Sequence record: OK148440 | DNA: 64,000 bases | Source: Escherichia phage MLP3 | Reading direction: 5' to 3' (one strand) | In this document: positions 1-64,000 of the stretch, one piece after another | How positions within the stretch are numbered: position 1 is the stretch's first letter | Layout: every line of letters starts with the position of its first letter | Program-made: the position numbers and the translations under genes | The notes under the pieces: generated by a model | Database searches by the model: none | Seen by the model: the letters and a program-made list of their open reading frames with translations, nothing else | What the model was told of the DNA's origin: nothing

Positions 1-365
1 AACCAACCCAAATCACCTTTCAGTGCTTGAACACTTGGGTCGATCATTTTAATCAGATTTAGAATACCAGAGTTCTTAGCTCGTGGGTTTACATCGAAAG
101 ATTTAAACTGGCAAGCAGGACGAGGGTCCAGAGGTTTGCCTTCATTATCAGTCCCTGTTGCATCCACGCCAATCAGTTCAAAAGCCAAGTCCATACGGAA
201 AGCTGGGTTCTTAGGAGTAACTGCTTTAGTCTTAGGGTCAATCCAAGGGTCACGATTGTGAACACCTAAACCTACAACACGAACAATACGTGCTTCGTAC
301 TCACCATCAGGGATTACATCGTAGTTGGATTTACGGGATACAGACAGTTCAGGGATCATAGACAT
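1..365 (-). CDS. hypothetical protein, C-terminally truncated by window edge
   Basis: ATG at 363-365 (minus) with AAGGA about 10 nt upstream; frame open to position 1; absent from ORF track because incomplete. Confidence 0.45.
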   Translation of the reverse strand, partial: MSMIPELSVSRKSNYDVIPDGEYEARIVRVVGLGVHNRDPWIDPKTKAVTPKNPAFRMDLAFELIGVDATGTDNEGKPLDPRPACQFKSFDVNPRAKNSGILNLIKMIDPSVQALKGDLGW

Positions 366-781
366 ATTAATATTTCCTTATATAAATTTAAGATTGTTGC
401 TCTCTTTGAGCGGTTTGTATACTATATACATTACACTTATACAGATAAGGTTCTATTATACTATAACCTTTTTGGTAGTAGATAATGACAAGTAGTAATG
501 TATATATGGTATAGCTAGTAAAGCTATTGCAGGCTTGTATATTGGGCAATTCATAGAATCCCTTGCAAGTACCGAAGGGCAGGAGCCACCTGCGAGATAA
601 AAATAGAGAATTAAGGAAATCCTTGATTTAGGTTGTAGGGACTCCTAGGGACTTTGATTCTCTATTTAAAAGAATATTAATTACTTACTACCTAAATAAT
701 TAACTAACTTACTTAAACCAAACTCAAGAATAATAGATAAAAAGATTATTCCTAAGAAAGCTAAAAAGTAAAGGATATAAG

Positions 782-946
782 TTACCATTCAAGTAAACCT
801 TTAAAGTTAGTTTGTTCTACTATCCTCTGATAATGAAGATTAGAATCAGCTTGTTTCTTTAACATCTCATTATATTTATCTCTGATAGAGTCTTTATAAA
901 CTACAGGTTCTTTAAATAATGAGATCTTGTTCTTTTCTTCTTTCAT
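782..946 (-). CDS. small hypothetical protein (ORF-track ORF 782..1030 trimmed to internal ATG)
   Basis: Internal ATG at 946 preceded by AGGAAGG at 6 nt; the longer form overlaps the phosphatase gene by 118 nt. Confidence 0.35.
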   Translation of the reverse strand: MKEEKNKISLFKEPVVYKDSIRDKYNEMLKKQADSNLHYQRIVEQTNFKGLLEW

Positions 947-1433
947 CGAAAACCTTCCTAATCTCTTGCAGAGAAACAGCTTTATAATTAATTTGCTCCA
1001 TTGATGTACAGAAATATCTCCAATCATCAATTACATGATTATGGGTATGAGCATAAATATTAAACTTCCCTCTCATTTCATCAGTGTGAATAGGAATATG
1101 AGTTACCCAAAACTCTTTATATTTATAATCACCAGAGATTCTACGGAAGACTTTCATCATATCAGGGAGAAGTTCTAACCTGTCATGGTTTCCTAAGACT
1201 AGATGCTTCTCTCCTTTTACTTCAGCGATGATATCAAGGGCATACTTTTCAAACACCCAATCACCGGTAAAGAAAGTTTTATCACGTTTAGTAACATGGT
1301 CAAACGCTGCTAAGATAGCTTTGTCGTGTTCTTCAATACTACTAAACCTCTTCCTAAAGCTACAGATGTTACGATGGCCTAGGTGACCATCACCTGCAAA
1401 ATAAACTTCAGCCATTCTCGTATGTGTCCTCAT
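912..1433 (-). CDS. calcineurin-like metallophosphoesterase
   Basis: Motifs GDGHLGH, GDWV, LVLGNHD, HTH typical of metallophosphatases; true start may be the internal Met (MAEVYFAGDGH). Confidence 0.75.
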   Translation of the reverse strand: MRTHTRMAEVYFAGDGHLGHRNICSFRKRFSSIEEHDKAILAAFDHVTKRDKTFFTGDWVFEKYALDIIAEVKGEKHLVLGNHDRLELLPDMMKVFRRISGDYKYKEFWVTHIPIHTDEMRGKFNIYAHTHNHVIDDWRYFCTSMEQINYKAVSLQEIRKVFDERRKEQDLII

Positions 1434-1558
1434 AATATGAGTAGTTGAAGGATTCAGCTTTCGTTTCAGCCTCCTCCATATCGTCTGTTTCCAGAATCAC
1501 TTTCCAGCCAGAACCATCAGGATACTCAGCTCCTTCGTCTAGCCAGACTTTATATCGT

Positions 1559-1762
1559 TTAGATAGTGCAACCATCGCAGATGTAATCTCCGCTTAGAGA
1601 CTCTTGCAAGAGCCGGGATTGTTCATCTGATACCAACTTGTCAACCTCTTCTTTCAGAGCCATAAGGTCAACAAAGGTTAGTAGCTCGTGTCGGTCAGCA
1701 ATCACTTGGTATTTGTAGTCATTAGTATGTGGTGCGCTTTGTACGACGTAAATATTAGACAT
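1559..1762 (-). CDS. hypothetical protein
   Basis: ORF in co-directional tightly packed minus-strand array. Confidence 0.45.
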   Translation of the reverse strand: MSNIYVVQSAPHTNDYKYQVIADRHELLTFVDLMALKEEVDKLVSDEQSRLLQESLSGDYICDGCTI

Positions 1763-1986
1763 TATAAGATCTCCCTTTGTTTAGCGTTAATGACTGACAT
1801 TGCTGTGATTGGGTTGTTTGTTCCAAGATACTCTAGAACAGGTGGACTACTAACTGGTTTACCAGCCTCCACGTAATTCTTAACCTTTCCACCAAGAACT
1901 GCTAGAGAAGCCTGAGCTTCTGCTTCATCAGTATGAACTCGGTCAACTACTTTCTTTCCAATCTTATAAGTATGAACCCAAATCAT
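1762..1986 (-). CDS. hypothetical protein
   Basis: ORF in minus-strand array, abutting neighbours. Confidence 0.45.
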   Translation of the reverse strand: MIWVHTYKIGKKVVDRVHTDEAEAQASLAVLGGKVKNYVEAGKPVSSPPVLEYLGTNNPITAMSVINAKQREIL

Positions 1987-2189
1987 TTAACTTCCTCAAT
2001 ATCAACTAGTTCAAAACTTCCTATTTCTTCAAGCTGGATAATCTCTTTAACCTTCTCAACAGCTTTAATAGGGTTTTCTTCTTCTACAACTTTACACCCT
2101 GACACTTCAAGACTGCCTGTTCCACGAAGGTATAAATTCAACTTATAAACTACTTTGTAGTATTTCATCGTGCTCCCAATTTCTTTCAT
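1983..2189 (-). CDS. hypothetical protein
   Basis: ORF with 4-nt overlap to upstream gene. Confidence 0.45.
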   Translation of the reverse strand: MKEIGSTMKYYKVVYKLNLYLRGTGSLEVSGCKVVEEENPIKAVEKVKEIIQLEEIGSFELVDIEEVK

Positions 2190-2322
2190 AATATCCAGAG
2201 TTGTAGTTTAGGGCGCATTTCTCGGCCTCTTCTATGTCGTCTGTGTTTAGGATATTAACCCAACCACCAACTTCATCAAAACCCTCTTCTACCTCATTGA
2301 ACCACACGCTGTATTTCTTCAT
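2143..2322 (-). CDS. hypothetical acidic protein (alternative longer start at 2358)
   Basis: Internal ATG at 2322 forms ATGA overlap with stop of the upstream small ORF. Confidence 0.4.
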   Translation of the reverse strand: MKKYSVWFNEVEEGFDEVGGWVNILNTDDIEEAEKCALNYNSGYYERNWEHDEILQSSL

Positions 2323-2498
2323 CTTGATAAGACCCTTCCCCAATCCTTGATGTAACATCGACCATCAACCCACTTGGTCTCTGATTTAAACTCTTGAGAG
2401 ATTCTTGTTTCACAGTCTTCTTTACTGTAATCACCAAGAGCATCCATCACCCAAAGAAACAGAGCAATTACAATAGACCAGATTAGAAACTTCTTCAT
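2319..2498 (-). CDS. small membrane protein (59 aa)
   Basis: ATG at 2498 overlapping stop of 2495..2887 gene (ATGA); hydrophobic N-terminal segment IWSIVIALFLWVM; below ORF-track size cutoff. Confidence 0.35.
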   Translation of the reverse strand: MKKFLIWSIVIALFLWVMDALGDYSKEDCETRISQEFKSETKWVDGRCYIKDWGRVLSR

Positions 2499-2887
2499 CG
2501 TATCACCAGAGGCTCTTCAGAGTACACAGGAGAGGCTATTTCTACCGGAGGTGCTGCTCTAAGGTCATTAAGCCTTACGCCCTTCAGCATACCATCTAGG
2601 TGGTCCATTTTAGGGATACCTACAGGGAAGTCATCAATCCAAACATCCACAAAGAAACCCAAGCTCTGAGTGACGGAATCCTTCTGAACACCATTGCAAA
2701 AGATAACAGGAATATCTAGACTTGCTGCATCTGCTAGAAGCTCCTCATTTGAATACCCATTAGGTTGAGCAAAACGATAGGTGACAATACGAACATCATG
2801 TCCACGAGATTTCATAAGACCTACAATGTGGGTCCACATCTCTTTGTCCACTGTAAAAGTATCATCATAATCTAAACCAATATTCAT
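2495..2887 (-). CDS. HAD-like hydrolase (putative nucleotidase/phosphatase)
   Basis: N-terminal DYDDT matches HAD motif I DxDxT; size about 130 aa. Confidence 0.5.
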   Translation of the reverse strand: MNIGLDYDDTFTVDKEMWTHIVGLMKSRGHDVRIVTYRFAQPNGYSNEELLADAASLDIPVIFCNGVQKDSVTQSLGFFVDVWIDDFPVGIPKMDHLDGMLKGVRLNDLRAAPPVEIASPVYSEEPLVIR

Positions 2888-2898
2888 ATTAGCCTCTT

Positions 2899-2927
2899 AG
2901 ACAAGAAAAGCCACCCGAAGGTAGCTT
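2899..2927 (-). terminator. intrinsic terminator-like hairpin
   Basis: Minus strand AGCTACC-TTCG-GGTGGCT followed by TTTTCTTGTC immediately after stop of 2926..3171 gene. Confidence 0.45.
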
Positions 2928-3171
2928 ATTTATTCTGTGTTTCCAGTTCGCTGATACGAACTTTCAAACCGTTAATCTCAGCCTGAGCAGCTTCTAGTTT
3001 AATTAGAGCTTCTTCAGCGTCAGCTTCTGTTTGAAGAACCGCAGTGGTTAGTTCGTATAAAGCTTGGCGGAGAGAATCTTTTCCCATAGCATGAATCTGT
3101 GCAACAAAGAATTGCTTACCTTCCGTGGTTTCCAAAGTCTCTTTTAATTCTTTAGATGTTAAAGTCATCAT
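2926..3171 (-). CDS. coiled-coil protein
   Basis: 81-aa helical, heptad-like sequence; SD GGGAG upstream of ATGATG. Confidence 0.5.
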   Translation of the reverse strand: MMTLTSKELKETLETTEGKQFFVAQIHAMGKDSLRQALYELTTAVLQTEADAEEALIKLEAAQAEINGLKVRISELETQNK

Positions 3172-3338
3172 TACTCCCTTTCATAAATTTTAAGAACTGT
3201 ACCGCCATCTGCTTCAATCTGAGCAACTACTTCATCGCGCTCTTCATCAGAATAAACCAGTTGGTTGTGAAATTTGCCTGTACTATCTTGGAAATACACA
3301 TTCCATTTTGGAGCAGGTTTACGAATCAAATCCATCAT
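3171..3338 (-). CDS. small hypothetical protein (55 aa)
   Basis: ATG at 3338 with AGGAG 9 nt upstream; stop overlaps next start as TAATG. Confidence 0.3.
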   Translation of the reverse strand: MMDLIRKPAPKWNVYFQDSTGKFHNQLVYSDEERDEVVAQIEADGGTVLKIYERE

Positions 3339-3550
3339 TGATCTTTCTCCTCTCGTTCAACCCATGTATGGAAAAGCTCCCCATACACTTTGGCATCATC
3401 AAAACGTCCTTCTTCCTGTGCGAGTTTTTGTTGCTTCAAGCACCATTCAGAACTTTTTACTTCTTCCACTTCCTTGTCTCCTTAAAAAGAACTAATCAAT
3501 AAGACTAGTTCATTTCGTAATACGATTCAGCTCTTCCACTGAACTAATCA

Positions 3551-3862
3551 CTACTTCTCCACCACAAAGAGGTTAACTTCAATGAAAGTTTCGTATTGTG
3601 TTGACTCCTGCTTACGGGTGTAGTAGAAATGACGACCTTCTAATGCACCTCCGTACTGAGTGGCACATCTTTTAACCATCTCTTTTATCACATCTACAAC
3701 TGATTCGCCTTTCCACGGACGTAACCCCTGAGTTGGGACTTTTGCTGTACAGGTTACTTGTGTGTAACCTACATCTTGTAGAGATATCTCAAGAATCAGC
3801 TTTGCCCAAGCATCAAAATTAAGCTTGGGGTTATATTTAACTTCAGTTTTGATATCAATCAT
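3551..3862 (-). CDS. hypothetical protein
   Basis: 103-aa ORF directly downstream of polymerase gene with ATGA overlap. Confidence 0.5.
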   Translation of the reverse strand: MIDIKTEVKYNPKLNFDAWAKLILEISLQDVGYTQVTCTAKVPTQGLRPWKGESVVDVIKEMVKRCATQYGGALEGRHFYYTRKQESTQYETFIEVNLFVVEK

Positions 3863-5709
3863 TAGTGAGTATGATTCCAGTTTAATCCAATCTTACAATC
3901 TGATGCAAGAGGACATTCCATCTTGAGGTATTCCCCTGCTTTACGAACACATTCTTCAGTGAGGATACGAAGTTTGTTAACATCATCACGATGTACAGTG
4001 AACTGTCCTTCATCATGCATGTCAATAACCTTCGCACAACGAACACCATCCCGCTCAATCCATTTATTGAGGAATAGCATTGCATACTTCATAACAATCG
4101 CCCCAGCGCTCTGTAAGAGTGTATTTAAGGCTTTATGGACCATAACCTTTCCAGTTGCATCTCTTCTCATTGTAATACGACGTCCATCCACACCGTAGAT
4201 GTATCCACTTTGCGCTTTCTCTGTCATACGTTCAATAAGGATTGCAATACAAGGGTTCTCTGCTAAGAATCTTGCTCTCATGATAGCCCCTTCGTCAGAG
4301 CCACCACCTACAATACTTCCTAATTTAGCGTCACCTGCCCCATAGTTAAAGGCATATATAAACGTCTTAGCGTTATCACGAGTAGGAAGACCAGCAAGTT
4401 TTTGGTTATGTGAGTGAATGTCTCCTTCTAAAAGAATATCTCTGTACATAACAGCAGAAGCTAGACCACGTTCAGCTTCTCGTTTCTTAGCCGGGTTGTT
4501 TTCTCGCTCTGCTTCAGCGAGCATCTCACGACATTCTTTAATAAGGTAGTGAGCTAGCATCCTCAGCTCAAGACCAGAGCCATCGTAACCTAAGAAGATT
4601 TCACGACCAGCAGGAACATAGAACTTATAGGCACCTACAGGTTTGTCTTTCTTGCCCGGTTTTCCCACTTCGTAGATAATGTTAGTACCCTTTCGTACGT
4701 AACACCCATCAGGGATATGGTTGGTAATGATGAAAGGATGGTTATGACTATCGTCTGAGGAATAGTCAGATTGAAAAAGACTGCGGCACTCGTGACCAAA
4801 CAAACCGCGAGAAGGAATATTAACAACAATGCGATGTTTAAAACGAAATGTCGGAGTAGCGCAGCTATTAGCTTCGGCGGACAACTTACCATCTTTACGT
4901 TCCTTGTCGATAAGCCCGCTAATCAAACCTAGCCTGTGAGCCGCTACAACGCGTCTCTTAAGCAAACTTCCTACACCCCCTAGCTCACCCCCAAGCCCCT
5001 CTTCAAGAGTCTCCTCAAGGTTTGTAGGGGCTGTGGGCCACTTGTTTGATGTAGCCAAAGCTTTTTTGATTTCATCAAAGGTTACAGGTTTCTTCCTATT
5101 CGGATTAAGACCTAAACCACTGACGTAGGCTTTCATGTAGTTGACAGTGTGATAACGGAAATGTTTATCCAAAAATCTTCGGATATCAGCATCTATCATC
5201 TCCGCTGTCTGTTTCTCTTTAGCATTACCTCGAATCCAAGCAGAATACCATGCAGAGTATGTACCATACTTCTTCATAGCTCTACGGATTTCAAATGTAT
5301 TCCAAGGTTTCTTAGAATAATTCCACTCTGGAGGTATGAAGCCCTCATCCATCAAGGCTTCTTTAATACGTGCATCTTTCGATGGGTCGAAGTCTACATA
5401 CTCAACGCAAGTAAACGCCCCACCGATATCTTCTCTTTTAAGACCAACCCTATCGCAATAGAGCTGAGGCCACTTCTGTAAAGCACCTGATTTCTTAAAA
5501 GGCTTAGCATAAGTTGAACCATCCACCCGCATTTTAGGGAGGAGAGGAATCAGTTCTTTATCAATATTGACAATAATCTCTTTGAGAAGGTGAACAAACC
5601 ACCGAGCGTTTCTTCTGTTGAAGTTGACTCCATGCTTCGCTTGTTTTGAGATTATATCAGCGACTGTCATCTCCGTTATGAAAGGTAACTTATCAGGGTT
5701 ATCCATCAC
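3862..5709 (-). CDS. DNA polymerase, family A polymerase domain (no exonuclease domain)
   Basis: Motif A DGSGLELRMLAHY, motif B RDNAKTFIYAFNYGAG, motif C VIDMHDE. Confidence 0.9.
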   Translation of the reverse strand: MMDNPDKLPFITEMTVADIISKQAKHGVNFNRRNARWFVHLLKEIIVNIDKELIPLLPKMRVDGSTYAKPFKKSGALQKWPQLYCDRVGLKREDIGGAFTCVEYVDFDPSKDARIKEALMDEGFIPPEWNYSKKPWNTFEIRRAMKKYGTYSAWYSAWIRGNAKEKQTAEMIDADIRRFLDKHFRYHTVNYMKAYVSGLGLNPNRKKPVTFDEIKKALATSNKWPTAPTNLEETLEEGLGGELGGVGSLLKRRVVAAHRLGLISGLIDKERKDGKLSAEANSCATPTFRFKHRIVVNIPSRGLFGHECRSLFQSDYSSDDSHNHPFIITNHIPDGCYVRKGTNIIYEVGKPGKKDKPVGAYKFYVPAGREIFLGYDGSGLELRMLAHYLIKECREMLAEAERENNPAKKREAERGLASAVMYRDILLEGDIHSHNQKLAGLPTRDNAKTFIYAFNYGAGDAKLGSIVGGGSDEGAIMRARFLAENPCIAILIERMTEKAQSGYIYGVDGRRITMRRDATGKVMVHKALNTLLQSAGAIVMKYAMLFLNKWIERDGVRCAKVIDMHDEGQFTVHRDDVNKLRILTEECVRKAGEYLKMECPLASDCKIGLNWNHTH

Positions 5710-5722
5710 CCACTCCTTATAG

Positions 5723-6076
5723 TTATTGGTATATTAAGTCTGTGAATGCTTGGTTGTCTTCAACAATATCTAAAGCTTCATATGAATCAGCCAATTCATC
5801 CACATAAAAGACTGCTGGAATATCTTCTGCTCGCTGTCTACGAGATTCCCTTTGTTCATTGATATTTCTTTGAACCTGTGCAAGTTTCATACCCCACACC
5901 TGCTCATACAACTCTGGATATTTGTCACTAACCACTACATAGTTTCGAGCTGGTTGGTTTCTATTAATCTTCGCTGTCAACTCAATAAACTGGCGAAACT
6001 CTTGAATAGAGAGGTTGTCATGAATATTATCCCATTTGAGAACGCAGTGACGTTCTAGGCGTTGAGGTACTGGCAT
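5723..6076 (-). CDS. hypothetical protein
   Basis: 117-aa ORF in minus-strand array. Confidence 0.5.
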   Translation of the reverse strand: MPVPQRLERHCVLKWDNIHDNLSIQEFRQFIELTAKINRNQPARNYVVVSDKYPELYEQVWGMKLAQVQRNINEQRESRRQRAEDIPAVFYVDELADSYEALDIVEDNQAFTDLIYQ

Positions 6077-6079
6077 AAC

Positions 6080-6349
6080 TTACTCCACTGTCGGGAATGG
6101 TTTTAGGTTGTTCATGGCTGTACGAACATCAGCACAGATTTCAGGATCACGATAAGAGAGGAATTTACCATCCTTACCACGAATCATTACATTAGTCCGT
6201 GCTGTTTTATTAGGCAATAAAGAAATCCCTCCAATAAGATGGTTGGTAGGGTGTTGTCCTTGATTAACCTTGTAGTCATGAGTCTGAGCGTCACCATTAA
6301 AGAGATGATCACGAATTTGGATTAAGCTAATCTTCATATTATGCACCAA
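6080..6349 (-). CDS. hypothetical protein, tandem paralog (ARTNV-RG-DGKF-S-RD family)
   Basis: Shares NKTARTNVMIRGKDGKFLSYRD...NLKPFP with adjacent gene. Confidence 0.5.
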   Translation of the reverse strand: MVHNMKISLIQIRDHLFNGDAQTHDYKVNQGQHPTNHLIGGISLLPNKTARTNVMIRGKDGKFLSYRDPEICADVRTAMNNLKPFPTVE

Positions 6350-6626
6350 AGTTAGGGAAAGGTTTCAGATTTTCAATAGACTTAGCAATACGCTTAGGAA
6401 CAGCCTTATCACGGAAGGAGATGAACTTTCCATCAGGACCACGAAGGGCTACATTAGTACGAGCTGTTGTTTTGTTAAACTGAATCATCTCAACAGAGCT
6501 TGTAACATTTTCTACAGGAAAAGTATAGCTCTCAGTTGTGTTCAGAGAAGGGAGGAAATCAGTTACAGTGATGTAAGTTACTTTAGACATATTTATTACC
6601 TTAGGTTCTATAAAAGAAAAGGCCAC
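6339..6626 (-). CDS. hypothetical protein, tandem paralog (ARTNV-RG-DGKF-S-RD family)
   Basis: Shares KTTARTNVALRGPDGKFISFRD...NLKPFP with adjacent gene. Confidence 0.5.
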   Translation of the reverse strand: MAFSFIEPKVINMSKVTYITVTDFLPSLNTTESYTFPVENVTSSVEMIQFNKTTARTNVALRGPDGKFISFRDKAVPKRIAKSIENLKPFPNFGA

Positions 6627-6645
6627 CCGAAATGGGTAGCCTTAT
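6611..6645 (-). terminator. intrinsic terminator-like hairpin
   Basis: Minus strand GGCTACCCATTTCGGGTGGCC followed by TTTTCTTTT downstream of 6647..6964. Confidence 0.4.
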
Positions 6646-6646
6646 A

Positions 6647-6964
6647 TCAACTTGAGCTTAAAGCTCCTTTGCGACCGCCTGCTGATTTTCCAGCACGATC
6701 TCCACTTTTGCCGCCGTTCGAGCGATTTCGAGAGACTGATTCAACACGTAAGTTACTTGACGCATTAGAACCTCCCGACTTGATTGATCGTTTGTGTCCA
6801 ACATCTTTACCTCGGACAGCAGCTTTTCCATCGCGCTTTTCAACGATGCGACGTGCACGGTGGCGCTGAGCATCTCCGCTCTTGCTACCAACGCCGGTCT
6901 CACCCCTTGCGATTGCAGTTCTTCGTTCTTGTGCATAATCACGTTTCGCCTTATCGGTCATCAT
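6647..6964 (-). CDS. basic Gly/Ser/Arg/Lys-rich protein (possible nucleic-acid-binding)
   Basis: ATGATG preceded by strong SD AAGGAG; third-codon composition resembles neighbouring genes better than the overlapping 6658..6942 frame. Confidence 0.45.
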   Translation of the reverse strand: MMTDKAKRDYAQERRTAIARGETGVGSKSGDAQRHRARRIVEKRDGKAAVRGKDVGHKRSIKSGGSNASSNLRVESVSRNRSNGGKSGDRAGKSAGGRKGALSSS

Positions 6965-7008
6965 AACTCCTTAATATATCAGTGTACACTAAGGAGTATA
7001 CATTATGT

Positions 7009-7746
7009 TTATGATTTTTCAGATTCCATTGCTTTAACAATAGCTTTACAGAAACCTGAACGAACAATATCATCTGATTCGCCATCTACTAGAGCGGCAA
7101 ATTCAAATAACTGGTGACGGTAGATGAAATCAGTAGCCCAATCAAGACCGCTCTCACCACGCATGTCGTGCTGGTTAGTGTCCCCCATGCAGAACATCTG
7201 AGAGGTTTCACCAAGACGTGTCATGATTGAATATGCTTCATCAGGAGTAGTGTTCTGGAACTCATCAACAATCACGATAGCATCGTTGAACGAGCGACCA
7301 CGTAGATATTCCAGAGGTACGAACTCAATATTACCATTACCTACTTGACATTCGTAGAAACCTTTACCGTAGCGCTGAGTAATAACATCAACGATTGGCA
7401 TTAGGTATGGTTCAAACTTCTCACGAAGCCCACCGGGAAGTAATCCAAGACTATTACCCATACCAACAGCAGGTCGGCTTAGGATAATCTTCTCAATCTT
7501 CCCACTCTTCAGAGCATCGATCACTGTAGAAGTGATTACGAAGGTCTTACCACATCCAGCAGGAGCATCTGTGAATACAACCTGTTTTGTTTTGATTGCA
7601 TCAAGCAATTCACTCTGGAATTGGTTCTGAGGTACTACCGGCTTAGCAAGAACTACTTCTTCAAATTCCCGCTTTCCTTTCTTGGTGACGAGAGCTTCAC
7701 GACGTAATTCTCTCCGTGATGCTTTCCGAGATTCTCTACGACTCAT
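7009..7746 (-). CDS. phoH: PhoH-like ATPase
   Basis: Walker A APAGCGKT, LSRP, LLPG...EKFEPY, VIVDEFQN motifs. Confidence 0.85.
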   Translation of the reverse strand: MSRRESRKASRRELRREALVTKKGKREFEEVVLAKPVVPQNQFQSELLDAIKTKQVVFTDAPAGCGKTFVITSTVIDALKSGKIEKIILSRPAVGMGNSLGLLPGGLREKFEPYLMPIVDVITQRYGKGFYECQVGNGNIEFVPLEYLRGRSFNDAIVIVDEFQNTTPDEAYSIMTRLGETSQMFCMGDTNQHDMRGESGLDWATDFIYRHQLFEFAALVDGESDDIVRSGFCKAIVKAMESEKS

Positions 7747-7924
7747 TTCCTACCTCCGTGTTCTTCATATAAGAAGCTACAGGATTTACACTCTGAGCAA
7801 TGGATACCTATAACCTTAATTTCGACAAACTTCTTATTCTTCCCTTTAGTCGGGGAGCCTTTGGCAAGCTCCCGTATTACTTTCGAGTCCAAATGGAGAA
7901 GAGTTGATTCACATTTAAAACATT

Positions 7925-8245
7925 TCAGATTGATTTGTCCTTATGTAAACGGTATACTTCAGTAGCCATACAAGCTATACGCTCGTCATGTGGGAGATGC
8001 ATACCAGTAGAGCCGTTCCATCCTTCGAACTCTGAATCAAAGAATCCAATAGGCTCGGGATACATCTCTTGCAAGGTGGTTAAGTCATCAGCCACTTGTT
8101 GCCATTTATCGTCAGACCAGATTGGGTCATCCAACCAATAATACAAATAGGAGTGGATAAGCATCTGTGTTCTATGTCGTTTAATCACTTCAGCAGGACT
8201 GATTTCATTTCCGTTACCAGTCCTAAATGTATTATTGTTGATCAT
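7925..8245 (-). CDS. hypothetical protein
   Basis: 106-aa ORF. Confidence 0.5.
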   Translation of the reverse strand: MINNNTFRTGNGNEISPAEVIKRHRTQMLIHSYLYYWLDDPIWSDDKWQQVADDLTTLQEMYPEPIGFFDSEFEGWNGSTGMHLPHDERIACMATEVYRLHKDKSI

Positions 8246-8721
8246 TCCAAAACCCTTTCTTCTAAATCATAAAAGATTTGATTTGTCCCATTATTCTCAA
8301 CAAGCACTGTTCCATTATCTAGCAGGGTAGCAACTTGGGAATAAGGAATGTTCTTTAACATCAGAGCATTAATGGTCGGCTTGTTTTTGAAGTAAGCGAC
8401 AGGCTCAACATAGAAGGAAATCCCACGACTTCCTTTAATTGGGGTGCTTGAAGATAGAACCCAAATTGTTTCTGGCTTGTCTATTTCCTTTTCAACACCA
8501 ACCTCAACAAGCGAGTCAGCAGCGAAACCTACAGGACGACTAGAAGAGCCAAGCGCCCGAATAAATCCCGGTAATTTTGACATATTAGACCAACTACCAG
8601 TGTTTTCATTAAACACAGGTCTTACATCACCATATGCCCAAACCAGATTATCATAGTCACGGGCTATGTATTTGGTCCAATCAGGAACATCATACTCTCT
8701 TCCTTCAAAAATAGCTTTCAT
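8242..8721 (-). CDS. hypothetical protein
   Basis: 159-aa ORF. Confidence 0.5.
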   Translation of the reverse strand: MKAIFEGREYDVPDWTKYIARDYDNLVWAYGDVRPVFNENTGSWSNMSKLPGFIRALGSSSRPVGFAADSLVEVGVEKEIDKPETIWVLSSSTPIKGSRGISFYVEPVAYFKNKPTINALMLKNIPYSQVATLLDNGTVLVENNGTNQIFYDLEERVLE

Positions 8722-9030
8722 TTAGATAACCTTGTGCTTGTAGATGCTAGGGTTGAAGTAATGCAACCAGTTTATGTATTGTTTCTGTTCAAGGTAGTGT
8801 CTGCAATCATGACAAAAAGCATGACCCAAACCTGTTTCCTCGTTCAGCTTGAAGTTGATAAGAAGCTTCTGCTTTTGACAGAAGCTACATGCTTTAGTGG
8901 GCTTCACGTAGTGCATCCCATGAGATTGGGAAAAGTTTACGAAGCTCTTCATCAACAGTTGATGCGAACACTCGTACTTCATACTGAGCATGGTCGGACA
9001 GTCGCTGACGACATAACTCTGACCAGCCAT
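8722..9030 (-). CDS. Cys/His-rich small protein (start uncertain; overlaps 3' end of thyX)
   Basis: CSFCQ...CHDCRHY zinc-finger-like motifs; no convincing SD at any candidate start. Confidence 0.35.
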   Translation of the reverse strand: MAGQSYVVSDCPTMLSMKYECSHQLLMKSFVNFSQSHGMHYVKPTKACSFCQKQKLLINFKLNEETGLGHAFCHDCRHYLEQKQYINWLHYFNPSIYKHKVI

Positions 9031-9544
9031 ATAAAGAACCTGTCCACACCCACTCAGTGATCATACCTTGAGGTAGAACGAATCGGGCTTGCTCTGGAGC
9101 AATAAACTTAATCAACTCATCATATGACTCAAGAGCTGTTTCATATGCCCGATTAATCAGAACTAGTGCAGAGTTTTGCGCTCCTGTGGTGAGGAGATTC
9201 CCCGCACCTGCATGGAGGTCCGAAGGTCTTTCAAAAATCTCTTTAGGGATGAAGAGTTCAACTGCTCCATCTTTATACCGCCGGGACATTTCGTTCCACG
9301 AGAATCCAACTTGATGCTTGCCCAGCTGTCTCGCAATTGCGATTGGCGCTTTGCATCGGAAGCTAATTGTCGGATGGCGGAATGGTGTGACATGCTTTTC
9401 TCTGGCAAGGAACTTGATAAGGCGTTCATCTCGTTCATTTAACTCTCCTTCACGAGTAACCCCAAAGGAAACTCGAGCTGCATTAACAACAGATTTATCA
9501 GAACCCATTGCTTCAATTAGTGTTGCTTGTAATTGTTCGTTCAT
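8894..9544 (-). CDS. thyX: flavin-dependent thymidylate synthase ThyX
   Basis: ThyX signature RHP(x)...S and SRRY (RHR-x7-S-like motif). Confidence 0.8.
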   Translation of the reverse strand: MNEQLQATLIEAMGSDKSVVNAARVSFGVTREGELNERDERLIKFLAREKHVTPFRHPTISFRCKAPIAIARQLGKHQVGFSWNEMSRRYKDGAVELFIPKEIFERPSDLHAGAGNLLTTGAQNSALVLINRAYETALESYDELIKFIAPEQARFVLPQGMITEWVWTGSLYGWSELCRQRLSDHAQYEVRVFASTVDEELRKLFPISWDALREAH

Positions 9545-9558
9545 CCTTGAATTCTTCC

Positions 9559-9774
9559 TTAGTAATGAATCTTTTTATAAATCAGGTTGCTTCCACTTTC
9601 TGTTTCAATCCCTTTCTGGATTGTAATCTTAGAAGCACCGGTATTAGCAATTTTTAAAGCTCGTTTAAAGCGGCGAGCCTCTCTCCGTGTTGTGTATGAG
9701 GAGAAGCTAGGGATTGTACTATCAAAATTAAACCACTTAACTACCCAAAAAGTAATCCAAGGTTTCTTTTCCAT
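9559..9774 (-). CDS. small basic protein, paralog family A (TRQEAR...KK...Y-Cterm)
   Basis: Similar to 11431..11646 and 11646..11858 (W-rich N-term, RREARRFKRALK, C-terminal KKIHY). Confidence 0.5.
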   Translation of the reverse strand: MEKKPWITFWVVKWFNFDSTIPSFSSYTTRREARRFKRALKIANTGASKITIQKGIETESGSNLIYKKIHY

Positions 9775-9775
9775 A

Positions 9776-10105
9776 TTAAATACCTTTCAGAGCTATATCT
9801 AAAAACGCACGGAGGTTTGATTCAGTTTGCATACCGGACAAGCTGTAGTGAGCACCACTGTTCATATTAGGAACTACAAAGGCTGGGATACTACGAACAC
9901 CGTATTCAACAGCTCGCTCTCGACCATCACCTTCAGTGATATTCACTTCTTCAACCTCTACGTTGTAATCAGCTACAACTTTCTTAAACACAGGAGCCAT
10001 AGCTGCACAGGGTGCACAGGAATTACTATAAAACTTAATAACTTTACTCATTCTATTCCTTGTTAATAAACAGATTGATATGACGCTGGGTAGCAGGAAC
10101 AACAA
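9776..10105 (-). CDS. thioredoxin-like protein
   Basis: CAPC active-site motif, SIPAFVV strand, about 109 aa. Confidence 0.65.
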   Translation of the reverse strand: MLFLLPSVISICLLTRNRMSKVIKFYSNSCAPCAAMAPVFKKVVADYNVEVEEVNITEGDGRERAVEYGVRSIPAFVVPNMNSGAHYSLSGMQTESNLRAFLDIALKGI

Positions 10106-10228
10106 TAAAAGACTTATACTGCCCTTTTGCTAAATCATGGGCAATCTTCTTCGTCTGACCAAGACCCATTACACAGCCACTAACGATAATGGCATGTGCT
10201 TGTAGCTCTTCAGGGAGGCTTAATTTCA

Positions 10229-10450
10229 TTATGCAGTCCACAGGTGGAGAAGGAAAGGAATCACAACAGAGAAGACTACCAGAGCAATGCTGCCATGTTT
10301 AATGGGTTTAGCGTCATTCGGGTTCTCTTTAAGCATCTGTTTCTGAGCTACATAAACGATACCGCCAACAAAAATTGCCCATACAGACCATACGATTGCT
10401 GAAAACATACTCATATCCTTATAAAGAAGTTCGCCCCACCTCTTGAACAA
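10229..10450 (-). CDS. small membrane protein
   Basis: Two hydrophobic segments (FSAIVWSVWAIFVGGIVYV; IALVVFSVVIPFLLHLW). Confidence 0.4.
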   Translation of the reverse strand: MFKRWGELLYKDMSMFSAIVWSVWAIFVGGIVYVAQKQMLKENPNDAKPIKHGSIALVVFSVVIPFLLHLWTA

Positions 10451-10471
10451 AGAGACAGGGCGGAGGTTTGA

Positions 10472-11047
10472 TTAGTAAGACACGTCACCACTGGAGTGGG
10501 ACATGTTGCTCTTGACGAAGTAACAGAACTTGCCAAGACCTTCATTAATTTCTTGAAGCATACTCTGATCAACTGGATAGGTGCACAAGTCTGAATCAAA
10601 CTCGTCCATCTTCTCAATGATACACATAAGAGTCATGCACATGTCGGAAAGCATACCGTCCATGTCGAGATCAGCGTTACCTTCTCGGAACCAAGCGTGA
10701 CCTAAATAGTTACTAGCAGTGGCATCCACCTTAACACAATGGAAGCGCATACGCTCTGCTATTCGGTCGCCTGCCTCACGGGCATAATCTTCTAGTTCAT
10801 CGAACATACCATGAACACCTTGGAAACCAGCTCCAGAGACGTTCCAGTGGTAGTTCTTTGCTTTGATGTGTAGAAGTTCAAGGTTAGCCTGCACACCACA
10901 AAGAATGTGCTCTAGGCTGTTACTGCTAATCAGTTTATTCATTCCCTCAAGACGAGAGATAGAAGAATCAGTAGTAGAGAATGGATTACTAGAACCCACT
11001 CTTGTTAGTTCTGGTAAGTCGAAGACATTATTATGCATTAGGTGCAT
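10472..11047 (-). CDS. Dps/ferritin-like protein
   Basis: HWNVSGAGFQGVHGMFDE resembles the Dps ferroxidase-site helix (HWNV...F...H...DE). Confidence 0.55.
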   Translation of the reverse strand: MHLMHNNVFDLPELTRVGSSNPFSTTDSSISRLEGMNKLISSNSLEHILCGVQANLELLHIKAKNYHWNVSGAGFQGVHGMFDELEDYAREAGDRIAERMRFHCVKVDATASNYLGHAWFREGNADLDMDGMLSDMCMTLMCIIEKMDEFDSDLCTYPVDQSMLQEINEGLGKFCYFVKSNMSHSSGDVSY

Positions 11048-11378
11048 CCCCTTCTAAGTTAGTTGAATTAGCTACATTACGAGCAATGTTATCCATGACC
11101 TGCTGTGTAATAACAATGCAATTCTGAGGGTCTACCGATTTAGAACGCCCCATCTCAGGGTCATAGACTTTGACTCGCTTGGCTGTTGAGCCAGTAACTT
11201 GCAACACTTTGAGAAGATAACCTTGGTTTCCAATAGACCATGCAACAACATCACGATTCTTGATATAACGACCAAGCATATCACGATGATAGAACTGCTG
11301 CATAACTTTAGCTTTGCTAATCTCTTCAGATGGCGGGGCCACTTTACTCAAATCTAACATAACTCTCTCCTGTTTCAT
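11031..11378 (-). CDS. hypothetical protein
   Basis: 115-aa ORF. Confidence 0.5.
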   Translation of the reverse strand: MKQERVMLDLSKVAPPSEEISKAKVMQQFYHRDMLGRYIKNRDVVAWSIGNQGYLLKVLQVTGSTAKRVKVYDPEMGRSKSVDPQNCIVITQQVMDNIARNVANSTNLEGDAPNA

Positions 11379-11430
11379 ACAATATTCTTATACTGTATAT
11401 ACATTTGAGAGTTATCATATCTACTACCAA

Positions 11431-11646
11431 CTAGTAATAAACCTTGCTGGATATGAATCCAGCACTGTTATGGATATTTTCAATCCAACGATGAATCTCC
11501 ACCTTTTCAGCGATTCCTAAAGCTTTTGTAGCTTTTATAGTTTTCTTAGCAAGACGAGCCTCTTGTCTTGTGTTGAATAATTGAATACAATCACCACCAA
11601 GAGTTTTGTTAGCCCATTTAGTACGAACTGCCCATAATTTATCCAT
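11431..11646 (-). CDS. small basic protein, paralog family A
   Basis: WAVRTKWANK...NTRQEARLAKK...SKVYY; tandem with 11646..11858. Confidence 0.5.
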   Translation of the reverse strand: MDKLWAVRTKWANKTLGGDCIQLFNTRQEARLAKKTIKATKALGIAEKVEIHRWIENIHNSAGFISSKVYY

Positions 11647-11858
11647 TAGTAATGTACCTTTCCGCTGATATAGAAACGACCTGATTTAAAGTCTTGAGCT
11701 TTGTGGATAGTGATCTTATTAATTGTGCTTTCACAACTTAATAAGAACTTCTTATGAGCGCGAGCTTCTTGACGGGTATTCCTAATACCCATTGACTCTG
11801 TACCACTGCTCCAGTGAATACGAACTACCCAACGTCTTTTCATTGTTCCAAACTCCAT
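11646..11858 (-). CDS. small basic protein, paralog family A
   Basis: WVVRIHW...NTRQEARAHKK...GKVHY. Confidence 0.5.
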   Translation of the reverse strand: MEFGTMKRRWVVRIHWSSGTESMGIRNTRQEARAHKKFLLSCESTINKITIHKAQDFKSGRFYISGKVHY

Positions 11859-12049
11859 TATCTGTCAACCGATTTAGGGACAAACTGCATTACACAGACC
11901 TGACTACGAGGGAGATTTATTTCACAAGCGGCTCTTCTCGTCTCAATCTTAACGCTAGAATCTGGACCAACGTTAGATATAAATACTCCCATAGCAAATG
12001 CCCCAACTACAAAACCTATAGCTAAGTAAGTAGCTTTTTCTTCTTTCAT
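11858..12049 (-). CDS. small membrane protein
   Basis: N-terminal hydrophobic helix LAIGFVVGAFAMGVFI. Confidence 0.4.
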   Translation of the reverse strand: MKEEKATYLAIGFVVGAFAMGVFISNVGPDSSVKIETRRAACEINLPRSQVCVMQFVPKSVDR

Positions 12050-12054
12050 CTTGG

Positions 12055-12588
12055 TTATACACCCTTAGATGCAACTACACCATTACTGCCGTTGTATCGA
12101 CCCTTCACTGCATAAGAGTCATCACCAGCGTGAGAGTGTTCGAACATAACCATTTGACCAACACGCATCCCAGCACGAACTCGTAAGCTATGATTATGGG
12201 TAACGTTATGAAATTCAAAGGTTAGTTTACTGCTGTTAAACCCTGCATCAGCCCAACCAGCATGGAGGTGGTTTAAACCACAACGAGCCATTGAGGAGCG
12301 AAGTACAAACAGGCTTGAGATGTTATCTGGAAGGTTAAACTCTTCCATTGAGTGCGCTAAGAAGAATTGCCCCGGAGTGATAACAATACCATCTTCAGGG
12401 ATTTTTACTTCTTTCCACTTGAGGTTTTCTTTAGCATCAATGTCAACAATTCCGTCAGCCTGTTCTTCAACAAGGATAGTATCACCAATACGGATATCCA
12501 CGCTAGCAGCGTTAACATATTTATGCTCCGCATCTAAAAAGCCATTATCAATAACGCTGTGTAATTCTTGAGAACCTAAAAGACTCAT
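12055..12588 (-). CDS. dcd: dCTP deaminase
   Basis: dCTP deaminase/dUTPase-fold motifs VDIRIG, GWADAGF, GRYNGSNG. Confidence 0.8.
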   Translation of the reverse strand: MSLLGSQELHSVIDNGFLDAEHKYVNAASVDIRIGDTILVEEQADGIVDIDAKENLKWKEVKIPEDGIVITPGQFFLAHSMEEFNLPDNISSLFVLRSSMARCGLNHLHAGWADAGFNSSKLTFEFHNVTHNHSLRVRAGMRVGQMVMFEHSHAGDDSYAVKGRYNGSNGVVASKGV

Positions 12589-14036
12589 GAGTTTCTGTTT
12601 CCTTGTACAGATGATGCCAAATTATTAATCATGTTACGAGCTGTTTCACGAGATAGTGTAACACCTGCTAAGTTGTTATGAAGCTCACCAGATAGCTCAC
12701 GAGCAGCAGCTCGAAGTTCTGTACCAAGTGTAGTATCGGAGTGAGCCAAACCATTACGACGACTATAAGGTCGAGGAGCTTCGTTAGCGTCATTAGCCAA
12801 TGATGCAAAACCAATACGAGCAGCTTCACGAGCCGCTATAGTTGACACTCGATCTTCCGTAGGGGTTGGCAAATCACCAACTTCTACACGTTCTATATCA
12901 CCAGCACGTAGACCCTGAGCGACTGAGCTTACTGTTTCCCATGAACGACGAGAACGCTGTAAATCACCCATTGACGGAGAAGGAATAGGACGAGCAGTTC
13001 CTCCTTGGACATGCCATGTACGAGTATCCATTCCAGAAGAGCGTGCACTACCAAAACTGCCAGTGAAAGTGTCACGAGGTGCCATTGTAGGAGGAACTGC
13101 GAATCTTTCCTGTTGCCAAGAATCGCGTCTGTTAGTTCCCGGAGTCCAAGGTTGTTCAATTGCTTCAGCACCGATAGTAACTAATCCACTAGACCATTCT
13201 GTCTGTAGGTTAACTTCTTCATCAAGATAAATACGACCCCTTTCCTGAGGAATATTTAATGCAACCTCCATCATCTTCAGGGTATAATGACGACGTTGAT
13301 TCTGGTATAAGTTTACACCAGCCATAGGTCCAACTAACTCACTGATTGGATAAACTTCTGGCTCACCAAAAGCACCCATCGCAAGGTGCATGTATTCGGT
13401 AGAACTGCTATAAACTGCAACAGTTGCTTCAGGCCACTTTTTGTAGACATACTTCATTTCACGGCCTGTCACCACAGGGATAGAATCAGTATATGCCATT
13501 GCAAACAAACCTTCGTTTGACACATACATATCATTAAGAGTCATAAATCCTTGACAGATCATAGGGAAACGACGACTCAAAGTATCCATATCCAAAGGTA
13601 GATTAATCATCATCTGGATTTTAACTTGATCAATCTCAATTTCCAGAATCTCTTGGAAAGTGAAAAGTGATTCAGTATAGGTTGTTCCACTGATAGGCTG
13701 AACTAAGCGAGATGTGGTTTGAAGTCCTTTACTTTCTGTCCAAGATAAGAAGTTGTCAAGGAAAAGTGCAGCATTACCTGCGTTAGCAGGGCTGTTTTCC
13801 TGACGAGTGTTCCAACGAAACCCTCCTTGAACTAGGAAGATATCAACATCATTCGGAGTTCGATTTTGGAAGAACGTATCACGGATAGCACCACCTGCAA
13901 TAACAGGATAGATGCCATCAGGAACTACGTTGTCTCTGATCAGATTGCGAATCAGATCAAGCCCTACGCTGAGGGCTTCTCCTTCTTGAAGGTTTAATTC
14001 AGACAATGGAATCTTAATCATTTCTACATTTTCCAA
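12585..14036 (-). CDS. Pol-beta superfamily nucleotidyltransferase (CCA-adding/polyA-polymerase-like head domain)
   Basis: IAGGAIRD ... DVDIF matches the GG-x-VRD / DxD motif of tRNA nucleotidyltransferase head domains; C-terminal 250 aa low-complexity. Confidence 0.55.
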
Positions 14037-14572
14037 TTTAGAGATGGGGGATTCTTATAATCAAATCCAGCCATTTGACAAAGACACATGTAAACTTTAA
14101 CTGTCAAGTTAACGTCTTGCTCACAATAGGCGAACATGTCTTCAGTGAATGCGTCCCATGCCTCCTCCTGTTCTCCATAATCTCCTTTCAGCTCCCCAAG
14201 AAACTCGCCCCATTGTTTGAGGCCGTGACCACGAGGGCCATGTCTAGGGTCGCCTTTGGGGTATTCTGGACTATCACCAATACGGTCAGGCTTGAGATAT
14301 CTACTCAGGCACAAAGTATCGAAGACGTTAAAGCGAAAAGGTATCACATGAGAATAAAACTTAAACAAAGCAGGAAGGTCAAAATCAATAATATTGTGAC
14401 CTATTACTACATCAGCTTCTTTCAGTTTGTGTAGTGCTTCTTCAATTTGGTGAGGGCGATACCCCCACCGCTCTCCAGATAATACATCAAATATCCAGAT
14501 ACACCAGACATTCTGAATACCATCATAGAGATTATCCCCCTCAATATCAAACGCATACAGTTTCTTTACCAC
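14024..14572 (-). CDS. DEDDy 3'-5' exonuclease (stand-alone PolA proofreading domain)
   Basis: Exo I FDIEGD, Exo [11 protein letters not shown], Exo III YCEQDV. Confidence 0.8.
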
Positions 14573-16356
14573 GGACGTGCCTCCCCTTCTTGTGCAAGTA
14601 AGGAAGCTGCATCCTCTCCATTGGTAACGGTAAAAGGATGCTCTTCATCAACTTCATGATCTTCTCGTTCTACAAGACGACCTGTTTCATTGATGTATTT
14701 GGTATAGCAAACCCCTGTCTGTCCATAGTTACGCTCTTTGAGCAGTCGTATGATTGACAAGTTTTTACCTAACCCATCCGCTTGTTTGTTACGTTCAAAA
14801 CCAATAATACACTGACACCAGCGCATCAATGAACGTGAACCAGTAAACTGTACTTCTTTAACCTGACCACCTTCTTCGTGGGGTGCACCACCTGCCGGAG
14901 CGTTCAAGTGAGATAATACAAAAGCAGTGAAGTCTAATTCCTTACACATACCAGCAAGCTCTGAAGCAATCTTGCTGATTTCTGTGTTTACCTCAGATGG
15001 GGTTAAGTGAGATACCAATGCAGTGATGTTATCAAGAATGATAAATTTACACTGATTCTCAACTACCCAAAAGCGAATACACTGCTTAATGTCTTCCCAC
15101 TCGTTCTGCCCAAAGTTGTCATACAAGAAAAACTTATCAGCGTATCGAAGTGCTTCATCTCGTAGCTGGCTTTCTTCGTACTCAACATCCGGTCGGTGGA
15201 ATGGAATAGATGCAGATTTACCTGCAATGTTCTTAACAGACATGCCTACCTTCTCTTCCAAGAAGAAGCCACCACCATTAAAACCATGCTCAAGGCAAAG
15301 CCATGCTACTAGTTCGTGTGCGATTAAGGTTTTACCTGAACCAACACCACCGCCGATTGCAACCATCTCTCCCCAACGAATACCAAAGGTCATGTCGTTA
15401 AGAGTTTTCCACGGATAAGGAATACCCCATTCCGCTTTCTTCAGAGCATCTTCGAGGCAATCAAAAACTGTAACAGCGCCGGCAGGAGATTCCCGCTTAG
15501 CTGAATACTTCAGATTGTTGAAAAGCTCTTGACCTCTCCCTGCAAGTAACATGTCGTTTGCATCTTTGATTTCCTTTTCTTGTCCGTTATAAGTGAACGT
15601 ACCTTTTGGAATCCTTGCAAACTTAACATGCGGGTACAGAGAACGACCCTTAGTTAAAGCAATCTCACCTGCATCATCATTGTCCATGCAGAGTACAATC
15701 TCCTCGAAACCATTAATAAAATCACGGTTTCTTGATAATACAGAAGAGATTGAACCTGCACCGAACGGAAGAGAGACGCAAGCAGGTTTGATGTTAGTTG
15801 CGTTTGTAAACGCGGTAAGTACGTGGAACCCAGACATACAAGAGAGAGGATCTTCAAAGATGAAGAGTTTCTTGTTGTATACGTCACCACGTTGTGCTTG
15901 AGCCATACCAAACAAGTCGGCTTCTTTCACATTACCTACATAATAGAACTTCTTGCTGTCTAGAAGTTTTACTTCATATCCAACAATGTTCCCATCACGT
16001 TCACGAGGGAAGAAGTAGCTGTCAGGAGTTTGACCATCTGTTTGGCTTAAACCGATACGGCATCCATAACGTTCAGATACAGCTTTAGGAATTAAGCGAC
16101 GAGTCAACTCTCCCTGAGGAAGCTCTAAGCAATCGTCTAAGACTTCTCGGAGTTCTTCAGGGGACAGCTCTTTCTTTTCATTAGGAGTGGGCGTCGTTCC
16201 TTTCTCGAAGATTTCATACGCACCACATCTGTTACATGAACCCCACTCCTCACCGGACTCTTCATTTCGGAAGAGAATCATGTGATTGCGGGTCTTATCA
16301 CGACCATGAGAGATACACTCTTTACAGCCTGTGTCTCCCAAAATGATCTTTGACAT
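14566..16356 (-). CDS. primase-helicase (T7 gp4-like; zinc-finger + TOPRIM + DnaB-type helicase)
   Basis: N-terminal CKEC...CNRCG zinc ribbon; Walker [10 protein letters not shown]; helicase motif SHLN. Confidence 0.85.
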
Positions 16357-16391
16357 GCTCTATCCTCCTTGGAATTCCTTGAGCAATCTTC

Positions 16392-16598
16392 TTAGTAAAA
16401 CGATCGTATTTCTTCCCACACATCATCTTGCAAGTTTCTAAAACCCTGCAAGGTTTGCTTTGTTCTGTGAATAAATTCTTCAGAGTGCTTATCAGGTGTG
16501 AGCATACTGACAAACTTTTCATAGCGATTAATCTTCCACCGCATCTTCAAGTAGTCAGATTCCAGCTTTCTTAACTTCTGCCTGTCAGTTACTGTCAT
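16392..16598 (-). CDS. small hypothetical protein (ORF 16392..16694 trimmed to internal ATG)
   Basis: ATG at 16598 with AGGTGAGAAGG upstream; longer form overlaps the GGCT-like gene by 110 nt. Confidence 0.35.
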   Translation of the reverse strand: MTVTDRQKLRKLESDYLKMRWKINRYEKFVSMLTPDKHSEEFIHRTKQTLQGFRNLQDDVWEEIRSFY

Positions 16599-17016
16599 CC
16601 TTCTCACCTGCCAGATATGCTGTCCAGTCACCAGATTCAACCAGAACATCTTGTTCTTCGTCGATGTGATAAATCCATGCTTCCACAGTTTCACCGCTAT
16701 CCAATAATACTGGAATCAGCGTACGCTTGTAAAAGGTGTATGGGTTATCATTACCACGATGACCTTCTAGACCGTCATACGGACCTTCCAGACCAGCTTG
16801 GGTTGTTTCAAAGACTTCTACACGAACAGGCTTACCATTGCTATCATGCTCCAAAGATACACTTGGGAAGTATGCTGTGCAATACTGATACAGGTTACAG
16901 TTGTTGACTGTCCACCCTTCACCAATAGACACACCACCTGCACGAGCGTTGATAGCGTGGTTGTGTTGACCTTTACGAAGAGAACCATACGTTGCAACTA
17001 ATACTTTATCAGACAT
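16585..17016 (-). CDS. gamma-glutamyl cyclotransferase-like (AIG2/GGCT fold) protein
   Basis: N-terminal VATYGSLRKG motif characteristic of GGCT/AIG2-like proteins; about 143 aa. Confidence 0.6.
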   Translation of the reverse strand: MSDKVLVATYGSLRKGQHNHAINARAGGVSIGEGWTVNNCNLYQYCTAYFPSVSLEHDSNGKPVRVEVFETTQAGLEGPYDGLEGHRGNDNPYTFYKRTLIPVLLDSGETVEAWIYHIDEEQDVLVESGDWTAYLAGEKDDSN

Positions 17017-17020
17017 TACA

Positions 17021-17218
17021 TTACCTTTTGTTTAAGATTTCTTTTGTACAAGAAGTCCCGTTACACACGAGAATTGTTTGAGTTACAGAATCGACAACCG
17101 TTACATGACTGCCACATTGAGTTATGATTTGACCTCTCCCTGAATCTTTAGAGATACACTCATCAGCGGCAATTGCTGATACGCTGAACAAGGAGAGTAG
17201 GAGTAGAATCTTTTTCAT
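17021..17218 (-). CDS. small secreted Cys-rich protein
   Basis: Signal-peptide-like N-terminus MKKILLLLSLFSVSAIAA; six Cys. Confidence 0.5.
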   Translation of the reverse strand: MKKILLLLSLFSVSAIAADECISKDSGRGQIITQCGSHVTVVDSVTQTILVCNGTSCTKEILNKR

Positions 17219-17224
17219 GGCAGC

Positions 17225-17641
17225 TTACCAATCATATTCGAAACCAGAATAGCCGGAGAAGAGGATTGATCGGATTGTCTTTTCAGGAAATTCTTCAAAA
17301 CTTTCCTTAATAGCCCCCTTGGTTTCATCAGACACTGATCCTTTTTCACCAAACCAATATTCTCCAAAAATGTCAGAGAAGGTATAGGTTCGATATTTTT
17401 CCAAGTAGTAACAACCTTCCACCGCATCGGTAACCTCCTCACTGATGACACAAGAAGCTACAGGGAAAAGTGAGCTGTGCTCCATAAACAAACACCAACG
17501 ATTAAAGAGAGGAATCTCTTCATCTTTCAGAAGACTTTCTAATTCTTCCTTTGCCTCTTTCTTGTGCTTCTCAAAGAGGTTTTTGGAATACTCTACATCT
17601 AAGATATGGCTTTTAAACATATCCAGTTTATTGTCAACCAT
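17225..17641 (-). CDS. hypothetical protein
   Basis: 138-aa ORF. Confidence 0.5.
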   Translation of the reverse strand: MVDNKLDMFKSHILDVEYSKNLFEKHKKEAKEELESLLKDEEIPLFNRWCLFMEHSSLFPVASCVISEEVTDAVEGCYYLEKYRTYTFSDIFGEYWFGEKGSVSDETKGAIKESFEEFPEKTIRSILFSGYSGFEYDW

Positions 17642-17698
17642 TTTACAACCTCCAGTTAAATTCGAACTAGCCCCCTCTTTCGAAGAGGCTAAAGCAAA

Positions 17699-17884
17699 TT
17701 ATTCTACTTCGAAGTGTTTGATCACACCAGTCAGTACATCAGATTGGAACGTACCTACTAGCTCTGTACCTCGGAAAAAGTTAACACTTGTTCCAAGTGA
17801 TTCAAAGCGATCTGCTTGAATGTCCAGAGATTGAATATTTCCTTCTGCTGACATTGTACGAAACATGATTGTGTATTTATTCAC
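17699..17884 (-). CDS. hypothetical protein
   Basis: 61-aa ORF. Confidence 0.4.
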   Translation of the reverse strand: MNKYTIMFRTMSAEGNIQSLDIQADRFESLGTSVNFFRGTELVGTFQSDVLTGVIKHFEVE

Positions 17885-18123
17885 AGACTTGTTACTCCCT
17901 TATCTGCTTGTGCAATTGCGATGATACGCTCAGCACATTCCATTGAATATTTATCACCTCGTTTGAGGAAGGTGATGATTGCAGAGAACTGATTACCAAT
18001 CATTCTCTTATTTGTGATACCGAACTCTTCACAGAGTTGGTTGATAGCTTTACGAGAGCCTACAATCAGAGGCTCTTTTTCTTCGGTCATTCCACGGCTG
18101 ATCAAATCTTCGATAGACAACAT
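17881..18123 (-). CDS. hypothetical protein
   Basis: 80-aa ORF. Confidence 0.45.
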   Translation of the reverse strand: MLSIEDLISRGMTEEKEPLIVGSRKAINQLCEEFGITNKRMIGNQFSAIITFLKRGDKYSMECAERIIAIAQADKGVTSL

Positions 18124-18149
18124 TACAAATTCCTTTTTGTTTAATTTAA

Positions 18150-19385
18150 TTACAGAGTTACTGCTACTTCGCTACCCTCAACATTGACAGACTCTAACTT
18201 GCGAGGGTTATGAATCTGGACTGGATTGACCGGAACGTTCCAACCACTGCGGTAGAAGTTACGACCATCACAGAACAGGATGACATTGGCAGACATTGCA
18301 TTCGGTTGCAGGTTGTTGTGGACATGACGGATATTTGCAATCCAGTAGCCACGAGACAAAGTGTAGCCAGTAGGTGCATTACGAATAGTTTGAGTATTCA
18401 TCTGACCTTCCAGTTGCATTTCTTCAGGAACCACATCAACTGAATCAATCGGCTGTGCTACTTGTCCTTCCAGTGCAAAGTTTTCATCATCAGCACTTTC
18501 AATATCATCCACCAACTCACCGTCTCCATCTTCAATCGGAGTCTGGTAAACCACTTTATACTGAGGAGTATAGAGAGGGTTTTGAGCTTTAACAAACTCA
18601 AGAATGTTATGACGGTAGGTATCCAGAGTTGTACCAGTCAGGCCCGGTGCTGTATTAACTTCCAGTACCCACGCTTCTTGACCTTTGGTGATAATATCAA
18701 CTGCACCGAAATCCAGACCCATTGATTCAACAGCTTTCACTGCATTGATCAGAGAGGCGTCATTCGGAGCATCTGTGAAGGAGCTTGAGTAAACCCAGCC
18801 AGTGTGGTGATTACGAATATCTTCACGATAGTTAGGGTCTTCGCGATAACCATTGCGACGAATCTTCTTCTGAACATAGGTGATTACACCTTTGAACACA
18901 TGGACACGCCACTCACGACGTGGGCCTTGAATGCCTTTAGTGTACAGTTCAGCTCGACCAAGACCATCACCCGGTTCTACAACAACAATGCCCGAACCAG
19001 AGTGACCAGTCAGCTCATGGCGCTCATACACAATATTACCAGTGTTTGACCACTCTTGAGCAGTCTCTTGAGCATCTGTGTATTCCACAGTTTTAACACC
19101 TGCTTGGTCCATCACGCTGAAAGCACGACGTTTGTTCGCTGCCATATGTAAGGCTGCGGTACGGTTAAGGACGGTTGCAGAACCAAAGAATGATTCAGGA
19201 TAGCGACGGTTCCCGTAGTTAACAACCACATCACCTTCACGAGAACGCCAGCGGCTATTCTCTGAAAGAAGACCCATCACGTTAGCATTGATGCGTTCAT
19301 CACGGATAGTATCACTGATAGCAGATACTAGAGCGTTAACAGAATCAGACGGGCCATACGGAAGAACACGGATACGAGTAGTCAT
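18150..19385 (-). CDS. ATP-grasp family ligase
   Basis: ATP-grasp signature WVLEVNTAPGLTG and glycine-rich ELTGHSGSGIVVV. Confidence 0.7.
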   Translation of the reverse strand: MTTRIRVLPYGPSDSVNALVSAISDTIRDERINANVMGLLSENSRWRSREGDVVVNYGNRRYPESFFGSATVLNRTAALHMAANKRRAFSVMDQAGVKTVEYTDAQETAQEWSNTGNIVYERHELTGHSGSGIVVVEPGDGLGRAELYTKGIQGPRREWRVHVFKGVITYVQKKIRRNGYREDPNYREDIRNHHTGWVYSSSFTDAPNDASLINAVKAVESMGLDFGAVDIITKGQEAWVLEVNTAPGLTGTTLDTYRHNILEFVKAQNPLYTPQYKVVYQTPIEDGDGELVDDIESADDENFALEGQVAQPIDSVDVVPEEMQLEGQMNTQTIRNAPTGYTLSRGYWIANIRHVHNNLQPNAMSANVILFCDGRNFYRSGWNVPVNPVQIHNPRKLESVNVEGSEVAVTL

Positions 19386-19387
19386 TT

Positions 19388-19618
19388 TTAGATACCTTTT
19401 AGTTTAAGAATTTCGTTACGACAGGATTGAATTTTAGCTTCGATTGCCCAATACTCAGCGAACATTTCGTCTTCTTGGTCATCGCTTGGAGAGTCGATTA
19501 AGTTAAAAGCAAACGGATACAGCTTTCGCTGCTCCGTTACCAGTTGTTGAAGTCGGAGTTGTTGATACTCCAGCATTGTCAGGTGAGGCTTAGCTCCCTT
19601 GCTTGACATGAGGCTCAA
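19388..19618 (-). CDS. hypothetical protein
   Basis: 76-aa ORF. Confidence 0.45.
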   Translation of the reverse strand: MSLMSSKGAKPHLTMLEYQQLRLQQLVTEQRKLYPFAFNLIDSPSDDQEDEMFAEYWAIEAKIQSCRNEILKLKGI

Positions 19619-19823
19619 CTTTAATCCCCTTCATTTTAACATAGTCAGCCAACACGTTATTGATAACGGTTGGAAAAGGGATTTCTACTGGAGAGTCAAC
19701 CAGCTTCCCAATACCTTCTTGCATCCACTTCTGGATTGCTCGGAGGTTATCACATCCTGTGCTTGTCATCGGAATACGGCGGGTAGTTACCACGTTATCC
19801 AACATCAGTTTACGAACTTCCAT
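19590..19823 (-). CDS. hypothetical protein
   Basis: 77-aa ORF. Confidence 0.45.
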   Translation of the reverse strand: MEVRKLMLDNVVTTRRIPMTSTGCDNLRAIQKWMQEGIGKLVDSPVEIPFPTVINNVLADYVKMKGIKVEPHVKQGS

Positions 19824-19834
19824 AACTATACCTC

Positions 19835-21868
19835 TTAGTGTTTACCTTTACAGTAATCTGAATTACAGATCACCCTGTTTTCTTTGTTCAGTGAGCAAGT
19901 TTCTGCATCACGCCACGGAATTTGTTTATAACAAACTGCACAAAACCCAATTGAAGTCCAGAGGGCTTTTGTAAACTCAGCTGTTCGTTGTCCATCGTAA
20001 CTGACAACTGTTTTTCGGAGAGAGGTTGACTTTTCTGGAAATGTCTCCGCTTTCTCAGCGGGTACCTCCTTTGGGGCATTCTTTGGACCATAAACAGAGA
20101 TGGCATAAGTATCACCACCACGTTTTTCCAAATACGAATTAGGAACATCTGCAAGTGTGATGTCCCCTGAACGTTTTGCTGAGCTGACCATTACAATCAT
20201 ACGGCTAAGCATACGTTCATCAACACGAACAGCTACTTCAGGACGACGTGGGTTGGTTGTGTCCACTGCTTTAGTCCAAATATAACCCTCAGACAGCGTA
20301 ACATTCTTTACTTTGTCTTTGATTTCTTTGGAGCAGATATAACAAACATCTTCACCACGAAGTTTACTCATTTCGTTGTCAAACTCGAAATCAGTCTTGA
20401 CTTCACCACAGATAGCACATACACCCAAAGGCACATCTTCTTCCTCTTCAGAGGTTTTAGATAACGCTTCGAAGCATTCTGGATGCCAGTATGCCTGATA
20501 AGCAAACACAGCCTTACGAGCATCTTTCCAGTCAATGTGCTTATCACAACCACCACAGTCACCATGAGAGTGAGATTCCCAGAACTTACGAGTGACTTCT
20601 ACACCATTCTTAGTGATGAAGGAGTCCTCTGCATCAAAAGGGATATCATCATCAAAATCAGCAGTAGTGCTTTGAGGCTCCTTATCTGTAGCATCAACAA
20701 ACAGCCCTGAAGTTAGTACGAGGCGAATCATACTGTCCACTTCGGAGATACAAGCAATCGTCCCGCGATATACTACCTTTGGGTTTTCAAGAGCCTTAAG
20801 ATATTCATCTTTGGCTACGTTGTGAACATCCCCTTCGACATACTCTTGAGCTTTATCATCGTAGATGTAACCAACCATCTTACCACGATCTGTGTTGTTA
20901 TAAGCATGGAACTCGTGAGGAATAATATCCACACGACCATCACGACGATAAGGAAGACCACGATCGGCAGCCAGTTTGTTCTGGTCTTCAATCGCTTTAC
21001 GACGACGAATGTCTCCGCTTGTCACGCCGGGCTTGTCGTCTTTGTTTCCGTAAATGTCGCTTGTGCTGCTGCTTGATTTGTTTGTCTGTTGGTTCTGATA
21101 AAGAGAGGAGTTCGAGTAATAGCCGCCCCAGCGACTCGTTACCGTAAAAACCGGAAGCGTGTGCTCCACCTCTTGAACCAGAGTCATACGACTGTTAGAC
21201 ACATCAAAGATATACTCAGTTCCCACTTTACATTCGAAGTGGTCATTGATACGGTTCTTATGGGACTTAGAACGCTCTAAAATCCACATAAGCATAGCTT
21301 CTTCAGAAGCTCCAAACCAATCCAAACCACAGCGGGCTAGGTGGAAAGGACGCTCATCATTACGGATAATGTGAAGTGTGTTGTCTTTAGCATCATGCCA
21401 AATCAAAGTGAATGCACCATCCAGTTTTTGGATAGTCTCTGCTGCTCCAATGGTGTTAATTGAGTGGCAGATGTTTTCACTATCAACTTCGAAACGCTTA
21501 CTGTCAGGAAGGAGATCTTGATCTAACAGGGTTCCATTATGAACCAGAGTAATATCCCCGTGAGTAAATGGGTGAGCATTTCGAGCATTGACAGCCCCAC
21601 GAGTGGCATGTCGGCTGTGACCAACAATCCACGAAGGAGGAACTACGTAGTTCGTAAGCCCTTTGGTAATATTTGTATATTCTGTCTGGAGCATAAAAGC
21701 ATAAGAAGGAAGAGCTTCTTTATAAGAGAAGACTTGCTTTTCACCTTTACGCTGACCAAACACACCAGTTGAGTGCTGTCCACGGAAAACACCAGCATAC
21801 AGAAGTTGGTTGAAAATGTCCAAATCTGCTGAGGTCATGTTGCCGCCAGCTAATACGATACCACAAAT
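19835..21868 (-). CDS. class II (Ntn) glutamine amidotransferase fused to a Cys-rich C-terminal domain; probable AUU start
   Basis: GlmS-like HSRHATRG...NAHPF and LVHNGTL motifs; in-frame upstream codons ATT-TGT-GGT-ATC-GTA encode (I)CGIV matching the MCGIV N-terminus of GAT-II enzymes; AGGTGG SD 8 nt upstream of ATT; TAG two codons further upstream. Confidence 0.7.
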   Translation of the reverse strand: MCGIVLAGGNMTSADLDIFNQLLYAGVFRGQHSTGVFGQRKGEKQVFSYKEALPSYAFMLQTEYTNITKGLTNYVVPPSWIVGHSRHATRGAVNARNAHPFTHGDITLVHNGTLLDQDLLPDSKRFEVDSENICHSINTIGAAETIQKLDGAFTLIWHDAKDNTLHIIRNDERPFHLARCGLDWFGASEEAMLMWILERSKSHKNRINDHFECKVGTEYIFDVSNSRMTLVQEVEHTLPVFTVTSRWGGYYSNSSLYQNQQTNKSSSSTSDIYGNKDDKPGVTSGDIRRRKAIEDQNKLAADRGLPYRRDGRVDIIPHEFHAYNNTDRGKMVGYIYDDKAQEYVEGDVHNVAKDEYLKALENPKVVYRGTIACISEVDSMIRLVLTSGLFVDATDKEPQSTTADFDDDIPFDAEDSFITKNGVEVTRKFWESHSHGDCGGCDKHIDWKDARKAVFAYQAYWHPECFEALSKTSEEEEDVPLGVCAICGEVKTDFEFDNEMSKLRGEDVCYICSKEIKDKVKNVTLSEGYIWTKAVDTTNPRRPEVAVRVDERMLSRMIVMVSSAKRSGDITLADVPNSYLEKRGGDTYAISVYGPKNAPKEVPAEKAETFPEKSTSLRKTVVSYDGQRTAEFTKALWTSIGFCAVCYKQIPWRDAETCSLNKENRVICNSDYCKGKH

Positions 21869-21945
21869 TTTCTAATCCACCTGAAGGGTAAACCCTTTCA
21901 TCTAATTAACCTTTAAATGCGCCCTGTATAAGAGCGCCCGTTGTG

Positions 21946-23046
21946 TTACAGCAGTCGTTCTAATTGCATTTCCAGATGGTCTGGAATATAACCAGTGACG
22001 TTATCATCACTGCTACCTGATTCACGCATCAATGCAAACATGTGACGAATTTCACGAACCGTTGCGATTCGAGTGCTTTCAATCTGAGGGGTGTAGTAGG
22101 TCATGATCTCTTCGTAGACACTGTTGGCATTACCGCGCACATATCCCAAGAAACCATAGAAGTCATTCATATCACGTAAGTTGATAAGGACTTCACCATC
22201 AGGGCCAGTCTGTTGCACACGAACACGACCAACCAAAGTTACAGATTGCTCACGACAGAAGAGAATATCACGAGCAAGACGATACCCTTCAGTGAGATCA
22301 CTGTCTCTTGGAGTATAGTCTAGGGGTAGATGTTGAATCATAGGAGCGAAGCGCAGCTCATTCAACTTCTCAACATAAGCTTCATTGTCTAAATCTGCAT
22401 ATTCAACAGCAAGTTTCTTGAGAACCAAGAAGCGGTTGACCAGATTCAGAAGTTGGCTCTTTTTCCACTTCGGCTCTGAGATACGGAACTCAACAGAACC
22501 AAATTGAGATAGAGGCAAAAGATTAAGGGAGGTATATTTATCCCAGCTATTAACAAGAGAGTGGAAGAAAGCTTCCCCGTCTCGGTTGAACGCTGACGAA
22601 GCATTCATAACTTGTGCTTGAACGACAGCAAAAGCTGGACAGAAGTTGCTACGATAGCGATGGTATCCAGAACATTTGAACATCATCTTTTCATAGAACG
22701 TCCATCCAAGAATAACTTTCTTAAGGATATTACTATCAGCGTCACGCATATCCATATGAACGTGAGTGGAGCAGCGCCAAGTTCCCTCGGCTCCAGAATC
22801 CTGTACTGCTTCACTCAGATTGTTAATAGCACGAAGTAATTCTTCACCGTTGTAAGGTCGTGCACATACTAATTCACAACCATCACGAAGAGAGCCATCT
22901 TCAGTACAAACCCACATATCAGCGTCAATGTCAGTTGTACCTTCGACTTCTAACTCAATACCAACACCACACTGAAAAGCAATACTTGGATGCGGTTCAG
23001 ATAAGCGAGGGTTACGGTATCCAAAAACTTGTGCTACGGTTGTCAT
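21946..23046 (-). CDS. carboxylate-amine ligase (amidoligase / GCS2-like)
   Basis: GVGIELEVEG and STHVHMDM motifs resembling GCS2/YbdK-type carboxylate-amine ligases. Confidence 0.55.
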   Translation of the reverse strand: MTTVAQVFGYRNPRLSEPHPSIAFQCGVGIELEVEGTTDIDADMWVCTEDGSLRDGCELVCARPYNGEELLRAINNLSEAVQDSGAEGTWRCSTHVHMDMRDADSNILKKVILGWTFYEKMMFKCSGYHRYRSNFCPAFAVVQAQVMNASSAFNRDGEAFFHSLVNSWDKYTSLNLLPLSQFGSVEFRISEPKWKKSQLLNLVNRFLVLKKLAVEYADLDNEAYVEKLNELRFAPMIQHLPLDYTPRDSDLTEGYRLARDILFCREQSVTLVGRVRVQQTGPDGEVLINLRDMNDFYGFLGYVRGNANSVYEEIMTYYTPQIESTRIATVREIRHMFALMRESGSSDDNVTGYIPDHLEMQLERLL

Positions 23047-23669
23047 AATGATTCCACCAACTCTACATTATATGATGACAGGTCTGAAGAAATATGCTTG
23101 AACTTCTCCAGAAGGTTTAAAGATTGACGACCATTGTCGCCATAACCAGCTTCAAGAAGCACGTTTCCAACGTAAGCCCCTTTGTAATAAACTTTTCCAT
23201 CGACAGGATTGATATAGATGAAACGAGTAACCAACCCTTCAAACTCTGGATTAAACAGGTTATACACCAAATCACCCGGAATCGAACGTCCGAGAGAAGG
23301 TGGAGTACCACGAAGTTTATTCCCCATCAAGCCTTTAGCTCGCTGACGAACAGGGTTGATATGGGTCCAGCTCACCATGTTATTACCATGCTGAAGGTAT
23401 CCTACATCTGGAGACTCCAGAATGAGGCTGTGATCAAACACTGGGATATTACTAACAATCTGACGTTCAAACTGACCTTCAGAGTTTTTAGTCCAGCGTT
23501 CCGCCTCAAACACTAAAGACATTTCAGCGTCGTGTGAGTAGTCGTCAATATCAAAGTTACCTTGCTGACGAACATCAAGCACATATAGAGGGAGGTTTTT
23601 ACCATCAGGTGATCGCTGAGCAATCCATGTTCCACAATAATAGTGTTGAAAATCTCTTAACAAGCTCAC
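23043..23669 (-). CDS. hypothetical protein in amidoligase cluster
   Basis: 208-aa ORF translationally coupled to neighbours. Confidence 0.5.
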   Translation of the reverse strand: MSLLRDFQHYYCGTWIAQRSPDGKNLPLYVLDVRQQGNFDIDDYSHDAEMSLVFEAERWTKNSEGQFERQIVSNIPVFDHSLILESPDVGYLQHGNNMVSWTHINPVRQRAKGLMGNKLRGTPPSLGRSIPGDLVYNLFNPEFEGLVTRFIYINPVDGKVYYKGAYVGNVLLEAGYGDNGRQSLNLLEKFKHISSDLSSYNVELVESL

Positions 23670-23678
23670 AATATCACC

Positions 23679-24530
23679 TTATACAATCTGGAGTTTAGAG
23701 GAGAATTTATCCGCTTCTTTAACATCGTTACTGTTGATGATGTTGTGAAGCTTTTCAATTGGAAGGCGAGAGTGAAGTGACATCAATACTTCCATATCAC
23801 AGCCTTGAACAACCTTATCAACTTGCTCATAAACAAACTTGCGGGTTGACTTCTCGCCAATCCAGAAGTTAGAAAGAGAACGATATTCAATACCGTAATC
23901 TTTGTAGCGAATGGCAGAAGCCTTTCCGTATAACTCTTTACGACGAGTATCTTTATCCATGATCACAGCTGGCAAGGACAGGAAGTAATCACACAACACA
24001 CCCAACATCATTTGAGTCTGACGACTAATTTCCAGCGTACCAGTGACGCCAAGGTGAACATGACCGCCAGCAGTACGCAGACCTTTGTCTGTCGCTACTG
24101 GAGATGGGTTTTTCTGACCAGTGAAGGCGTTGAAATCAGGAGTACAACCAAATACAAAGGCTGACGGATGGAAAGATTCCAGCTCTTCTGAAGTGAACAC
24201 ATGAGAGCTAATCCCAAGTGCTGCCTCCATGCCACGTTCATTGAGAACTTTGTTAGTCAGATCAATACCACGCTGAATGTTATCATTAAACGCTTCAAAC
24301 CCTTTCTGTGGGTTAATATCGAACTCGGCCAGAACGTTGTCTTCTTGAAGACGAACATCAGGGGCCAGATCAATTTTGTTGTCTTTAGAGCAGCCCAGCT
24401 TACCAGCCACAGAGGTGATAATACCAGAAGCAGTACGAACAAACATTTCAGGGTCAGAACCAATAAGGAAAGCACGCTTAGTCATTGTAATACTCCACGA
24501 GTTCATCAAAAAGGGAAACAACACGAGCAC
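23679..24530 (-). CDS. second amidoligase-like protein (tentative)
   Basis: FLIGSDPEMFV and GGHVHLGV motifs reminiscent of the E-x-E and HVH motifs of carboxylate-amine ligases. Confidence 0.4.
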   Translation of the reverse strand: MLVLFPFLMNSWSITMTKRAFLIGSDPEMFVRTASGIITSVAGKLGCSKDNKIDLAPDVRLQEDNVLAEFDINPQKGFEAFNDNIQRGIDLTNKVLNERGMEAALGISSHVFTSEELESFHPSAFVFGCTPDFNAFTGQKNPSPVATDKGLRTAGGHVHLGVTGTLEISRQTQMMLGVLCDYFLSLPAVIMDKDTRRKELYGKASAIRYKDYGIEYRSLSNFWIGEKSTRKFVYEQVDKVVQGCDMEVLMSLHSRLPIEKLHNIINSNDVKEADKFSSKLQIV

Positions 24531-25428
24531 CAGCTTCTTCTGGTGTCATTGAGGAAGGTACTGCTTGCATCAGTCGTTCGATAAAACTGCGAACAGTAAT
24601 TCTGTCCATACGCTGATCTAATACTTCTCTCTTGTGACCTGCACAAGTTGACCAGAGACGCAACCACTCACTCATACTCTCGTAATGGTCAGGGTCTTGG
24701 TCACGACGACGTGCCATACGACGGAGAACTCCATCATTGTGGTTTCGTACATAACCATCTCGGTTATCATCAACACCGAACACATTCTGAACCCATACGT
24801 TTTCAGAAAATTCATCAGTGGTGCAAATTAGTGGCAGAAATGCAATTGCACTCATGTCACCATCAAAATAAGTCGCTGCTGACTCGTCAGTTGAGTCTAC
24901 GTCATTACTATAACACCAGCGACCAAAGAAGTTACGACTTAAACCAGCTAAGCGTAGAGCTAAACCGATTCGTTGTCGCTTAAGCAACTCTTCCTTGTCT
25001 TGTACGCCTTCCTGAAGGAACTCCATTCCATTAAAATCACCATCCAAATAGCTACGGATGGTCATTAGTCCAGTAAACACCTTGTCTGCTGGATGGTTTC
25101 GAAGGTTCACGGCAATGGAGTTCACCGAAGTGACAGAGAACATATCTTTATAGCAAGACATTGAGTTAAAAATATCTGTTGCTTCAACTAAAGCTCTTTC
25201 GATATCTTTAGCTGGCACGCCATAAAAATTGTGAGGCCAGAAGTTAATAACTTCAATTTCTGAAGTTCTATCACGAAGGCTTGTTCGGTTACGACTTTCA
25301 CCGTTAATGTCTGTAACAGAATACATGTGCATACAGTTAAAAGTACCAAAGCAAGCTCTTCCTTTGAACACTGACTCACCGAAATCCTCTGCCGGTGTTA
25401 CCGGAGCAATCGATGCGGAGATTGACAT
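24478..25428 (-). CDS. hypothetical protein in amidoligase cluster
   Basis: 316-aa ORF. Confidence 0.55.
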   Translation of the reverse strand: MSISASIAPVTPAEDFGESVFKGRACFGTFNCMHMYSVTDINGESRNRTSLRDRTSEIEVINFWPHNFYGVPAKDIERALVEATDIFNSMSCYKDMFSVTSVNSIAVNLRNHPADKVFTGLMTIRSYLDGDFNGMEFLQEGVQDKEELLKRQRIGLALRLAGLSRNFFGRWCYSNDVDSTDESAATYFDGDMSAIAFLPLICTTDEFSENVWVQNVFGVDDNRDGYVRNHNDGVLRRMARRRDQDPDHYESMSEWLRLWSTCAGHKREVLDQRMDRITVRSFIERLMQAVPSSMTPEEAGARVVSLFDELVEYYND

Positions 25429-25436
25429 ATTCGCCT

Positions 25437-26654
25437 CTATTTATTAAAGAATAATTTTTCCATAATGGTTTCCCACTCTTCTGAGGGGAGGGTTGAGAAC
25501 CCGTTTCCGTGAAGCCTGTTTGTCATGCAACTAATAATATTGTACATGTTGTAGCTTCGGGTGGATTCTGTTCCATTGTTCCAGTTATAACCGAAAACAA
25601 TTTTATCGAAGGAGGTTTTATCCGTAGTTACTTCTCGGATGAACTCAACCAAGAGCGATTTCTCTGTGATGACCGCACGTTCACCATCTGGCAGATTACA
25701 ATACTGAGGAAGAAGGATTGGTAAGAACATCGAATTGTTCACTCGACAATCACGAACACCTTCACTGCGATAGATTAGGCTTGAGAAGTCTTCATCACGC
25801 AGGTGTCCTTCACCTTCAGTGTATTCACACTGTCGCCATTTGGTCTGGCGAGGTTCAATCATTGTACTGCCAACGCCTACTGTATACAGAGACGCTTGGA
25901 AGATACACGAGTCGTAATCATTCCCTGTTAAAGCAACTTGCTCATTGCCGAACACATCCACTGAAGAGTTAATCAGTCGGCTGAATGCAAGAGAGGCTAG
26001 TGGAGACCAACCTTTCTTATACATCTTGTTCAGCATTTCATACACAGCAGATTTTTCATCATCTGTATAGAATGTACGATTCAGCATCAGATAGAACAGA
26101 GCGCGATCAGCAGGACAACCATCAGTACAAACACCCATGAATCCTACTTCATGCCATACCAGACATGAGTCAGAATCTTTATCCATGAATGCTTCAAAGG
26201 CTTCCATTACAGCCCTGTCAGTAACATCAGGACGGTTGTTTTCTTCTGCCCATGTTTCTACATGAGAAGGAGGACGAGGGTCTCCATTCTCCACCCCTTC
26301 GCGGAAATATTGAGTGGTAATAGGCTTTTTATCACCATAACGTTTTACACCATAAGCGGGAAGGTGTGTACCAGAGTTCCAGATGTACTTAATTTCGGAC
26401 ATAGGCATCATGTTTTCGAGAACGTTCTCTTCAGCAGTGCCTTGACGAACCATCATATTTTCACTCCACACCTTAATGCGGATATTCCAGCCGTAGTTGC
26501 TGTCATACGTGTTATAATAATCAGGATCACCATCTTCATCTTCATCATAATCACCACCCTGATAGTAACCTGCTTTCAGGAAACCATAACAAGGAGGCCA
26601 GACGGTTACAACATCATCTGATTCTTTCCAGCTTTGAAGTGTTACAGGGAACAT
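25437..26654 (-). CDS. hypothetical protein in amidoligase cluster
   Basis: 405-aa ORF. Confidence 0.55.
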   Translation of the reverse strand: MFPVTLQSWKESDDVVTVWPPCYGFLKAGYYQGGDYDEDEDGDPDYYNTYDSNYGWNIRIKVWSENMMVRQGTAEENVLENMMPMSEIKYIWNSGTHLPAYGVKRYGDKKPITTQYFREGVENGDPRPPSHVETWAEENNRPDVTDRAVMEAFEAFMDKDSDSCLVWHEVGFMGVCTDGCPADRALFYLMLNRTFYTDDEKSAVYEMLNKMYKKGWSPLASLAFSRLINSSVDVFGNEQVALTGNDYDSCIFQASLYTVGVGSTMIEPRQTKWRQCEYTEGEGHLRDEDFSSLIYRSEGVRDCRVNNSMFLPILLPQYCNLPDGERAVITEKSLLVEFIREVTTDKTSFDKIVFGYNWNNGTESTRSYNMYNIISCMTNRLHGNGFSTLPSEEWETIMEKLFFNK

Positions 26655-26665
26655 CTTTTACCTCT

Positions 26666-27028
26666 TTACTCTGCTACCAAAAGGCTCAGAGATTTGCGAA
26701 TGTAGTCAATACTACGGAAGTTTCGATAATTCTCTTGGAAGCGCATCTTTTCAAACTCTGCTTCCTGAAGCTCTACCTCTGCTGCTTTATATCCTGATAA
26801 AGCTAAACTTACCACATCCTGAGGTAAGGTATTACGACGGCGAATAAGATATTTATTCGCTTTTAGTTTACCTTGTGCACGAGCCATTTTGGCCTTTGCC
26901 GCCTTGATACCATGAGAAATCCAAAGCAGTTGCTGTTTCAGATCTTCCTCATCCATACCACCTAAATCATTTGCTACTTTATGCAGCGTAGACAGGTTCA
27001 CATGGCCTTTAATGGGGCGTAGGTTCAT
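26666..27028 (-). CDS. hypothetical protein
   Basis: 120-aa ORF. Confidence 0.5.
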   Translation of the reverse strand: MNLRPIKGHVNLSTLHKVANDLGGMDEEDLKQQLLWISHGIKAAKAKMARAQGKLKANKYLIRRRNTLPQDVVSLALSGYKAAEVELQEAEFEKMRFQENYRNFRSIDYIRKSLSLLVAE

Positions 27029-27192
27029 AACTTCTCCTGTTTGTCACATTGATTGGTTAGCCAGTTGTAAGACCCACTGTTGTTCTTGCTTAACTCGCAA
27101 GATGCAAAAGAGTACATCCTGACAAACCCCACAGTGGCTAAGCAAATAAAGATTGCTGCCAATAAGAATTTAGCTTTCAACTTATTATCCAT
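27025..27192 (-). CDS. small membrane protein (55 aa)
   Basis: ATG at 27192 with GAAGAGG SD; hydrophobic LLAAIFICLATVGFV; stop overlaps next ATG (ATGA); below ORF-track cutoff. Confidence 0.35.
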   Translation of the reverse strand: MDNKLKAKFLLAAIFICLATVGFVRMYSFASCELSKNNSGSYNWLTNQCDKQEKL

Positions 27193-27212
27193 ACAACCTC
27201 TTCTTTGAGCTT

Positions 27213-27237
27213 AAAAAAGGACTCTCCTAAGAGAGCC
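27213..27237 (-). terminator. intrinsic terminator-like hairpin downstream of conserved element R1
   Basis: Minus strand GGCTCTC-TTAG-GAGAGTCC followed by TTTTTT. Confidence 0.45.
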
Positions 27238-27300
27238 AAGCTTTAAGGCCAATTAAATAGATATCACCCAATATCTGTGGATAACCTGCTCTTAAAATAT

Positions 27301-27436
27301 TCTATCCGACGGATGTTCGAGGATTATTCCTCTCCCTAGCATCGGCCCCATACGGGAAAGATTAAATTAAGTTTAGGTTAGTTGAGCCAGAATAGCTCAC
27401 ATAGCCCTCTGATACTCACAAGGGCTATAGATGTTA
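27301..27436 (-). promoter_or_regulatory. conserved ~130-nt element R1 with 8-bp hairpin (copy 1 of 2)
   Basis: About 70 percent identical to 32598..32722; shared blocks TCTATC, TCTCCCTAGC, CTCACATAGCCCTCTGATA-N-CACAAG-GCTATA; hairpin 27401-27408/27421-27428. Confidence 0.5.
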
Positions 27437-27682
27437 CTCTGTGGCTCCGTCGAATCGGAGGATTGCTGCTGGAACAGGGTATACTTCCAGATCTTCATCC
27501 AGTCGGTATAGATGCCCTGTACTTAAATTTACAGCTGTTACTGGCTTAGAGTGGCCTCCAGCCTGTATGGAAGGAACTCTGATAAAGAACTCTTCTGGAT
27601 ATTCAACAGAGTGGAACACACTTCCTGAATAAAGATCTTTTATTTTAGAAGTTTGTTTAGGAGTTTTATCAGCAATTTTCAT
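27434..27682 (-). CDS. small protein, paralog family B (L-x-DL-x-PG-x-VF core)
   Basis: MKI...KDLYSGSVFHSVEYPEEFF; family also at 28803, 29073, 32721, 32946. Confidence 0.5.
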   Translation of the reverse strand: MKIADKTPKQTSKIKDLYSGSVFHSVEYPEEFFIRVPSIQAGGHSKPVTAVNLSTGHLYRLDEDLEVYPVPAAILRFDGATE

Positions 27683-27915
27683 TACAGACCTTTCTTAGCA
27701 CGATCTTTGGCAGTTTTGCCAGTGCGGATACGATGGGAAACATTAACCAGCTCGCCACCTTCGACGATGGTTACGCTTTTGTTTTTCGCAATATCAAACA
27801 CAGTTTTCTCTGTGCCGCCCAGACGAATCTGTTTAGGCTCACTGTGGGTCTGAGTTGATTTAGACTGGAACTGGAACGGCTGACGGATGGCATCAATTGC
27901 GCTAACTTTAGACAT
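27682..27915 (-). CDS. hypothetical protein
   Basis: 77-aa ORF. Confidence 0.45.
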   Translation of the reverse strand: MSKVSAIDAIRQPFQFQSKSTQTHSEPKQIRLGGTEKTVFDIAKNKSVTIVEGGELVNVSHRIRTGKTAKDRAKKGL

Positions 27916-27943
27916 GTTTTTATTACCTTACATTAAAGAGAGA

Positions 27944-28357
27944 TTAAACAACGAATTGGAACGCTTCGTATCCAAACTTATATAAGAAATCGTGTTTGAA
28001 CTTCGTTACACGACCACGGTCACGGAAAGATTTCAGACGGTTACTGAACCCAGCCATCGGCTCAGGGTCAATAGGACTACGAATCTTCATAGCTACAGAG
28101 TGCAGCTTGAAGCGCTTACCAGTGCTACATGCCATCATCACATACTCCATACGAGTAGTCCAGATGTTAAGCACCATACTTGTTTTCTCCGCTGACCAAC
28201 CAGTCTTGCGGGCGATTTCCTTATGGATGTTAAGCTCCAAAGGAAGTGGGAATTGCTTGTTGAATGAAGCCGGATAGAGTTTGACCAGAAGATCAATGTT
28301 TTCTTTATACGTTAAGTAAGCTAATTTCTTGCTTACGTTGGGGAATTTCCCAGACAT
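27944..28357 (-). CDS. ProQ/FinO-domain RNA-binding protein (tentative)
   Basis: N-terminal region LVKLYPASF...PLPLELNIHKEIARKTGWSAEKTSMVLNIWTTRMEY resembles the ProQ/FinO domain. Confidence 0.45.
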   Translation of the reverse strand: MSGKFPNVSKKLAYLTYKENIDLLVKLYPASFNKQFPLPLELNIHKEIARKTGWSAEKTSMVLNIWTTRMEYVMMACSTGKRFKLHSVAMKIRSPIDPEPMAGFSNRLKSFRDRGRVTKFKHDFLYKFGYEAFQFVV

Positions 28358-28390
28358 TTTTGAAGCTCCAAAACAGCGCCGAAAAGAGAG

Positions 28391-28432
28391 GCGTCATAGT
28401 AGCTAAAAGGAGGAGAGAAGAGGGCTTATTTA
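28391..28432 (-). promoter_or_regulatory. bipartite conserved motif GCGTCATAGTAG-N13-AGAAGAGGGCTTAYTTA (copy A)
   Basis: Second copy at 34508..34550; both preceded by a short hairpin; located just upstream (minus sense) of the ProQ-like gene. Confidence 0.4.
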
Positions 28433-28555
28433 CTTGCCTTTTTCTGTCCGTTAATGTACCAGATAACTGAACCGTCAGGCTGTCGTTGACCGAAGCCTTT
28501 CAAGTTAACCATTTCTTCTTCAGAGTAGGCACGTTTTCTCACTGATTTTCTCCTG

Positions 28556-28813
28556 TCAGTAGAAGGTGTGTGTAGAGTCGTCGTTCATAGATAACCAAAC
28601 GAAGAAGACAATCACACAGAAAGCAATAACACCGAGAATTGCAAGGATTATAGTGTTAGCTAATGTGATATCTAACACGCTTTGCAGATACATAAAGAAC
28701 TGTACGACACCACATACCATCAGCACAACCCCAACGACAATGAGGAGCCAATATGTGCAGAGAAGGACTGCATCTAATAGTGATACATACTTTGGATGAT
28801 CTTTATGTCTCAC
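28556..28813 (-). CDS. membrane protein
   Basis: Several hydrophobic helices (LLCTYWLLIVVGVVLMVCGVV; ILAILGVIAFCVIVFFVWL). Confidence 0.45.
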   Translation of the reverse strand: MRHKDHPKYVSLLDAVLLCTYWLLIVVGVVLMVCGVVQFFMYLQSVLDITLANTIILAILGVIAFCVIVFFVWLSMNDDSTHTFY

Positions 28814-29069
28814 TGATCTTTTCCACTAAATCCAGAGTTGCTGATTCAAATACAACACCAACTACCATATTAGGTGCCATATTACGAACGTATCCGCTCT
28901 GCATAGACACGGCCCGAGAGTATTCAGAACCGTTAGAACTTTTGTTTACCTTCATGTAAAGGGTTTGCTCTTTATCTTCTTTCAGAGTAAAGAAAGAGCC
29001 GGGAAGAAGCCTCTGAACAGTCAGAGGGATATCTGCAACATGAGTCTTATTGATAGTAAGAACTGTCAT
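28803..29069 (-). CDS. small protein, paralog family B (divergent)
   Basis: LLPGSFFTLKEDKEQTLYMKV matches family core. Confidence 0.45.
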   Translation of the reverse strand: MTVLTINKTHVADIPLTVQRLLPGSFFTLKEDKEQTLYMKVNKSSNGSEYSRAVSMQSGYVRNMAPNMVVGVVFESATLDLVEKISET

Positions 29070-29072
29070 TGC

Positions 29073-29327
29073 TTATTCCTTAATAGTTGCTTCAGCTTTA
29101 ATAGGAATAACAGCAACATCTTTACGAGGTGCTGTCGCTCGACCTGTGTTAAGGCAGGCTACAAGTCTATGCTCGTCCGCACCCTTGATGCAGAGTCGAG
29201 TTGAGAACTCAGTAGACAGCAAGATGTACAAATCATCATCTTCACTGTTAGGGTACATGAAGCAATCCCCAAGTCGTAAAGCACTGAGAGGTATTGCACT
29301 CTTACCTGCTGGTTTATTAACTTTCAT
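29073..29327 (-). CDS. small protein, paralog family B
   Basis: LSALRLGDCFMYPNSEDDDLYILL matches family core. Confidence 0.5.
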   Translation of the reverse strand: MKVNKPAGKSAIPLSALRLGDCFMYPNSEDDDLYILLSTEFSTRLCIKGADEHRLVACLNTGRATAPRKDVAVIPIKAEATIKE

Positions 29328-29603
29328 TTTACCACCTTTAGTTATGGACCAATTTATGAGAGAACTCTCGGAAGAATGCTTTCATAAATAGGGGGAGGGG
29401 ACGAATCCTCCCATATCCTATTAATTAATATTGCATGTAAGATCTAACAATTCGATGCTGTAGTGGATAGCGTAAAACGCTTACCGGCATTAAACCCAGC
29501 CCATGAGGGGCTTATGTGAATAAAATGCTCAACATTGAGCGGTTAGTTGATAGGAGATCTGAAGTCCTATCTCAAAGGACTCTCGTAAGAATCCTTCACG
29601 ATA

Positions 29604-29870
29604 TTACTTAGTAATAAAGACTGTCACCTTATCCATTACCCAGCCTATCAGCATAAGGAAAGGTAAGAAGAGGATAAAGATCAGCATAAAAGGCCAGAAG
29701 AATATCACCGTCCAAATAGAGTATTCATCAGGCTTACCACTCCATGAGGAATGGAAGAAGTTGTAGAGTGTATTGGTTTTGAAGCACCATTTAACTACAA
29801 TGGCTGCCAACCACCAACCAATAACATAAATCAGGAGGACATACGCTGCTGTAACCATTGACCGTTCCAT
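29604..29870 (-). CDS. membrane protein
   Basis: Hydrophobic helices throughout 88-aa ORF. Confidence 0.45.
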   Translation of the reverse strand: MERSMVTAAYVLLIYVIGWWLAAIVVKWCFKTNTLYNFFHSSWSGKPDEYSIWTVIFFWPFMLIFILFLPFLMLIGWVMDKVTVFITK

Positions 29871-30085
29871 TGATAGTTGCGAGTTACCACGTTTCCGTGG
29901 ATAAGAAAGTGCTGGCGGCGAAGGATATCTTTAACGTTGTAATAGGCAGCGTTACCGAGATGGCCTTCTTTGATAAGCCAACGAAGATTACGAATATCAA
30001 CCAACAGCATTTTTACTTGCTGTTGGCATGAAGTTTGAGCTGCTGTTTCAAGTAGAGCTTTCGTATCAGAATAATGACCGGACAT
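29831..30085 (-). CDS. hypothetical protein
   Basis: 84-aa ORF. Confidence 0.4.
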   Translation of the reverse strand: MSGHYSDTKALLETAAQTSCQQQVKMLLVDIRNLRWLIKEGHLGNAAYYNVKDILRRQHFLIHGNVVTRNYQWNGQWLQQRMSS

Positions 30086-30086
30086 A

Positions 30087-30419
30087 TCACCACTCCTTAC
30101 CTGTTGTTGTCACAGAGCCACCACACAGCTCACCACGGGAGATGAAGTCATAACGTGACCAATCACCTTGGGTAGCCATATCACGATCTGCATAAGCTTT
30201 CTCGTCAACAGCACCGCCATTGGAACAAGAAGCACCGGCATAACGTATATCAACCTCACCACTAGGAATCTTCTCCCCGCTATGCCAACGGGAAACACAG
30301 ACACCTTCTACAGATAATGCACACCATCCATCAGGACGATGCTGTACACAGCCTGTAAGAGCTACACAGGCGATAAAGATACAGGTTAAGGTAATTACAC
30401 CACCCCAACTCATAAGCAC
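30087..30419 (-). CDS. putative lipoprotein
   Basis: Signal peptide ending in lipobox LTGC (ACVALTGC). Confidence 0.5.
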   Translation of the reverse strand: MLMSWGGVITLTCIFIACVALTGCVQHRPDGWCALSVEGVCVSRWHSGEKIPSGEVDIRYAGASCSNGGAVDEKAYADRDMATQGDWSRYDFISRGELCGGSVTTTGKEW

Positions 30420-30430
30420 CTCCTATTTGA

Positions 30431-30520
30431 TTTGGTGGACTATCTGGAATCGAACCAGAAGCTCACTAAGAAAGCAATTCCCACTGTTATAAAAGCACTT
30501 GCCTCAACAGGGATACACTA
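30431..30520 (-). ncRNA. tRNA-like element (non-canonical; possible second tRNA or pseudo-tRNA)
   Basis: Minus-strand sense ends ...TCTGG-TTCGATT-CCAGA-TAGTCCACCA (canonical T-arm and CCA-like end) but no canonical acceptor/D/anticodon fold found by eye. Confidence 0.3.
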
Positions 30521-30551
30521 ACTCTGGTGCCGTACCCATACTAGCCCTAAA

Positions 30552-30627
30552 TGTGGTGCACCCTACAGGACTCGAACCTGTAACCAACGACTTAGAAGGT
30601 CGCTGCTCTGTCCGTTGAGCTAAGGGT
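30552..30627 (-). tRNA. tRNA-Arg (anticodon UCU)
   Basis: 76-nt cloverleaf folded by hand: acceptor GCACCCT/AGGGTGC, D-stem GCTC/GAGC, anticodon stem GCGAC/GTCGT with loop CTTCTAA, T-arm ACAGG-TTCGAGT-CCTGT, encoded CCA. Confidence 0.9.
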
Positions 30628-30638
30628 GCTGAATTTGT

Positions 30639-30848
30639 TTAACTGAAGATACGCAAGGCCACATCGTGACCGATATGACCGGGAACTTTATGCTGTTCTA
30701 TTTTCAAACAGTGTTTACAGATACGAGATACACGAGATTCTTTTCTCTCTACTGGAGTGTCTTTAGCGTGAGTGATATGTAAGTTTTCAGTGACCACCCA
30801 TTCATGTTTACATCCAGAATCTTCGGGCTTTTTCTTACGAAAGAACAT
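30639..30848 (-). CDS. small zinc-ribbon protein
   Basis: CKHEW...CKHC Cys/His pairs. Confidence 0.45.
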   Translation of the reverse strand: MFFRKKKPEDSGCKHEWVVTENLHITHAKDTPVERKESRVSRICKHCLKIEQHKVPGHIGHDVALRIFS

Positions 30849-30856
30849 AACACCCC

Positions 30857-31021
30857 TTAGATCAGATCTGTTTTCTTGTGCTTACCACACACTTTACAGC
30901 GGGAATAGATACGCAACCCCTGTCGCTCTCCTCCAGCAAGACGATGTGTAACCTTCAATTCATAAGTAGAAAGATCTTCCCACTCATGGAAATGAAAGAG
31001 ACGCTTGAACCATTTAATCAT
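30857..31021 (-). CDS. small zinc-ribbon protein (54 aa), paralog of 31031..31216
   Basis: MIKWFKRLFHFHEW...CKVCGKH parallels MIKWLKRVFHCHDW...CKVCGDV; below ORF-track cutoff. Confidence 0.4.
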   Translation of the reverse strand: MIKWFKRLFHFHEWEDLSTYELKVTHRLAGGERQGLRIYSRCKVCGKHKKTDLI

Positions 31022-31030
31022 AATGATTCC

Positions 31031-31216
31031 TTAGATTACATCACGATGACTAACATCACCACACACCTTACACTGAATAACGTAACGTGTGCCCTTGTCA
31101 TTGTTCCCATCTGAATCTGTATAGACCAGAGGACGGGTGTTAATAATCTTCCAATCATGACAATGGAAGACACGCTTTAGCCATTTAATCATACTAAGCA
31201 CACGCCGGTAATTCAA
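31031..31216 (-). CDS. small zinc-ribbon protein
   Basis: HCHDW...CKVCGD motif. Confidence 0.45.
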   Translation of the reverse strand: MNYRRVLSMIKWLKRVFHCHDWKIINTRPLVYTDSDGNNDKGTRYVIQCKVCGDVSHRDVI

Positions 31217-31451
31217 TTAACTGAGGAGTACGACAAGGGCCATCCTCATACACACCTACTAGTGTTGGCATGTAAGGCCCAGCGCACTGGTATTCATCGA
31301 ACAGTTCATTGTAAGTAGGCTTCCACTTCCAAGCCCACACATAACCCATTCGATCAATGGCAATGTAACGAGTGTTCAGAGGAACCTGCATCATCACATC
31401 ACCAACTGCTATTACTTTCGTAATAACTACTGCTCGGAAGTTTGTCTTCAT
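31194..31451 (-). CDS. hypothetical protein
   Basis: 85-aa ORF. Confidence 0.45.
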   Translation of the reverse strand: MKTNFRAVVITKVIAVGDVMMQVPLNTRYIAIDRMGYVWAWKWKPTYNELFDEYQCAGPYMPTLVGVYEDGPCRTPQLIELPACA

Positions 31452-31756
31452 GACTTTGCAGCCTCCATCATTTTATTCATTTTAGCCACACCTTTACGGA
31501 TAAGAGGCATAAATTCATCAGCCAGTTCAGTGGATAAAAGTTTAAGCCCGCCTGATTTAATACCGTTCACCGCCTTCTCAACTTCATCCGACAGCAATGT
31601 CATTGTTAACCACGGGGATTTTATTACCACAGTAAAGCCTGGTTCATACCGCGAGTGACTGTAGGTGAACTCTAAATGAGTAACACCGGGCATCTTAGAC
31701 ATTTGAGCACGGATATCTACATTAGGGTTGCAGCGAGTTGAAGATGAAATTGTCAT
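31448..31756 (-). CDS. hypothetical protein
   Basis: 102-aa ORF. Confidence 0.5.
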   Translation of the reverse strand: MTISSSTRCNPNVDIRAQMSKMPGVTHLEFTYSHSRYEPGFTVVIKSPWLTMTLLSDEVEKAVNGIKSGGLKLLSTELADEFMPLIRKGVAKMNKMMEAAKS

Positions 31757-32094
31757 GGCGCTTTAATCTCAATCTGAACGTTGACGACGAATACAGTATG
31801 GTTTGCACTGTACACTGAAGTGCCTATGATTGGCTTATCATCACTGAGGATTTCAACAGCGTGCTCAAGGTTAATCTTCAGATGAAGACGCCCTGATTCC
31901 ATGAAGAAATCACCAGCACGTATCTCACCGAACTTAGCTGGCACACCGATAGAGGGTATCAGTATGTCAGTGCGACCTTTACGGTCAAATAAACGATTGA
32001 ACATATCAACCTCTCTTGTTAGTTTAAGTAAGAGTTGTCCCTTAATTAAAACAACAAAGGCCACCCCTAAGGGCAGCCTCTTATTTAAGCGCAA
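31753..32094 (-). CDS. hypothetical protein
   Basis: 113-aa ORF. Confidence 0.5.
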   Translation of the reverse strand: MRLNKRLPLGVAFVVLIKGQLLLKLTREVDMFNRLFDRKGRTDILIPSIGVPAKFGEIRAGDFFMESGRLHLKINLEHAVEILSDDKPIIGTSVYSANHTVFVVNVQIEIKAP

Positions 32095-32300
32095 GCACTA
32101 CGCAGTTTGTTATTCAAGAAGCGATCTTCTGCATTATACAGGAATGCATAGAACAACTCTTTTGCTACATCCCGATCGCAATTGAGACATTTAGAGATCT
32201 GTAACAACAAACCATCACGACTATTAGGATGATCAATTATCGCAAGACGAATAATCTCACGAATACCAATGTCATGCTCAGCCGCCATAGAACCAATCAC
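32085..32300 (-). CDS. hypothetical protein
   Basis: 71-aa ORF. Confidence 0.45.
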   Translation of the reverse strand: MIGSMAAEHDIGIREIIRLAIIDHPNSRDGLLLQISKCLNCDRDVAKELFYAFLYNAEDRFLNNKLRSACA

Positions 32301-32457
32301 CCTGACGTTTACGAATGTTAGTTGTCAGACGAAGCATGGCAGACTCAATCTTCAAAGCACCATTTGCTACTGCATCCATACGTTCAGGACGGTTCATACG
32401 TTTGGTTGTCTTTTTCATAATGTTCTCTCTTTATTGATGGAGGCAGGATTGCCAGTT

Positions 32458-32493
32458 AATATAAAGGGAAGCCCTACACGTTAAGGCTTCCGC
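32458..32493 (-). terminator. intrinsic terminator-like hairpin downstream of conserved element R2
   Basis: Minus strand GGAAGCC-loop-GGCTTCC (7 bp) followed by CTTTATATT. Confidence 0.45.
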
Positions 32494-32597
32494 TTGTACA
32501 AACTGTCGAGAACTCTCTACCCCTAGAATGTTCTCTATCCCAAACCGATACATACCCCTACATATCGGAATGCCATTCGAAAATTAACAGGTTTTAG

Positions 32598-32722
32598 TCT
32601 ATCACCGGATGTTTGAGACAAGTCTCTCCCTAGCGGTGAGCCATATGGCGTTGAGATTATAGTTAATTGAGGAACACCCTCACATAGCCCTCTGATAAAC
32701 ACAAGAGCTATAAGTCGATGTT
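32598..32722 (-). promoter_or_regulatory. conserved ~130-nt element R2 with hairpin (copy 2 of 2)
   Basis: Homolog of 27301..27436; hairpin 32684-32691/32704-32711; the single stem mismatch on the plus strand becomes a G-U pair in minus-sense RNA. Confidence 0.5.
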
Positions 32723-32945
32723 ACTTGTTGGTTAGTCGTGCGTTAGGTACAGGTCTGACTACAGTCGATTTACACTCAGAATCACGCTTACCTGTATAAA
32801 GGTTAACAAAATAACTTTTGTTTTCACCATAACACGCAGTACGCATGTAGTATTGAGTTTCATTGTAGTTAAACTGGAAGACTTCACCCGGATTTAGGTC
32901 TCCGAGAGTTACAACCTCTGGCGTACTATCAATGTCAATCTTCAT
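32721..32945 (-). CDS. small protein, paralog family B
   Basis: MKI...LGDLNPGEVFQFNYNETQYYM. Confidence 0.5.
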   Translation of the reverse strand: MKIDIDSTPEVVTLGDLNPGEVFQFNYNETQYYMRTACYGENKSYFVNLYTGKRDSECKSTVVRPVPNARLTNK

Positions 32946-33176
32946 TTAACCACCAATATTAGTCACTTGAACATCAAATACAGGGATAACTTCATGATGT
33001 TCCTGTAACTGGAATAGTGTTCCCTGACGAAGACCAACCACACGATGCATATCATTCAGGCAGGTGTCTGTCTTTAGATAGAGGTGTTCAGAGTTAGTTG
33101 GTAGACGGAATACATCACCCGGACGTAGATCGCTGAGTTTTTTAGTAACAACTAAAGATGGGAGATTAATTTTCAT
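32946..33176 (-). CDS. small protein, paralog family B
   Basis: MKI...LSDLRPGDVFRLPTNSEHLYL. Confidence 0.5.
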   Translation of the reverse strand: MKINLPSLVVTKKLSDLRPGDVFRLPTNSEHLYLKTDTCLNDMHRVVGLRQGTLFQLQEHHEVIPVFDVQVTNIGG

Positions 33177-33364
33177 TTGATTAACACCAAATCAGTACGA
33201 CGTTCGAAGGAAGGGGAGGATTCACCATTCCACTGAACAAGATAACAGAGAACACCATCAATCGTTGTTCTCCGACGAATAACACCTGTAACAGTTCCAC
33301 CAACAAGGCGAACGGTGTCGCCAACGGTAAATTTAACCTTTGATCGCATCTCCTGTTTCCTCAT
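33173..33364 (-). CDS. hypothetical protein
   Basis: 63-aa ORF. Confidence 0.45.
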   Translation of the reverse strand: MRKQEMRSKVKFTVGDTVRLVGGTVTGVIRRRTTIDGVLCYLVQWNGESSPSFERRTDLVLIK

Positions 33365-33638
33365 TCTGGCGTTTAATTTCTTCAGTGAGTTGTTTGTTTA
33401 GATCTTGAATACGCTTAATCTCCCAACCCAAAGAAGCCAAACGATCGTTACGTGCTTCGATTTGTTCCTGCATTTTGAGTAATTTGGAACGAACATCAGC
33501 ATTAAAAACTTCTTCTTGCTTAAGAAGGAACTCGTAACGACGCTTCCAGCTTGCTGATTTATTTCTTAAAATAATAAACCCTAGAGTAGAAACCGTTACA
33601 GTGAGTACGAAAAGGAACTTATAAACCTCTAAAGACAT
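33333..33638 (-). CDS. membrane-anchored coiled-coil protein (spanin- or FtsB-like architecture)
   Basis: N-terminal TM helix FLFVLTVTVSTLGFIIL followed by charged coiled-coil. Confidence 0.45.
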   Translation of the reverse strand: MSLEVYKFLFVLTVTVSTLGFIILRNKSASWKRRYEFLLKQEEVFNADVRSKLLKMQEQIEARNDRLASLGWEIKRIQDLNKQLTEEIKRQNEETGDAIKG

Positions 33639-33839
33639 ATCTTTATCCTCTTAAAGTAAGATATTATAAGAAATATTATTTAGAATTTATTATTTCTAAA
33701 CTTAATTTCTATCAATAATTTTCAGAGGTCTATATACAGTCATTACCTCTGGTCCCAAATCACTTCCACTTTTTACAGAGAAAATCATAAGTGTGTGATT
33801 TATAAGGAAATTTAGTTTGTCAATATTGGCACCTACGAA

Positions 33840-34226
33840 TCAGTCACGGGAGCTATTATTGAACACTAAATCACCACAATACATCGGATTGGTATACCAC
33901 TTTGGCACCCCTTCGCTCTTACTCTGAAAGTATGTACCACTGTATAAAGGCACATAATCTTTCTTCAGTGCACGCCTTGCAAGCCGCTCGCTTTCTCTGA
34001 TTGATTTCTTTATCAGAGGGTTATCATCACGAATTAGCTTTACATAACGCTTAAAAGGTTTCTCCTTCTTTAATAGGACGGGTATCCACTCGAACTGGTT
34101 TCGTTGATTTATAACCTGCTCGGCAGTCAGTTTTCGTTGTGACATTCTGTTTATTACGGTATCCGCTACTAATGCTTTGCAAGCGGTTGGCTGATTCCCT
34201 GCCTCATAATAAATAGTCAATGTCAA
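33840..34226 (-). CDS. SleB/CwlJ-like cell wall hydrolase domain protein (TTG start as in ORF track)
   Basis: LTIYYEAGNQP...ALVADTVINR resembles the Hydrolase_2 (SleB) N-terminal motif. Confidence 0.45.
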   Translation of the reverse strand: MTLTIYYEAGNQPTACKALVADTVINRMSQRKLTAEQVINQRNQFEWIPVLLKKEKPFKRYVKLIRDDNPLIKKSIRESERLARRALKKDYVPLYSGTYFQSKSEGVPKWYTNPMYCGDLVFNNSSRD

Positions 34227-34278
34227 AAGTAGCTGGGCTGTCGTTATCAGAACTTACTACCCCCTTGTTTTACGGGCA

Positions 34279-34307
34279 TAAAAAAGCCCCATCCGAAGAC
34301 GGGGCGA
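34279..34307 (-). terminator. rho-independent terminator
   Basis: Minus strand GCCCCGTC-TTCG-GATGGGGC (8-bp stem, one G-U) followed by TTTTTT. Confidence 0.6.
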
Positions 34308-34360
34308 CCTGAAAGAGTGAACATGACCTCACTCATTTAAGAATCCTCGTAAAGACTCTT

Positions 34361-34386
34361 AAAAAAGCGGCCTCGTTAAAGGCCCG
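34361..34386 (-). terminator. rho-independent terminator
   Basis: Minus strand GGCCT-loop-AGGCC followed by TTTTTT. Confidence 0.5.
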
Positions 34387-34465
34387 GTCAAATGACCATC
34401 CAATAGGGATTGAACCATGCCAATGATTCACAAAGGGAGTTCCCTTTAGGTATCACTAGCTACGC

Positions 34466-34486
34466 AAAAAGCCGCACAAAGGCGGC
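34466..34486 (-). terminator. rho-independent terminator
   Basis: Minus strand GCCGC-CTTTGT-GCGGC followed by TTTTT. Confidence 0.6.
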
Positions 34487-34507
34487 AGACAAAGACGCTC
34501 AAGAAGA

Positions 34508-34550
34508 GCGTCATAGTAGTTGACCACTGGTACAGAAGAGGGCTTACTTA
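34508..34550 (-). promoter_or_regulatory. bipartite conserved motif GCGTCATAGTAG-N14-AGAAGAGGGCTTAYTTA (copy B)
   Basis: Matches 28391..28432; preceded by hairpin GACGCTC-AAGAA-GAGCGTC (34494-34512). Confidence 0.4.
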
Positions 34551-34987
34551 ACTCTTGCTGTTTTGAGTGGGTCAATATATTTTTCAACTCCCCACTTATG
34601 TTTACTATCAGCGTAGAAAACATCTGGTGCACATTGGCTAGTAGTAGGAAATGCTTTCGGTGGCTTAGTGCTACCTTTATTCTTCTGCTTACCTTTAGTG
34701 CGACCGTTACAAAAGATTTCTAAACGCTTTTCTTGTTCCGTTTTCGCCGCCCCGTTGATTAACAAGGAACGCTTGTGATCAGCAAGAAGAAGCGCATCAG
34801 CACGATGAACACGACGACCTAGTACCTTTGGTACAGGAGATTCTTTATGTTCTTGAGCGGCCTGTTTCATAGCCCTGCGTTTAAGGCTACGTTTGCTAAT
34901 ATGGTTAACAGCGGCTGGCTTTTCTTTTTCCAGCTCATTCATAGAGAACACTCGTCCGCCTTTCATGCTGATTTTAGATTTAGCCAT
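34544..34987 (-). CDS. basic hypothetical protein
   Basis: 147-aa Lys/Arg-rich ORF. Confidence 0.5.
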   Translation of the reverse strand: MAKSKISMKGGRVFSMNELEKEKPAAVNHISKRSLKRRAMKQAAQEHKESPVPKVLGRRVHRADALLLADHKRSLLINGAAKTEQEKRLEIFCNGRTKGKQKNKGSTKPPKAFPTTSQCAPDVFYADSKHKWGVEKYIDPLKTARVK

Positions 34988-35057
34988 TGTTTTATTCCTT
35001 TCGCTGATAAATTATATCGTGCAAGCCTTACCACATAGCAAGGCTTAACCAAATAAC

Positions 35058-35267
35058 TTAATCAATTAAACTAAACGATTTCCAACTACGTGTAATTGCT
35101 ACCTTTTCGCCATCAAAGAGAACACTTACAGAGATCAGTTTACCGCGACAACTGGATACCGTGGTAATACGTCCGGTTAATGCCTTACCTTTATTCAGGT
35201 AGTGATAGCGGACACGACGTCCTAACAAACGAGTAGCTTTCTTCTCTAACGTGCTTAAGCTGGTCAT
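35058..35267 (-). CDS. hypothetical protein
   Basis: 69-aa ORF. Confidence 0.45.
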   Translation of the reverse strand: MTSLSTLEKKATRLLGRRVRYHYLNKGKALTGRITTVSSCRGKLISVSVLFDGEKVAITRSWKSFSLID

Positions 35268-35488
35268 TAAATAGCCCCTTTATATTGGAGTGATCTTACA
35301 CGACGATACATAACAGTTGATGCACTAATCGCCGCTTGTTTTCTTTCGTGCTCATGCTGATTCTTTCGAATCTTATCCATCTCGGCATCATTACGACGAC
35401 GTTGTAAGATTCTGCTACATTTGCGATGGTTATTATTAGCACGTGCTTTCTTACAGATAGGGCACAAATGGGATTGAGTTAAGATCAT
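35267..35488 (-). CDS. basic zinc-finger-like small protein
   Basis: CPICKK...HRKC motif; Arg/Lys-rich. Confidence 0.45.
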   Translation of the reverse strand: MILTQSHLCPICKKARANNNHRKCSRILQRRRNDAEMDKIRKNQHEHERKQAAISASTVMYRRVRSLQYKGAI

Positions 35489-35709
35489 TTGCGTAACCCC
35501 AGCTTACGAAGGAATCGGCCTAACTTAGTTTCTTGCGTGATAGTGTAAGTAACAGAGTTATCAATCAAGGCTTGTTCTTGAATCGGCGACGGATACCATT
35601 CACCGGTAAGAATGCATTTGCATTCGATTCCATATTTATCGGTTTTACGATAGGTCATGTTGTTGAGAATGTTACGATACATCTTAACTTCTGTTTTCAG
35701 TTTTGGCAT
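35485..35709 (-). CDS. hypothetical protein
   Basis: 74-aa ORF. Confidence 0.45.
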   Translation of the reverse strand: MPKLKTEVKMYRNILNNMTYRKTDKYGIECKCILTGEWYPSPIQEQALIDNSVTYTITQETKLGRFLRKLGLRK

Positions 35710-35764
35710 GGTGTTTATCTCTTTTTAGTTTCTTTGATTAGCACACTGAATCAATGCACTAGTA

Positions 35765-35797
35765 AAAGAAAAAGGCGCTACCCTTTCGAATAGCGCC
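35765..35797 (-). terminator. rho-independent terminator
   Basis: Minus strand GGCGCTA-loop-TAGCGCC followed by TTTTTCTTTT, downstream of 35817..36728. Confidence 0.55.
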
Positions 35798-35816
35798 TCA
35801 TGTGTTTTATTGTTGG

Positions 35817-36728
35817 TTATGCTGCCAGTTGACGCGCCGCCATAATCTCGGCAGCTTTGCGTAACACTTCCTCTTCTTCCTGCGCAGCTTTCTCATTAGC
35901 TTTGACAGTTGAAGCGTTTGAGATACGACCGCGAAGGTTAGACAATTTTTCAGTCATTTCATTGATCACCTTTTCCATTTCATCGGCGTACGAGTCCAGA
36001 GATTCAAGCTCTTTAGTTGAGGCATTAATCAGGTAGTCATCGCTGATAGAAACAGTTGAAGCGGTTACTTTCTTAAGGAGTGAATCGAAAGTTTTCTTAA
36101 CTTTGCCTACTTCTTCACTCAATGCGATAGTATTGTCAGAAGATGCGCCGTTGCGTTCATCTGCCAGTAGTGCCGCTTCAATACGGATTGCAGCCAGACG
36201 GTCAACCAGTGCATAAATATCCTGATTAAAGTTTTCGTTAACCTTCTGGTTGATCTGGTTTGCTACCGGAACATTGTCGTTGCAACCTTTGTAGAATGCT
36301 GGGTTATCAACCTGCACGTCTTCACCTTTAGCAAAGCGTTCAAAGGAATTAGACCAGCGGGCGCGGTTTTGTTCCATTTTGGCCTTAACTTGTTCCGGTT
36401 TAGCATCCTCTTTCGCTTTCGCTTCACCTTCCAGATTAATCCATTTCTTTTTACCGTTCGCCCCGTCGCTGTTGTACTTGATCGGGGTTAAGAAAGAGAT
36501 GGCAACCGCAATCACGTCTAAGTCACGATAACGCTCAGTTAACAAGAAATCAACCGCCGCCTGCAATACATCCAGTTTCTTACCGTTGGTGCGGAAGTGC
36601 TGCAAATGGCCTAACAGGAAGTTAGAAACATCTTGTTTGATTGCCGCGTTGTTGCTACGAATGTTGTTAGCCAGTGCATTAAAGCCGGATTCGTTAACCA
36701 GATTAAAAACTTTAGCCATGATATTCAC
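35817..36728 (-). CDS. hypothetical protein (303 aa)
   Basis: Long ORF; first gene after the 1.9-kb non-coding gap. Confidence 0.55.
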   Translation of the reverse strand: MNIMAKVFNLVNESGFNALANNIRSNNAAIKQDVSNFLLGHLQHFRTNGKKLDVLQAAVDFLLTERYRDLDVIAVAISFLTPIKYNSDGANGKKKWINLEGEAKAKEDAKPEQVKAKMEQNRARWSNSFERFAKGEDVQVDNPAFYKGCNDNVPVANQINQKVNENFNQDIYALVDRLAAIRIEAALLADERNGASSDNTIALSEEVGKVKKTFDSLLKKVTASTVSISDDYLINASTKELESLDSYADEMEKVINEMTEKLSNLRGRISNASTVKANEKAAQEEEEVLRKAAEIMAARQLAA

Positions 36729-37541
36729 CTTTCAATTGTAAGGGCACTATGCCCCGCTCTCTATGAGCTTTTTAAGTCACTATTGACTTATCAATAATCA
36801 CTCAATATCAAGTAATTATTGATAAGCGAGGCGGTCTTATCAGGAGTTAACCTTGCCGCCTCCTTATCCGTGATGTTTCATCTGGTATCTTTAATTAGTC
36901 GCTATAAATAAAGCCGACCTGATAGCGATGATCAATCATCACAATAAGGCAGTGCGTCCGACTCTATTTAATTACTTTATCGTAACCGTCGGCAATATCG
37001 TCTACTTTGCTTTCGCTCCCGCCTATCCTTTTGTACTAACTCTCAATCGCTAACCATCGCCCACTACGGGAGGTTATTGCGAAAGAGTCATTAGCCGTCT
37101 AATACATTGACGTTTTATATCTTTCAGCAGGTTTACTACATAAACTGATTATGTACGCCATCAATAGTGGCCTCAAATCATTCACATCGTAAACGTTCAC
37201 ACTAAACCTTATTGTTAAATAGCAATTTGCCACTTTTTAACCATTCACCGCCGCCCCCAATTGGGCGTTAATTCGTCGGATTTGCCTACCCTGATAAACT
37301 TCTTTCACTGTAGCACCTTGTTAGCGATGGCCGCCGCTACCCTTTAACCGTGGGCGATTAGTTTAGGCCGTTGCGTGTACTCAATGAATCCGTTTTATCA
37401 GTGGTGACGTTTCCAGTTAAGGGATTGTAAAAACTGTTTACCCTGATAATTTAGGGAGTCTTACGCCGTTTTATCTGGTATGTTTTCCGATGGTTATTAT
37501 CATCCAACATATTCAACCGATATAGGAGAATGTTTAAATTG

Positions 37542-37552
37542 TTAAAGAGCGG
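37542..37552 (+). promoter_or_regulatory. TTAAAGAGCGG motif copy 1
   Basis: Exact 11-mer repeated at 37772 and 37908, variant at 38311; followed by TATCAGTGTG. Confidence 0.3.
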
Positions 37553-37771
37553 TAAATCTATCAGTGTGCTTTCTCACACTATGCAACTGTTAGCCGTTGT
37601 TACGCTTTTCTTAAGCGGTGAATTGCTTAAGTGTGCTCATTATGAATCATGCTGTTTTAGCTGTCAACCGCTTTTTAATCTTTTTCGTCGTTCCCTTTAT
37701 TGGGAGGATATATCAATCAGCTATATTTGATTGAAGATTAAGCGGTAAGGCTTAACTCGCGATTCATATTT

Positions 37772-37782
37772 TTAAAGAGCGG
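37772..37782 (+). promoter_or_regulatory. TTAAAGAGCGG motif copy 2
   Basis: Exact 11-mer; followed by TATCAGAGTG. Confidence 0.3.
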
Positions 37783-37907
37783 TGTTTCTTACTGCTTGGT
37801 GAACATTCTATCAGAGTGTTTCACCTTGTCAACTCTTTTTATCATCTTCTTTTATTCTATTCCCTTATCTCGCTTGAATCTATGCGAAAGGGCAAGATGA
37901 TAAATTG

Positions 37908-37918
37908 TTAAAGAGCGG
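37908..37918 (+). promoter_or_regulatory. TTAAAGAGCGG motif copy 3
   Basis: Exact 11-mer preceded by AAATTG as in copy 1; followed by TATCATAGTG. Confidence 0.3.
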
Positions 37919-38052
37919 GGCACTAAGTGCCGGATGTTTCAAGTCATCGCTGACCGTGTGAACATCTTATCATAGTGATTCGATGTGTCAACAACTATTT
38001 TTCGATTAATGCATCTTGATAAACTAGCGACCATTAAGGCCGCTAACCTACC

Positions 38053-38253
38053 TCAGTTCATACGTTTAAAGGTTAAATCTTTATCCGTACTTACCAGCGA
38101 AAGCACCGCAATAGCTTTGCCTTTATCGGCATCGGCTACCATCTCTTTAGCTTGCTGTAGCGTACTACCGACTATTCTCATAATCATGTTAGTAACGTTA
38201 ATGCTAGTGCAAGTGATTTGCGTGTCTTTGCTTGAGAAGGTGTAAATATTCAT
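38053..38253 (-). CDS. small hypothetical protein (66 aa)
   Basis: ATG at 38253 with TGAGGA SD 8 nt upstream (ORF-track ORF 38053..38292 trimmed). Confidence 0.35.
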   Translation of the reverse strand: MNIYTFSSKDTQITCTSINVTNMIMRIVGSTLQQAKEMVADADKGKAIAVLSLVSTDKDLTFKRMN

Positions 38254-38310
38254 TGATAAATCCTCATTATGGCATGGTTGGGAGTTTATCAAGATACACT
38301 AATCAGATTC

Positions 38311-38320
38311 TTAAAGAGCA
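38311..38320 (+). promoter_or_regulatory. TTAAAGAGCA variant motif copy 4
   Basis: Variant of the 11-mer. Confidence 0.2.
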
Positions 38321-38568
38321 AGGCTAAACATCTAGCCTATCAGGAGGTAATTTACTGCGTCACGTCCTGACAAGATTCAATATACACTATCCTAAAACCG
38401 TTGCAAGCCTTTTTCTAAAATAATTTCACTTTCTTTTAGGCATAGAGGAACACGCGCACGAATAGCATCAAGGGAGGAAGAAAACAAGCCTTATAATCGA
38501 AAATAAGGCATACAGGAGGCGTTCTAACGAGCTAAACAGGGGCAAGATGTGCAATCACCTTAGAAATG

Positions 38569-38591
38569 AAAAAAGCGCCTCAAAAGGGCGC
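38569..38591 (-). terminator. rho-independent terminator
   Basis: Minus strand GCGCC-CTTTTGA-GGCGC followed by TTTTTT, immediately after stop of 38603..38974. Confidence 0.6.
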
Positions 38592-38602
38592 TTAGGGAAG
38601 TT

Positions 38603-38974
38603 TTACGGATTGGTGCAAGTGCCGTTACCGGATGATATTTCGTTCATCGACTCATCAAACAACGTCATGCTAGACCGCATCATGTGATCTATAGTGATTT
38701 GCTTTCCGGTAATTTCGTTAACAAGCATCGCATACTTGCCATCAACGACACGACGATCATAGTCATTCAGGTCAATCAATACTACCTTGCTAGACTTCTT
38801 TCCAGTGTCGTAGTTTTCCATAAGGTAGGTGCATTGCAGACCATCAAGGCTAGACTCATTGAATACGGCAGCATAGGACACGGAAGAAATAGCGAACAAA
38901 GCAGAACATACAGCTAATTTAATTTTCATGATCCAACCCTTAAGCGGAACGTGCAACAAAGAAAAACAAGTCAT
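38603..38974 (-). CDS. secreted protein
   Basis: Signal-peptide-like N-terminus MKIKLAVCSALFAISSVSYAA. Confidence 0.55.
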   Translation of the reverse strand: MTCFSLLHVPLKGWIMKIKLAVCSALFAISSVSYAAVFNESSLDGLQCTYLMENYDTGKKSSKVVLIDLNDYDRRVVDGKYAMLVNEITGKQITIDHMMRSSMTLFDESMNEISSGNGTCTNP

Positions 38975-39021
38975 AGATAAATGCTATGATACAGAGAACT
39001 AACAGACAATGCAAAAAATAC

Positions 39022-39294
39022 TTATGTAACATTACTCACCACTTTATCTAGATGATCATTGAACGTTTCACAAATGGATTGCACTTCGTCAATATCTAAT
39101 AGCAGACCGTGACGGGCAAAGAATTGAGCTAACTCAAGATAATCCGCACCAATAAGCATGACACCATTGAAAGGGGCGATCTTAACATCTTGAGATGTTA
39201 CCAATAATAAATTACCAATATCAGCAATAGCGTCATAATTCAGCGTAACGCCTACACCGTAATTGTGTGTTTCAATAATGGCAATAGTTTCCAT
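39022..39294 (-). CDS. hypothetical protein
   Basis: 90-aa ORF. Confidence 0.45.
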   Translation of the reverse strand: METIAIIETHNYGVGVTLNYDAIADIGNLLLVTSQDVKIAPFNGVMLIGADYLELAQFFARHGLLLDIDEVQSICETFNDHLDKVVSNVT

Positions 39295-39296
39295 CG

Positions 39297-39545
39297 TTAA
39301 TTATCCTCGACGGTTAGTAGTTCTTCCAGTGACAAACCGGATTTAACCAGCAAATCACGATATTCGTTAGCATCCATCGGATCGAGGCCGGATAATCGGG
39401 CAACGGTCATGCGTGCATGTGCTGAAGACAAGGAAGCTAAAGCACGGATAGGAATCAATACAAGCCCATACTTGCCACTAATAACTAAATCACCGTGCTG
39501 GATGCACATATGAGCATTTACTACGATTGCAAATGATTCGTTCAC
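39297..39545 (-). CDS. hypothetical protein
   Basis: 82-aa ORF. Confidence 0.45.
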   Translation of the reverse strand: MNESFAIVVNAHMCIQHGDLVISGKYGLVLIPIRALASLSSAHARMTVARLSGLDPMDANEYRDLLVKSGLSLEELLTVEDN

Positions 39546-40405
39546 TTGATAGCCTCACAATTAGCAAAGTTAATAAAAGTTGTATAGACTGCTATACCGT
39601 CATTGTAGGCAGTGGTAGCGAGTACAGTTTCGCTAACATCGCCATAACTAACGAGATTAGTTACAAACTGTAATTTCTCTTTCTCAATCTTCTGATATAG
39701 AGAATAAGTTACCATGTCATGATCACTATCAGCACGCTTTAAATTAATAACCGATTGAACGCCAGACTTATCACCTAAGGGGGTAAGAGTGACACGCACA
39801 CTACTAACACTGACGTCATTGAAACGAACACGCCAAAAGGCATCATTTCCATCACTTCCAACGTCACGGCAAGCCATATCAGGAGCGTTTTTAAACGTGC
39901 TAACAAAGGATTGCAGACCAGTAGAAAGAGAGTCTTTTGCCTGAACATTGGTAGAGATAGCACTAACACCGATAGCTGCAACCAGTGCATAAGAAGCCAG
40001 ATTAACAGACTTCATAATCTTACTTGCAATAGAAGGCTTGCTATCTTTCTTCTTCTTGTTCTGAATAGCTTCAACCATAGCAGACAAGCGGGATAATACT
40101 GCGTTAGCATCGCGGCAAGATTCAGGCCAATCCTTTTGAGTCCAACTATCTAAATTAGCCTGAATGTAACAGTTGATAGCATCTTGCATATCGGTAAAAC
40201 CATTCTCTTTCATCGACTCTTTATCTTCACACTGTAAGGCGTTCGCGGTGGAATCAATGATGAGGCAAGCCAGAATGACAGAGTTTTTGAAGCTGGTACG
40301 AGCTTGCTGGTTATCCATCCATTGAGAAGGCACACCAACGGAAAGACCTAACGAAGAAAGTACATCATTTGCTTGATTCAAGTATTTAATTGCTAACTTT
40401 GACAT
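39542..40405 (-). CDS. hypothetical protein (287 aa); first gene of the leftward block
   Basis: Long ORF adjacent to the divergent intergenic region. Confidence 0.55.
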   Translation of the reverse strand: MSKLAIKYLNQANDVLSSLGLSVGVPSQWMDNQQARTSFKNSVILACLIIDSTANALQCEDKESMKENGFTDMQDAINCYIQANLDSWTQKDWPESCRDANAVLSRLSAMVEAIQNKKKKDSKPSIASKIMKSVNLASYALVAAIGVSAISTNVQAKDSLSTGLQSFVSTFKNAPDMACRDVGSDGNDAFWRVRFNDVSVSSVRVTLTPLGDKSGVQSVINLKRADSDHDMVTYSLYQKIEKEKLQFVTNLVSYGDVSETVLATTAYNDGIAVYTTFINFANCEAIK

Positions 40406-40789
40406 TTCCTTATCCTTTCGGTTGATGTGAATTAAAAACTACGATTGCAACTATATATTAAAGGAAAAACCTGTCAACCACTTATTTTCAAACTATTTCA
40501 TAACTCACTGAATATAAAAGGAATTTAATTTACTAAACTTTCTTGTTCAGAGATACAGCTTACCAAATAGATGTTATTTTATAACACTTACAGAACGGGT
40601 AGCAGACCAACGGGATAGATAGATGGGTAAGACGTGCCGCATAGGTTAGCCAATGGGTAAGAAGCCTAACGAGGAAGGGGAAACGGGTAGGATATAATGT
40701 AAGTTAGTTACAGTTAACAGGTCAGACCATGCGGTAATAAATTACCAGTCAATTCGCTACTATCGTAGCTCATATCAAATTCCTACTCA

Positions 40790-40870
40790 TCAAAGATAAA
40801 AGAAAAAGAAAAAAGAAACGCTGAAAAAGAAAAGAATAAAAGAAAGAATAAAAATAATAACTAAAGTAAA
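40790..40870 (+). repeat. oligopurine A-rich tract (AAAGA-type low complexity)
   Basis: aaagataaaagaaaaagaaaaaagaaacgctgaaaaagaaaagaataaaagaaagaataaaaataataa, almost pure purine on plus strand. Confidence 0.5.
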
Positions 40871-41357
40871 CAACTACCAGTCTAAACATACATACATCAA
40901 TAATCCACTCATGAATAATCACATAAGTTATTACATTCAAACTATGGGGGATGGTCATCAATGGTATAGTTTACATAGGTTATCATTAATGTTCTTACTA
41001 TTAATACCGGTTAGTTATAGTCTTCTATTAGTATGCCTGTACAGTGCTAGCCTTTCATCCCTTCTCAACATGAGTAAGAGAAATACGGGTAGGAAATCAC
41101 TGGTTAGATATACATGGGTAAATAATCAATGTGTAATATCAATGGGTAGGTTATTTATGGGTAGGTATGCCACTGAACGCAGGTAGGGCAAGGCTTAGAG
41201 CTTAAAGGCTGATTGATTTCCTAAAGGCAATTGCATTGGTAATAACCCTTTTTTAAATGAGGACTCCCCCCTTTTAGGAAACGCGCTCGGAGCGGCTAGG
41301 TCCATCCGGTCAAATTGAAATTTTAAACTCTTATATATAAGAATAAGGAACTATTTT

Positions 41358-41522
41358 ATGTGGAAGATTAAGTTACTAATTAAGCAATTCAAATGTCAAC
41401 ACGAATACTACCCGATACGGATATCGAGAGGAGATGAACGGTTACACGCTTATTACAAGAGTACATGGAGATGTGCAGACTGTGGTAAGGTTAGGAATAG
41501 TAAATGGGTGGATAGACCATAG
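41358..41522 (+). CDS. small zinc-ribbon protein (54 aa)
   Basis: ATG at 41358 with AAGGA upstream; CQHEYY...CADCGK; below ORF-track cutoff; lies between repeat clusters. Confidence 0.3.
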   Translation: MWKIKLLIKQFKCQHEYYPIRISRGDERLHAYYKSTWRCADCGKVRNSKWVDRP

Positions 41523-41714
41523 AGAGTATGGGGTGGCCTTAACATGACATGGCCTTAATGGGTAAGCACTACTTCGTAGTGACGATGCCTTAATGTGGGG
41601 TAGCCTTTATGGAGTCCCCTTTACATCAGCGTACACGGGTTAGTACACGGGTGGGCCTTTAGATGAGTACGCCTTTATGGGTTGATCACTCTCGTTTATC
41701 AGAGGAGAATAAAT

Positions 41715-41963
41715 ATGTTTCTAGACTTTTTATCAGAGGTACTTCCCTACTTCCGCACTGAGAAATGTGCATTTGTATTTGATGAAGGGGAGGAGTCAAT
41801 GACTTGTTTGGGTAGATTGGTAGACCTAGACGACGATGAAGATTTTGATGCTACGATGGACATTAGTTCATTGGGCTGGTTGTACATGAGATGCTTTGTA
41901 AGTTACAAGGCTGAAACGTTTAAAGATTATCGCTATAGCGCTGAAGGAGAGAATGATGAATAA
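41715..41963 (+). CDS. hypothetical protein (first gene of rightward block)
   Basis: ATG at 41715 with GAGGAG 8 nt upstream (internal Met of ORF-track ORF 41682..41963). Confidence 0.45.
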   Translation: MFLDFLSEVLPYFRTEKCAFVFDEGEESMTCLGRLVDLDDDEDFDATMDISSLGWLYMRCFVSYKAETFKDYRYSAEGENDE

Positions 41964-42609
41964 CATGACAGGAACTAATACACTGAATGCAATCTATGAG
42001 AACATGGGATGTAAAGGCGAAGTTACTTACAATGGTTCACTCCGTCCTTTATCAGAGGACACTTTCTATCTGAATCGTGTTCATGAAACTACTGGAGGTA
42101 AATCCCGAGTTGAGATGGTAAAACAACTGGCTCATGGTTCTGTGTACGGTTATGCTCCTTCAACCCGTGAAATATGGGAAGGTTTGATTCCTCGTACAGA
42201 AGCTAAAGATGTGAAAGACTATTTCACTGTGGCAAAAGAAGTTAAACGTAAGTGTCCATCCAATTTAGAAGTTGTTCCGTATGTAGCTGACAAACATGCA
42301 CACCTACCGGACTATGCCCGTGAGATGATTGAGATGATTGAAGAAGCCGAGTATGAAGCTCTGAATAATTATTTAAATTCAAAAGATCAATGGTCACGTA
42401 ATGTAGTAATTGATGAAGAAGGTAATGAAGTAGTTACGTGGGTACATGCTAGTGAACAAGCTCTGGACCCCGAGCTTGAAGAATACAAAAAATTTTTGGC
42501 GTCCTCTTCTTTTGATGTAGAGAATGACAAATCTGTTCCAGTTAGCTGGGAAGGTGAAACTGTAGCTCTCCAGACTTTGTTCAACCTACACGTAGGTGAT
42601 GTAGATTAA
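41953..42609 (+). CDS. hypothetical protein (218 aa)
   Basis: ORF with AAGGAG SD; followed by terminator. Confidence 0.55.
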   Translation: MMNNMTGTNTLNAIYENMGCKGEVTYNGSLRPLSEDTFYLNRVHETTGGKSRVEMVKQLAHGSVYGYAPSTREIWEGLIPRTEAKDVKDYFTVAKEVKRKCPSNLEVVPYVADKHAHLPDYAREMIEMIEEAEYEALNNYLNSKDQWSRNVVIDEEGNEVVTWVHASEQALDPELEEYKKFLASSSFDVENDKSVPVSWEGETVALQTLFNLHVGDVD

Positions 42610-42620
42610 TAAAAGGTGTT

Positions 42621-42646
42621 GCCTCCTCTCGTGGGAGGCTTTTTGT
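42621..42646 (+). terminator. rho-independent terminator
   Basis: GCCTCC-loop-GGAGGC followed by TTTTTG. Confidence 0.6.
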
Positions 42647-42674
42647 TATAACGATAATGTAGAAGGAGTATAAG

Positions 42675-43142
42675 ATGTTTGGAGAAAAAGGAGAACTCAC
42701 GCCTGCACAGGTAGCTGAGATTACAGGAAGACTGCCCGGAGTAACGGAAGAACTTGAATCCAAGGGCATGGAACCAAGCACAGGGAAGTTTACTAAAGGT
42801 AATAAATTTGGACGTCCCAAAGGTAGTAGAGGTAAATTGACACAGCTCATGCTCGATCGTGTTGCTGCTAGTCATCTGTCTCCCGATGAAGTGTTGATTC
42901 AGATTTATGAAGATCCAAATATTCCACCCGATCTTAGATTCAAGGCTGCAAGTAAAGTCGCTGATCTGGTATATCCTAAGGCAGCTTCTGTTGAGGTTAA
43001 GATTGAGGAAGAGAATGTAATCAATGAAGAATCACTGAACGCACAGATTCGAGACTTCTTGACTGGTGCACTGAAAGTGGATGTGCTACCTCCAGAGGAC
43101 TCTGAGGACGCTGAAAAGGAGGAGGAAGCGGACGAGAGTTAA
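42675..43142 (+). CDS. terminase small subunit (putative)
   Basis: 155-aa protein immediately upstream of TerL; N-terminal HTH-like LTPAQVAEITG; acidic C-terminus. Confidence 0.6.
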   Translation: MFGEKGELTPAQVAEITGRLPGVTEELESKGMEPSTGKFTKGNKFGRPKGSRGKLTQLMLDRVAASHLSPDEVLIQIYEDPNIPPDLRFKAASKVADLVYPKAASVEVKIEEENVINEESLNAQIRDFLTGALKVDVLPPEDSEDAEKEEEADES

Positions 43143-43149
43143 TAGGAAT

Positions 43150-43198
43150 AGAGGGGAGGGTTCTTTTCGCGAGGGATCTCTCCCTTTTTTATTTTATT
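43150..43198 (+). terminator. terminator-like structure (attenuator?) between TerS and TerL
   Basis: GGGAG...CTCCC stem followed by TTTTTT-A-TTTTATT. Confidence 0.4.
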
Positions 43199-43208
43199 GG
43201 AGGAATAT

Positions 43209-44750
43209 ATGTCGTTAGATAAAGAAATCTATGAAGCTCTAACTGGAGACAAGTTGAGTATAGAGGAAAAGAAAGCTTTGCTCAATATGTTAAAAGAAAG
43301 GGACCAGTGGAGAAAATATAACAAGATGTTGGCTTTTAAAGCTTACGACTTTCAGAAGAAATTCTATGCAGCAGGGTTGAAGCATCGCTTTCGATTCCTG
43401 TGCGCAGCTAACCGTGTTGGTAAATCTTACAGCGAGGCATACGAGTTTGCTTGTCATGTCACAGGTCGCTATCCAACTTGGTGGACAGGTTACAGATTTA
43501 ATCGACCCATATTGGCTTGGGCAGTAGGGATTACAGGGGACTCTACAAGAAAGGTATTGCAAAAGGAATTGTTTGGAACACCTATCGGAAAGGATATGAA
43601 TCTAATAGGAACAGGTGTTATTCCTCGTGATGCTATCGTATTGGACACGATAGAACGAGATGGGAACAAATTACAGATTGTACAAATTAAGCATCAAAAC
43701 GCGAGAGGCGAGTTTGACGGTTTAAGTACATTAGAGTTCCGTTCTACCCAACAGGGTGAACATACATTGATGGGTGCTACAGTTGATTATATTTGGCTGG
43801 ACGAAGAAGATCCATATGAATCTATGGCAATCTTCTCTCAGTGCGTAACACGTACACTTACAACTAAAGGTTTAGTTACTATTACAGCTACACCAGAGAA
43901 CGGTTTAACAGAGCTGGTGGATAAGTTTATGAAAGGTGAAGGAGATGAGAACACAGGTTCTCTGTATTTCCAGAATGCTTCTTGGTGGGATGCTCATGTA
44001 GATTTAGGTGGACATATCACTGACCAAGATATTAAAGACATGACTGAAGGTATCCCAACATGGCAGTTAGAGATGCGTTCAAAAGGTATGCCGTTGCTTG
44101 GTTCTGGTTTGATTTATGATGTATCAGATGACATGATTAAGTGTGATCCCTTTGAGATACCTGATACGTGGAAACGTGTTTGTGCTATTGATATTGGTAT
44201 CGATCACCCGACAGCCGCTGTTTGGACAGCATACGATGCTAACACTGATACGATTTATGTTTATGACTGCTATAAAGAAGGTGGATTTACTCCGGTGTAC
44301 CATGCACCAGCTATTAATGGTCGTGGTCAGTGGATTCCAGTTATTCTTCCTCACGATGCCGATAATATTGAGAAGGGAAGTGGTTCGTCTGTTGCTCAAT
44401 TCTATAAGAATGCAGGGGTTAATGTACAGAGTGAGACCTTCTACAACAAGATTGGAATGGATGGTAAGAAGAACTTCTTTGTAGAGCCGGGAATTACTGA
44501 TATTCGTGAACGTATGATGTCAGGTCGTTTTAAAATCTTTAACATTGCTTCGTGTGCTAAACTCTTTGAAGAGAAAGCTCGCTATCACCGTAAGGTTGGC
44601 AAGATTGTTAAGGAACATGATGACTTGATGGATGCTATGCGATATTCAGCTTGTTCTGTAACACATCGTGGACGTAGTAAGCATGATGCTAGTTATGGTA
44701 GTTCATCGCTTTATCAAGACAATATTAACAGATGGAATTCGAGTTACTAA
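43209..44750 (+). CDS. terminase large subunit
   Basis: ATPase Walker A-like AANRVGKS; nuclease-domain DIGIDHP; ATG at 43209 with GGAGG SD (ORF-track start 43197 is TTG). Confidence 0.9.
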   Translation: MSLDKEIYEALTGDKLSIEEKKALLNMLKERDQWRKYNKMLAFKAYDFQKKFYAAGLKHRFRFLCAANRVGKSYSEAYEFACHVTGRYPTWWTGYRFNRPILAWAVGITGDSTRKVLQKELFGTPIGKDMNLIGTGVIPRDAIVLDTIERDGNKLQIVQIKHQNARGEFDGLSTLEFRSTQQGEHTLMGATVDYIWLDEEDPYESMAIFSQCVTRTLTTKGLVTITATPENGLTELVDKFMKGEGDENTGSLYFQNASWWDAHVDLGGHITDQDIKDMTEGIPTWQLEMRSKGMPLLGSGLIYDVSDDMIKCDPFEIPDTWKRVCAIDIGIDHPTAAVWTAYDANTDTIYVYDCYKEGGFTPVYHAPAINGRGQWIPVILPHDADNIEKGSGSSVAQFYKNAGVNVQSETFYNKIGMDGKKNFFVEPGITDIRERMMSGRFKIFNIASCAKLFEEKARYHRKVGKIVKEHDDLMDAMRYSACSVTHRGRSKHDASYGSSSLYQDNINRWNSSY

Positions 44751-44847
44751 AACATGGATGCCGGAGTCTAAGTTAACCGGATATGTAGGGGAGGCATAGT
44801 CCTCCCTTTAGTAATTCCTTCCAAGCTATCACCGAGGGAGAGATTAG

Positions 44848-47091
44848 ATGGCTAAGAAGAAATTTAGTGAAGATGTTTTGGATGAATTACGCGTTGACCT
44901 TCAACGTCGATTCAATTATGCTCAAGGATATGTAGACTTAGCTGTAAAAGGCTATGCTCGTGAGGCTTGGGAATACTTCTATGGGAACCTTCCTGCTCCA
45001 GTTACTGCTGGTAGTTCTAGTTGGGTAGACCGTACAGTATGGGAATCAGTGAACGGTACGCTCCAAGATATCATTAACGTGTTCTGTTCTGGTGACGAAG
45101 CGGTAACTTTCGTAGCCGATAACCAAGAAGATAGTGATGCTGCTGACGTAGCCACTAAACTTGTCAACCAAATTTTGTTACGTGATAATCCGGGATACAA
45201 TATTATCTCTTCAGCGGCACAAGAGTGTCTGGTTACACGTAACTCTTTTATTAAATATTATTGGGATGAACAGACTTCTACTCAAACAGAAGAAGCAGAG
45301 GGTGTTCCTCCGGAAGCTTTGGCTGCATATGTCCAAGGTTTAGAAGCTGGTGGGCTTCAAGATTTAGAAATCTTTACCACTGACAATGAAGATGGTACAG
45401 TGGACGTTAAAGTAACTTACAAACAAACAGTAAAACGTGTTAAAGTAGAATATGTTCCTTCAGAACAGATTTTTGTTGACGAACACGCTACCTCTTTTGC
45501 AGATGCTCAGTACTTCTGTCATCGCACACGTAAATCTAAAGAAGATCTGGTTGCTATGGGCTTCCCTAAAGACGAAATTGAAGCTTTTAACGATTGGACG
45601 GATATGATGGACACTACCCAATCGACTGTTGCTTGGTCACGTACTGACTGGCGTCAGGATATAGATTCAGATATCGGTGTAGACACTGATGATATCGCTT
45701 CTATGGTTTGGGTTTACGAGCATTACATCCGTACTGGTGTACTGGATAAGAATAAAGAAGCAAAACTCTATCAAGTTATTCAAGCAGGTGAGCATATTCT
45801 CAGTTGTGAAGAAGTAACTAGCATTCCTTTTGTAACATTCTGCCCTTATCCTATTCCGGGTTCATTCTATGGACAATCTGTTTATGATATCACCAAAGAT
45901 ATTCAGGATTTGCGTACCGCTTTGGTTCGTGGTTATATCGATAACGTAAACAATGCTAACTATGGTCGATATAAGGCGCTTGTAGGCGCGTATGACCGTC
46001 GTTCTTTGCTAGACAACCGTCCGGGCGGTGTAGTAGAAATGGAGCGTCAGGATGCGATTGATCTCTTCCCATACCATAATCTACCTCAAGGTATCGATGG
46101 CTTGCTGGGAATGTCTGATGAGTTGAAAGAAACTCGTACTGGTGTTACTAAGCTTGGTATGGGTATTAACCCTGATGTGTTTAAGAATGATAACGCATAT
46201 GCAACTGTTGGATTGATGATGAATGCTGCTCAGAACCGTCTCCGTATGGTCTGTCGTAACATTGCTCACAACGGTATGGTTGAATTGATGCGTGGTATTT
46301 ATAATTTAGTCCGAGAAAATGGTGAGGTTCCTTTACAAGTACAAACCCCTCGTGGTATGGTTCAGGTTCATCCTAAACAACTGCCTGCTCGTCACAATCT
46401 ACAAGTTGTTGTAGCTATCTCTCCTAGCGAGAAATCAGAACGTGCACAGAAACTCATTAGTCTGAAGCAATTAATTGCTGCTGATGCTCAGTTAGCACCT
46501 CTGTTTACTCTGGAGCAAGATCGTTACATGACTGCACAGATCTTCGAGTTGATGGGAATTAAAGACACTCACAAATACTTAATGCCTCTGGAACAGTATC
46601 AACCGCCAGAACCTTCTCCGATGGAAATCCTCCAGCTTGAGATGACTAAAGCACAGGTTGAGAACGTACAGGCTTCTTCTCAGAAGATGATTGCTGATGC
46701 ATTCGACCAGCGTGAACGTACTACGTTTGAACAGCAGAAAGCTGCGGACGAGTTCAGCTTACGTCAAGAAGAACTGCAATTTAAGCAAGAGAATGCTGCT
46801 GATCAGATGACTTTGGAGAATCGTAAAGAAGACAACAGTGCTACACTTGAACAGGCTAAGCACAAGTTGGCTCTGCTCCAGCAACAGGTCCGTCAGTATG
46901 AATCTGTACTTAAAGAATTGCAGATGACTCTTAATCATCAGGTCGATGTTGAGAAAGTTGCAAATCAGGCTAAAATTCAAGATAAGACTTTGGAACTCCA
47001 AAAGAAAGAAGCAAATGAAACTAAGAAAGAACAGCAAAGTTCAATCAAAGATTCACGGATTCCTAACCGTCGTCTTGGTAGTAGAAAATAA
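44848..47091 (+). CDS. portal protein
   Basis: 747-aa protein directly after TerL in canonical order; coiled-coil C-terminus. Confidence 0.75.
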   Translation: MAKKKFSEDVLDELRVDLQRRFNYAQGYVDLAVKGYAREAWEYFYGNLPAPVTAGSSSWVDRTVWESVNGTLQDIINVFCSGDEAVTFVADNQEDSDAADVATKLVNQILLRDNPGYNIISSAAQECLVTRNSFIKYYWDEQTSTQTEEAEGVPPEALAAYVQGLEAGGLQDLEIFTTDNEDGTVDVKVTYKQTVKRVKVEYVPSEQIFVDEHATSFADAQYFCHRTRKSKEDLVAMGFPKDEIEAFNDWTDMMDTTQSTVAWSRTDWRQDIDSDIGVDTDDIASMVWVYEHYIRTGVLDKNKEAKLYQVIQAGEHILSCEEVTSIPFVTFCPYPIPGSFYGQSVYDITKDIQDLRTALVRGYIDNVNNANYGRYKALVGAYDRRSLLDNRPGGVVEMERQDAIDLFPYHNLPQGIDGLLGMSDELKETRTGVTKLGMGINPDVFKNDNAYATVGLMMNAAQNRLRMVCRNIAHNGMVELMRGIYNLVRENGEVPLQVQTPRGMVQVHPKQLPARHNLQVVVAISPSEKSERAQKLISLKQLIAADAQLAPLFTLEQDRYMTAQIFELMGIKDTHKYLMPLEQYQPPEPSPMEILQLEMTKAQVENVQASSQKMIADAFDQRERTTFEQQKAADEFSLRQEELQFKQENAADQMTLENRKEDNSATLEQAKHKLALLQQQVRQYESVLKELQMTLNHQVDVEKVANQAKIQDKTLELQKKEANETKKEQQSSIKDSRIPNRRLGSRK

Positions 47092-47100
47092 GGATACTGA

Positions 47101-47337
47101 ATGAATACAAGACAGCAATTCAATAAAGAGCACGCCGCCGCTTTGGCGGCTCTCAATCACAACGGCATTCTTGACGCAGCATTAGAGGCATTAAAAGAAA
47201 CCCTCATGAGAGATATTGTATTAACCGAGGCTCATGAGAATAAGAAACGCGAAGAGTGTTATCAAAAGTATAAAATGGTTGGTAGCTTAAAAGAGGTCAT
47301 AAAAGCTGCTATCAATAATGCAGGAGATATTTCCTAA
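47101..47337 (+). CDS. hypothetical small protein between portal and scaffold
   Basis: 78-aa ORF with AAGGA SD. Confidence 0.5.
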   Translation: MNTRQQFNKEHAAALAALNHNGILDAALEALKETLMRDIVLTEAHENKKREECYQKYKMVGSLKEVIKAAINNAGDIS

Positions 47338-48419
47338 TGGCAAATGATTATATTGACCCGAACGATTTTAAATCTTTCCTCCAACTAGACGACTTAAAAG
47401 GCTCCTTCAAAGAAGAGCTTAGTCAATTAGAATCAGAACGTGAACCAGAAGTGAACATTGATGATGAATTCCCAGAACAGTCTGAGACTTTTGATCTTGA
47501 TGCTTCCGACCTTCTCGGTGATGACGATACGTTAGCGTTCGAAGATGAAGATGGTTGGGAAGATCGTGAAGAGGAAGGCGAAGAAGAAGAGGAAGAGTCT
47601 GAGTTCTCTGATGAAGACGGTGAAGAAGATGATTCCGGTGAAGCAGATCACGATGAAGCTGCTAACAGCGATGAAGATGGCGAAGAAGGTGAAGTCTTTG
47701 ACGTAGATTATGAAACTGTTATCACCCTTCCTGATGGTCGTGAGATGACTATTGAAGAGTTGTCTAATGGCTATTTGACTGGTGCAGAAATGTCCGAACG
47801 TGAGACTACTTTGCAGCGTCATGTTGAAGCTTTTGAAGAACGTGTTGCTGGCTTGGGGGATGTATTAGAACTAGCTGCCCTAGAAGCAGACCGAGTAATT
47901 GAAGATTACAACGGTTTTGATTGGGACAAACTTGCACAAGAAGATCCTCAAGCTTATGTAGAAAACAAACGTTTCTTAGAAAAATATACAGCTCGTCGCC
48001 AACAGCTTGAACAAGCTCAGCTTAAAATCAAGCAAGAAGCACTAGCAAAAGAACAACAGCTCTTCCAAGCTAAATGTACTGAGTGTGTAAGCGTACTTAA
48101 ACGTGAGATTCCTAATTGGGATGACAACTTGTATCAGAACCTGATGCAGTATGCAATCGACTTAGGTGCTACAGAAGAAGAAGTGCTGAAAGAGAACCGT
48201 CCGTCAATCTTCCTAGCTCTACACAAAGCATACCAGTTTGATAAAGGTAAGCAGCAGGTGATGGCTAAGATTAAACGTCCCGGCTCTCCACGCAAGGTTG
48301 TGAAGTCCGATGCTTCTAAGTCTCGTTCTTCCAATACGCCAGACAACGCTAAGGTTGCCAAGGCATTCTCAGAGGGTCGTATTCGTCACGAAGACGCATT
48401 TAAGTATCTCGTAGATTAA
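47337..48419 (+). CDS. scaffolding protein (putative)
   Basis: Position before capsid gene; highly acidic Glu/Asp tract and coiled-coil segments. Confidence 0.55.
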   Translation: MANDYIDPNDFKSFLQLDDLKGSFKEELSQLESEREPEVNIDDEFPEQSETFDLDASDLLGDDDTLAFEDEDGWEDREEEGEEEEEESEFSDEDGEEDDSGEADHDEAANSDEDGEEGEVFDVDYETVITLPDGREMTIEELSNGYLTGAEMSERETTLQRHVEAFEERVAGLGDVLELAALEADRVIEDYNGFDWDKLAQEDPQAYVENKRFLEKYTARRQQLEQAQLKIKQEALAKEQQLFQAKCTECVSVLKREIPNWDDNLYQNLMQYAIDLGATEEEVLKENRPSIFLALHKAYQFDKGKQQVMAKIKRPGSPRKVVKSDASKSRSSNTPDNAKVAKAFSEGRIRHEDAFKYLVD

Positions 48420-48459
48420 TCGACAAATTTATTTTTAATAGTATAGGAGCTAATATAAC

Positions 48460-49515
48460 ATGGCAAATCCAACTTTATTTGTATCTTACGACCAGAATGG
48501 TAAAAAACTTTCTTTTGCTAACTGGATTTCTGTCCTGTCTCCGCAAGACACTCCGTTTGTGTCTATGACTGGTAAAGAGTCTATCAATCAGACTATTTTC
48601 AGCTGGCAGACCGATGCTCTGGCGAGCGTAGATGCTAACAACGCCCACGTCGAAGGCTCTCGTGCTGAAGACGGCGAAATGAAACCGACTGTAATCAAGT
48701 CCAACGTTACTCAGATCCTGCGTAAAGTTGTTCGTGTTTCTGATACTGCTAACACCACCGCTAACTACGGTCGTGGTCGTGAACTGATGTATCAGCTGGA
48801 GAAGAAAGGTAAAGAGATTAAACGTGACCTCGAGAAAATCCTGCTGTCCGGTCAGGCTCGTACCGATATTCTGGCAGACCAGTATCTGACCAACTCTGCA
48901 ACTGATCCTGCTGTTGTAGGTCAGAATGATACCTCAGCTGCTCGTAAGACTGGTGCTTTCCAGTTCCTGTGTGCACACAATGGTGTTGCTGGTGGTGTTG
49001 TTAAGAAAGAAGATGGTCCTGCTGACCCGGATACTGGTGCAGTAACTGTTAAAGTTGCACAGAATGCTTCTAACCCGACTACTAACATCGGTTTTGATGA
49101 AGCTGATATCTTTGATATGACTCTGCAATTGTATACCGCTGGTTCTGAAGCAGACATCATCATGATTAACCCTGCTCACGCTAGTATCTTTGCTAAGCTT
49201 CAGGAAAACTCTGTTGGTTCTCGTCAGCGTATCTTTGAGAACACCAAACAGTTCATCTATGAAGTTAACAGCATCACTGACCCGCTGGGCCAGAGCTATA
49301 AAATCATCGTTAACCGTTGGATGCCTGCTGATGCAGTTTACTTCTTCCGCAGCTCTGACTGGACTCAGATGGTTCTTCGTGCTCCGAAACGTACTGAACT
49401 GGCTAAAGATGGTTCTTACGAGAAGTGGATGATTGAAATGGAAGTTGGTCTGCGTCACCGCAACCCGTATGCTTCCGGCGTTCTGTTCACTGCTGCGGGA
49501 AAGGTGGCGGCGTAA
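48460..49515 (+). CDS. major capsid protein
   Basis: 351-aa ORF after scaffold gene; strong SD; highly biased codon usage. Confidence 0.8.
   Translation: MANPTLFVSYDQNGKKLSFANWISVLSPQDTPFVSMTGKESINQTIFSWQTDALASVDANNAHVEGSRAEDGEMKPTVIKSNVTQILRKVVRVSDTANTTANYGRGRELMYQLEKKGKEIKRDLEKILLSGQARTDILADQYLTNSATDPAVVGQNDTSAARKTGAFQFLCAHNGVAGGVVKKEDGPADPDTGAVTVKVAQNASNPTTNIGFDEADIFDMTLQLYTAGSEADIIMINPAHASIFAKLQENSVGSRQRIFENTKQFIYEVNSITDPLGQSYKIIVNRWMPADAVYFFRSSDWTQMVLRAPKRTELAKDGSYEKWMIEMEVGLRHRNPYASGVLFTAAGKVAA
49497..49503 (+). other. candidate -1 programmed frameshift slippery heptamer G_GGA_AAG
   Basis: X_XXY_YYZ motif 4 codons before capsid stop; -1 frame continues open into the Ig-like ORF. Confidence 0.5.
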
Positions 49516-50039
49516 CAGTAGACAGTGTGACTGTTAGCCCTGCGTCTTTAGCAAGCCTAGAGACAGGGGCTACTCGGCAGTTCACTGCAAGCGCGGAGAA
49601 AAGTGATGGTTCTACCGAAACAACTGGCTTTACTTGGTCAGTGACAGGAGGTGGTTCTATCACTCAGTCGGGTTTGTATACTGCTCCGAGTGCGTCTCAA
49701 TCCACTGATGTATCCATTACTGCAACTTTAGAAGGTGTTTCTGGTACAGCAACCATTTCTGAAATTGTTGCTCCTGCTCCTACTATTGTAGCTAAGGGTC
49801 CAATTACGGGTAAAACTGGTGGTTCTTCCACTAACTTCACTACCATGTTTACTGTAACTAATTCTACTGCTGCGGATTACACGTTTGTTGTAACCCCTAC
49901 AGAAGCTGGTACAGTAAGCGCCGCTGGTGCGTTAACCTTAGATGCTGCTGCAAGTGGCGAAGTTACTGTTCAAGCAAGTTTGACAGCTGACCCGTCCATC
50001 AATGCAACATGCACTTTTACTGGTGTAACACCTGCTTAA
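49497..50039 (+). CDS. Ig-like (Big_2-type) C-terminal extension of capsid protein, expressed by -1 frameshift (long form)
   Basis: -1 frame from the slippery site is open to 50039; Thr/Ser/Gly-rich beta-strand sequence typical of Ig-like domains; no SD for an independent start at 49527. Confidence 0.5.
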   Translation, partial: GKGGGVTVDSVTVSPASLASLETGATRQFTASAEKSDGSTETTGFTWSVTGGGSITQSGLYTAPSASQSTDVSITATLEGVSGTATISEIVAPAPTIVAKGPITGKTGGSSTNFTTMFTVTNSTAADYTFVVTPTEAGTVSAAGALTLDAAASGEVTVQASLTADPSINATCTFTGVTPA

Positions 50040-50046
50040 AACTAGA

Positions 50047-50076
50047 CCCTGCCTTCGGGCGGGGTTTTTTCGTTTT
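50047..50076 (+). terminator. rho-independent terminator after capsid module
   Basis: CCCTGCC-TTCG-GGCGGGG followed by TTTTTT. Confidence 0.7.
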
Positions 50077-50140
50077 AAGACCTATACAAGCTAGTGTGTA
50101 ATGTATATTCTTTGTCTACATATAACAAGGAGGACAACCT

Positions 50141-50653
50141 ATGGCAATGCCAGATTTCAGAGGAGCTTTTACATATAACCCAAATACAGGGCATCTTTTC
50201 TGGTCTATGAGTAACATATTCAATAAACAGAAAGGTCAACGTGCTGGATGTATTAATAGTAAGGGATATCGTGTGTTAACCTTCAAGAAGAAATCTTACC
50301 TAGAGCATAGAGTCATAGCTGAACTCTTTCTTCCTAAAGTAGAAGGGAAGGAGTATGTCAACCATAAGAATGGAATAAAAGATGACAACAGGATTGAGAA
50401 GCTAGAGTGGTGTACTCAACAAGAAAACTGTGTACATGCTTATGAAACAAAACTCTCAACACCAAGGAATCTTGAGGATAATCCTAATTCCAAACTTACT
50501 AAAGAACAAGTTCTTTTCTGTTTAGAGAACTATAAACCGAGGGACAGACAGTTCGGAGCTAGAGCTTTAGCTAGGAAGTTTGGAGTCTCTTCAAGCACAA
50601 TAAGCCTAATAATCAATGGCACAAACTGGAAGGAGGTATCCTATGTTGCCTGA
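50141..50653 (+). CDS. HNH homing endonuclease
   Basis: HNH_3/NUMOD-like motifs YLEHRVIAELF, VNHKNGIKDDNRIEKLEW, QQEN; AT-rich insert between capsid and tail genes. Confidence 0.75.
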   Translation: MAMPDFRGAFTYNPNTGHLFWSMSNIFNKQKGQRAGCINSKGYRVLTFKKKSYLEHRVIAELFLPKVEGKEYVNHKNGIKDDNRIEKLEWCTQQENCVHAYETKLSTPRNLEDNPNSKLTKEQVLFCLENYKPRDRQFGARALARKFGVSSSTISLIINGTNWKEVSYVA

Positions 50654-51392
50654 CGTTCAATACCCCATCAATACCTATGGGTGGCTAAAGAAGGCCGTGT
50701 CCCTCTGGGCAGATAGGGACGATGACGAATTTGTTAATCAAATTCCAAACTTTATTAACTTTGCAGAGAAAGAGATTTATCGTAACTTACGTATTCCTCC
50801 TCTGGAAAAAGAAGTGTATTTAGATATTAAAGATGGAGTAGCTTATATTCCTCCTGATTACTTAGAAGCTCAATGGATGATGAGAGCCAAAGATGGCACA
50901 ATCTTCCAAGTAACCTCTCCTGAAGAGATTAGCTATCGTAGACAGCATGGAACAATTAACCCATCTCACTGGAATAACCAACCTGTCAACTTTGCTCGTT
51001 TCGGTAGTCGTTTCATTTTCTACCCTAGCATCGAAGCAGATACTCCGTACTACCCTGATGATGGAAGCCCTTTGATTCCAGCAGAAAACTCAGTGATTCT
51101 TAGCTATTATGCAGACCCACCGGAATTCCATGAAGATACAGATACTAGTACTATTCTTACTATAGCACCAGAACTTCTTCTGTACTTCACCCTACGTCAT
51201 GCTTGTCTCTTTGTTCAAGATGATAATGGTGTTCAGAAATGGTCAGCATTAGGAAAAGCTATCCTTGATGAAATAGTAGAGCAGAATAAGAAACAAGAGT
51301 ACTCAGGTTCACCTATCGCAATTCCGAATAACATGACTCGACTTCAGAGCAGCTTGCCTGATATTTATGGTATTCGTACTTCTCGTGTATAA
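50643..51392 (+). CDS. structural protein (putative head-tail or tail component)
   Basis: ATG at 50643 with AGGAGG 6 nt upstream (ORF-track start 50616 lacks SD); overlaps HNH stop. Confidence 0.5.
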   Translation: MLPDVQYPINTYGWLKKAVSLWADRDDDEFVNQIPNFINFAEKEIYRNLRIPPLEKEVYLDIKDGVAYIPPDYLEAQWMMRAKDGTIFQVTSPEEISYRRQHGTINPSHWNNQPVNFARFGSRFIFYPSIEADTPYYPDDGSPLIPAENSVILSYYADPPEFHEDTDTSTILTIAPELLLYFTLRHACLFVQDDNGVQKWSALGKAILDEIVEQNKKQEYSGSPIAIPNNMTRLQSSLPDIYGIRTSRV

Positions 51393-51401
51393 GGAGATAA
51401 T

Positions 51402-54044
51402 ATGATCGTTTATAATAACCAAGCACCCGATGCAGTGAATAATGTTGGGCAGTTTGGTGCTACTGAAGGCTCTATTGGAGCTTATAAGCAAGCCGCAGAA
51501 TATGCAGCTGACTCTAAATATTGGGCACTGTTAGCAGAATCTAAGTTTGGTACAATTGATGACTTGATCGCTGAAGTAGAACGTCTGTATCAACAGGGTG
51601 TTCTTATGAAGCAAGATATTGAAGATCTTAAGCAGGACTTTAAAGATCAAGATGCTCGTCTGATGAACTTGATTGCTCAGACTAATGCAGCAGTATCTGA
51701 TGCAAATAACGCAGTCGCCCTTATTAACCAGAAACTCATTGAGGTTCAGAAACAGCTTGATGTTCTGTTGGGAATGTCCGTTAATGTGACTACCCTTCCT
51801 CCGGGAACTCCGGCTACTGGTTCTTTTAATCCTAACACTGGTGTAATCTCTCTAGGTATCCCAGAAGGCGAACCCGGAAAGGATGGTTCTGTTAAGGATT
51901 TAGACACAGCTCCTACTGGTGTTCCAGAGCTAGGTGACTTGGGTTTCTATGTTGATAAAGATGACAACACCGTCCATAAAACTACTCTAGAGAATATTGC
52001 TAACTTAATCCCATCTGTTCGTTCTGTCTCTGTTAACGGTGGTCCAGCTCTTGATGGAGAAGTTGCCTTAACACTTAACAAGGAGACGGTTGGTTTAGGG
52101 AATGTTCTGAACGTCGCTCAGTATAGTCGTCAAGAGATTAACGACAAGTTTGACAAAACCACAAAGACATACCAATCGAAAGCAGAAGCTGATGCTGACG
52201 CTCAGTACCGTCAAGTTGGTGAGAAGGTTTTAGTCTGGGAAGCTACTAAGTATGAGTTCTACACTGTTGCTGCTAACAAAACACTAACCCCTGTTAAAAC
52301 TGAAGGTAGAATTCTTACCGTTAACTCTCGCTCTCCAGACTCTAGTGGTAACATTGACATTACCATTCCAACAGGAAACCCTTCTCTATATCTTGGTGAG
52401 ATGGTGATGTTCCCTTATGATCCAACGAAGAATATCTCCTACCCAGGAGTTCTTCCTGCTGATGGTCGTCTGGTATCAAAAGAATCTGCTTCAGATTTAG
52501 GCCCATCCCTTGTCAGCGGACAGCTCCCTGTTGTTTCAGAAACTGAATGGCAAGCGGGGGCTAAACAGTACTTCTCTTGGGGTAAGTTAGCAGACGGTAT
52601 TACCGATGCGGATTCTACTAATTTTATCAACATTCGACTCCCTGATTGGACTGGAGGGGAGGCAATAAGAGCACCAGATTCTGATAAAGACTCTCAGTAC
52701 AATGGGTCTGTACAGGCTCAGAAACCTTATGTTGTTACTGTAAATAACCAAGCTCCTGATGAGATTACTGGTAATGTGAACATCTCCAGATCAATTTTAG
52801 GTGCTGCTTCTTCTGGAGCAAACTCTGACATTACATCTTTATCTGGACTCACAACACCGCTATCCATCTCTCAAGGTGGTACTGGAGCTAAAGATGCTGC
52901 TGGTGCTCGTTCTAATTTAGGTCTAGGTTCAACAGCTACCCTCAACACAATACCTGTAGCCAATGGTGGCACAGGAGCAACTACTGTTGATGTTGCTCGT
53001 TCCAATTTATCCATAGACCGAATAGATCAAGCCTCCGGGGAGAGTAAATTATTATCCCCTAACAAAGAAACCTACCTCTTTGTGGATAACAATGGGTGGG
53101 GCTGTTATAGTACCTCAGCTGGAAGGGTTGGTGATGTGGCTCTTTCTGTTGAAAGAGGTGGTACTGGAGCTAAAGATGCTGCTGGTGCTCGTTCTAATTT
53201 AGGGTTGGGGAGTGTTTCCACTCTAGATAACGTTCCTATCGCTAGTGGTGGGACAGGGGCTGGAGATGCTGCTGGTGCAAGGTTTAATCTTGGGTTAGGT
53301 AACTCAGCCACAATGAATACCGGAACTAACAGTGATAATGTTCTTAAGGTTGGTGATTTTGGAATTGGAAGACCTGATGGTGCTCTTGTTTTTGATACTA
53401 CTTCACAAGACCAACTTCTTGCTGGACTTGACACTTATGGGCTGTGTGTGTTTAGGAATAACCAACAAATAGCAGCACCTTGGGATATATGGAATTACTC
53501 CTCAAACCTCTTCTTTAGGGCAGGAGACACATACAGTATGATAAGTATTCCGTTTGAGTCTGCCGGTAAGATAAAAGTTTTTGGTGGTGCAGCAGGCAGT
53601 GGGTGGAAAACCTCAAGGACGGTATATGATACTGTAAATACAACTGTTGACGTCAATGGCTTTATCAAAGCAGCGTCACCAATAGTTAAGGTATTCCATG
53701 ACGGAAGTTTTGAAACAAACGAACAATCTGATGGAGTTAGTGTTAAGAAAATCTCCACCGGGGTTTATTTAATTTCAGGGTGTCTTGGTCTTAATTCTGA
53801 TGCAGGATGGGGTGGTGTAGATGGAGGTTTTGAAATCCCAATAGACCGAAACAAACAACCTAGAGTTTGGCTTGACTATGAGGTTAAAGAGGATGGTTCT
53901 CTTTTAATTAAAACTTATCATAGAACCCATTCAACATCCCCAGCTTTTGCTAGAAACGAGTTGGAAGGTTTTTCTGACGGAGACCCTGTTGACATTCCTA
54001 AGGATGCTTTCATTTCGGTTCGTGTTGAAATGCCTTCTAAGTAA
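51402..54044 (+). CDS. tail fibre protein with internal GGTGA...SNLGLG repeats
   Basis: N-terminal coiled coil; repeated QGGTGAKDAAGARSNLGLGS and GGTGAGDAAGARFNLGLGN segments; 880 aa. Confidence 0.65.
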   Translation: MIVYNNQAPDAVNNVGQFGATEGSIGAYKQAAEYAADSKYWALLAESKFGTIDDLIAEVERLYQQGVLMKQDIEDLKQDFKDQDARLMNLIAQTNAAVSDANNAVALINQKLIEVQKQLDVLLGMSVNVTTLPPGTPATGSFNPNTGVISLGIPEGEPGKDGSVKDLDTAPTGVPELGDLGFYVDKDDNTVHKTTLENIANLIPSVRSVSVNGGPALDGEVALTLNKETVGLGNVLNVAQYSRQEINDKFDKTTKTYQSKAEADADAQYRQVGEKVLVWEATKYEFYTVAANKTLTPVKTEGRILTVNSRSPDSSGNIDITIPTGNPSLYLGEMVMFPYDPTKNISYPGVLPADGRLVSKESASDLGPSLVSGQLPVVSETEWQAGAKQYFSWGKLADGITDADSTNFINIRLPDWTGGEAIRAPDSDKDSQYNGSVQAQKPYVVTVNNQAPDEITGNVNISRSILGAASSGANSDITSLSGLTTPLSISQGGTGAKDAAGARSNLGLGSTATLNTIPVANGGTGATTVDVARSNLSIDRIDQASGESKLLSPNKETYLFVDNNGWGCYSTSAGRVGDVALSVERGGTGAKDAAGARSNLGLGSVSTLDNVPIASGGTGAGDAAGARFNLGLGNSATMNTGTNSDNVLKVGDFGIGRPDGALVFDTTSQDQLLAGLDTYGLCVFRNNQQIAAPWDIWNYSSNLFFRAGDTYSMISIPFESAGKIKVFGGAAGSGWKTSRTVYDTVNTTVDVNGFIKAASPIVKVFHDGSFETNEQSDGVSVKKISTGVYLISGCLGLNSDAGWGGVDGGFEIPIDRNKQPRVWLDYEVKEDGSLLIKTYHRTHSTSPAFARNELEGFSDGDPVDIPKDAFISVRVEMPSK

Positions 54045-54052
54045 ATTAACAA

Positions 54053-54073
54053 TGCTCCCTTCGGGGAGCTTTA
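54053..54073 (+). terminator. terminator-like hairpin
   Basis: GCTCCC-TTCG-GGGAGC followed by TTT. Confidence 0.45.
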
Positions 54074-54084
54074 AGGAGATTTAA

Positions 54085-56253
54085 ATGTCTAGAGAATTAA
54101 TGCCCAAATCTGGTATAATGATGCCTCATGTGGTTGTAACCAGAGATGCGGCTGTTGTTGGTGTTTCTACCGTAGATGGACAGGTAGGAGCTGTGAATCT
54201 GACTGATAAATACTTACAGAAAACTGACGCAGCTGCTACATACCAGACTAAAGTAGAAGGGGCTACTAAGCAATATGTAACCGACGCTATCAATCCCATT
54301 ATGACAAATGCTCTTTTTAAAGATGACCCCTTTGTTAATAATGACACACCTATCCGCTCCGGTGGTGGTAATGGTGTTGAATCGGTAGACATGATTAAAG
54401 TCACTCCTGAGAATAATATCAAACTGGGGAGCTATGCTTCTTCTGTTCAGGGGGTTGAGATTCATTCTGCTGGTCGTCTTCAGGTTGTTGATCAGAACGA
54501 TTCTGGAGTCGAAACTAAATACCCGATATACTCCAAAAGGTATCGCCCGGAAGTTGAGGATTTACCTTTCGCTTCAATCGGTTCCTACGTCAAAGATTCC
54601 AAAGGACGCACTATTGGTGTAACTCGTACTGGTATCAACTCTGATATCAAACAACTTACCCAGAAGGTAACTTTCACTCAACCCGTTACTGTTCCTGATG
54701 CAGTTGGTGATTATGATGCGGTTACTTTGAGACAGCTTCGAAACAGCGGTGGTGGTTCTGGTGGTCCTACAATGAGTGGAATTTCTAACTTTGGGATTGG
54801 GGATTTTCATTTACGTGACAGCCGTGCTTTCATCCCAGCTTTTGAGGTAGTGTCTGATGGGCAGCTTTTGAATCGTGCTGACTACCCAGATTTATGGGCT
54901 TATGCACAACTGCTATCTCCAATCGAAGACTCTCTTTGGTTGTCTAATATCTATCAGAGGGGTAGGTATTCTACCGGAAATGGTACAACAACTTTCCGTG
55001 TTCCTGACCGAAATGGTATCCAAGAGGGGTCACTGAGAGCTTTATATGGCCGTGGTGATGGTGGTAATTCTGCTGCAAATGGTCAAGTGTTTGATTCTGC
55101 TGCACCGAATATCACATATGCGTCCCCTCACACAATGGTAACACTAGCCTCCGCTCCGGGGCAGGTGGCGACTAACGGGGCAATTCAATCAATCACCTCT
55201 ACAGACGATGTGGCTCCAGTGGGGGCTGGAGGTAAATACATATCCACAAACTTTGACGCATCGCGTTCCAGTCCTATTTATGGTCGCTCCACTGAGGAGA
55301 TTCTGACCCGTAACTTTGTAGGTGTTTGGACTATTCGTGCGCATGGTGGTTTTACTGCTGCTAACACCTCTTGGTCAGTTATTAACAGTGATGCAAACCG
55401 TCCTGCTGGTGGAACTAAAGCTTCTAGCGGTTCTGTTGTTGCTGAATATAAAATTGGTTCAGAAGTAGAGGCTTCTACTACGCTCCAAACTGATGCTTAT
55501 ATCGACGGAGCTTATTATGGGATTATCAATGTTTATAATAAAACCAAAGGAGTTACCAAGCAATTAGCTTTTGACGATTCTGGAACCCTGAACTCTGATA
55601 GATATGTTGCTCGGTTTGGGACATTGATGTCTTGGAGTGAAACAGGAAGTCGCAGAGGGACGTTTTCTACAGACAACCAAGGGGTTGGTGCTAACTACTC
55701 TTTTAACTCTATACTGAGTGCTTCCCAAGCATCCCAAGGTGGATACAAAACTACTACCCATGTAGGGATGATTCACAATGATGCTGGAACTTTTGCTGAT
55801 TCTTGTTGGCACGTAGCTGGGGATGAAGATAACAAGTATGGTTGTCGTTTAACTCTTCGACCAAACAGAAATGAGATTTATTACTACACTTGGCAGCCAA
55901 GTTCAACCGGAACTTATACTCTTGCTATGAATCCTGTATCTGATGAAAAGTTGAAACATAACATCCAAGATATCTCTCCTGATGAAGCAATTCGTGCGAT
56001 AAAAGGTTTGGATTTCAAATCGTTTGTGTACAACAATGATAATCAAGGAAGAACTCGTCGTGGTATCATTGCACAGCAGGCAGAGAAAGTTGAACCTCTT
56101 TATGTTAAAACTCGTAAATTCCATGACAACGATGGGGTAGAGCAGGAACAGAAAGAGTTGGATGCAACTCCAATGCTTTTAGATACCATGCAGGTTGTTC
56201 AAGATCTGCTGAAGCGTATTGAAGTTCTAGAAGCGAAGTTAGCAGAGAAGTGA
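54085..56253 (+). CDS. tail fibre/spike with C-terminal intramolecular chaperone (peptidase S74) domain
   Basis: C-terminal SDEKLKHNIQDI motif (S74 Ser-Lys dyad context) followed by coiled coil. Confidence 0.7.
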   Translation: MSRELMPKSGIMMPHVVVTRDAAVVGVSTVDGQVGAVNLTDKYLQKTDAAATYQTKVEGATKQYVTDAINPIMTNALFKDDPFVNNDTPIRSGGGNGVESVDMIKVTPENNIKLGSYASSVQGVEIHSAGRLQVVDQNDSGVETKYPIYSKRYRPEVEDLPFASIGSYVKDSKGRTIGVTRTGINSDIKQLTQKVTFTQPVTVPDAVGDYDAVTLRQLRNSGGGSGGPTMSGISNFGIGDFHLRDSRAFIPAFEVVSDGQLLNRADYPDLWAYAQLLSPIEDSLWLSNIYQRGRYSTGNGTTTFRVPDRNGIQEGSLRALYGRGDGGNSAANGQVFDSAAPNITYASPHTMVTLASAPGQVATNGAIQSITSTDDVAPVGAGGKYISTNFDASRSSPIYGRSTEEILTRNFVGVWTIRAHGGFTAANTSWSVINSDANRPAGGTKASSGSVVAEYKIGSEVEASTTLQTDAYIDGAYYGIINVYNKTKGVTKQLAFDDSGTLNSDRYVARFGTLMSWSETGSRRGTFSTDNQGVGANYSFNSILSASQASQGGYKTTTHVGMIHNDAGTFADSCWHVAGDEDNKYGCRLTLRPNRNEIYYYTWQPSSTGTYTLAMNPVSDEKLKHNIQDISPDEAIRAIKGLDFKSFVYNNDNQGRTRRGIIAQQAEKVEPLYVKTRKFHDNDGVEQEQKELDATPMLLDTMQVVQDLLKRIEVLEAKLAEK

Positions 56254-56257
56254 GATA

Positions 56258-56277
56258 AGCCCCTTCGGGGGCTTTTA
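56258..56277 (+). terminator. rho-independent terminator
   Basis: AGCCCC-TTCG-GGGGCT followed by TTTT. Confidence 0.6.
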
Positions 56278-56342
56278 GGAGTGAAACTGGTGAATAAGTA
56301 ATGAAACTACTATATCCAAAAGGAAAATGAAAGGAGAAGAAA

Positions 56343-56561
56343 ATGAAAATGATGAAACAGGTAACTTATGGTCTAGCTTGCTTAGGGACAGGTTTTGTGA
56401 TTTCCACAGCAGTACCTGTAAATGCAGTAGGCTCTCATTCTATTATAGAAGCTCCTGTAGAGAAGCTTAGTTCTCAATGTAAACAAAGGACCATTCAAAA
56501 TAATTTGGTTGTTATTTGCCCAGACGCTCAATCTTCAGCTCTGAGAAAAATTCTTCCTTAA
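56343..56561 (+). CDS. small secreted/membrane protein upstream of endolysin
   Basis: Signal-like N-terminus MKMMKQVTYGLACLGTGFVISTAVPVNA; AAGGAG SD. Confidence 0.45.
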   Translation: MKMMKQVTYGLACLGTGFVISTAVPVNAVGSHSIIEAPVEKLSSQCKQRTIQNNLVVICPDAQSSALRKILP

Positions 56562-56594
56562 TTGACCTAAAATAACAACAAAAGGAGGTCAAAG

Positions 56595-57086
56595 ATGGAC
56601 GCTATCGCATTGCCGCCTATACAGATGAGCCTAAGTCCGGCTGGTATGGAGTTTATCATGAAGCATGAAGGCATGAGAACTAAAGCCTATAAAGACTCCG
56701 CTGGAATCTGGACTATATGTGTAGGGGCTACGCGCGATATGAATGGGTATCCAGTAAGACAAGGATTAACGTATTCTATAGAGGATTGTCTAGCTCTGCT
56801 AGATAGAGACACACAAGACTCTGTTCGTGCTACTCAGAAAAACATAAGAGTTCCTATGCTAGCTCATGAATTTGATGCTGTCACTTCTTTCAACTTTAAT
56901 GTTGGTGGTGGTGCTTTGTCAGCTTCAAAACTTAGGAAAGTGATCAACGGAGATGTGAAGGGTGATGTTTACTCAGAGTTCTTACGTTGGGATAAGATAA
57001 CTGTTAAAGGTGTAAAGCAGCGGAGTCCGGGACTTCACAATCGCAGGGTTGCAGAAGCAAATCTATACACTACAGGAAAATATTAA
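56595..57086 (+). CDS. T4-type lysozyme (GH24 endolysin)
   Basis: HEGMRTKAYKDSAGIWTICVGAT matches the catalytic E-x8-D-x5-T region of phage lysozymes. Confidence 0.85.
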   Translation: MDAIALPPIQMSLSPAGMEFIMKHEGMRTKAYKDSAGIWTICVGATRDMNGYPVRQGLTYSIEDCLALLDRDTQDSVRATQKNIRVPMLAHEFDAVTSFNFNVGGGALSASKLRKVINGDVKGDVYSEFLRWDKITVKGVKQRSPGLHNRRVAEANLYTTGKY

Positions 57087-57098
57087 TGGAGGTGCCTT

Positions 57099-57902
57099 TT
57101 GGCTATCGAAACAACTGCGGTAGTTACTACCGATTTAAACCCCCTATACCCACGGGACAGGGATTATCTTTATGAAGGGGCTGCCCAGATACGACTGGTC
57201 AAACAAGTATTAATTAACACCTTTCCTAACATCACAGAGCCAGTTCAACTTGACTCAGATTCTTTCAACATCTTAGCAAACAAGGTTTCCTTTACTGGAG
57301 ATTCTATGGATGTTGGAGGTTTGATGATCAAAAACTTAACTCCGGGAACTGGTGATAAAGATGCTGTAACCAAAGGTCAGATGGAAGCTTTCATGTTAAA
57401 CTGGATGCAGAATAAACTCTATCGTATTGGGGCTTACTATATCACTGAAGAAGATATCAACCCCGGAGATTCTAGCTCTCTTGGTTTTGGTTCTTGGGCT
57501 AAAGTAACTGGTGTTGTTATGGGTACTGGTGTTGTTAACCCTGATGGCTCTGTTCCTAATGCTCAGCGTGTAGAGTTCCAAGCAGGTGGTACTGGTGGTC
57601 GTGTATTTAACACAATTCGTGCTGACAACATGCCTCTGACTACAATCAATGGTTCTAGTTTTCAAGTTAGTTCTTATTCTCACTCACATAATATCACAAT
57701 GGGTCGTGGAGATGCTAGTGGTCACAACAGCAGTCCTAATTGGTATAGTCCGGGTGGTGGTTATACTCAGGTAACTGACACTAACACCCACTCTCACTCA
57801 ATTACAGGTTCTGTTAGTTTTGGACGTGATGATGTATCGAGACAACCCATCAACACTTTGCCGCCTTTCAGAGCAGCGCATATCTGGAGACGTATTAGCT
57901 AA
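57099..57902 (+). CDS. tail fibre-like protein (TTG start)
   Basis: TTG at 57099 with GGAGG 6 nt upstream; GDKDAVTKGQ motif common at tail-fibre N-termini. Confidence 0.5.
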   Translation: MAIETTAVVTTDLNPLYPRDRDYLYEGAAQIRLVKQVLINTFPNITEPVQLDSDSFNILANKVSFTGDSMDVGGLMIKNLTPGTGDKDAVTKGQMEAFMLNWMQNKLYRIGAYYITEEDINPGDSSSLGFGSWAKVTGVVMGTGVVNPDGSVPNAQRVEFQAGGTGGRVFNTIRADNMPLTTINGSSFQVSSYSHSHNITMGRGDASGHNSSPNWYSPGGGYTQVTDTNTHSHSITGSVSFGRDDVSRQPINTLPPFRAAHIWRRIS

Positions 57903-57911
57903 GGAGGAACT

Positions 57912-60900
57912 ATGGCGCTTTATCCAATAAAATCTTTAGGGGCTGTAGGGGTTATTGCTGACCAAGCTCCGACTGATTTAGCACCTAATGCTTTCACTAA
58001 TGCTATCAATGCCCGCTTTGTAGAGCAAAGAGTTTTTAAGACGGGGGGCAATGCCCCTCTTTCTTATGTAGAAGAAGATAAAGAGATTACACCACTTTCT
58101 TTTATATCAATGCCTTTTGACTACTATAGTGCAGGTAATAGCTTTCTGATTGTTGGTACAGACAAAAAGCTATACAAGCTAACAGATGAAAGTTTGACAG
58201 ATATTAGCCGAAAGGTTGCTACTGTCACAAAAAGAGCTTCCGCTTCTATTAAGATATATCCGGTTGTTTCTCAGATTGTTCCTAAAGAAACTTCTATTTC
58301 AATGAATTTCAATCAAACTAAAACCTTGGAAGTTTCTATTCTTCCTGAAGATGCTAATAACACAGCTTTAGTTTGGGAGGTTAGTAATTCTTCTTATGGT
58401 AAAGTAGAAGCTGACACCGAGAACCCTAAAACTGCAACCTTGACGTCTTATGAAAAAGAAGGGAATTTAGTAGTTACTGTATCAACAGCTGATAAATCTA
58501 TTAGTGCTCAGATTGCAGTAAACATCATAGATGGTGATTCTGGTATCTTCTTAAGTCAGGATACAATAACTGTCCGCAAAGGTGGTAACACAACGCTAAC
58601 TGCTGTTACTGGAAAAACTCCTGTAACTTGGGTCTCTAGTAATGCTTCTGTTGTGTCTGTAACACCTAATGCTAATACACTGACAGCTACTTTGTCTGCT
58701 AATGGTGAGGGTACTGTAACAATAACTGCTGATAACGGAACTAAGAGTGCTTCTTGTCAAATTACTGTTATACCTCAGATAGACAGTATCACTCTGAGTC
58801 AGACAAGCGTTCAAATGAGCAGGGGTACTCAGTATGTTTTAACTGCTACGGTTAATCCTTCAGATGCTCCCAATAAAAGCATAACTTGGACTTCCTCTAA
58901 TCCTGCCATTGCCACAGTTTCTGGAAATAGTACAGAAGCGGTAATAACAGGGTTACTAGCTGGGTTTACTGAAATCACAGCTGTTACTCAAGAGGGTGAT
59001 AGATCAGCAACCTGTACAGTGAGAGTTGATTTAGCTGGGAGAATGATGCGAACTTCTGCAATGGCTTTATCAGAACCTGTTGTAGATTCTATACAAGAAG
59101 AAGAAACCAATAATACTCCTATCGAATCAGAAGAGGTTTTATATTTTGTTAATGAGCCATCTGGAGTTGATACCTCAGGGATGTATGAAGGTAACAACTT
59201 CTATGATTACTCAAACGTCAATGATATGGAAGGTTTTGCACGAGCTGCACTTATGTCCAGTGATACTCCGTTGCAATCTTTATCACTAGATATCATCGAT
59301 GCCTCTCTTGATGTTGGGGAAGATATTGTAATTACAGCCAATGCTTTGCCTGAGGGAGAGTATTTCTATCAGTGGACAGTGGACAAAGCAGGATATGTTT
59401 CAACCACATCTACTACCGGGAAATCTCTAAAACTGACAGCTATTCGTAAAGGTGAGATCAAAGTTACTTGTACTGCTAGTCAAATGACTCAGAAAGATTA
59501 TGATGCTTTTGACGACTATCCTTGGTATCACACCATAATCTCTAACTGTGCAGTGGCTACCACTCACTATGAAACACCACAGGTCAAAGAGTTTGAATCT
59601 GAGTATTTCGTAGATCTTCCGGGATGGGGTGAGCAAACAGTCGTTGATAATGATGGCAACCCTTCTGTTAAGAAATTTAACTGGAAGTGTGAGCGTATTC
59701 GTGCATTCAACAACAGACTTTTTGCTCTGAATATGAGGGAATCTAATGCATCTGGTGTAACTACTCACTACCCTCTAAGACTCCGGTGGTCGAATTTCGC
59801 TAACGAAAACAAAGCTCCATCTCTTTGGGATGATTATGCTTATGATCGTTTAACAACTTCAGACCTATCAGCAAACATTGTTGGTCAAACTGAGGCTTTG
59901 GAAAATGGGTACGCTGGGTATATAGATTTAGCAGATTCTAACGGAAGCTTGATTGATGTACTTCCTCTGAAAGATTACCTTTTTGTTTACACGGAGTTCG
60001 AAACCTACATTGGTTCTCCAACCAATAACACATATCAGCCCCTTATGTTTAAGAAGCTGTTTAATGACTCTGGCATACTTGCTCCTGAGTGTGCAGTTGA
60101 AGTCGAAGGTGGACACTTCGTAGTAACTCAAAATGATGTGATCTTACACAATGGTGCATCTAAAAAATCTATAGCATCTAACCGAGTCAAGAATCTTCTC
60201 ATTAATGAGATCTGTCTAGTAAACCCTCTAGCTACTAGAGTTCACCTACACCAAGACAAGAAAGAGGTTTGGGTTTTATATGTAGGTCCGGGAGAGCCTA
60301 AAGAGAGTTTTGCTTGTAATAAAGCCGCTGTTTGGAATTATGAGTTTGACACTTGGTCTTTCCGTACAATACCATATGCTCAGTGTATTGGGTTAGTCGA
60401 TCCACCAGTTCTTGAGAGAGGTCCAATCTGGGCAGATTTTCAAGAGATCACTTGGGATGATCCCTCTATTAACCAATTAGTCTGGAGAAAGGATGCTAAT
60501 AACTTCCGTCAAAGGATTACAATAGTTGGCTCTTTCCTGAAGGGATTCTATCAAGTGGATGTTGGTGCTCTGGACTACATCTATGACAGAACCAATGATA
60601 GGATTATAGAAAAACCTTTAGAAATGAGGCTAGAAAGAACTGGTATTGATTTTGATAGTGTCACTAACGAGTGGAATCAAAAACATATTAATAGATTTAG
60701 ACCTCAAGTCACTGGTACGGGTACTTATACTTTTGAAGTCGGTGGAAGTCAATTCTCAAACGAATATGGACACAATCACTCAACTAAAGAGTTTAGGGTA
60801 GGCTCAGATCGTCATGTATCCGTGAGACTGAACCATCCATACCTATTCTATAATGTTATAGATAATGATGTTAACAGTAATGCTTCTATGAATGGTTTAA

Positions 60901-60932
60901 CCATAGAGTTTAGTGTTGGCGGTCGAAGATAA
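57912..60932 (+). CDS. large structural protein with three Big_2 (bacterial Ig-like) domains
   Basis: Three about 80-aa repeats ending ...TVTV/TITA...; 1006 aa; strong SD. Confidence 0.65.
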   Translation: MALYPIKSLGAVGVIADQAPTDLAPNAFTNAINARFVEQRVFKTGGNAPLSYVEEDKEITPLSFISMPFDYYSAGNSFLIVGTDKKLYKLTDESLTDISRKVATVTKRASASIKIYPVVSQIVPKETSISMNFNQTKTLEVSILPEDANNTALVWEVSNSSYGKVEADTENPKTATLTSYEKEGNLVVTVSTADKSISAQIAVNIIDGDSGIFLSQDTITVRKGGNTTLTAVTGKTPVTWVSSNASVVSVTPNANTLTATLSANGEGTVTITADNGTKSASCQITVIPQIDSITLSQTSVQMSRGTQYVLTATVNPSDAPNKSITWTSSNPAIATVSGNSTEAVITGLLAGFTEITAVTQEGDRSATCTVRVDLAGRMMRTSAMALSEPVVDSIQEEETNNTPIESEEVLYFVNEPSGVDTSGMYEGNNFYDYSNVNDMEGFARAALMSSDTPLQSLSLDIIDASLDVGEDIVITANALPEGEYFYQWTVDKAGYVSTTSTTGKSLKLTAIRKGEIKVTCTASQMTQKDYDAFDDYPWYHTIISNCAVATTHYETPQVKEFESEYFVDLPGWGEQTVVDNDGNPSVKKFNWKCERIRAFNNRLFALNMRESNASGVTTHYPLRLRWSNFANENKAPSLWDDYAYDRLTTSDLSANIVGQTEALENGYAGYIDLADSNGSLIDVLPLKDYLFVYTEFETYIGSPTNNTYQPLMFKKLFNDSGILAPECAVEVEGGHFVVTQNDVILHNGASKKSIASNRVKNLLINEICLVNPLATRVHLHQDKKEVWVLYVGPGEPKESFACNKAAVWNYEFDTWSFRTIPYAQCIGLVDPPVLERGPIWADFQEITWDDPSINQLVWRKDANNFRQRITIVGSFLKGFYQVDVGALDYIYDRTNDRIIEKPLEMRLERTGIDFDSVTNEWNQKHINRFRPQVTGTGTYTFEVGGSQFSNEYGHNHSTKEFRVGSDRHVSVRLNHPYLFYNVIDNDVNSNASMNGLTIEFSVGGRR

Positions 60933-60937
60933 CAAAT

Positions 60938-60965
60938 AGGGGCTTCGGCCCCTTTTATTGTTTTT
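60938..60965 (+). terminator. rho-independent terminator
   Basis: AGGGGC-TTCG-GCCCCT followed by TTTTATTGTTTTT. Confidence 0.7.
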
Positions 60966-60967
60966 AA

Positions 60968-61948
60968 TTGGAGGTACTTATGGGTGCTGGAGGTTTTCGA
61001 AAGAATACTGGTAGAAACAACACCACACTTCCGTACAATGTTGGTTTTCTAAACAATGTGCAGGATACAGAAACTTACAACGTTGCCGTCTATGATGAAC
61101 TACAAAAAGTTAGTACAGCAACTAATCAGATGTTTCAAGCCATTGATGAAATACATGAAGAAATTGATGTTAGGATTAAAGCTCTTAATGCAATGAATCT
61201 TCAATTTGATGAACTTGAAAACAGAATTACTACAGAGATCGAAACAGCTATTGCTGATATTCAAACACAGATGGGCAATCTGTCCACTGAAGATATTTGG
61301 GATAATTCAGTACAACCGCCAGTTAAGCTAGAAAGTTCTATGGCAGGGTTTAAAACTTCTATAGAAGGTAATGAGGTTAAGATACAATCTGTTGAGGGAA
61401 TCGTAAACCAGCAGGGAGAGGAAATTGGCTTAGTTCAAACAGAGATCTCCAACATTAACAGCAGTCTATCTTCTTATATGAAGCTATCTGACTACGAGGC
61501 TACGTGGGGGGTTAACTCAAATGTCAACGGTAGGTATGCTGGTGTCAAGTTAACTAACAACGGAACAAACAGTCAATTCCAAGTAACAGCTAACAAATTT
61601 ATTGTTGGTGATGGCAGCTCTGGTAACACACCTTTTGTGTTTGAGGGTGGTAGGGCTAGAATGGAGTTCGCTGACATAAAGAACGTCAACATCACAACTG
61701 CTCAGATTGCCAACGCTAGGATCCAATGGGCACAGATTGATAACGTATCTATCTCCAATGCTCAGATTCAGAATTTATCAGCGGATAAAATCACTGCTGG
61801 TTCTATGTGGGGTTCTAACTGGAGACTTACTGTTGGTGGTGATTTTGTTATGGGTGGTACAGGTGGTTCTCAGTTGTGGATGAATGGTAATAGAATAGAT
61901 TTTTATGATGGGAGTGGAACTCTTCGCATAAGAATAGGGAGTTGGTAA
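60968..61948 (+). CDS. tail protein (coiled-coil N-terminus; fibre-like C-terminus)
   Basis: 326-aa ORF with GGAGG SD; repetitive IANARIQWAQIDNVSISNAQIQN segment. Confidence 0.5.
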   Translation: MEVLMGAGGFRKNTGRNNTTLPYNVGFLNNVQDTETYNVAVYDELQKVSTATNQMFQAIDEIHEEIDVRIKALNAMNLQFDELENRITTEIETAIADIQTQMGNLSTEDIWDNSVQPPVKLESSMAGFKTSIEGNEVKIQSVEGIVNQQGEEIGLVQTEISNINSSLSSYMKLSDYEATWGVNSNVNGRYAGVKLTNNGTNSQFQVTANKFIVGDGSSGNTPFVFEGGRARMEFADIKNVNITTAQIANARIQWAQIDNVSISNAQIQNLSADKITAGSMWGSNWRLTVGGDFVMGGTGGSQLWMNGNRIDFYDGSGTLRIRIGSW

Positions 61949-61949
61949 C

Positions 61950-62984
61950 ATGGCATATGGAATATGGACACGCCCGGTTGGTCCGGGTCCAGCGGCCCCT
62001 GCTGATATTTATATTGATAGTGGTAGCACATTCCCTCAACTCAGAAATAGGGTCAGTGGGAATTTCTCTTTTAGTGGAAATACCTGTGACTTGCCTATAA
62101 GTGGTTGGGATGGTAGTGGTCAGATAGTTATAGTTCCAACAGGGTCTGTTGTTTGGGAGAGATACATACCTCCCAATTTAACATCTGATGTATATTGGAT
62201 AACTGACATATCTGTTATTAATAACTCAACCTTCAGAGTTACTATGGACTATAATGTAAACGGTTGGATATTTGATATGGCTTTTAATGTGTATCAAATA
62301 TGGCCTAGAGCTAATAGGAACTATGGAATCACATTCTCCAACTCTGCTGACTATTTCTCAATCTCTGATTCTGGAGTTGTTGGTCAATGTATTTGGGCTT
62401 GGGAAGGTGACATAAATGGTTCTCTTCAAATACCAGATATTGGTGGTTTTGATATGAGCCGAGCAACTGTCTACGCAAATTGGAGTAACGGAGGAGCAGG
62501 GCTTCTATACAATCCATCCAATAGGGTTGTTTATGTGTACCAGAACAGGTCTCATGATAATGGTAACACAAACCAAACAGGATCCATTGGCGGTGTTAGA
62601 ATTGCCGTCTTCTGTGATGGTTCTGGAGTACCGACTCATAATGGAGGTTTAAATATCTTTTCTCCAAATGGGTCTCAGTGTGTATTTTCTACATATAGAA
62701 CCCCTTTTAGTGTTGAGGGATTTATGCCTATGAGTGGTGGTAACACATCTCTGGCCTATCCAATGATACCACTATCTTACGGAGCCGGAGCAATAAGAGG
62801 CAGGACTAGTGGTTGGTATTTTCAACACACAAGATCTCACATGATGAATGGCTCTTCTTTCAGCACAGGTTTCGGTAGGATGATTTACTCTTGGAGTGAC
62901 CAATACGATTTAGGAGGGGGTGGTGCTCTCGGATTAAGCATTCCGATATTAGATGCTAGGAAAATATTCAGGAGTATACAATAA
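61950..62984 (+). CDS. tail protein (hypothetical)
   Basis: 344-aa ORF translationally coupled to previous gene. Confidence 0.5.
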   Translation: MAYGIWTRPVGPGPAAPADIYIDSGSTFPQLRNRVSGNFSFSGNTCDLPISGWDGSGQIVIVPTGSVVWERYIPPNLTSDVYWITDISVINNSTFRVTMDYNVNGWIFDMAFNVYQIWPRANRNYGITFSNSADYFSISDSGVVGQCIWAWEGDINGSLQIPDIGGFDMSRATVYANWSNGGAGLLYNPSNRVVYVYQNRSHDNGNTNQTGSIGGVRIAVFCDGSGVPTHNGGLNIFSPNGSQCVFSTYRTPFSVEGFMPMSGGNTSLAYPMIPLSYGAGAIRGRTSGWYFQHTRSHMMNGSSFSTGFGRMIYSWSDQYDLGGGGALGLSIPILDARKIFRSIQ

Positions 62985-62993
62985 GGAGTTATT

Positions 62994-63791
62994 ATGTCAA
63001 TTAGAATGGGTATTGAAGAACTAGACCCAATGGTTCAACAGGCTTCAAAGAAGTATGGGATTCCTGCTGCTTTGATTCATGCTGTAATCCAAAGAGAGTC
63101 TAGTGGTCGTCCTACAGTGGCTTCTGGAACTGGTCCTGTAGGTTTAATGCAGATTAGTAAAGGGTTGGCTAAAGATTACGGTTACAAACTTGAAGATAGG
63201 TTAGACCCTGCAAAGAATATTGACATGGGTGCTAGATATTTAAGAGATAACCTGAAAGCTTTTGACGGCGATGTGAGGAAGGCTTTGGTGGGGTATTCAG
63301 AAGGGACTGGTGGTGCTAAGCAAATGTTTGCTGGTAAGAAAGGGTTTACACCTCAAGCTTTAGATTCAATGAATAATAAGCTGTTCCTACCATTCTTTGA
63401 TAAGAATACAGCAGCGGCACAAGTGGCTAATCCTGTAGGTGCTTTGAAAGCAGTACAGCCTGTGGACCAGTTTGATTCTAATACGCTGACTAGAGAAGGT
63501 GCTGCAAACGCTCCTACTCAAGCAGAGATAGCTGCAAGCAAGGCTGGAGCTTTAGGTGGTCGTCCTGTAGAGTTTTACTCTGATGAACAATCTACTGGGG
63601 AAAATCAAAAACCTCAACAGAACTTTGGAAATGCTGTATTGGCAGCTGCTTCTATGCTTGCAGGAAAACAGCCTAACTCTCAAACCGTACAGAGAGCACA
63701 TGCCCCTACTCAAGCAGGTTCTCGATACAGTCCACAAACACAAGCCGTGCTGAGACGTTTGTCTAGCATAGGTACTGATATTTACAGATAA
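62994..63791 (+). CDS. lytic transglycosylase (SLT domain), probably virion-associated
   Basis: SLT motifs QRESSGRP...GPVGLMQI...YLRDNL; located among tail genes. Confidence 0.8.
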   Translation: MSIRMGIEELDPMVQQASKKYGIPAALIHAVIQRESSGRPTVASGTGPVGLMQISKGLAKDYGYKLEDRLDPAKNIDMGARYLRDNLKAFDGDVRKALVGYSEGTGGAKQMFAGKKGFTPQALDSMNNKLFLPFFDKNTAAAQVANPVGALKAVQPVDQFDSNTLTREGAANAPTQAEIAASKAGALGGRPVEFYSDEQSTGENQKPQQNFGNAVLAAASMLAGKQPNSQTVQRAHAPTQAGSRYSPQTQAVLRRLSSIGTDIYR

Positions 63792-63800
63792 GGAGGACGT

Positions 63801-64000
63801 ATGTCTCTTTTCGGTTCTGCTCCTAAATCTAAGACTACGGTAGCTCCGTCTTCTCAGGTTGATGCTCTTCTGAAACAGATTGTAGCAAATGCTCAGGCTA
63901 TGAATCAAAACGATCAAGGTTTTATTAATCGTAACATAGCAGGTTTTAATGAAAATCAAACAGCAGCTCTTTCTAATTTAGCAAATTCTAACACACTCAA
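63801..64000 (+). CDS. hypothetical protein, truncated by window edge
   Basis: ATG at 63801 with AAGGAGG SD; open to end of window. Confidence 0.5.
   Translation, partial: MSLFGSAPKSKTTVAPSSQVDALLKQIVANAQAMNQNDQGFINRNIAGFNENQTAALSNLANSNTL

Follow-up and report, generated by a model that had tools for sequence, protein, structure and literature searches.

The 64,000-nt window, by which we mean the whole stretch of phage DNA that was analysed, carries on its minus strand an uninterrupted ORF at 12585..14036, which opens with TTG in the ORF list and would encode 483 aa. This ORF had been put forward as the gene of a Pol-beta-type nucleotidyltransferase (NTase). The domain search proposed with that original prediction matched the protein over its full length to PHROG 12715, 'nucleotidyltransferase' (E = 7.9e-159; residues 6-476 of the TTG form against positions 1-456 of the 457 in the profile), and assigned it to no unrelated family. 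Because of this match and of more than 90 phage homologues, the ORF is no chance product. The predicted ORF is thus real, but its start was very probably misplaced, and the sequence comparisons indicate that translation almost certainly begins at the ATG at 14021 and not at the TTG at 14036. MIKIP is the N-terminus in all 22 of the 22 close database homologues, the first five residues of the TTG form fall outside the match to PHROG 12715, and the annotation of the SU7 NTase uses the equivalent start. Furthermore, the stop codon of the upstream gene lies at 14024-14026, 2 nt ahead of the ATG, and the TTG form would add five codons that overlap this gene. The NTase gene is hence given here as 12585..14021 (minus strand; 478 codons plus stop), and 478 aa is also the length of the database homologues, including a 100% identical protein of phage MLP3.

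The source phage belongs to Suseptimavirus (Gordonclarkvirinae), and the NTase gene represents an already annotated, syntenic family of the phiEco32-like E. coli phages. Among PHROGs, the protein matched only 12715, 1614 and 10174; the Pfam scan returned only a spurious Sipho_Gp37 match (E = 0.18), and neither the NCBIfam scan nor a plasmid search with the protein gave a match. A word-indexed homologue search recovered the close relatives and four distant ones only, and an exhaustive profile search yielded 308 superfamily representatives.

The gene is embedded in a string of minus-strand replication genes. The string begins with a primase/helicase gene (14566..16356; ORF list, annotations and Pfam DnaB_C on orthologues), followed by the gene for a DNA polymerase 3'-5' exonuclease subunit (14024..14572; ORF list, the annotation of phiEco32, SU7 and KBNP1711, and Pfam DNA_pol_A_exo1 on an orthologue), which ends 2 nt ahead of the NTase ATG. 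Downstream lies a dCTP deaminase gene (12055..12588; ORF list, Pfam DCD on orthologues and synteny in all genera). The NTase stop and the dCTP deaminase start overlap by 4 nt, which makes co-translation of the two genes from one operon probable. In a scan for promoters and terminators, no signal above chance parted the NTase gene from its neighbours. The order primase/helicase, polymerase exonuclease subunit, NTase and dCTP deaminase is shared by three genera and by a divergent metagenomic clade. Distant homologues were also found next to replication genes: that of LUZ24 adjoins a 5'-3' exonuclease gene, that of Ralstonia phage BOESR1 lies between primase/helicase and DNA polymerase, and that of Caulobacter phage Percy lies upstream of primase; an annotated dCTP deaminase was absent from the flanks examined in these three phages. 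This setting may mirror only the timing of middle genes. Elsewhere in the window, the phage encodes ThyX (8894..9544). A search of the window with Rfam gave nothing except tRNA; the CCA of the single phage tRNA-Arg is encoded in its gene.

In the AlphaFold model, residues 1-272 (13206..14021) were predicted with confidence as a folded catalytic region, comprising a class II (PolyA_pol-type) head and a short helical neck-like part, and the result was repeated with a Kuravirus orthologue. The head has the Pol-beta-like alpha/beta fold, and a Foldseek search of the model against the PDB gave E = 1.3e-5. When the PDB was searched with the single NTase sequence, only noise was returned, and a six-sequence profile (A2) placed CCA enzymes at E of about 1; a profile of 80 superfamily sequences was needed for significance, and its sole PDB matches were class II enzymes (E = 4e-8). 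In addition, hhalign aligned the NTase family with E. coli Cca over 154 columns. PF01743 did not match the protein at E-values up to 10, and its scores for NTase orthologues (13-21 bits) lie below the gathering score of 23 bits.

Motif A (residues 43-62, 13836..13895) reads GGAIRD...DVDIF and contains the putative NTP-binding GG, R47-D48 and the putative catalytic D58-x-D60; the motif stretch noted in the original prediction occupies residues 40-62 of the 478-aa form. As had been predicted from the likeness to CCA-adding enzymes and poly(A) polymerases, AGGAIRD...DVD aligned with the GGAVRD...DxD of E. coli Cca and of the class II CCA enzymes in the PDB. The catalytic aspartates, whose loss would have spoken against the assignment, are present and invariant: in 43 family sequences G43-G44 and D58-x-D60 never vary, and the same holds for G43, G44, R47, D58 and D60 across 80 diverged superfamily sequences. 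The catalytic domain has a dN/dS of 0.12. The motif B-equivalent (RRFPMICQG, residues 150-158, 13548..13574) was located by hmmalign to the superfamily profile and by hhalign against E. coli Cca. Here R150-R151 are kept, the family has F152 without exception and P153 with a conservation of at least 90%, and, with a one-residue deletion and at moderate alignment confidence, Pro153 stands where the superfamily and CCA consensus ('FD.gIC' and 'RRDLTINA', respectively) has Asp. In CCA enzymes, the RRD of motif B serves ribose recognition, its Asp being regarded as the residue that senses the ribose 2'-OH. The change of Asp to Pro could lower or change NTase activity. A family-specific KKWP (residues 194-197, 13431..13442) lies in the first neck-like helix, aligns with the start of the Cca neck and holds two of the seven lysines of the NTase; it is invariant in three Gordonclarkvirinae genera, and the superfamily consensus is K(Y/F)P. 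For motif D, whose EDxxR is the amino-acid template for CTP and ATP in CCA enzymes, the NTase region aligned with Cca 'GEDPLRVLRVARF' lacks ED..R, and neither the family nor the superfamily has a conserved EDxxR. The helical body and tail domains with which class II enzymes bind tRNA or RNA are also absent from the model, in which the class II architecture ends with the first helix of the neck.

The remainder of the protein is predicted to be mostly disordered, which bears out the original view that the C-terminal part is unlike a canonical tRNA-binding body. The pLDDT falls below 50 from residue 273, and the alignment puts the onset of the tail at about residue 290. The C-terminal 250 aa had been described as rich in Ser, Ala and Arg, and R (10.8%), A (10.0%) and S (8.8%) are in fact the three commonest residues of this part; the biased, disordered stretch itself is shorter, about 190-205 aa, with R 12.2%, A 11.2%, S 10.6%, T 9.0% and G 8.5% over residues 291-478. 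The term low-complexity, also used for this part, holds for its biased composition and predicted disorder; on the other hand, no tandem repeats were found in the DNA under the biased region, and the entropy over 40 residues is only modestly lower there (3.3-3.7 against 3.6-3.95 bits). The bias of the tail is therefore compositional, accompanied in the model by disorder, and not derived from repeats. A second ORF, fused or frame-shifted, was rejected as the origin of the tail, as in every relative the indels come in multiples of three and the frame leads back to a conserved C-terminus, and as dN/dS is below 1 throughout.

Two parts of the tail can be told apart by pLDDT, indels, composition, identity and dN/dS. 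Residues 273-430 (12732..13205) form a putatively disordered, indel-rich linker that is rich in R, A, S, T and G and free of lysine. In-frame indels occur in the linkers of close relatives, and the dN/dS of the linker against SU7 is 0.46. Residues 431-478 (12588..12731) form a conserved C-terminal tip, with an identity of 94-100% within the genus and a dN/dS over the last 48 residues of 0.11, equal to that of the catalytic domain; helices at 431-451 and 458-474 were predicted here by AlphaFold with low confidence. The Kuravirus clade keeps a tip of its own behind a linker of variable length, and no motif common to the tips of different clades was found. The tip is likely a tethered interaction module. 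Residues 273-478 contain 23 Arg and no Lys, and Lys is absent from the tails of 72 proteins in at least six clades. Base composition was rejected as the reason for the missing Lys: the codon-position composition of the tail itself predicts 4.6 Lys (P(0) = 0.006), codons for Asn are frequent, and AAA or AAG occurs 14 times in the other two frames.

By profile comparison, the NTase catalytic core falls within a broad, phage-specific NTase superfamily that includes Gad2. Gad2 is Gabija anti-defence protein 2 of Bacillus phage SPbetaL7 (Yirmiya et al., bioRxiv 10.1101/2023.05.01.538930), and its mechanism is not established (PMC12904381). The first-round profile of the NTase family scored Gad2 at 15.4 bits over motif A, and the second-iteration profile of NTase relatives scored it at 43.6 bits over 120 residues (profile positions 33-182), which covers the whole NTase core. 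Direct pairwise similarity is limited to 25-41 residues: BLASTP of the NTase against Gad2 showed no similarity past motif A and left the C-terminal half of Gad2 unmatched, and hhalign of the NTase family against Gad2 aligned 41 columns with a probability of 59%. In precomputed records, the Gad2 Pfam family PF26128 is not entered for the identical protein (P0001), is entered as 'weak' for a Kuravirus protein (P0023) and is entered without such a mark for P0070; it is also recorded on small phage relatives of the NTase. The PHROGs of Gad2 (18122, 27100 and 16176) were not matched by the NTase protein, and Gad2 itself matched PHROG 18122 at E = 1e-89 and PHROG 1614 weakly. As far as these comparisons indicate, the link between the NTase and Gad2 is transitive and applies to the NTase core only. 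A literature search for Gordonclarkvirinae with Gabija and for phiEco32 with ATP-grasp returned nothing relevant.

Taken together, the sequence and the model indicate that the NTase joins an apparently intact GG...RD...DxD metal and NTP site, in a catalytic region of 272 residues, to a linker of about 160 residues and a tip of 48 residues. The best explanation of the whole, to which we give about even weight for and against, is a minimal class II-type NTase of the Gad2 superfamily that performs template-independent transfer to 3' ends and is directed to its target by the tail. The core would use two metals to transfer a nucleotide from an NTP, or possibly a dNTP, to the 3'-OH of a nucleic acid. 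It would have lost the body and tail with which CCA enzymes measure tRNA as well as their amino-acid template for the nucleotide, and therefore substrate targeting would be supplied by its own tail, whose tip may dock on a partner protein from the phage replisome or from the host. As its most likely role, we tentatively propose that the NTase protects or marks the ends of phage nucleic acids against host nucleases or defences, in a Gad2-like counter-defence. A more specific version, which we consider quite unlikely, is that of a terminal (deoxy)nucleotidyl transferase tethered to the replisome. Here the tip would sit on a replication protein or a host DNA-end protein, the Asp-less motif B would allow the use of dNTPs, untemplated tails on phage DNA ends or primers would foil end-sensing nucleases and defences (RecBCD, Gabija-like), and the lysine-free tail would evade lysine-directed modification, either by the host or by the amidoligase/GGACT cluster of the phage. 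If true, this version would account for part of the unusual resistance that Gordonclarkvirinae show to defences, and it would point to how the Gad2 superfamily as a whole may work.

The original prediction had offered tRNA repair after attack by a host nuclease as one role, and a tRNA nucleotidyltransferase that adds or repairs CCA after such an attack, or after attack by a toxin, would fit the nearest solved folds (class II CCA-adding enzymes and poly(A) polymerase I), the GGAVRD...DxD pattern of motif A and the presence of one phage tRNA gene. We regard this role as very doubtful, since the protein would have to hold a tRNA with a head and a first neck helix only and would have to select nucleotides without the EDxxR template and with Pro for the motif B Asp. 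It also lacks a match to PF01743, which stays below threshold in the orthologues, and to PHROG 2244, 'tRNA nucleotidyltransferase'; moreover, the phage tRNA-Arg already has a gene-encoded CCA, the host has its own Cca, and the sampled homologues lie among DNA replication genes. Signalling-nucleotide synthesis, another role named at the outset, fared worse. An NTase that makes, caps or consumes a signalling nucleotide in the manner of CD-NTases is extremely improbable, as class II RNA-end enzymes outrank CdnE, DncV and OAS in the fold comparison, no PADLOC model (CBASS cyclases included) matched, and the C-terminal lobe of CD-NTases is absent.

Two further explanations take up the genetic setting and the tail. 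The 4-nt overlap with the dCTP deaminase gene, a pairing that is kept in all genera, might mean that both enzymes act on DNA or the nucleotide pool and produce a covalent modification of the genome that explains restriction resistance, and loss of the motif B Asp would fit an altered sugar specificity. To our knowledge, no DNA hypermodification pathway includes a class II-type NTase. Gordonclarkvirinae are reported to combine strong resistance to restriction-modification with no known modification pathway, and a genome modification has been suggested with reference to this locus (Humolli et al., 2025, BASEL, PMC11990801). Nevertheless, we consider genome modification by this pair unlikely, because no modification has been reported, the phage also encodes ThyX, with which the dCTP deaminase has a conventional task in providing dTTP, and the homologues of LUZ24, BOESR1 and Percy stand apart from any annotated dCTP deaminase in their examined flanks. 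The long tethering linker, the tip that is as constrained as the catalytic domain and the loss of the motif B Asp in this clade would also suit a pseudoenzyme, in which the fold is retained for binding alone and the replisome or other complexes are organised by the tail. Such a scaffold is very improbable given that GG, RD and DxD are invariant in 80 very divergent sequences, a pattern typical of retained catalysis.

Gordonclarkvirinae are abundant E. coli phages that are used therapeutically, and their replication module has the NTase gene as part of its core. These phages withstand nearly all tested defence systems by a mechanism that is not known (PMC11990801). The superfamily shared with Gad2 provides a concrete, genetically testable hypothesis, for which K-12-infecting BASEL isolates exist; the protein of one K-12-infecting Suseptimavirus, Bas87, is 88% identical to the NTase. 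Furthermore, the division of the protein into a minimal class II head that looks active, a linker free of lysine and a tip under constraint can guide the choice of mutants, and it warns against annotating the gene as tRNA CCA-adding. If the NTase modifies nucleic-acid ends, this could also explain the small NTases of T7-like, LUZ24-like and ICP1 phages.

Among known systems, the class II CCA enzymes and poly(A) polymerase I (E. coli PcnB 3aql, T. maritima 3h37 and human TRNT1 1ou5) share only 11-15% identity with the NTase. These enzymes have the RRD Asp, EDxxR and a helical body and tail, whereas the NTase has Pro, no EDxxR and a disordered, lysine-free tail of 206 residues; with the motif B Asp, EDxxR and the body and tail domains missing, we do not take the NTase to be a CCA-adding enzyme. 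The small stand-alone phage 'PolyA_pol head' NTases (PHROG 1614, 10174 and 7967) are mostly 170-220 aa long and tailless, compared with 478 aa for the NTase; their motif B-like 'FD' retains the Asp, and several score above the PF01743 threshold, unlike the NTase. Examples of such proteins are LUZ24 gp42, BOESR1 gp25, Percy gp13 and ORF223 of Vibrio phage ICP1, and 2la3 is a stand-alone CCA-head protein. Gad2 differs in having TS in place of R47-D48, in retaining the FD Asp and in a C-terminal half of another composition, unlike the lysine-free tail of the NTase; it is encoded in an anti-defence locus, whereas the NTase gene lies in a replication module, and the two proteins belong to PHROG 18122 and PHROG 12715, respectively. 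However, both are phage-encoded and of similar size (400 aa for Gad2 and 478 aa for the NTase), and both have the core IIAGGA...NDVDI(Y/F)F, an 'LQM' strand and then 'F(D/P)..(V/I)C.G'. Gad2 is thus the closest phenotypically characterised relative of the NTase.

The open reading frame predicted at 12585..14036 (-) is present in the ORF list of the window. On sequence grounds, we prefer ATG 14021 as the start of the nucleotidyltransferase (NTase), giving 478 aa, because a 478-aa protein of Escherichia phage MLP3 is 100% identical, the close homologues all begin MIKIP, the stop of the upstream exonuclease gene lies 2 nt ahead, and the SU7 annotation agrees. The NTase stop overlaps the dCTP deaminase start by 4 nt, and a scan for promoter-like and terminator-like signals found none above chance between the NTase gene and its neighbours. 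The phage belongs to the Gordonclarkvirinae (phiEco32-like), genus Suseptimavirus, infects E. coli, and shares 97% DNA identity with phages IME267 and HC-25922 across an 8-kb stretch around the gene. The order primase/helicase, DNA-polymerase 3'-5' exonuclease subunit, NTase, dCTP deaminase was found in phiEco32, SU7, KBNP1711 and Bas89, and an identical order was found in a more divergent metagenomic clade. The protein matched PHROG 12715 ('nucleotidyltransferase') along its whole length (E=7.9e-159), while Pfam and NCBIfam scans of it matched no model. Homologues occur in 97 phage records with hosts exclusively Escherichia or Shigella; 22 are Suseptimavirus-type (full-length, 80-99% identity) and 75 are Kuravirus- or Nieuwekanaalvirus-type (~30-40% identity, in alignments that cover about the first 210-390 residues and usually 1-288). 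This family was catalogued and annotated previously.

Other features of the region were also recorded. Four genes downstream of the NTase, 10472..11047 (-) encodes a Dps/ferritin-like 'DNA binding protein', which is conserved in the relatives examined and whose orthologues match Pfam Ferritin. ThyX thymidylate synthase (8894..9544, -) co-occurs with the dCTP deaminase (12055..12588, -); the pair thus points to the ordinary dCTP -> dUMP -> dTMP route, which argues against dU replacing dT in the DNA of these phages. The GC skew reverses its sign at about 40000..42000, where coding also moves to the other strand, and minus-strand early/middle genes diverge from plus-strand late (structural) genes.

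An AlphaFold2 model built from a 43-sequence alignment showed a confident fold for residues 1-272 (pLDDT mostly 75-90), and the model of a Kuravirus orthologue was likewise confident for residues 1-287. Foldseek with the NTase model retrieved class II enzymes (E from 1.3e-5, probability 1.0). At the sequence level, a single-family profile was insufficient to link the NTase to PDB enzymes. An exhaustive HMM search with the family profile against 1.84 billion representative proteins returned 308 proteins at E<=1e-3 and 22 at <=1e-30; the distant superfamily members are mostly stand-alone proteins of 170-250 aa (PHROGs 1614, 7967 and 10174), part of which exceed the PF01743 threshold. In the viral structure library the matches, at TM about 0.5-0.6 across roughly 200 residues, were proteins of this same kind, encoded by T7-like, LUZ24-like, ICP1 and other phages. 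Searched against the PDB, an 80-sequence superfamily profile matched solely class II CCA/PAP enzymes (E=4e-8 to 1e-2), over motif A only, and hhalign aligned the NTase with E. coli Cca over 154 columns comprising the head and first neck helix (probability 72%, E=3.5e-5). G43, G44, R47, D58 and D60 are invariant across the 80 superfamily sequences, and D48, Q136 and F152 are almost invariant; the catalytic aspartates, whose absence had been named as grounds against the assignment, are therefore kept as D58 and D60. Purifying selection on the catalytic domain is strong (dN/dS 0.12 vs SU7). Fold model, motifs and predicted disorder bear out the structural part of the original prediction, that of a head resembling CCA-adding and polyA-polymerase enzymes with a C-terminal part unlike a tRNA-binding body.

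From residue 273 onward, pLDDT fell below 50, and the clades could not be aligned beyond about residue 290. Residues 291-478 contain 12.2% R, 11.2% A, 10.6% S, 9.0% T and 8.5% G, and no DNA repeat was found beneath this bias. The R/A/S-rich composition proposed for the C-terminal half was confirmed, but the biased region is shorter than predicted and the start codon had to be corrected. Among close relatives the tails carry in-frame indels, at most 16 residues long, yet share a common C-terminus. Against SU7, dN/dS was 0.46 for the linker (273-430) and 0.11 for the tip (431-478), equal to the enzyme domain; in the Kuravirus clade, a tip particular to that clade, of about 35 residues ('...PQTRTVRFADEAGRGISFD.ETNN'), is likewise retained behind a linker of variable length. 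The constrained tip and variable linker therefore suggest a layout of enzyme, flexible linker and conserved tip, which by sequence matches that of a tethered interaction motif. Tips vary among clades, many having an aromatic end (RFSF, RFNF, WQW, WTF). The homologues P0068, P0069, P0071, P0074, P0075 and P0078-P0081 carry a short C-terminal motif that has an aromatic residue at or near its very end (…SRFSF, …RRFNF, …IRWQW, …GGWTF, …SEYDF). Phage and bacterial replisome proteins have C-terminal aromatic tips that resemble these motifs. The window NTase tip (…SSVQGNRNS) is without an aromatic terminal residue.

None of the 206 tail residues (12588..13205, -) is Lys, whereas 23 are Arg. In 72 family members whose tails reach 40 residues or more, 8 Lys were counted among 11,516 tail residues, and a single fragmentary sequence accounts for all of them; the Lys-free tails span at least six clades (among homologues P0002-P0081) whose tails cannot be aligned. 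At the mean Lys content of the window's proteins (5.5%), a 206-residue stretch would be Lys-free with a probability of about 1e-5. Given its own base composition by codon position, 4.6 Lys would be expected in the tail (P(0)=0.006), and 4.0 in the phiEco32 tail. The entire NTase contains 1.5% Lys, the second lowest value in the window. Possible explanations for the missing Lys include avoidance of lysine-directed modification and a need for arginine-only nucleic-acid contacts. In the late (structural) region, a 344-aa DUF6453 protein (61950..62984, +) has a single Lys (0.3%) and the longest Lys-free stretch in the window, 337 residues. A phiEco32-type amidoligase cluster (16585..24506, -) lies upstream of the replication genes and encodes a GGACT-like gamma-glutamyl cyclotransferase (16585..17016, -), a RimK-like ATP-grasp protein (18150..19385, -), a class II glutamine amidotransferase (19835..21838, -), an Amidoligase_2 protein (21946..23046, -) and a 'phiEco32-like COOH-NH2 ligase type 2' (23679..24506, -). 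A low Lys content (2.7-3.5%) is shared by several products of this cluster, which might be related to the Lys-free NTase tail.

A CCA-adding enzyme was rejected, since the motif B Asp, motif D and the body/tail are missing and the NTase falls below the reach of PF01743 in the Pfam scan. The superfamily motif 'FD.gIC(K)' aligns to Cca motif B 'RRDLTINA', where the Gordonclarkvirinae clade has 'F152-P153-M-I-C', with a conserved Pro for Asp and a one-residue deletion. Motif D of Cca, 'EDPLR', is the template; the NTase stretch aligned to it showed no conserved acidic or Arg pattern, and the family-specific KKWP occupies this position. The NTase model has no folded part after residue 272, and the Kuravirus model none after its confident region, and thus no body/tail for holding tRNA. 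The window's one tRNA gene, tRNA-Arg(TCT) (30554..30629, -), has a DNA-encoded 3' CCA (…GGGTGCACCA) and would therefore mature without CCA addition; the host carries its own cca gene. We found no support for the functions originally proposed (tRNA repair, RNA tailing or signalling-nucleotide synthesis), and motifs B and D and the absent body/tail contradict CCA synthesis.

The unrelated podoviruses LUZ24, BOESR1 and Percy have remote NTase-core homologues in or beside their DNA replication modules. LUZ24 gp42 (5956..6900) overlaps the end of the 5'-3' exonuclease gene within the polymerase module, the Ralstonia phage BOESR1 homologue (4426..4956) lies between primase/helicase and DNA polymerase, and that of Caulobacter phage Percy (4417..5031) directly precedes the genes for primase, helicase and polymerase. 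This recurrence next to replication genes speaks more for a DNA- or replication-phase function than for one in tRNA metabolism, although the association could reflect mere middle-gene timing. Given the fold, motifs, architecture, conservation and synteny demonstrated here, the best-supported reading is a catalytically competent, minimal class II-type enzyme of the Gad2-containing phage superfamily, with predicted activity, that would be tethered through its Lys-free disordered linker and conserved tip and expressed together with the replisome genes. As to substrate, nucleotide and biological role, we infer that nucleotide addition to a nucleic-acid 3' end is its most likely activity and that it may act in counter-defence. 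The Gad2 link and the Lys-free tail merit further work.

Gad2 is an anti-Gabija protein of Bacillus phage SPbetaL7, a predicted NTase that is toxic on expression (bioRxiv 10.1101/2023.05.01.538930), and its mechanism was stated as still unknown in 2026 (PMC12904381). In precomputed Pfam annotations, PF26128 ('Gad2') is marked as weak on Kuravirus orthologues and the small relative P0098, carries no such mark on the homologue P0070, and has no entry for the window NTase. With the Gad2 sequence taken from the supplement of bioRxiv 10.1101/2023.05.01.538930, direct similarity to the NTase was confined to motif A, and the PHROGs of Gad2 (18122, 27100 and others; 1614 just weakly) differ from that of the NTase. 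A second-iteration profile (184 first-round hits) scored Gad2 at 43.6 bits, in an alignment that runs through the complete NTase core and takes in the 'LQM' strand as well as 'FDFTVC'. The core-wide alignment and the different PHROGs therefore suggest, at the level of sequence, that the NTase and Gad2 are remote homologues that form separate families in a single phage NTase superfamily.

Follow-up and report, generated by a model that had tools for sequence, protein, structure and literature searches.

What does a coliphage make, or attach, with a run of genes whose products appear both to form and to cleave amide bonds? The question is raised by a 64,000-nucleotide stretch of Escherichia phage MLP3 (OK148440; hereafter the window), in which the minus-strand block from 16585 to 27028 is the phiEco32-type amidoligase cassette of a Kuravirus (phiEco32-like) coliphage, confirming the amide-ligation cluster noticed in the initial annotation. 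Bas87 and IME267 share ~98% identity with it. Five recognised enzymes are encoded, namely a GGACT-like cyclotransferase (GGCT), a RimK-like ATP-grasp ligase, a class-II glutamine amidotransferase (GAT) with zinc ribbons, an Amidoligase_2 (L1), and a phiEco32-type COOH-NH2 ligase (L2), whose Pfam family PF14395 (COOH-NH2 ligase type 2) takes its name from phiEco32. The cassette is real but not new, having been known by comparative genomics from 2009 and 2013; it has been described in phiEco32, 7-11, LUZ24, PaP3, tf, PA11, RIO-1, PSA-HP1, and CW02. Its gene order recurs in 310 phage records (tblastn) and in at least 570 IMG/VR stretches, and the block is therefore no chance arrangement. Across 88 phage loci, L2 and L1 were each present in 88, GAT in 87, the 208-aa core protein (B) in 84, making it near-universal, and the ATP-grasp ligase in 82, with L2-B-L1-GAT-ATPgrasp as the dominant order. 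The system is identical to that of phages tf, 7-11, K4, and others in its families and their order, and nothing essential differs; this clade is distinguished by the ATT start of its GAT gene, a DUF7020 insertion, and Kuravirus-specific small ORFs.

The ORFs listed in the initial annotation are all present on the minus strand at the positions it gave; for L2, which it placed at 23679..24530, the ATG at 24485 is the start in Bas87 (Table 1). Adjacent genes mostly overlap by 4 to 20 nt (by 35 nt at s66/primase) or are separated by 2 to 11 nt. The claim that all of the genes are translationally coupled was slightly overstated, since wider gaps of 26, 57, 62, and 77 nt are also found. At the upstream border the hairpin ends the preceding transcription unit and the cassette block begins directly downstream of it; at the other border lies the primase/helicase gene, which adjoins the cassette in several other phage lineages too. 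The DUF7020 gene and its companion ORF, whose N-terminus is hydrophobic and signal-peptide-like, are missing from the Bas87 annotation and have no homolog in the other loci compared; they are a strain-specific insertion, probably outside the cassette proper. No membrane-like hydrophobic segment was found in any core cassette protein. Among the small proteins, s77 comes after the GAT in Kuravirus and Aeromonas phages and in tf, 7-11, and Vp_R1 (23/88 loci), and the 120-aa protein occurs in 7/88.

Table 1. Features of the cassette and its borders, in upstream to downstream order.
Position	Strand	Feature	Evidence or remarks
27220..27237	-	terminator-like hairpin then T-run	equivalent site annotated as terminator in phage 4E8
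27025-27192		55-aa ORF	overlaps 120-aa gene by 4 nt
26666..27028	-	120-aa basic protein	pI 9.8; phrog_11370 E 8e-60; Kuravirus only
25437..26654	-	405-aa P-family protein	motifs C22-Y-G, P-A-D183-R, R193, H284-x-R286; acidic, pI 4.6
24478..25428	-	316-aa P-family paralog	motifs C26-F-G, P-A-D115-K, R125, Y226-x-R228
23679..24485	-	COOH-NH2 ligase type 2, L2 (PF14395)	Pfam E 2e-8, 34.2 bits vs cutoff 25
23043..23669	-	208-aa core protein B	predicted small SH3/Tudor/Sm-like beta-barrels
21946..23046	-	Amidoligase_2, L1 (PF12224)	Pfam E 3e-8, 34.2 bits vs cutoff 22
19835..21868	-	class-II (Ntn) GAT, zinc-ribbon-like motifs	GATase_6 E 2.6e-14
19590..19823	-	s77, 77-aa conserved small protein	R15, P18, I48-P49-x-P51
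19388..19618	-	76-aa small protein	Kuravirus only
18150..19385	-	RimK-family-like ATP-grasp ligase	phrog_2599 E 3e-170; Pfam RimK 19.6 bits vs cutoff 21
17699..18123	-	two small ORFs, 80 aa and 61 aa	Kuravirus only
17021..17641	-	DUF7020 protein and 65-aa ORF	Pfam DUF7020 E 2e-21
16585..17016	-	GGACT/AIG2-like gamma-glutamyl cyclotransferase	Pfam E 9e-16, 59 bits vs cutoff 22.8
14566..16356	-	primase/helicase	Pfam DnaB_C and Toprim; downstream border of cassette

The GAT had been described as a GlmS-type class II enzyme with a Cys-rich domain, and both parts were recovered: an Ntn domain (residues 1 to ~215) is followed by a variable linker and three Cys-rich zinc-ribbon-like motifs. Its gene does begin at 21868, with a rare ATT codon preceded by AGGTGGA; the product then reads M-C-G-I-V, which puts the catalytic cysteine at residue 2, the position from which the GlmS-type NCBIfam model aligns. 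The start given in the mechanical ORF list and in the phage 4E8 annotation, an internal ATG at 21838, loses this cysteine. Invariant positions are C2, R29, R86, N111-G112, D129, and C438/C441/C465; residues aligned to GlmS Arg73, Asn98, Gly99, and Asp123 are retained, and BLASTP against the GlmS N-domain gave E 2e-8. The N-terminal Cys nucleophile and glutamine-binding residues are common to stand-alone EgtC and to the fused enzymes GlmS, PurF, and AsnB. Unlike the latter three, the phage protein carries no SIS, PRTase, or Asn-synthetase domain, and hence its database name 'L-glutamine-D-fructose-6-phosphate aminotransferase' is wrong; no synthase domain was found on it, and in its place are the variable linker and one to three zinc ribbons, of which a CxxC...C ribbon is universally conserved.

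Searches of Pfam and PHROGs upheld the family assignments of the initial annotation while refining some names. Its 'HVH motif' ligase-like protein is L2 (phrog_3815, E 2e-112), in which H142 and H144 belong to a set of 34 invariant residues that also includes D11, E13, R182, and R202. The protein called a GCS2-like carboxylate-amine ligase is an Amidoligase_2 (L1; phrog_7469, E 4e-142), with an invariant metal-binding-type strand E31-x-E33-x-E35, H95-x-H97, and R130/R188. No PDB relative was detectable by sequence for either amidoligase family. The predicted ATP-grasp ligase was borne out by its PHROG match, despite a sub-cutoff Pfam RimK score; a homolog in another locus (L018) reaches 33.7 bits to RimK. 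Its ligase region spans residues 1 to ~290 and K85, R122, G130/G132, D230, and E242-x-N244 are conserved across 75 sequences. The nearest models, all weak matches, are the alpha-L-glutamate ligases MptN, RimK, and CofF, and there are weak matches to the protein-modifying clades RimK and R2K. Although MptN, RimK, and CofF are the best-scoring characterised relatives and the Mg-ATP motif residues are kept, the phage protein reaches 20 to 36 bits where the equivalog cutoffs lie at 300 to 350, aligns to solved RimK structures over just 40 to 60 residues near the ATP-binding motifs (phage residues 193-258), and carries ~120 aa extra at its C-terminus. It is not an ortholog, which leaves its database label, 'ribosomal protein S6 glutaminyl transferase', unsupported. 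NCBIfam scores fall far under the cutoffs, and all likeness of the cassette proteins to characterised enzymes is remote.

Three large ORFs (208, 316, and 405 aa) had been left unassigned, and none has a Pfam match; two of them, however, are not separate families. The 316- and 405-aa families share motifs (hhalign, MAFFT) and, judged by sequence, are paralogs of one cassette-specific 'P family', present in 1 to 4 rapidly diverging copies per phage. For the 316-aa protein there are 17 homologs, and a search of 1.84 billion proteins gave just 22 cluster representatives. Structure prediction, which had been proposed for these proteins, gave small beta-barrels in B, and the confident P-family model (pLDDT 91) matched no solved fold. 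B also has a flexible basic loop at residues 104-119 that is highly conserved, with R108 and G113 kept in all lineages, and lacks an invariant lysine or glutamate of the kind expected at an acceptor site.

The protein annotated as gamma-glutamyl cyclotransferase-like is of the GGACT/AIG2 type (phrog_2520, E 4e-41), with the motif Y10-G11-S-L13 and conserved E67 and E84. It is encoded in 46/88 loci, while a Peptidase_C26 gamma-glutamyl hydrolase replaces it in other phage lineages (35/88); the two are nearly mutually exclusive, both being found in 2 loci and neither in 9. Two unrelated gamma-glutamyl-amide-cleaving enzymes fill one slot, a replacement which supports a gamma-glutamyl removal step and strengthens the earlier suggestion that these enzymes together form and trim amide bonds of the gamma-glutamyl type. 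In 7-11-like phages neither was found near the cassette, indicating that the removal step is dispensable there or encoded elsewhere.

Gamma-glutamyl groups serve as handles in the butirosin (BtrJ/BtrG), Puu (PuuA/PuuD), and ergothioneine (EgtA/EgtC) pathways, whose common logic is an ATP-dependent gamma-glutamyl ligase and a GGCT-like, C26, or GAT-II remover. These pairs resemble, respectively, ATP-grasp plus GGCT-like, GS-like ligase plus C26, and GCS-like ligase plus stand-alone GAT-II. The product might then be a free small molecule, either a glutathione-like or gamma-glutamyl-amine compound (e.g. a polyamine conjugate) or a folate- or pterin-type cofactor with an altered glutamyl tail, and the gamma-glutamyl group would protect or activate it transiently as a handle. 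In the tf record the GGCT is annotated with a BtrG-like InterPro signature, MptN and CofF, both cofactor-tail ligases, are among the nearest ATP-grasp models, and the phage encodes ThyX, which implies folate dependence. We regard this reading as doubtful, given that typical tailoring enzymes (PLP enzymes, oxidases, carrier proteins, methyltransferases) are missing from the cassette, the block encodes no transporter, and small-molecule pathways do not usually feature zinc ribbons, beta-barrel proteins, or several fast-evolving paralogs. With its three ligases and two further protein families, the phage set resembles these pathways in logic.

Peptidoglycan contains a gamma-glutamyl bond, and its chemistry employs both ATP-grasp ligases (Ddl, the D-aspartate ligase Aslfm) and class-II GATs (the mDAP-amidating AsnB1/LtsA). 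Stem peptides could be altered, probably as cytoplasmic precursors, by the addition of unusual linkages or by amidation, so that the wall is changed and superinfecting phages are excluded. PMC5498523, PMC11945000, and PMC10580990 state this hypothesis and credit it, with the label 'putative peptidoglycan modification cassette', to Iyer et al. (2009) and Hardies et al. (2013). The hosts named in the tblastn match list are Gram-negative genera throughout, which favors the idea, and in the relative PSA-HP1 homologous cassette genes are expressed immediately post-infection (PMC7082346), which fits an exclusion function. As the initial annotation had it, similar neighborhoods were noted by comparative genomics without a demonstrated substrate; the literature searched yielded the peptidoglycan hypothesis alone, with neither an experimental test of cassette function nor experimental support for this reading. 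Neither the core proteins nor their longer variants have Mur-ligase, peptidoglycan-binding (LysM, SH3b, PG_binding), or envelope-targeting features, and the neighbors are replication rather than lysis genes. By reasoning, a change to new precursors would reach only a small part of the existing wall before a short lytic cycle ends, and it is not obvious that it would stop virion enzymes that cleave glycans. A wall target, which also leaves the universal barrel protein and P paralogs unexplained, seems to us improbable.

The position of the cassette directly upstream of primase/helicase in several lineages, and near dCTP deaminase and ThyX in the window, brings DNA or nucleotide modification into consideration. 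An amino-acid-type base adduct, for example, would account for the restriction resistance of Gordonclarkvirinae, and the window shows no depletion of EcoRV, EcoKI, or EcoP1 sites, so that avoidance of sites cannot by itself explain that resistance. DNA of cassette-bearing relatives is nevertheless cut normally, that of LUZ24-like phage U17 by 11/16 restriction enzymes and that of tf by RsaI, HpaI, EcoRV, SmaI, and HaeIII, after which it was cloned; moreover, no hydroxymethylase, DNA kinase, glycosylase/transglycosylase, or other DNA-acting enzyme was found in the cassette. A DNA-modification role is unlikely, and such an adduct as the source of resistance is very improbable.

As acceptor we favor a protein or peptide, from either the phage or its host, over DNA. 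A macromolecular acceptor is hinted at by the B barrels, the GAT zinc ribbons, the weak RimK/R2K matches, and the 1 to 4 diverging P paralogs. From gene content, catalytic residues, synteny, co-occurrence, and GGCT/C26 replacement we infer, in every chemical step, step order, and acceptor, a cytoplasmic, soluble, early-expressed multi-step pathway in which ATP and glutamine would be used to place a short glutamate-containing, amide-linked (peptide-like) moiety on that acceptor, a proposal that is tentative and stops somewhat short of probable. L2, L1, and the ATP-grasp ligase would each form one amide bond via an acyl-phosphate intermediate. The GAT, with its glutamine site intact and its gene beside that of L1, would dock, probably by its zinc ribbon, and most likely supply ammonia to convert a carboxylate to a carboxamide; alternatively, it may act as an EgtC-like hydrolase of gamma-glutamyl amides rather than an ammonia donor. 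The GGACT-like enzyme, or Peptidase_C26 in other lineages, would take off gamma-glutamyl, in the former case as 5-oxoproline, in a deprotection, release, or recycling step. B and the P paralogs, having no recognisable catalytic fold, are taken as candidate acceptor, scaffold, or specificity subunits. Pupylation, in which the GS-fold ligase PafA and the deamidase Dop act on proteins, offers a conceptual model for such protein tagging, as a GS/GCS-like carboxylate-amine ligase is likewise partnered by an amide-cleaving enzyme; no Pup-like tag was identified in the phage cassette, and no sequence relation of its proteins to PafA, Dop, or Pup was detected.

To the known cassette of these phages the present analysis adds the P-family paralogy, the universal barrel protein, and the replacement of GGCT by C26, points which may already stand in Iyer et al. 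(2009) or Hardies et al. (2013), together with the rare ATT start of the GAT gene and a core order kept in most of the 88 loci.

The block at 16585-27028 was matched by 98 phage records, 22 of them spanning 80% or more of the query (megablast against phage records), and the best matches, Escherichia phages HC-25922, IME267 and 4E8, are 98.2-98.5% identical to it over the full length. These best-matching phages are Gordonclarkvirinae/Kuravirus, phiEco32-like podoviruses with prolate heads. Bas87 aligns at 98.5% identity over 94% of the query and shares the gene order of the window, in which dCTP deaminase, a 'nucleotidyltransferase', an exonuclease subunit and the primase/helicase are followed by the block. 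All ORFs proposed in the initial annotation are present on the minus strand and its interpretation stands. Pfam places GGACT on 16585-17016, GATase on 19835-21868, Amidoligase_2 on 21946-23046 and PF14395 on 23679-24485; every ORF of the block also has a strong PHROGs match (E 1e-41 to 1e-195). Junctions are mostly overlaps of 4-20 nt (35 nt at s66/primase) or gaps of 2-11 nt, with longer gaps of 26 to 77 nt at four of them, and a terminator-like hairpin precedes the block. No membrane-like hydrophobic segment was detected in any core cassette protein. Neither Bas87 nor any other locus compared has the DUF7020 gene and the adjoining 65-aa ORF, so that this pair looks like a strain-level insertion.

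Features of the cassette and its surroundings in the window, with the occurrence of components among 88 fetched phage loci
Feature	Coordinates	Strand	Loci	Remarks
COOH-NH2 ligase type 2 (L2, PF14395)	23679-24485	minus	88/88	
Amidoligase_2 ligase (L1, PF12224)	21946-23046	minus	88/88	
Class-II glutamine amidotransferase (GAT)	19835-21868	minus	87/88	
208-aa beta-barrel protein (B)	23043-23669	minus	84/88	
ATP-grasp, RimK-like ligase	18150-19385	minus	82/88	
GGACT/AIG2-like protein (GGCT)	16585-17016	minus	46/88	
Peptidase_C26			35/88	
316-aa protein (P family)	24478-25428	minus		
405-aa protein (P family)	25437-26654	minus		
77-aa protein (s77)	19590-19823	minus		
DUF7020 protein (138 aa) and 65-aa ORF with signal-peptide-like N-terminus	17021-17641	minus		between GGCT and small ORFs
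Terminator-like hairpin	27237-27220	minus		precedes block
483-aa ORF	12585-14036	minus		between dCTP deaminase and polymerase exonuclease subunit; 'nucleotidyltransferase' in Bas87
ProQ/FinO-like protein	27944-28357	minus		E 4e-6, just above Pfam cutoff; upstream of cassette
SleB-type cell-wall hydrolase (Hydrolase_2)	33840-34226	minus		upstream of cassette

The cassette is already known, and a Pfam family is named after the phiEco32 group. Papers on phages of Pseudoalteromonas, Pseudomonas and OM43 trace a conserved 'peptidoglycan modification cassette' back to Iyer et al. 2009 and Hardies et al. 2013, name RIO-1, phiEco32, 7-11, PA11, tf, MR299-2, LUZ24, PaP3 and CW02 as phages carrying it, and give the hypothesis that it changes the cell wall and prevents superinfection (PMC10580990, PMC5498523, PMC11945000). 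The cassette genes of the LUZ24-like phage UFV-P2 follow the same order, ending at primase/helicase. The sole functional data come from PSA-HP1, in which the cassette genes are expressed immediately after infection (PMC7082346), and a full-text literature search found no experimental test of the cassette more than 15 years after its first description. Modification of peptidoglycan or of a precursor is chemically plausible, but no supporting peptidoglycan-related domain, localisation signal or experiment was found and two extra protein families, the barrel and the P family, are left unaccounted for; we consider it unlikely. The present analysis refines the description of the cassette with an ATT start for GAT, a paralogous P family, a near-universal barrel protein, synteny over 88 loci, the replacement of GGCT by Peptidase_C26 and two corrections of database names.

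L2 was found by tblastn in 310 phage records with hosts that include Escherichia, Pseudomonas, Vibrio, Aeromonas, Proteus, Salmonella, Cronobacter and Klebsiella, and a degenerate-pattern scan of IMG/VR returned at least 570 relatives. Iterative HMM searches for each component across the 88 loci gave the counts in the table and a dominant gene order of L2-B-L1-GAT-ATPgrasp, with the primase/helicase coming after the cassette in every locus whose flank extends far enough. In the early or replication region of podophages, L2, L1, GAT-II, ATP-grasp and an enzyme that cleaves gamma-glutamyl bonds occur together and in order. At about 8 to 10 kb, the cassette takes up 10 to 18% of the genome in smaller phages.

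The three ligases belong to distinct families. L1 scores 34.2 bits on Amidoligase_2 (cutoff 22) and L2 the same on PF14395 (cutoff 25), and profile searches of the PDB found no relatives of either family. Conservation was assessed over 38 to 79 non-identical homologs per component, together with alignments across nine lineages. In L1, conservation is complete or reaches at least 90% for an acidic strand E31-x-E33-x-E35, H95-x-H97, E119, R130, E186 and R188, while D11, E13, H142-x-H144, R182, R193, E200 and R202 of L2 are invariant; on comparison of the two families with hhalign, only the HVH motif aligns, which supports a relationship weakly. The ATP-grasp protein of the window (phrog_2599, E 3e-170) falls just short of the Pfam RimK model (PF08443; 19.6 bits, cutoff 21), on which its homolog from a GAP52-like phage (L018) reaches 33.7 bits, and in 75 sequences K85, R122, the G130/G132 glycine-rich loop, D230 and E242-x-N244 show 90% conservation or more. 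Only this protein and GAT were matched by NCBIfam among the cassette proteins, weakly in both cases. Scores on the NCBIfam equivalogs lie far under the cutoffs (MptN 36 of 350 bits, RimK 21.7 of 331, CofF 15 of 300), so that the same substrate as in RimK, MptN or CofF is not implied and the database name 'ribosomal protein S6 glutaminyl transferase' is unsupported. The closest characterised relatives of the phage enzyme are all alpha-L-glutamate ligases. Longer variants of the cassette proteins carry no informative extra domains. With the expected catalytic-type residues retained, the cassette enzymes look active.

GAT matches GATase_6 with 53.8 bits (cutoff 27), and GATase_7 and GATase_4 also match its N-terminus. 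A mechanical ORF call and the 4E8 annotation both start this gene at an internal ATG (21838) and therefore lack the nucleophile Cys. The start at 21868 that the initial annotation had chosen is right: an ATT codon (21866-21868, minus strand) stands directly before the catalytic Cys codon TGT, seven nt after the strong Shine-Dalgarno sequence AGGTGGA, giving a product that begins M-C-G-I-V. In 78 of the 80 GAT homologs with an identifiable Cys-Gly motif, the Cys codon is directly preceded by ATG (72), ATT (5) or ATC (1). The non-ATG starts occur in unrelated lineages, in the window and in the fetched loci L004:7657, L005:7663, L011, L028, L074 and L079. C2, R29, R86, N111-G112 and D129 are invariant across nine lineages, and R86, N111, G112 and D129 align with Arg73, Asn98, Gly99 and Asp123 of GlmS. 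Since these conserved residues align with those of GlmS, the site would bind glutamine or a gamma-glutamyl group whose alpha-amino acid end is free. GlmS-type NCBIfam models align with residues 2-194 only, at scores far under the cutoff. Whereas GlmS has C-terminal SIS domains, Pfam detected no SIS isomerase domain in GAT, phmmer found no relative of the protein in the PDB, and no synthase domain follows residue ~215; this part instead comprises a variable linker along with a zinc ribbon, CxxC...C, kept in all nine lineages. The database name 'GlmS-type aminotransferase' is unsupported because only the N-terminal amidotransferase part matches and a synthase domain is absent. The protein of the window has three such zinc-ribbon motifs.

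Members of the GGACT/AIG2-like family carry a YGS/TL motif for substrate binding near the N-terminus and conserve a catalytic glutamate. The GGCT of the window matches PF06094 with 59 bits (cutoff 22.8) and phrog_2520 with E 4e-41, and a set of 38 cassette GGCTs shows at least 90% conservation of Y10, G11, L13, E67 and E84; the protein would putatively release 5-oxoproline from a gamma-glutamyl amine or peptide. GGCT and Peptidase_C26 (assigned by Pfam) are found together in only 2 of the 88 loci, and 9 have neither. Depending on the lineage, the accessory slot is thus filled by one or the other of two unrelated enzymes that break gamma-glutamyl amides, and within the data this argues most strongly for a pathway with a gamma-glutamyl intermediate.

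The 208-, 316- and 405-aa proteins had no match in Pfam, NCBIfam, PADLOC or PDB sequence searches, their family profiles gave nothing meaningful against the PDB, and PADLOC matched no cassette protein at all. The 316-aa family has 22 cluster representatives among 1.84 billion proteins. Its alignment with the 405-aa family (hhalign E 0.075) lines up the invariant motifs PAD[RK]-x5-LM-x2-R and W-x-Q...G-[HY]-x-R-[DN], and a multiple alignment with positional analogs from 7-11, Aeromonas, Vp_R1 and tf added to these two a motif close to the N-terminus, C-[FYW]-[GA]. This motif is present in 65 of 84 ORFs of 250-520 aa lying up to 4.5 kb upstream of L2, but in just 2 of the 199 remaining unlabelled ORFs of these loci; within the family, R193 (405-aa numbering) never varies and the Cys is ~91% conserved. 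Because the motifs are shared and the N-terminal one is enriched upstream of L2, we conclude that the two proteins are tandem paralogs of a cassette-specific, fast-evolving family with 1 to 4 copies per phage. Its predicted model is confident and matched no solved fold. In Aeromonas phage 4_4572 (L009:5586-9990) and in locus L021, four P paralogs stand in tandem with the GGCT gene displaced among them, an array that shows copy-number expansion of the family.

The 208-aa protein is the near-universal barrel protein of the cassette; its family was aligned with analogs from Zobellviridae at hhalign E 0.0017 and a probability of 16%. Because hhalign support is weak, homology of the 405- and 316-aa proteins, of the 208-aa protein with the Zobellviridae analogs and of L1 with L2 rests on shared motifs, synteny and Foldseek matches. 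A lysine acceptor site in the basic loop of the barrel was considered and rejected, no lysine being invariant across lineages. The gene for the 77-aa protein comes after that for GAT, and the protein is conserved in 23 loci; none of the small ORFs fits a LysW-like carrier with an acidic C-terminus and zinc finger.

The chemistry is fairly well constrained by three distinct ATP-dependent carboxylate-amine ligases, an Ntn amidase/amidotransferase with a glutamine site and a remover of gamma-glutamyl groups, a soluble set whose PSA-HP1 homologs are expressed early. We think it likely that they make up a glutamate-centred, multi-step amide-ligation pathway, favoured because of the affinity of the ATP-grasp enzyme to glutamate ligases. 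GAT would most simply donate ammonia to one of the ligases, amidating a carboxylate, as it has no fused synthase and adjoins L1 in nearly every locus; alternatively, it may be an EgtC-like hydrolase. The product could be a free metabolite with a gamma-glutamyl handle or an altered cofactor tail, a reading that agrees with the enzyme pairs; the tailoring enzymes and carriers usual for it are absent, however, and such a product seems somewhat unlikely. Weak signals lean instead towards a protein or peptide acceptor: the fold type of the barrel is common in macromolecule binding, GAT carries zinc ribbons, the ATP-grasp enzyme is weakly akin to protein-modifying clades (RimK, R2K), and the P paralogs evolve fast and differ in copy number. 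The full statement, a glutamate-centred ligation pathway acting on such an acceptor, is offered tentatively, as possible rather than probable.

That the cassette modifies DNA or nucleotides is very improbable. The window shows no depletion of EcoRV, EcoKI and EcoP1 sites, as this reading would allow, but in published in vitro digests restriction enzymes cut the DNA of cassette-bearing relatives as usual (U17 by 11 of 16 enzymes, tf by five), and global hypermodification was rejected as the conserved function for this reason. The cassette is also without a DNA-acting enzyme, and Pfam, PHROGs and NCBIfam searches found in it no hydroxymethylase, 5-hmdU DNA kinase, aGPT-Pplase, DpdA, glycosyltransferase or amino-acid:DNA transferase. 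ThyX and dCTP deaminase near the cassette are ordinary dTMP-supply enzymes. The 483-aa 'nucleotidyltransferase', a possible DNA-modification gene according to the BASEL authors, had no Pfam or NCBIfam match. Over the whole window, several short palindromes are strongly depleted relative to first-order Markov expectation (observed/expected: CCWGG 2/83, CTGCAG 0/15, GATC 131/247, GGCC 53/110, GAATTC 6/22); GATATC occurs 26 times, with 16 expected on the same basis.

Other neighbours vary between phages. A PRPP-synthetase-like gene adjoins the cassette in Salmonella phage 7-11, together with a nicotinamide phosphoribosyltransferase-like gene (L003:1999-4562), and in Aeromonas phage 4_4572 (L009:17009-17812). 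A link of these genes to the cassette was considered and rejected; they are absent from the window, look like a separate NAD-related module and resemble phage NAD-reconstitution modules. The tf record (L002) annotates site-specific single-strand nicks with the consensus TACT/RTGMC inside cassette genes, and nothing suggests a functional link to the cassette.

Hundreds of virulent podophages that infect Escherichia, Pseudomonas, Vibrio, Aeromonas, Klebsiella and marine bacteria have conserved the cassette, and several are candidates for therapy. The question of its product is tractable because the Kuravirus isolates Bas86 and Bas87 of the BASEL collection, ~98% identical to the window, infect E. 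coli K-12 with restored O-antigen. Identifying the product would give functions to two Pfam amidoligase families without solved structures and to two more families, one with an apparently new fold. An improbable further step would make the cassette a protein-directed glutamyl-ligation machine (tagging or polyglutamylation) and not a cell-wall modifier, with the P paralogs and the barrel as acceptors or targeting subunits and strongly acidic modified products, such as a glutamylated acidic DNA mimic, acting in host takeover or anti-defence. If true, glutamyl tagging would be a new kind of phage post-translational modification system and would possibly explain the restriction-modification resistance of Gordonclarkvirinae. 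Its product, once found, could reveal a host-manipulation chemistry or an anti-defence route, either of which would be new.

Follow-up and report, generated by a model that had tools for sequence, protein, structure and literature searches.

Comparative support for AUU initiation of a class II glutamine amidotransferase gene in phiEco32-like phages

Comparison of related phage sequences strongly supports AUU initiation of the glutamine amidotransferase gene carried on the minus strand of the window, that is, the whole 64,000-nucleotide (64 kb) stretch of DNA analysed, which comes from a phiEco32-like coliphage (Gordonclarkvirinae). From these sequences, we consider it very probable that the gene encodes a class II glutamine amidotransferase (GATase) of the phiEco32-type cluster and is translated from the AUU at 21868-21866, with subsequent removal of the formylmethionine (fMet), and that this weak start is accompanied, and may be aided, by a hairpin and a strong Shine-Dalgarno (SD) sequence. 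The elements of the gene and its start site are as follows.

19835-21868, minus strand: complete reading frame of the glutamine amidotransferase; beginning at the ATT, it counts 677 codons and closes with the stop at 19835-19837
21866-21868, minus strand: putative start codon ATT (AUU), to be read by fMet-tRNA; unchanged across 17 distinct phiEco32-like sequences and in BUCT695
21863-21865, minus strand: TGT, codon of the predicted catalytic N-terminal nucleophile Cys, which would become the first residue of the mature protein once Met is removed; column C2 is invariant in the homolog alignment
21877-21882, minus strand: SD sequence AGGTGG, 8 nt 5' of the ATT; in other family members with ATT or ATC starts, (A)GGAGG stands in the same place with the same spacing
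21869-21876, minus strand: spacer ATTAGAAA, 8 nt, holding the in-frame TAG at 21872-21874, with the geometry of stop, 3 nt, and AUU
21836-21838, minus strand: ATG at codon 11, the start in the open reading frame (ORF) track and in some GenBank records; CTG or CTC in the related loci L005-L007 and L010-L012, among which are NJ01, phiEco32, EP335, and XT18

Probable start site and its conservation in phiEco32-like phages

The minus strand reads TAG (21874-21872) AAA ATT (21868-21866) TGT GGT ATC GTA TTA GCT GGC GGC AAC ATG (21838-21836), and translation from the ATT gives ICGIVLAGGNM... over 677 codons, compared with the 667 aa counted from the ATG in the ORF list entry (19835-21838). The original prediction that the ATT is followed by TGT and preceded at 8 nt by AGGTGG matches the sequence exactly, and the in-frame stop that it placed two codons upstream is present as the TAG at 21874-21872, which leaves AAA as the single codon between stop and ATT. 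When the whole 64 kb window was screened for SD sequences combined with ATT, ATC, ATA, or CTG at the 5' edges of ORFs, the amidotransferase ATT was the sole convincing case, no other non-canonical start being convincing.

The nearest relative, HC-25922, is 99.7% identical, and the others range down to about 74% nucleotide identity. The ATT-TGT was kept in 17/17 distinct phiEco32-like sequences examined and was also found in Aeromonas phage BUCT695; in the outgroups, this position is occupied by ATG-TGT. Because the start arrangement was identical in every phiEco32-like genome examined (the same 17 distinct sequences), it is not due to chance. With the region as query, blastn found 98 phage records of at least 80% identity, among which the start region itself was read in the fetched loci. 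Upstream of the ATT, the conservation takes the form of one block.

21869-21915, minus strand: 47-nt block TAAAGGTTAATTAG...GGATTAGAAA, invariant among phiEco32-like phages and unique in the window

In the 17 distinct sequences, positions -48 to -1 have a single variable site, which lies at the 5' edge just outside this block, and the third codon positions of the coding sequence are variable at 159/200 codons (about 80%). Within codons 1-11, variation at codon positions 1, 2, and 3 was 1, 1, and 7, respectively. The comparison thus shows codons 2-11 to be coding among these phages, since they vary almost only at third positions, indicating translation of, and purifying selection on, the CGIVLAGGN segment.

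A start at the codon-11 ATG would yield a protein that is devoid of Cys1, is dead as a glutaminase, and has another role. This start is the output of the gene finder and is found in several GenBank records, and GGCGG stands 4 nt 5' of it. However, codon 11 is CTG or CTC in more distant phiEco32-like phages, such as phiEco32, NJ01, XT18, KBNP1711, and EP335, so that it cannot be the start of the family, and no other start is available there; in the phiEco32-like loci, the stretch from the in-frame stop to the Cys codon has no canonical start, the nearest ATG being codon 11 itself. As, in addition, codons 2-10 evolve as coding sequence and the catalytic residues are all invariant, we regard initiation at codon 11 as highly improbable. 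The original prediction had left a choice between rare AUU initiation and an inactive enzyme, and the conservation of ATT-TGT, the CTG or CTC at codon 11, the coding signature, and the invariant catalytic residues favour AUU initiation. Alignment of the homologs indicated that both the CGIV segment and the non-ATG start are conserved in phiEco32-like phages, which contradicts the opposite expectation that homologs consistently start at the downstream ATG without a CGIV segment, and the full invariant catalytic set and the coding behaviour of codons 2-10 lend no support to an inactive enzyme.

The rarity of ATT starts is the one point in favour of a sequencing error that replaced a true ATG or of a decaying pseudogene. 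All fetched isolates, sequenced independently, and all fetched metagenome contigs nevertheless carry the ATT, with 98 phage records matching the region at 80% identity or higher, and this excludes the sequencing error that had been considered at the outset. The 677-codon ORF is intact, its substitutions are mainly at third positions, and the protein of phage SU10 has been seen by MS (PMC4281155). Error and decay are, in our judgement, already refuted by the comparison and retain almost no probability; sequencing error, pseudogene, and inactive enzyme are alike not supported by these alignments.

The encoded protein, its annotation, and the gene neighbourhood

The product is a class II (Ntn) glutamine amidotransferase by its sequence, with predicted activity, for which Cys1 would be required and the full catalytic set is present. 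It consists of an N-terminal class II GAT domain (approximately aa 1-230) followed by a Cys-rich C-terminal region, which is about 420 aa long and uncharacterised. The Pfam matches were above the curated thresholds for GATase_6 (53.7 bits; cut-off, 27) and GATase_7 (25.1 bits; cut-off, 25), and the match to PHROG 4736 spans residues 2-514. An alignment of 13 diverse homologs indicated that C2, R29, G30, R86, N111, G112, and D129 are invariant, as is the pair D129-S130, and the motif stretches align to GlmS. In that enzyme, the glutamine-site and oxyanion residues are Arg26, Arg73, Asn98-Gly99, and Asp123 (GlmS numbering). A profile search against the PDB matched the GAT domains of GlmS, PurF, and AsnB with E values of about 1e-11, and in the full-length alignment with E. 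coli GlmS (4amv), profile positions 1-2 (mC) fall on Met1-Cys2. Given the ATT start, Cys is codon 2, as is characteristic of class II GATs with their N-terminal Cys; a codon-11 start would fail to provide it. A single-sequence search of the N-terminal domain against the PDB gave no match, the C-terminal region had no significant match in the PDB or NCBIfam, and no SIS domain was found in the Pfam scan.

Many GenBank records name the gene GlmS. This identity was considered and rejected, with scores of 33.7 bits for TIGR01135 (cut-off, 418) and 41.4 for NF001484 (cut-off, 381), and with only residues 2-194 aligning; judged by these profiles, the product name L-glutamine-D-fructose-6-phosphate aminotransferase, which is common in the records, is not justified. 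The ATT start is not new as an annotation, the coding sequence being already begun there in the phiEco32 RefSeq record (phi32_83), SU10 (SU10_085), and Bas87 (Bas87_0079). In most of the sampled GenBank records, the gene is shortened by 10 to 114 codons or the N-terminal stretch is unannotated. In the shortened annotations, the predicted protein loses its catalytic Cys, and gene finders limited to ATG, GTG, and TTG will repeat the truncation. A literature search on ATT or AUU starts in phages found no experiment on, or discussion of, the amidotransferase ATT start. That the protein is made is indicated by the detection of SU10 gp85 with 9 peptides during infection; that proteomic search used a shortened model of 63.7 kDa, which corresponds to a start at Met115, so that the N-terminus lay out of its view (PMC4281155).

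The gene lies among others coding for ligases, as follows.

21946-23046, minus strand: upstream gene of the Amidoligase_2 family (Pfam PF12224 and annotation in relatives), ending 77 nt before the ATT
18150-19385, minus strand: downstream gene of a putative RimK-like ATP-grasp enzyme (ATP-grasp in relatives; the Pfam RimK match is weak, at 19.6 bits with the cut-off at 21)
23679-24530, minus strand: phiEco32-type COOH-NH2 ligase (Pfam PF14395)

The GAT-II, Amidoligase_2, COOH-NH2_lig, and ATP-grasp genes are co-located in the order of phiEco32 genes 80-86. As far as the phiEco32-type amidoligase, COOH-NH2 ligase, ATP-grasp, and GAT-II cluster is described in the citing source, the genes and their order are the same, with no difference in content (Iyer et al. 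2009, as cited in PMC10580990). A function of the cluster in cell-wall or peptide modification is only a prediction.

Hairpin, Shine-Dalgarno sequence, and mini-ORF upstream of the start

Two further elements are located upstream of the ATT within the conserved block.

21882-21900, minus strand: predicted hairpin UGAAAGGGUUUACCCUUCA, with the core AAGGG/CCCTT and the loop TTTA, its 3' end being the first SD base; RNAfold energy, -6.1 kcal/mol
21872-21901, minus strand: mini-ORF ATG AAA GGG TTT ACC CTT CAG GTG GAT TAG (MKGFTLQVD*), in frame, 9 codons

The family was surveyed for comparable starts. Ten ATT and two ATC starts were found among 80 sampled IMG/VR loci (12/80), in several separate lineages as counted from a neighbour-joining tree on about 180 residues, which is weak at depth; in all but one of these loci, the stretch that separates the in-frame stop from the Cys codon is free of canonical starts. 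A pattern scan added ten further distinct ATT cases. The cultured Klebsiella phage Klyazma represents the ATC version, and ATT and ATC interchange within other lineages (L166 and Klyazma; L131 and L142). A hairpin of 5-7 bp, differing in sequence and in stem and loop length, adjoins the SD in 16 of the 21 distinct homologs with ATT or ATC starts, and relatives with ATG starts are without it. In most of the 21, the start is preceded at 8 nt by (A)GGAGG; for 10 of the 21, the SD and its spacing were set by the pattern through which they were ascertained, the hairpin being left free. The folding energy of nt -38 to -12 had a median of -6.1 kcal/mol at ATT or ATC starts and 0.0 at ATG starts (p=1.4e-7, kinship ignored), and the difference persisted when the ATG members were limited to those with intergenic spaces of 40 nt or more (p=9e-5, kinship ignored). 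The SD duplex was also stronger at ATT or ATC starts than at ATG starts (p=0.0025, kinship ignored). Of the remaining genes of these phage contigs, approximately 15% reach -5 kcal/mol in nt -38 to -12. Comparison across the family thus shows the hairpin and strong SD to be associated with ATT and ATC starts.

Outside the phages, the same pattern scan of bacterial and archaeal genomes returned almost only chance matches within genes. The best Rfam 15 matches of the start region scored 18-22 bits, where the gathering scores are 37-50. Scanning the intergenic region for sigma-70 promoters and intrinsic terminators found none, and the phiEco32 gp36 promoter consensus tAATGTAtA was missing from it by eye. 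A conserved 23-mer is present once in the window and is therefore not a repeated promoter motif. A literature search for precedents of the hairpin-SD arrangement gave nothing relevant, and the wider pattern of ATT or ATC starts with a hairpin was not found described.

The original prediction did not include the in-frame ATG at 21901-21899, 27 nt further upstream, which opens the 9-codon mini-ORF. Frameshifting and bypassing of the T4 gene 60 type were considered here and rejected, as the mini-ORF and the gene are in one frame and no matching landing codon was seen nearby.

It may be supposed that translation relies mainly on the mini-ORF, with termination at the UAG followed by re-initiation 3 nt on, as has been proposed for the thrS-infC junction, the AUU then being a coupling device and not a start in its own right. 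The mini-ORF shares the frame of the gene, does not vary among any of the phiEco32-like phages, is present in BUCT695 with two changes, and has a weak SD (AAGG) 8 nt before its ATG. Its stop, 3 nt, and AUU equal the geometry of infC, in which re-initiation and de novo initiation reportedly have about the same share (PMC3592434), and termination 3 nt before the AUU would leave room for a termination-reinitiation contribution in the phiEco32-like clade. However, the other fetched lineages with ATT or ATC starts have the hairpin, the SD, and the ATT or ATC without a mini-ORF, and the hairpin pairs two bases of the mini-ORF start codon, the U and the G. In BUCT695, the AAGG before the mini-ORF is missing and both changes are non-synonymous in the mini-ORF, one of them (GTG to GCG) weakening the SD. 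In GAP52, the same TAGATGAAAGG string serves as the SD region of a normal ATG start, and the mini-ORF ATG therefore looks like a relic. On this comparative evidence, the mini-ORF is probably incidental, and we consider it unlikely that translation depends mainly on it.

It is established that some class II GATases, such as Bacillus subtilis PurF, undergo propeptide processing. As the mini-ORF and amidotransferase frames coincide, translation could be imagined to start at the mini-ORF ATG and read through the TAG, the 12-residue extension being self-cleaved to expose Cys1 as in that enzyme. Readthrough of TAG in ordinary E. coli would, however, be very inefficient, and no suppressor tRNA was found in the window, tRNA-Arg(tct) being the only tRNA. 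Moreover, the other lineages with ATT or ATC starts are without any upstream start codon, and the propeptide is absent from the ATG-start relatives. Such processing therefore has a very slight probability.

Possible mechanism and comparison with known systems

For initiation at the AUU itself, we suggest the following course. The 30S subunit would bind the AGGUGG 8 nt 5' of the AUU, and the initiator fMet-tRNA would pair with the AUU, tolerating a mismatch at the third position. The fMet could then be stripped by deformylase and methionine aminopeptidase, Cys being a permitted second residue, and this removal would expose Cys1 as the nucleophile, as in GlmS, PurF, and AsnB; the resulting N-terminal peptide would be CGIVLAGGNMTSADLDIFNQLLYAGVFR. 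The hairpin that ends at the SD may keep the SD exposed and perhaps stack on the SD/anti-SD helix, and the exposed SD would let a start codon disfavoured by IF3 still be used. We infer for the hairpin-SD arrangement such an assisting role. Translation would be at a low level and possibly dependent on IF3 or cell physiology, as with infC. Going further, and tentatively, the hairpin, the strong SD, the 8-nt spacer, and the AUU or AUC could form a distinct selectable initiation module, anciently kept or repeatedly arisen, that ties expression to start-codon proofreading (IF3 level, temperature, ppGpp, and nutrient state). If this were true, the module would be a phage translational sensor of host physiology, beyond a low-output ribosome-binding site.

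With respect to the enzyme, the phage protein resembles GlmS, PurF, and AsnB in the N-terminal Cys nucleophile, predicted to be residue 1 after Met removal, and in the conserved Arg, Asn-Gly, and Asp, whereas it is without a SIS, PRTase, or synthetase domain and has the Cys-rich region of about 420 aa at its C-terminus instead. It shares with the propeptide-processed B. subtilis PurF and glutamate synthase the problem of exposing Cys1; in contrast to these, the in-frame TAG of the phage gene cuts off any extension, making a propeptide impossible without readthrough.

With respect to initiation, the confirmed AUU-initiated genes of E. coli are two, infC, which encodes IF3, and pcnB (PMC3592434; PMC5499595; bioRxiv 10.1101/063800), and AUU is a proven but weak bacterial start in them, with 1-2% of the activity of AUG or 6-8 fold less (bioRxiv 10.1101/063800; PMC3592434). 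The phage gene is similar in having a conserved AUU, as infC homologs have AUU or AUC, with an SD upstream (PMC3592434; PMC5499595; bioRxiv 10.1101/063800). The stop also lies 3 nt before the AUU in both systems, being UAG AAA AUU in the phage clade and UAA GGU AUU at the thrS-infC junction (PMC3592434). As in infC and pcnB, selection appears to maintain the weak start, with no drift to AUG; in the phiEco32-like phages, the sole possible start is non-canonical, its codon is conserved, and an SD stands at a functional distance. The phage gene differs from both in being early and in coding for a metabolic enzyme, where theirs are factors of translation or RNA processing, and autoregulation by its own product is therefore not expected. 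It differs further in having a hairpin that adjoins a strong SD, and we know of no such arrangement described for infC or pcnB. The AUU- and AUC-initiated amidotransferases would form a third gene family beside infC and pcnB, one that is phage-borne and distributed across several phage families and hosts, with cultured examples on E. coli, Aeromonas, and Klebsiella and with a weak start flanked by a recognisable hairpin-SD arrangement, and could serve as a natural system for understanding how weak start codons stay usable and why they are kept.

Identity of the gene and layout of its start region

The window phage belongs to the phiEco32-like coliphages (Gordonclarkvirinae; Kuravirus and allied genera), and its glutamine amidotransferase gene (GATase) shares 99.7% identity with that of vB_EcoP_HC-25922, with graded relatives down to approximately 74% nucleotide identity. 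The N-terminal domain matched the class II glutamine amidotransferases (Pfam GATase_6, 53.7 bits; cut-off 27), and searches of Pfam, NCBIfam and PDB with the C-terminal ~420 aa indicated no recognisable family; this part is rich in Cys, has a number of CxxC pairs and matches LIM weakly. Many GenBank and PHROG entries name the product "L-glutamine-D-fructose-6-phosphate aminotransferase", which is an overcall: the GAT-II domain alone matches, SIS domains are absent, and glmS models score 34-41 bits, far under their cut-offs of 381-418. The gene has an Amidoligase_2 gene on one side and, two small ORFs away on the other, a gene for a RimK-like ATP-grasp enzyme, with a phiEco32-type COOH-NH2 ligase gene farther upstream, and the gene set of the cluster is that of phiEco32 genes 80-86. 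The role of the amidoligase cluster, cell-wall or peptide modification, is a prediction only (Iyer et al. 2009, as given in PMC10580990).

The original prediction had proposed that the gene is initiated at AUU or, failing that, encodes an inactive enzyme, and all the elements that it described were found, at the coordinates it gave, by reading and translating the minus strand (...CCCTTC AGGTGG ATTAGAAA ATT TGT GGT ATC GTA TTA GCT GGC GGC AAC ATG ACC...).

Features of the GATase start region
Within 21915-21869, minus: hairpin UGAAAGGGUUUACCCUUCA (-6.1 kcal/mol), its 3' end being the first base of the Shine-Dalgarno (SD) sequence
21901-21872, minus: in-frame mini-ORF, ATG AAA GGG TTT ACC CTT CAG GTG GAT TAG
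21882-21877, minus: SD, AGGTGG
21876-21869, minus: 8-nt spacer, ATTAGAAA
21874-21872, minus: in-frame stop codon, TAG
21868-21866, minus: inferred start codon, ATT
21865-21863, minus: Cys codon, TGT
21838-21836, minus: codon 11, ATG, the start in the mechanical ORF list

The frame read from ATT begins ICGIVLAGGNMTSADLD... and comprises 677 codons, ending at 19835. When all of the window was screened for SD-preceded ATT, ATC, ATA or CTG at the 5' edge of long ORFs, no other convincing site emerged. Neither an Rfam family nor a promoter or terminator consensus matched the start region, which occurs only once in the window. The GC-rich hairpin GCGCUCU/AGGGCGC (21919-21937, minus), directly 3' of the amidoligase stop codon, is ruled out as a classic terminator, since no U-run follows it; at this place phiEco32 differs in sequence but pairs equally well (GUGCCUCU/AGGGGCAC), and more distant ATG-start phages also carry a GC hairpin in this intergenic region, with TTTAAA(T)G after it. 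The single tRNA gene of the window is tRNA-Arg(tct) (30554-30629, minus). The GC skew flips sign near 40 kb, from negative to positive, consistent with two divergently oriented gene blocks.

Comparative evidence on the start codon

ATT-TGT, together with the same upstream sequence, was present in all fetched phiEco32-like loci (17 distinct sequences from GenBank isolates, IMG/VR and metagenomes), and ATT was invariant among them, though one T-to-G change would yield ATG. Across the first 200 codons, the variable sites at codon positions 1/2/3 numbered 46/28/159, and in codons 1-11 they numbered 1/1/7; purifying selection therefore acts on the stretch between ATT and codon 11, which evolves as a coding sequence does. 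More distant members (e.g. phiEco32, NJ01, XT18, KBNP1711 and EP335) have CTG or CTC as codon 11, and the ATG of the ORF track thus does not exist there. A start at codon 11, from which SU7 and HC-25922 are annotated, is accordingly extremely improbable, and its product would be without the nucleophile. Other annotations that avoid ATT begin at codon 59 (EP335) or codon 115 (XT18), deleting half of the GAT domain. In phages at a greater distance the homologous position is ATG-TGT: in Proteus 3H10_20, Cronobacter GAP52 and Salmonella 7-11-like phages, and likewise in Aeromonas LAh_8, Pseudoalteromonas HP1 and Pantoea TacPo2.

An alignment of 13 N-terminal domains (39-59% identity to the window protein) showed C2, R29-G30, R86, N111-G112 and D129-S130 to be invariant. 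The profile built from it matched the GAT domains of GlmS, PurF and AsnB in PDB (best E ~1e-11), with its positions 1-2, "mC", on Met1-Cys2 of E. coli GlmS; judged by its residues, GATase has every catalytic hallmark of an N-terminal-nucleophile amidotransferase. The inactive-enzyme option is contradicted by these invariant residues and by the coding evolution of codons 1-11. A misread ATG, for its part, has a negligible chance, the same ATT recurring across isolates, IMG/VR and metagenomes. Within what sequence comparison can decide, a sequencing error, a pseudogene and an inactive enzyme are all excluded. Readthrough of the TAG with propeptide processing we consider scarcely credible; no suppressor tRNA is encoded in the window. 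Taken together, with the CGIV segment and ATT kept in phiEco32-like phages and the family start not being the codon-11 ATG, the preferred reading of the original prediction is supported, and translation of GATase very probably starts at AUU.

This start already stands in some annotations, and GATase is best described as an unverified AUU-initiated gene: phi32_83 in the phiEco32 RefSeq record begins at ATT (locus position 2579; Cys codon at 2582), as do SU10_085 and Bas87_0079. Most listed phage records matching the region have no annotated feature over the start stretch, and the gene is widely mis-annotated. Literature searches, whose coverage did not extend to the phiEco32 genome paper, found no paper discussing the start. 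In SU10, proteomics detected the protein (gp85) with 9 peptides (PMC4281155); its tabulated mass of 63.8/63.7 kDa (Table 2 there) is that of a Met115-start model, and the ATT-start protein deposited in GenBank is 76 kDa. The MS search database lacked the first 114 residues, and the SU10 data are therefore blind to the N-terminus.

Recurrence of ATT and ATC starts with an upstream hairpin

ATG, GTG and TTG make up ~99.95% of annotated bacterial starts (bioRxiv 10.1101/063800). In an unbiased survey of 80 IMG/VR loci that encode the family, the codon before the Cys codon was ATG in 66, ATT in 10 (5 phiEco32-like) and ATC in 2; of the other two loci, one had ATG-TGC-TGT and one lacked an in-register Cys codon. 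With one exception, the ATT/ATC cases have no canonical start in the interval from the preceding in-frame stop to the Cys codon. On a neighbour-joining tree with weak deep nodes, ATT/ATC starts were interspersed among ATG lineages in eight or more places. The pattern GGAGG-N8-ATT-TGYGG.. retrieved 16 IMG/VR loci, 15 of them true family members (10 new distinct sequences), and its ATG version only 8, three being true GlmS genes; a GGAGG-N8-ATT scan of bacterial and archaeal genomes (596 Gb) gave almost only chance matches. A metagenome pattern scan added two remote homologs (43% and 39% identity), both with AGGAGG-ATTAGAAA-ATT-TGT and without the mini-ORF. The cultured Klebsiella phage vB_KpnP_Klyazma (OP125547, position 201) has AAAGCUAUAGGCUUU-C-GGAGG-AUAAUACU-AUC-UGU, its CDS being annotated from codon 18; its genus-mates CVT22 (TTG) and Pecta (ATG) are without the hairpin, and the IMG/VR contig L166 carries a near-identical module, but with AUU. 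T and C thus interchange at the start codon of related modules, never G (L166 versus Klyazma; locus L131 versus L142), which, with the persistence of ATT/ATC, argues that the weak codon itself is under selection. Separately, a 607-residue bona fide GlmS from a Hyphomicrobiales MAG (JAPLOW010000103.1) has an N-terminus reading AGGAGG-N8-ATT-TGC-GG, the nearest in-frame canonical codon being a TTG 23 codons upstream, and is a possible cellular ATT start.

A hairpin in nt -38..-12 reached -5 kcal/mol or lower in 16 and -3.5 or lower in 18 of 21 distinct ATT/ATC cases, 10 of which came via a pattern that fixed SD and spacing and left the hairpin free; approximately 15% of other genes on the same contigs reach -5 kcal/mol. 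The stems (5-7 bp, loops of 3-5 nt) end within ~2 nt of (A)GGAGG and differ from case to case (e.g. AAGGG/CCCUU, CCUGA/UCAGG, CCGGC/GCCGG, GUCGG/CCGAC, GACUC/GAGUC), so that structure, not sequence, recurs. In tests that ignore kinship and carry no phylogenetic correction, the median energy among survey loci and named isolates was -6.1 kcal/mol for ATT/ATC (n=11) versus 0.0 for ATG (n=57; Mann-Whitney p=1.4e-7), SD pairing, mostly 8 nt before the start, was stronger for ATT/ATC (p=0.0025), and the hairpin was missing also from the 8 ATG members whose intergenic space is 40 nt or longer (p=9e-5). The median gap to the upstream gene was 1 nt for ATG versus 31 nt for ATT/ATC. Among the IMG/VR loci L074-L153, the usual arrangement for ATG-start members is to overlap or abut that gene (gaps of -13, -1, 0 or 1 nt), a sign of possible translational coupling; ATT/ATC-start members have a free-standing ribosome-binding site within a gap of ~30 nt or more. 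We found no description of this hairpin-SD-AUU/AUC arrangement, which recurs in several phage families.

Proposed initiation and the mini-ORF

In the best-supported mechanism, the strong, exposed SD recruits the 30S subunit, and AUU is read by fMet-tRNA; since methionine aminopeptidase accepts Cys as the penultimate residue, fMet would then be cleaved off, leaving Cys1. The hairpin probably holds the SD single-stranded and so makes up for the weak codon; it may, in addition, stack on the SD/anti-SD helix. Positions 1 and 2 of AUU form Watson-Crick pairs, and the mismatch at position 3 is the target of IF3 proofreading (PMC5499595). AUU output is ~1-15% of that of AUG (PMC3592434; bioRxiv 10.1101/063800; PMC5499595), and IF3, cold, nutrient limitation and ppGpp affect such starts particularly strongly; GATase output would therefore be low and possibly physiology-dependent.

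The 47 nt before ATT (21915-21869), which contain the hairpin, the SD and spacer, and the mini-ORF, are invariant in the phiEco32-like set, although this set varies at ~80% of third codon positions and strongly in the intergenic sequence 5' of the block. Aeromonas phage BUCT695 of a different family (Grimontviridae; 58% protein identity) carries this element as well, differing at two sites: the loop has TTA for TTT, and the SD has GCG for GTG. GAP52 reads TAGATGAAAGGAtttttagtATG, and its "mini-ORF ATG" is thus part of the SD region for a normal ATG start. Re-initiation from the mini-ORF as the main route to AUU in the phiEco32-like clade is unlikely: the mini-ORF is missing from the other lineages with ATT/ATC starts, the hairpin pairs part of its AUG, and the BUCT695 mini-ORF is without an SD. 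The mini-ORF is probably incidental to direct initiation at AUU. What favours re-initiation is the spacing of stop codon, 3 nt and AUU, which matches the thrS-infC junction with equal geometry (UAA GGU AUU there, UAG AAA AUU in the window); at that junction, re-initiation and de novo initiation are reported as approximately equal contributors (PMC3592434).
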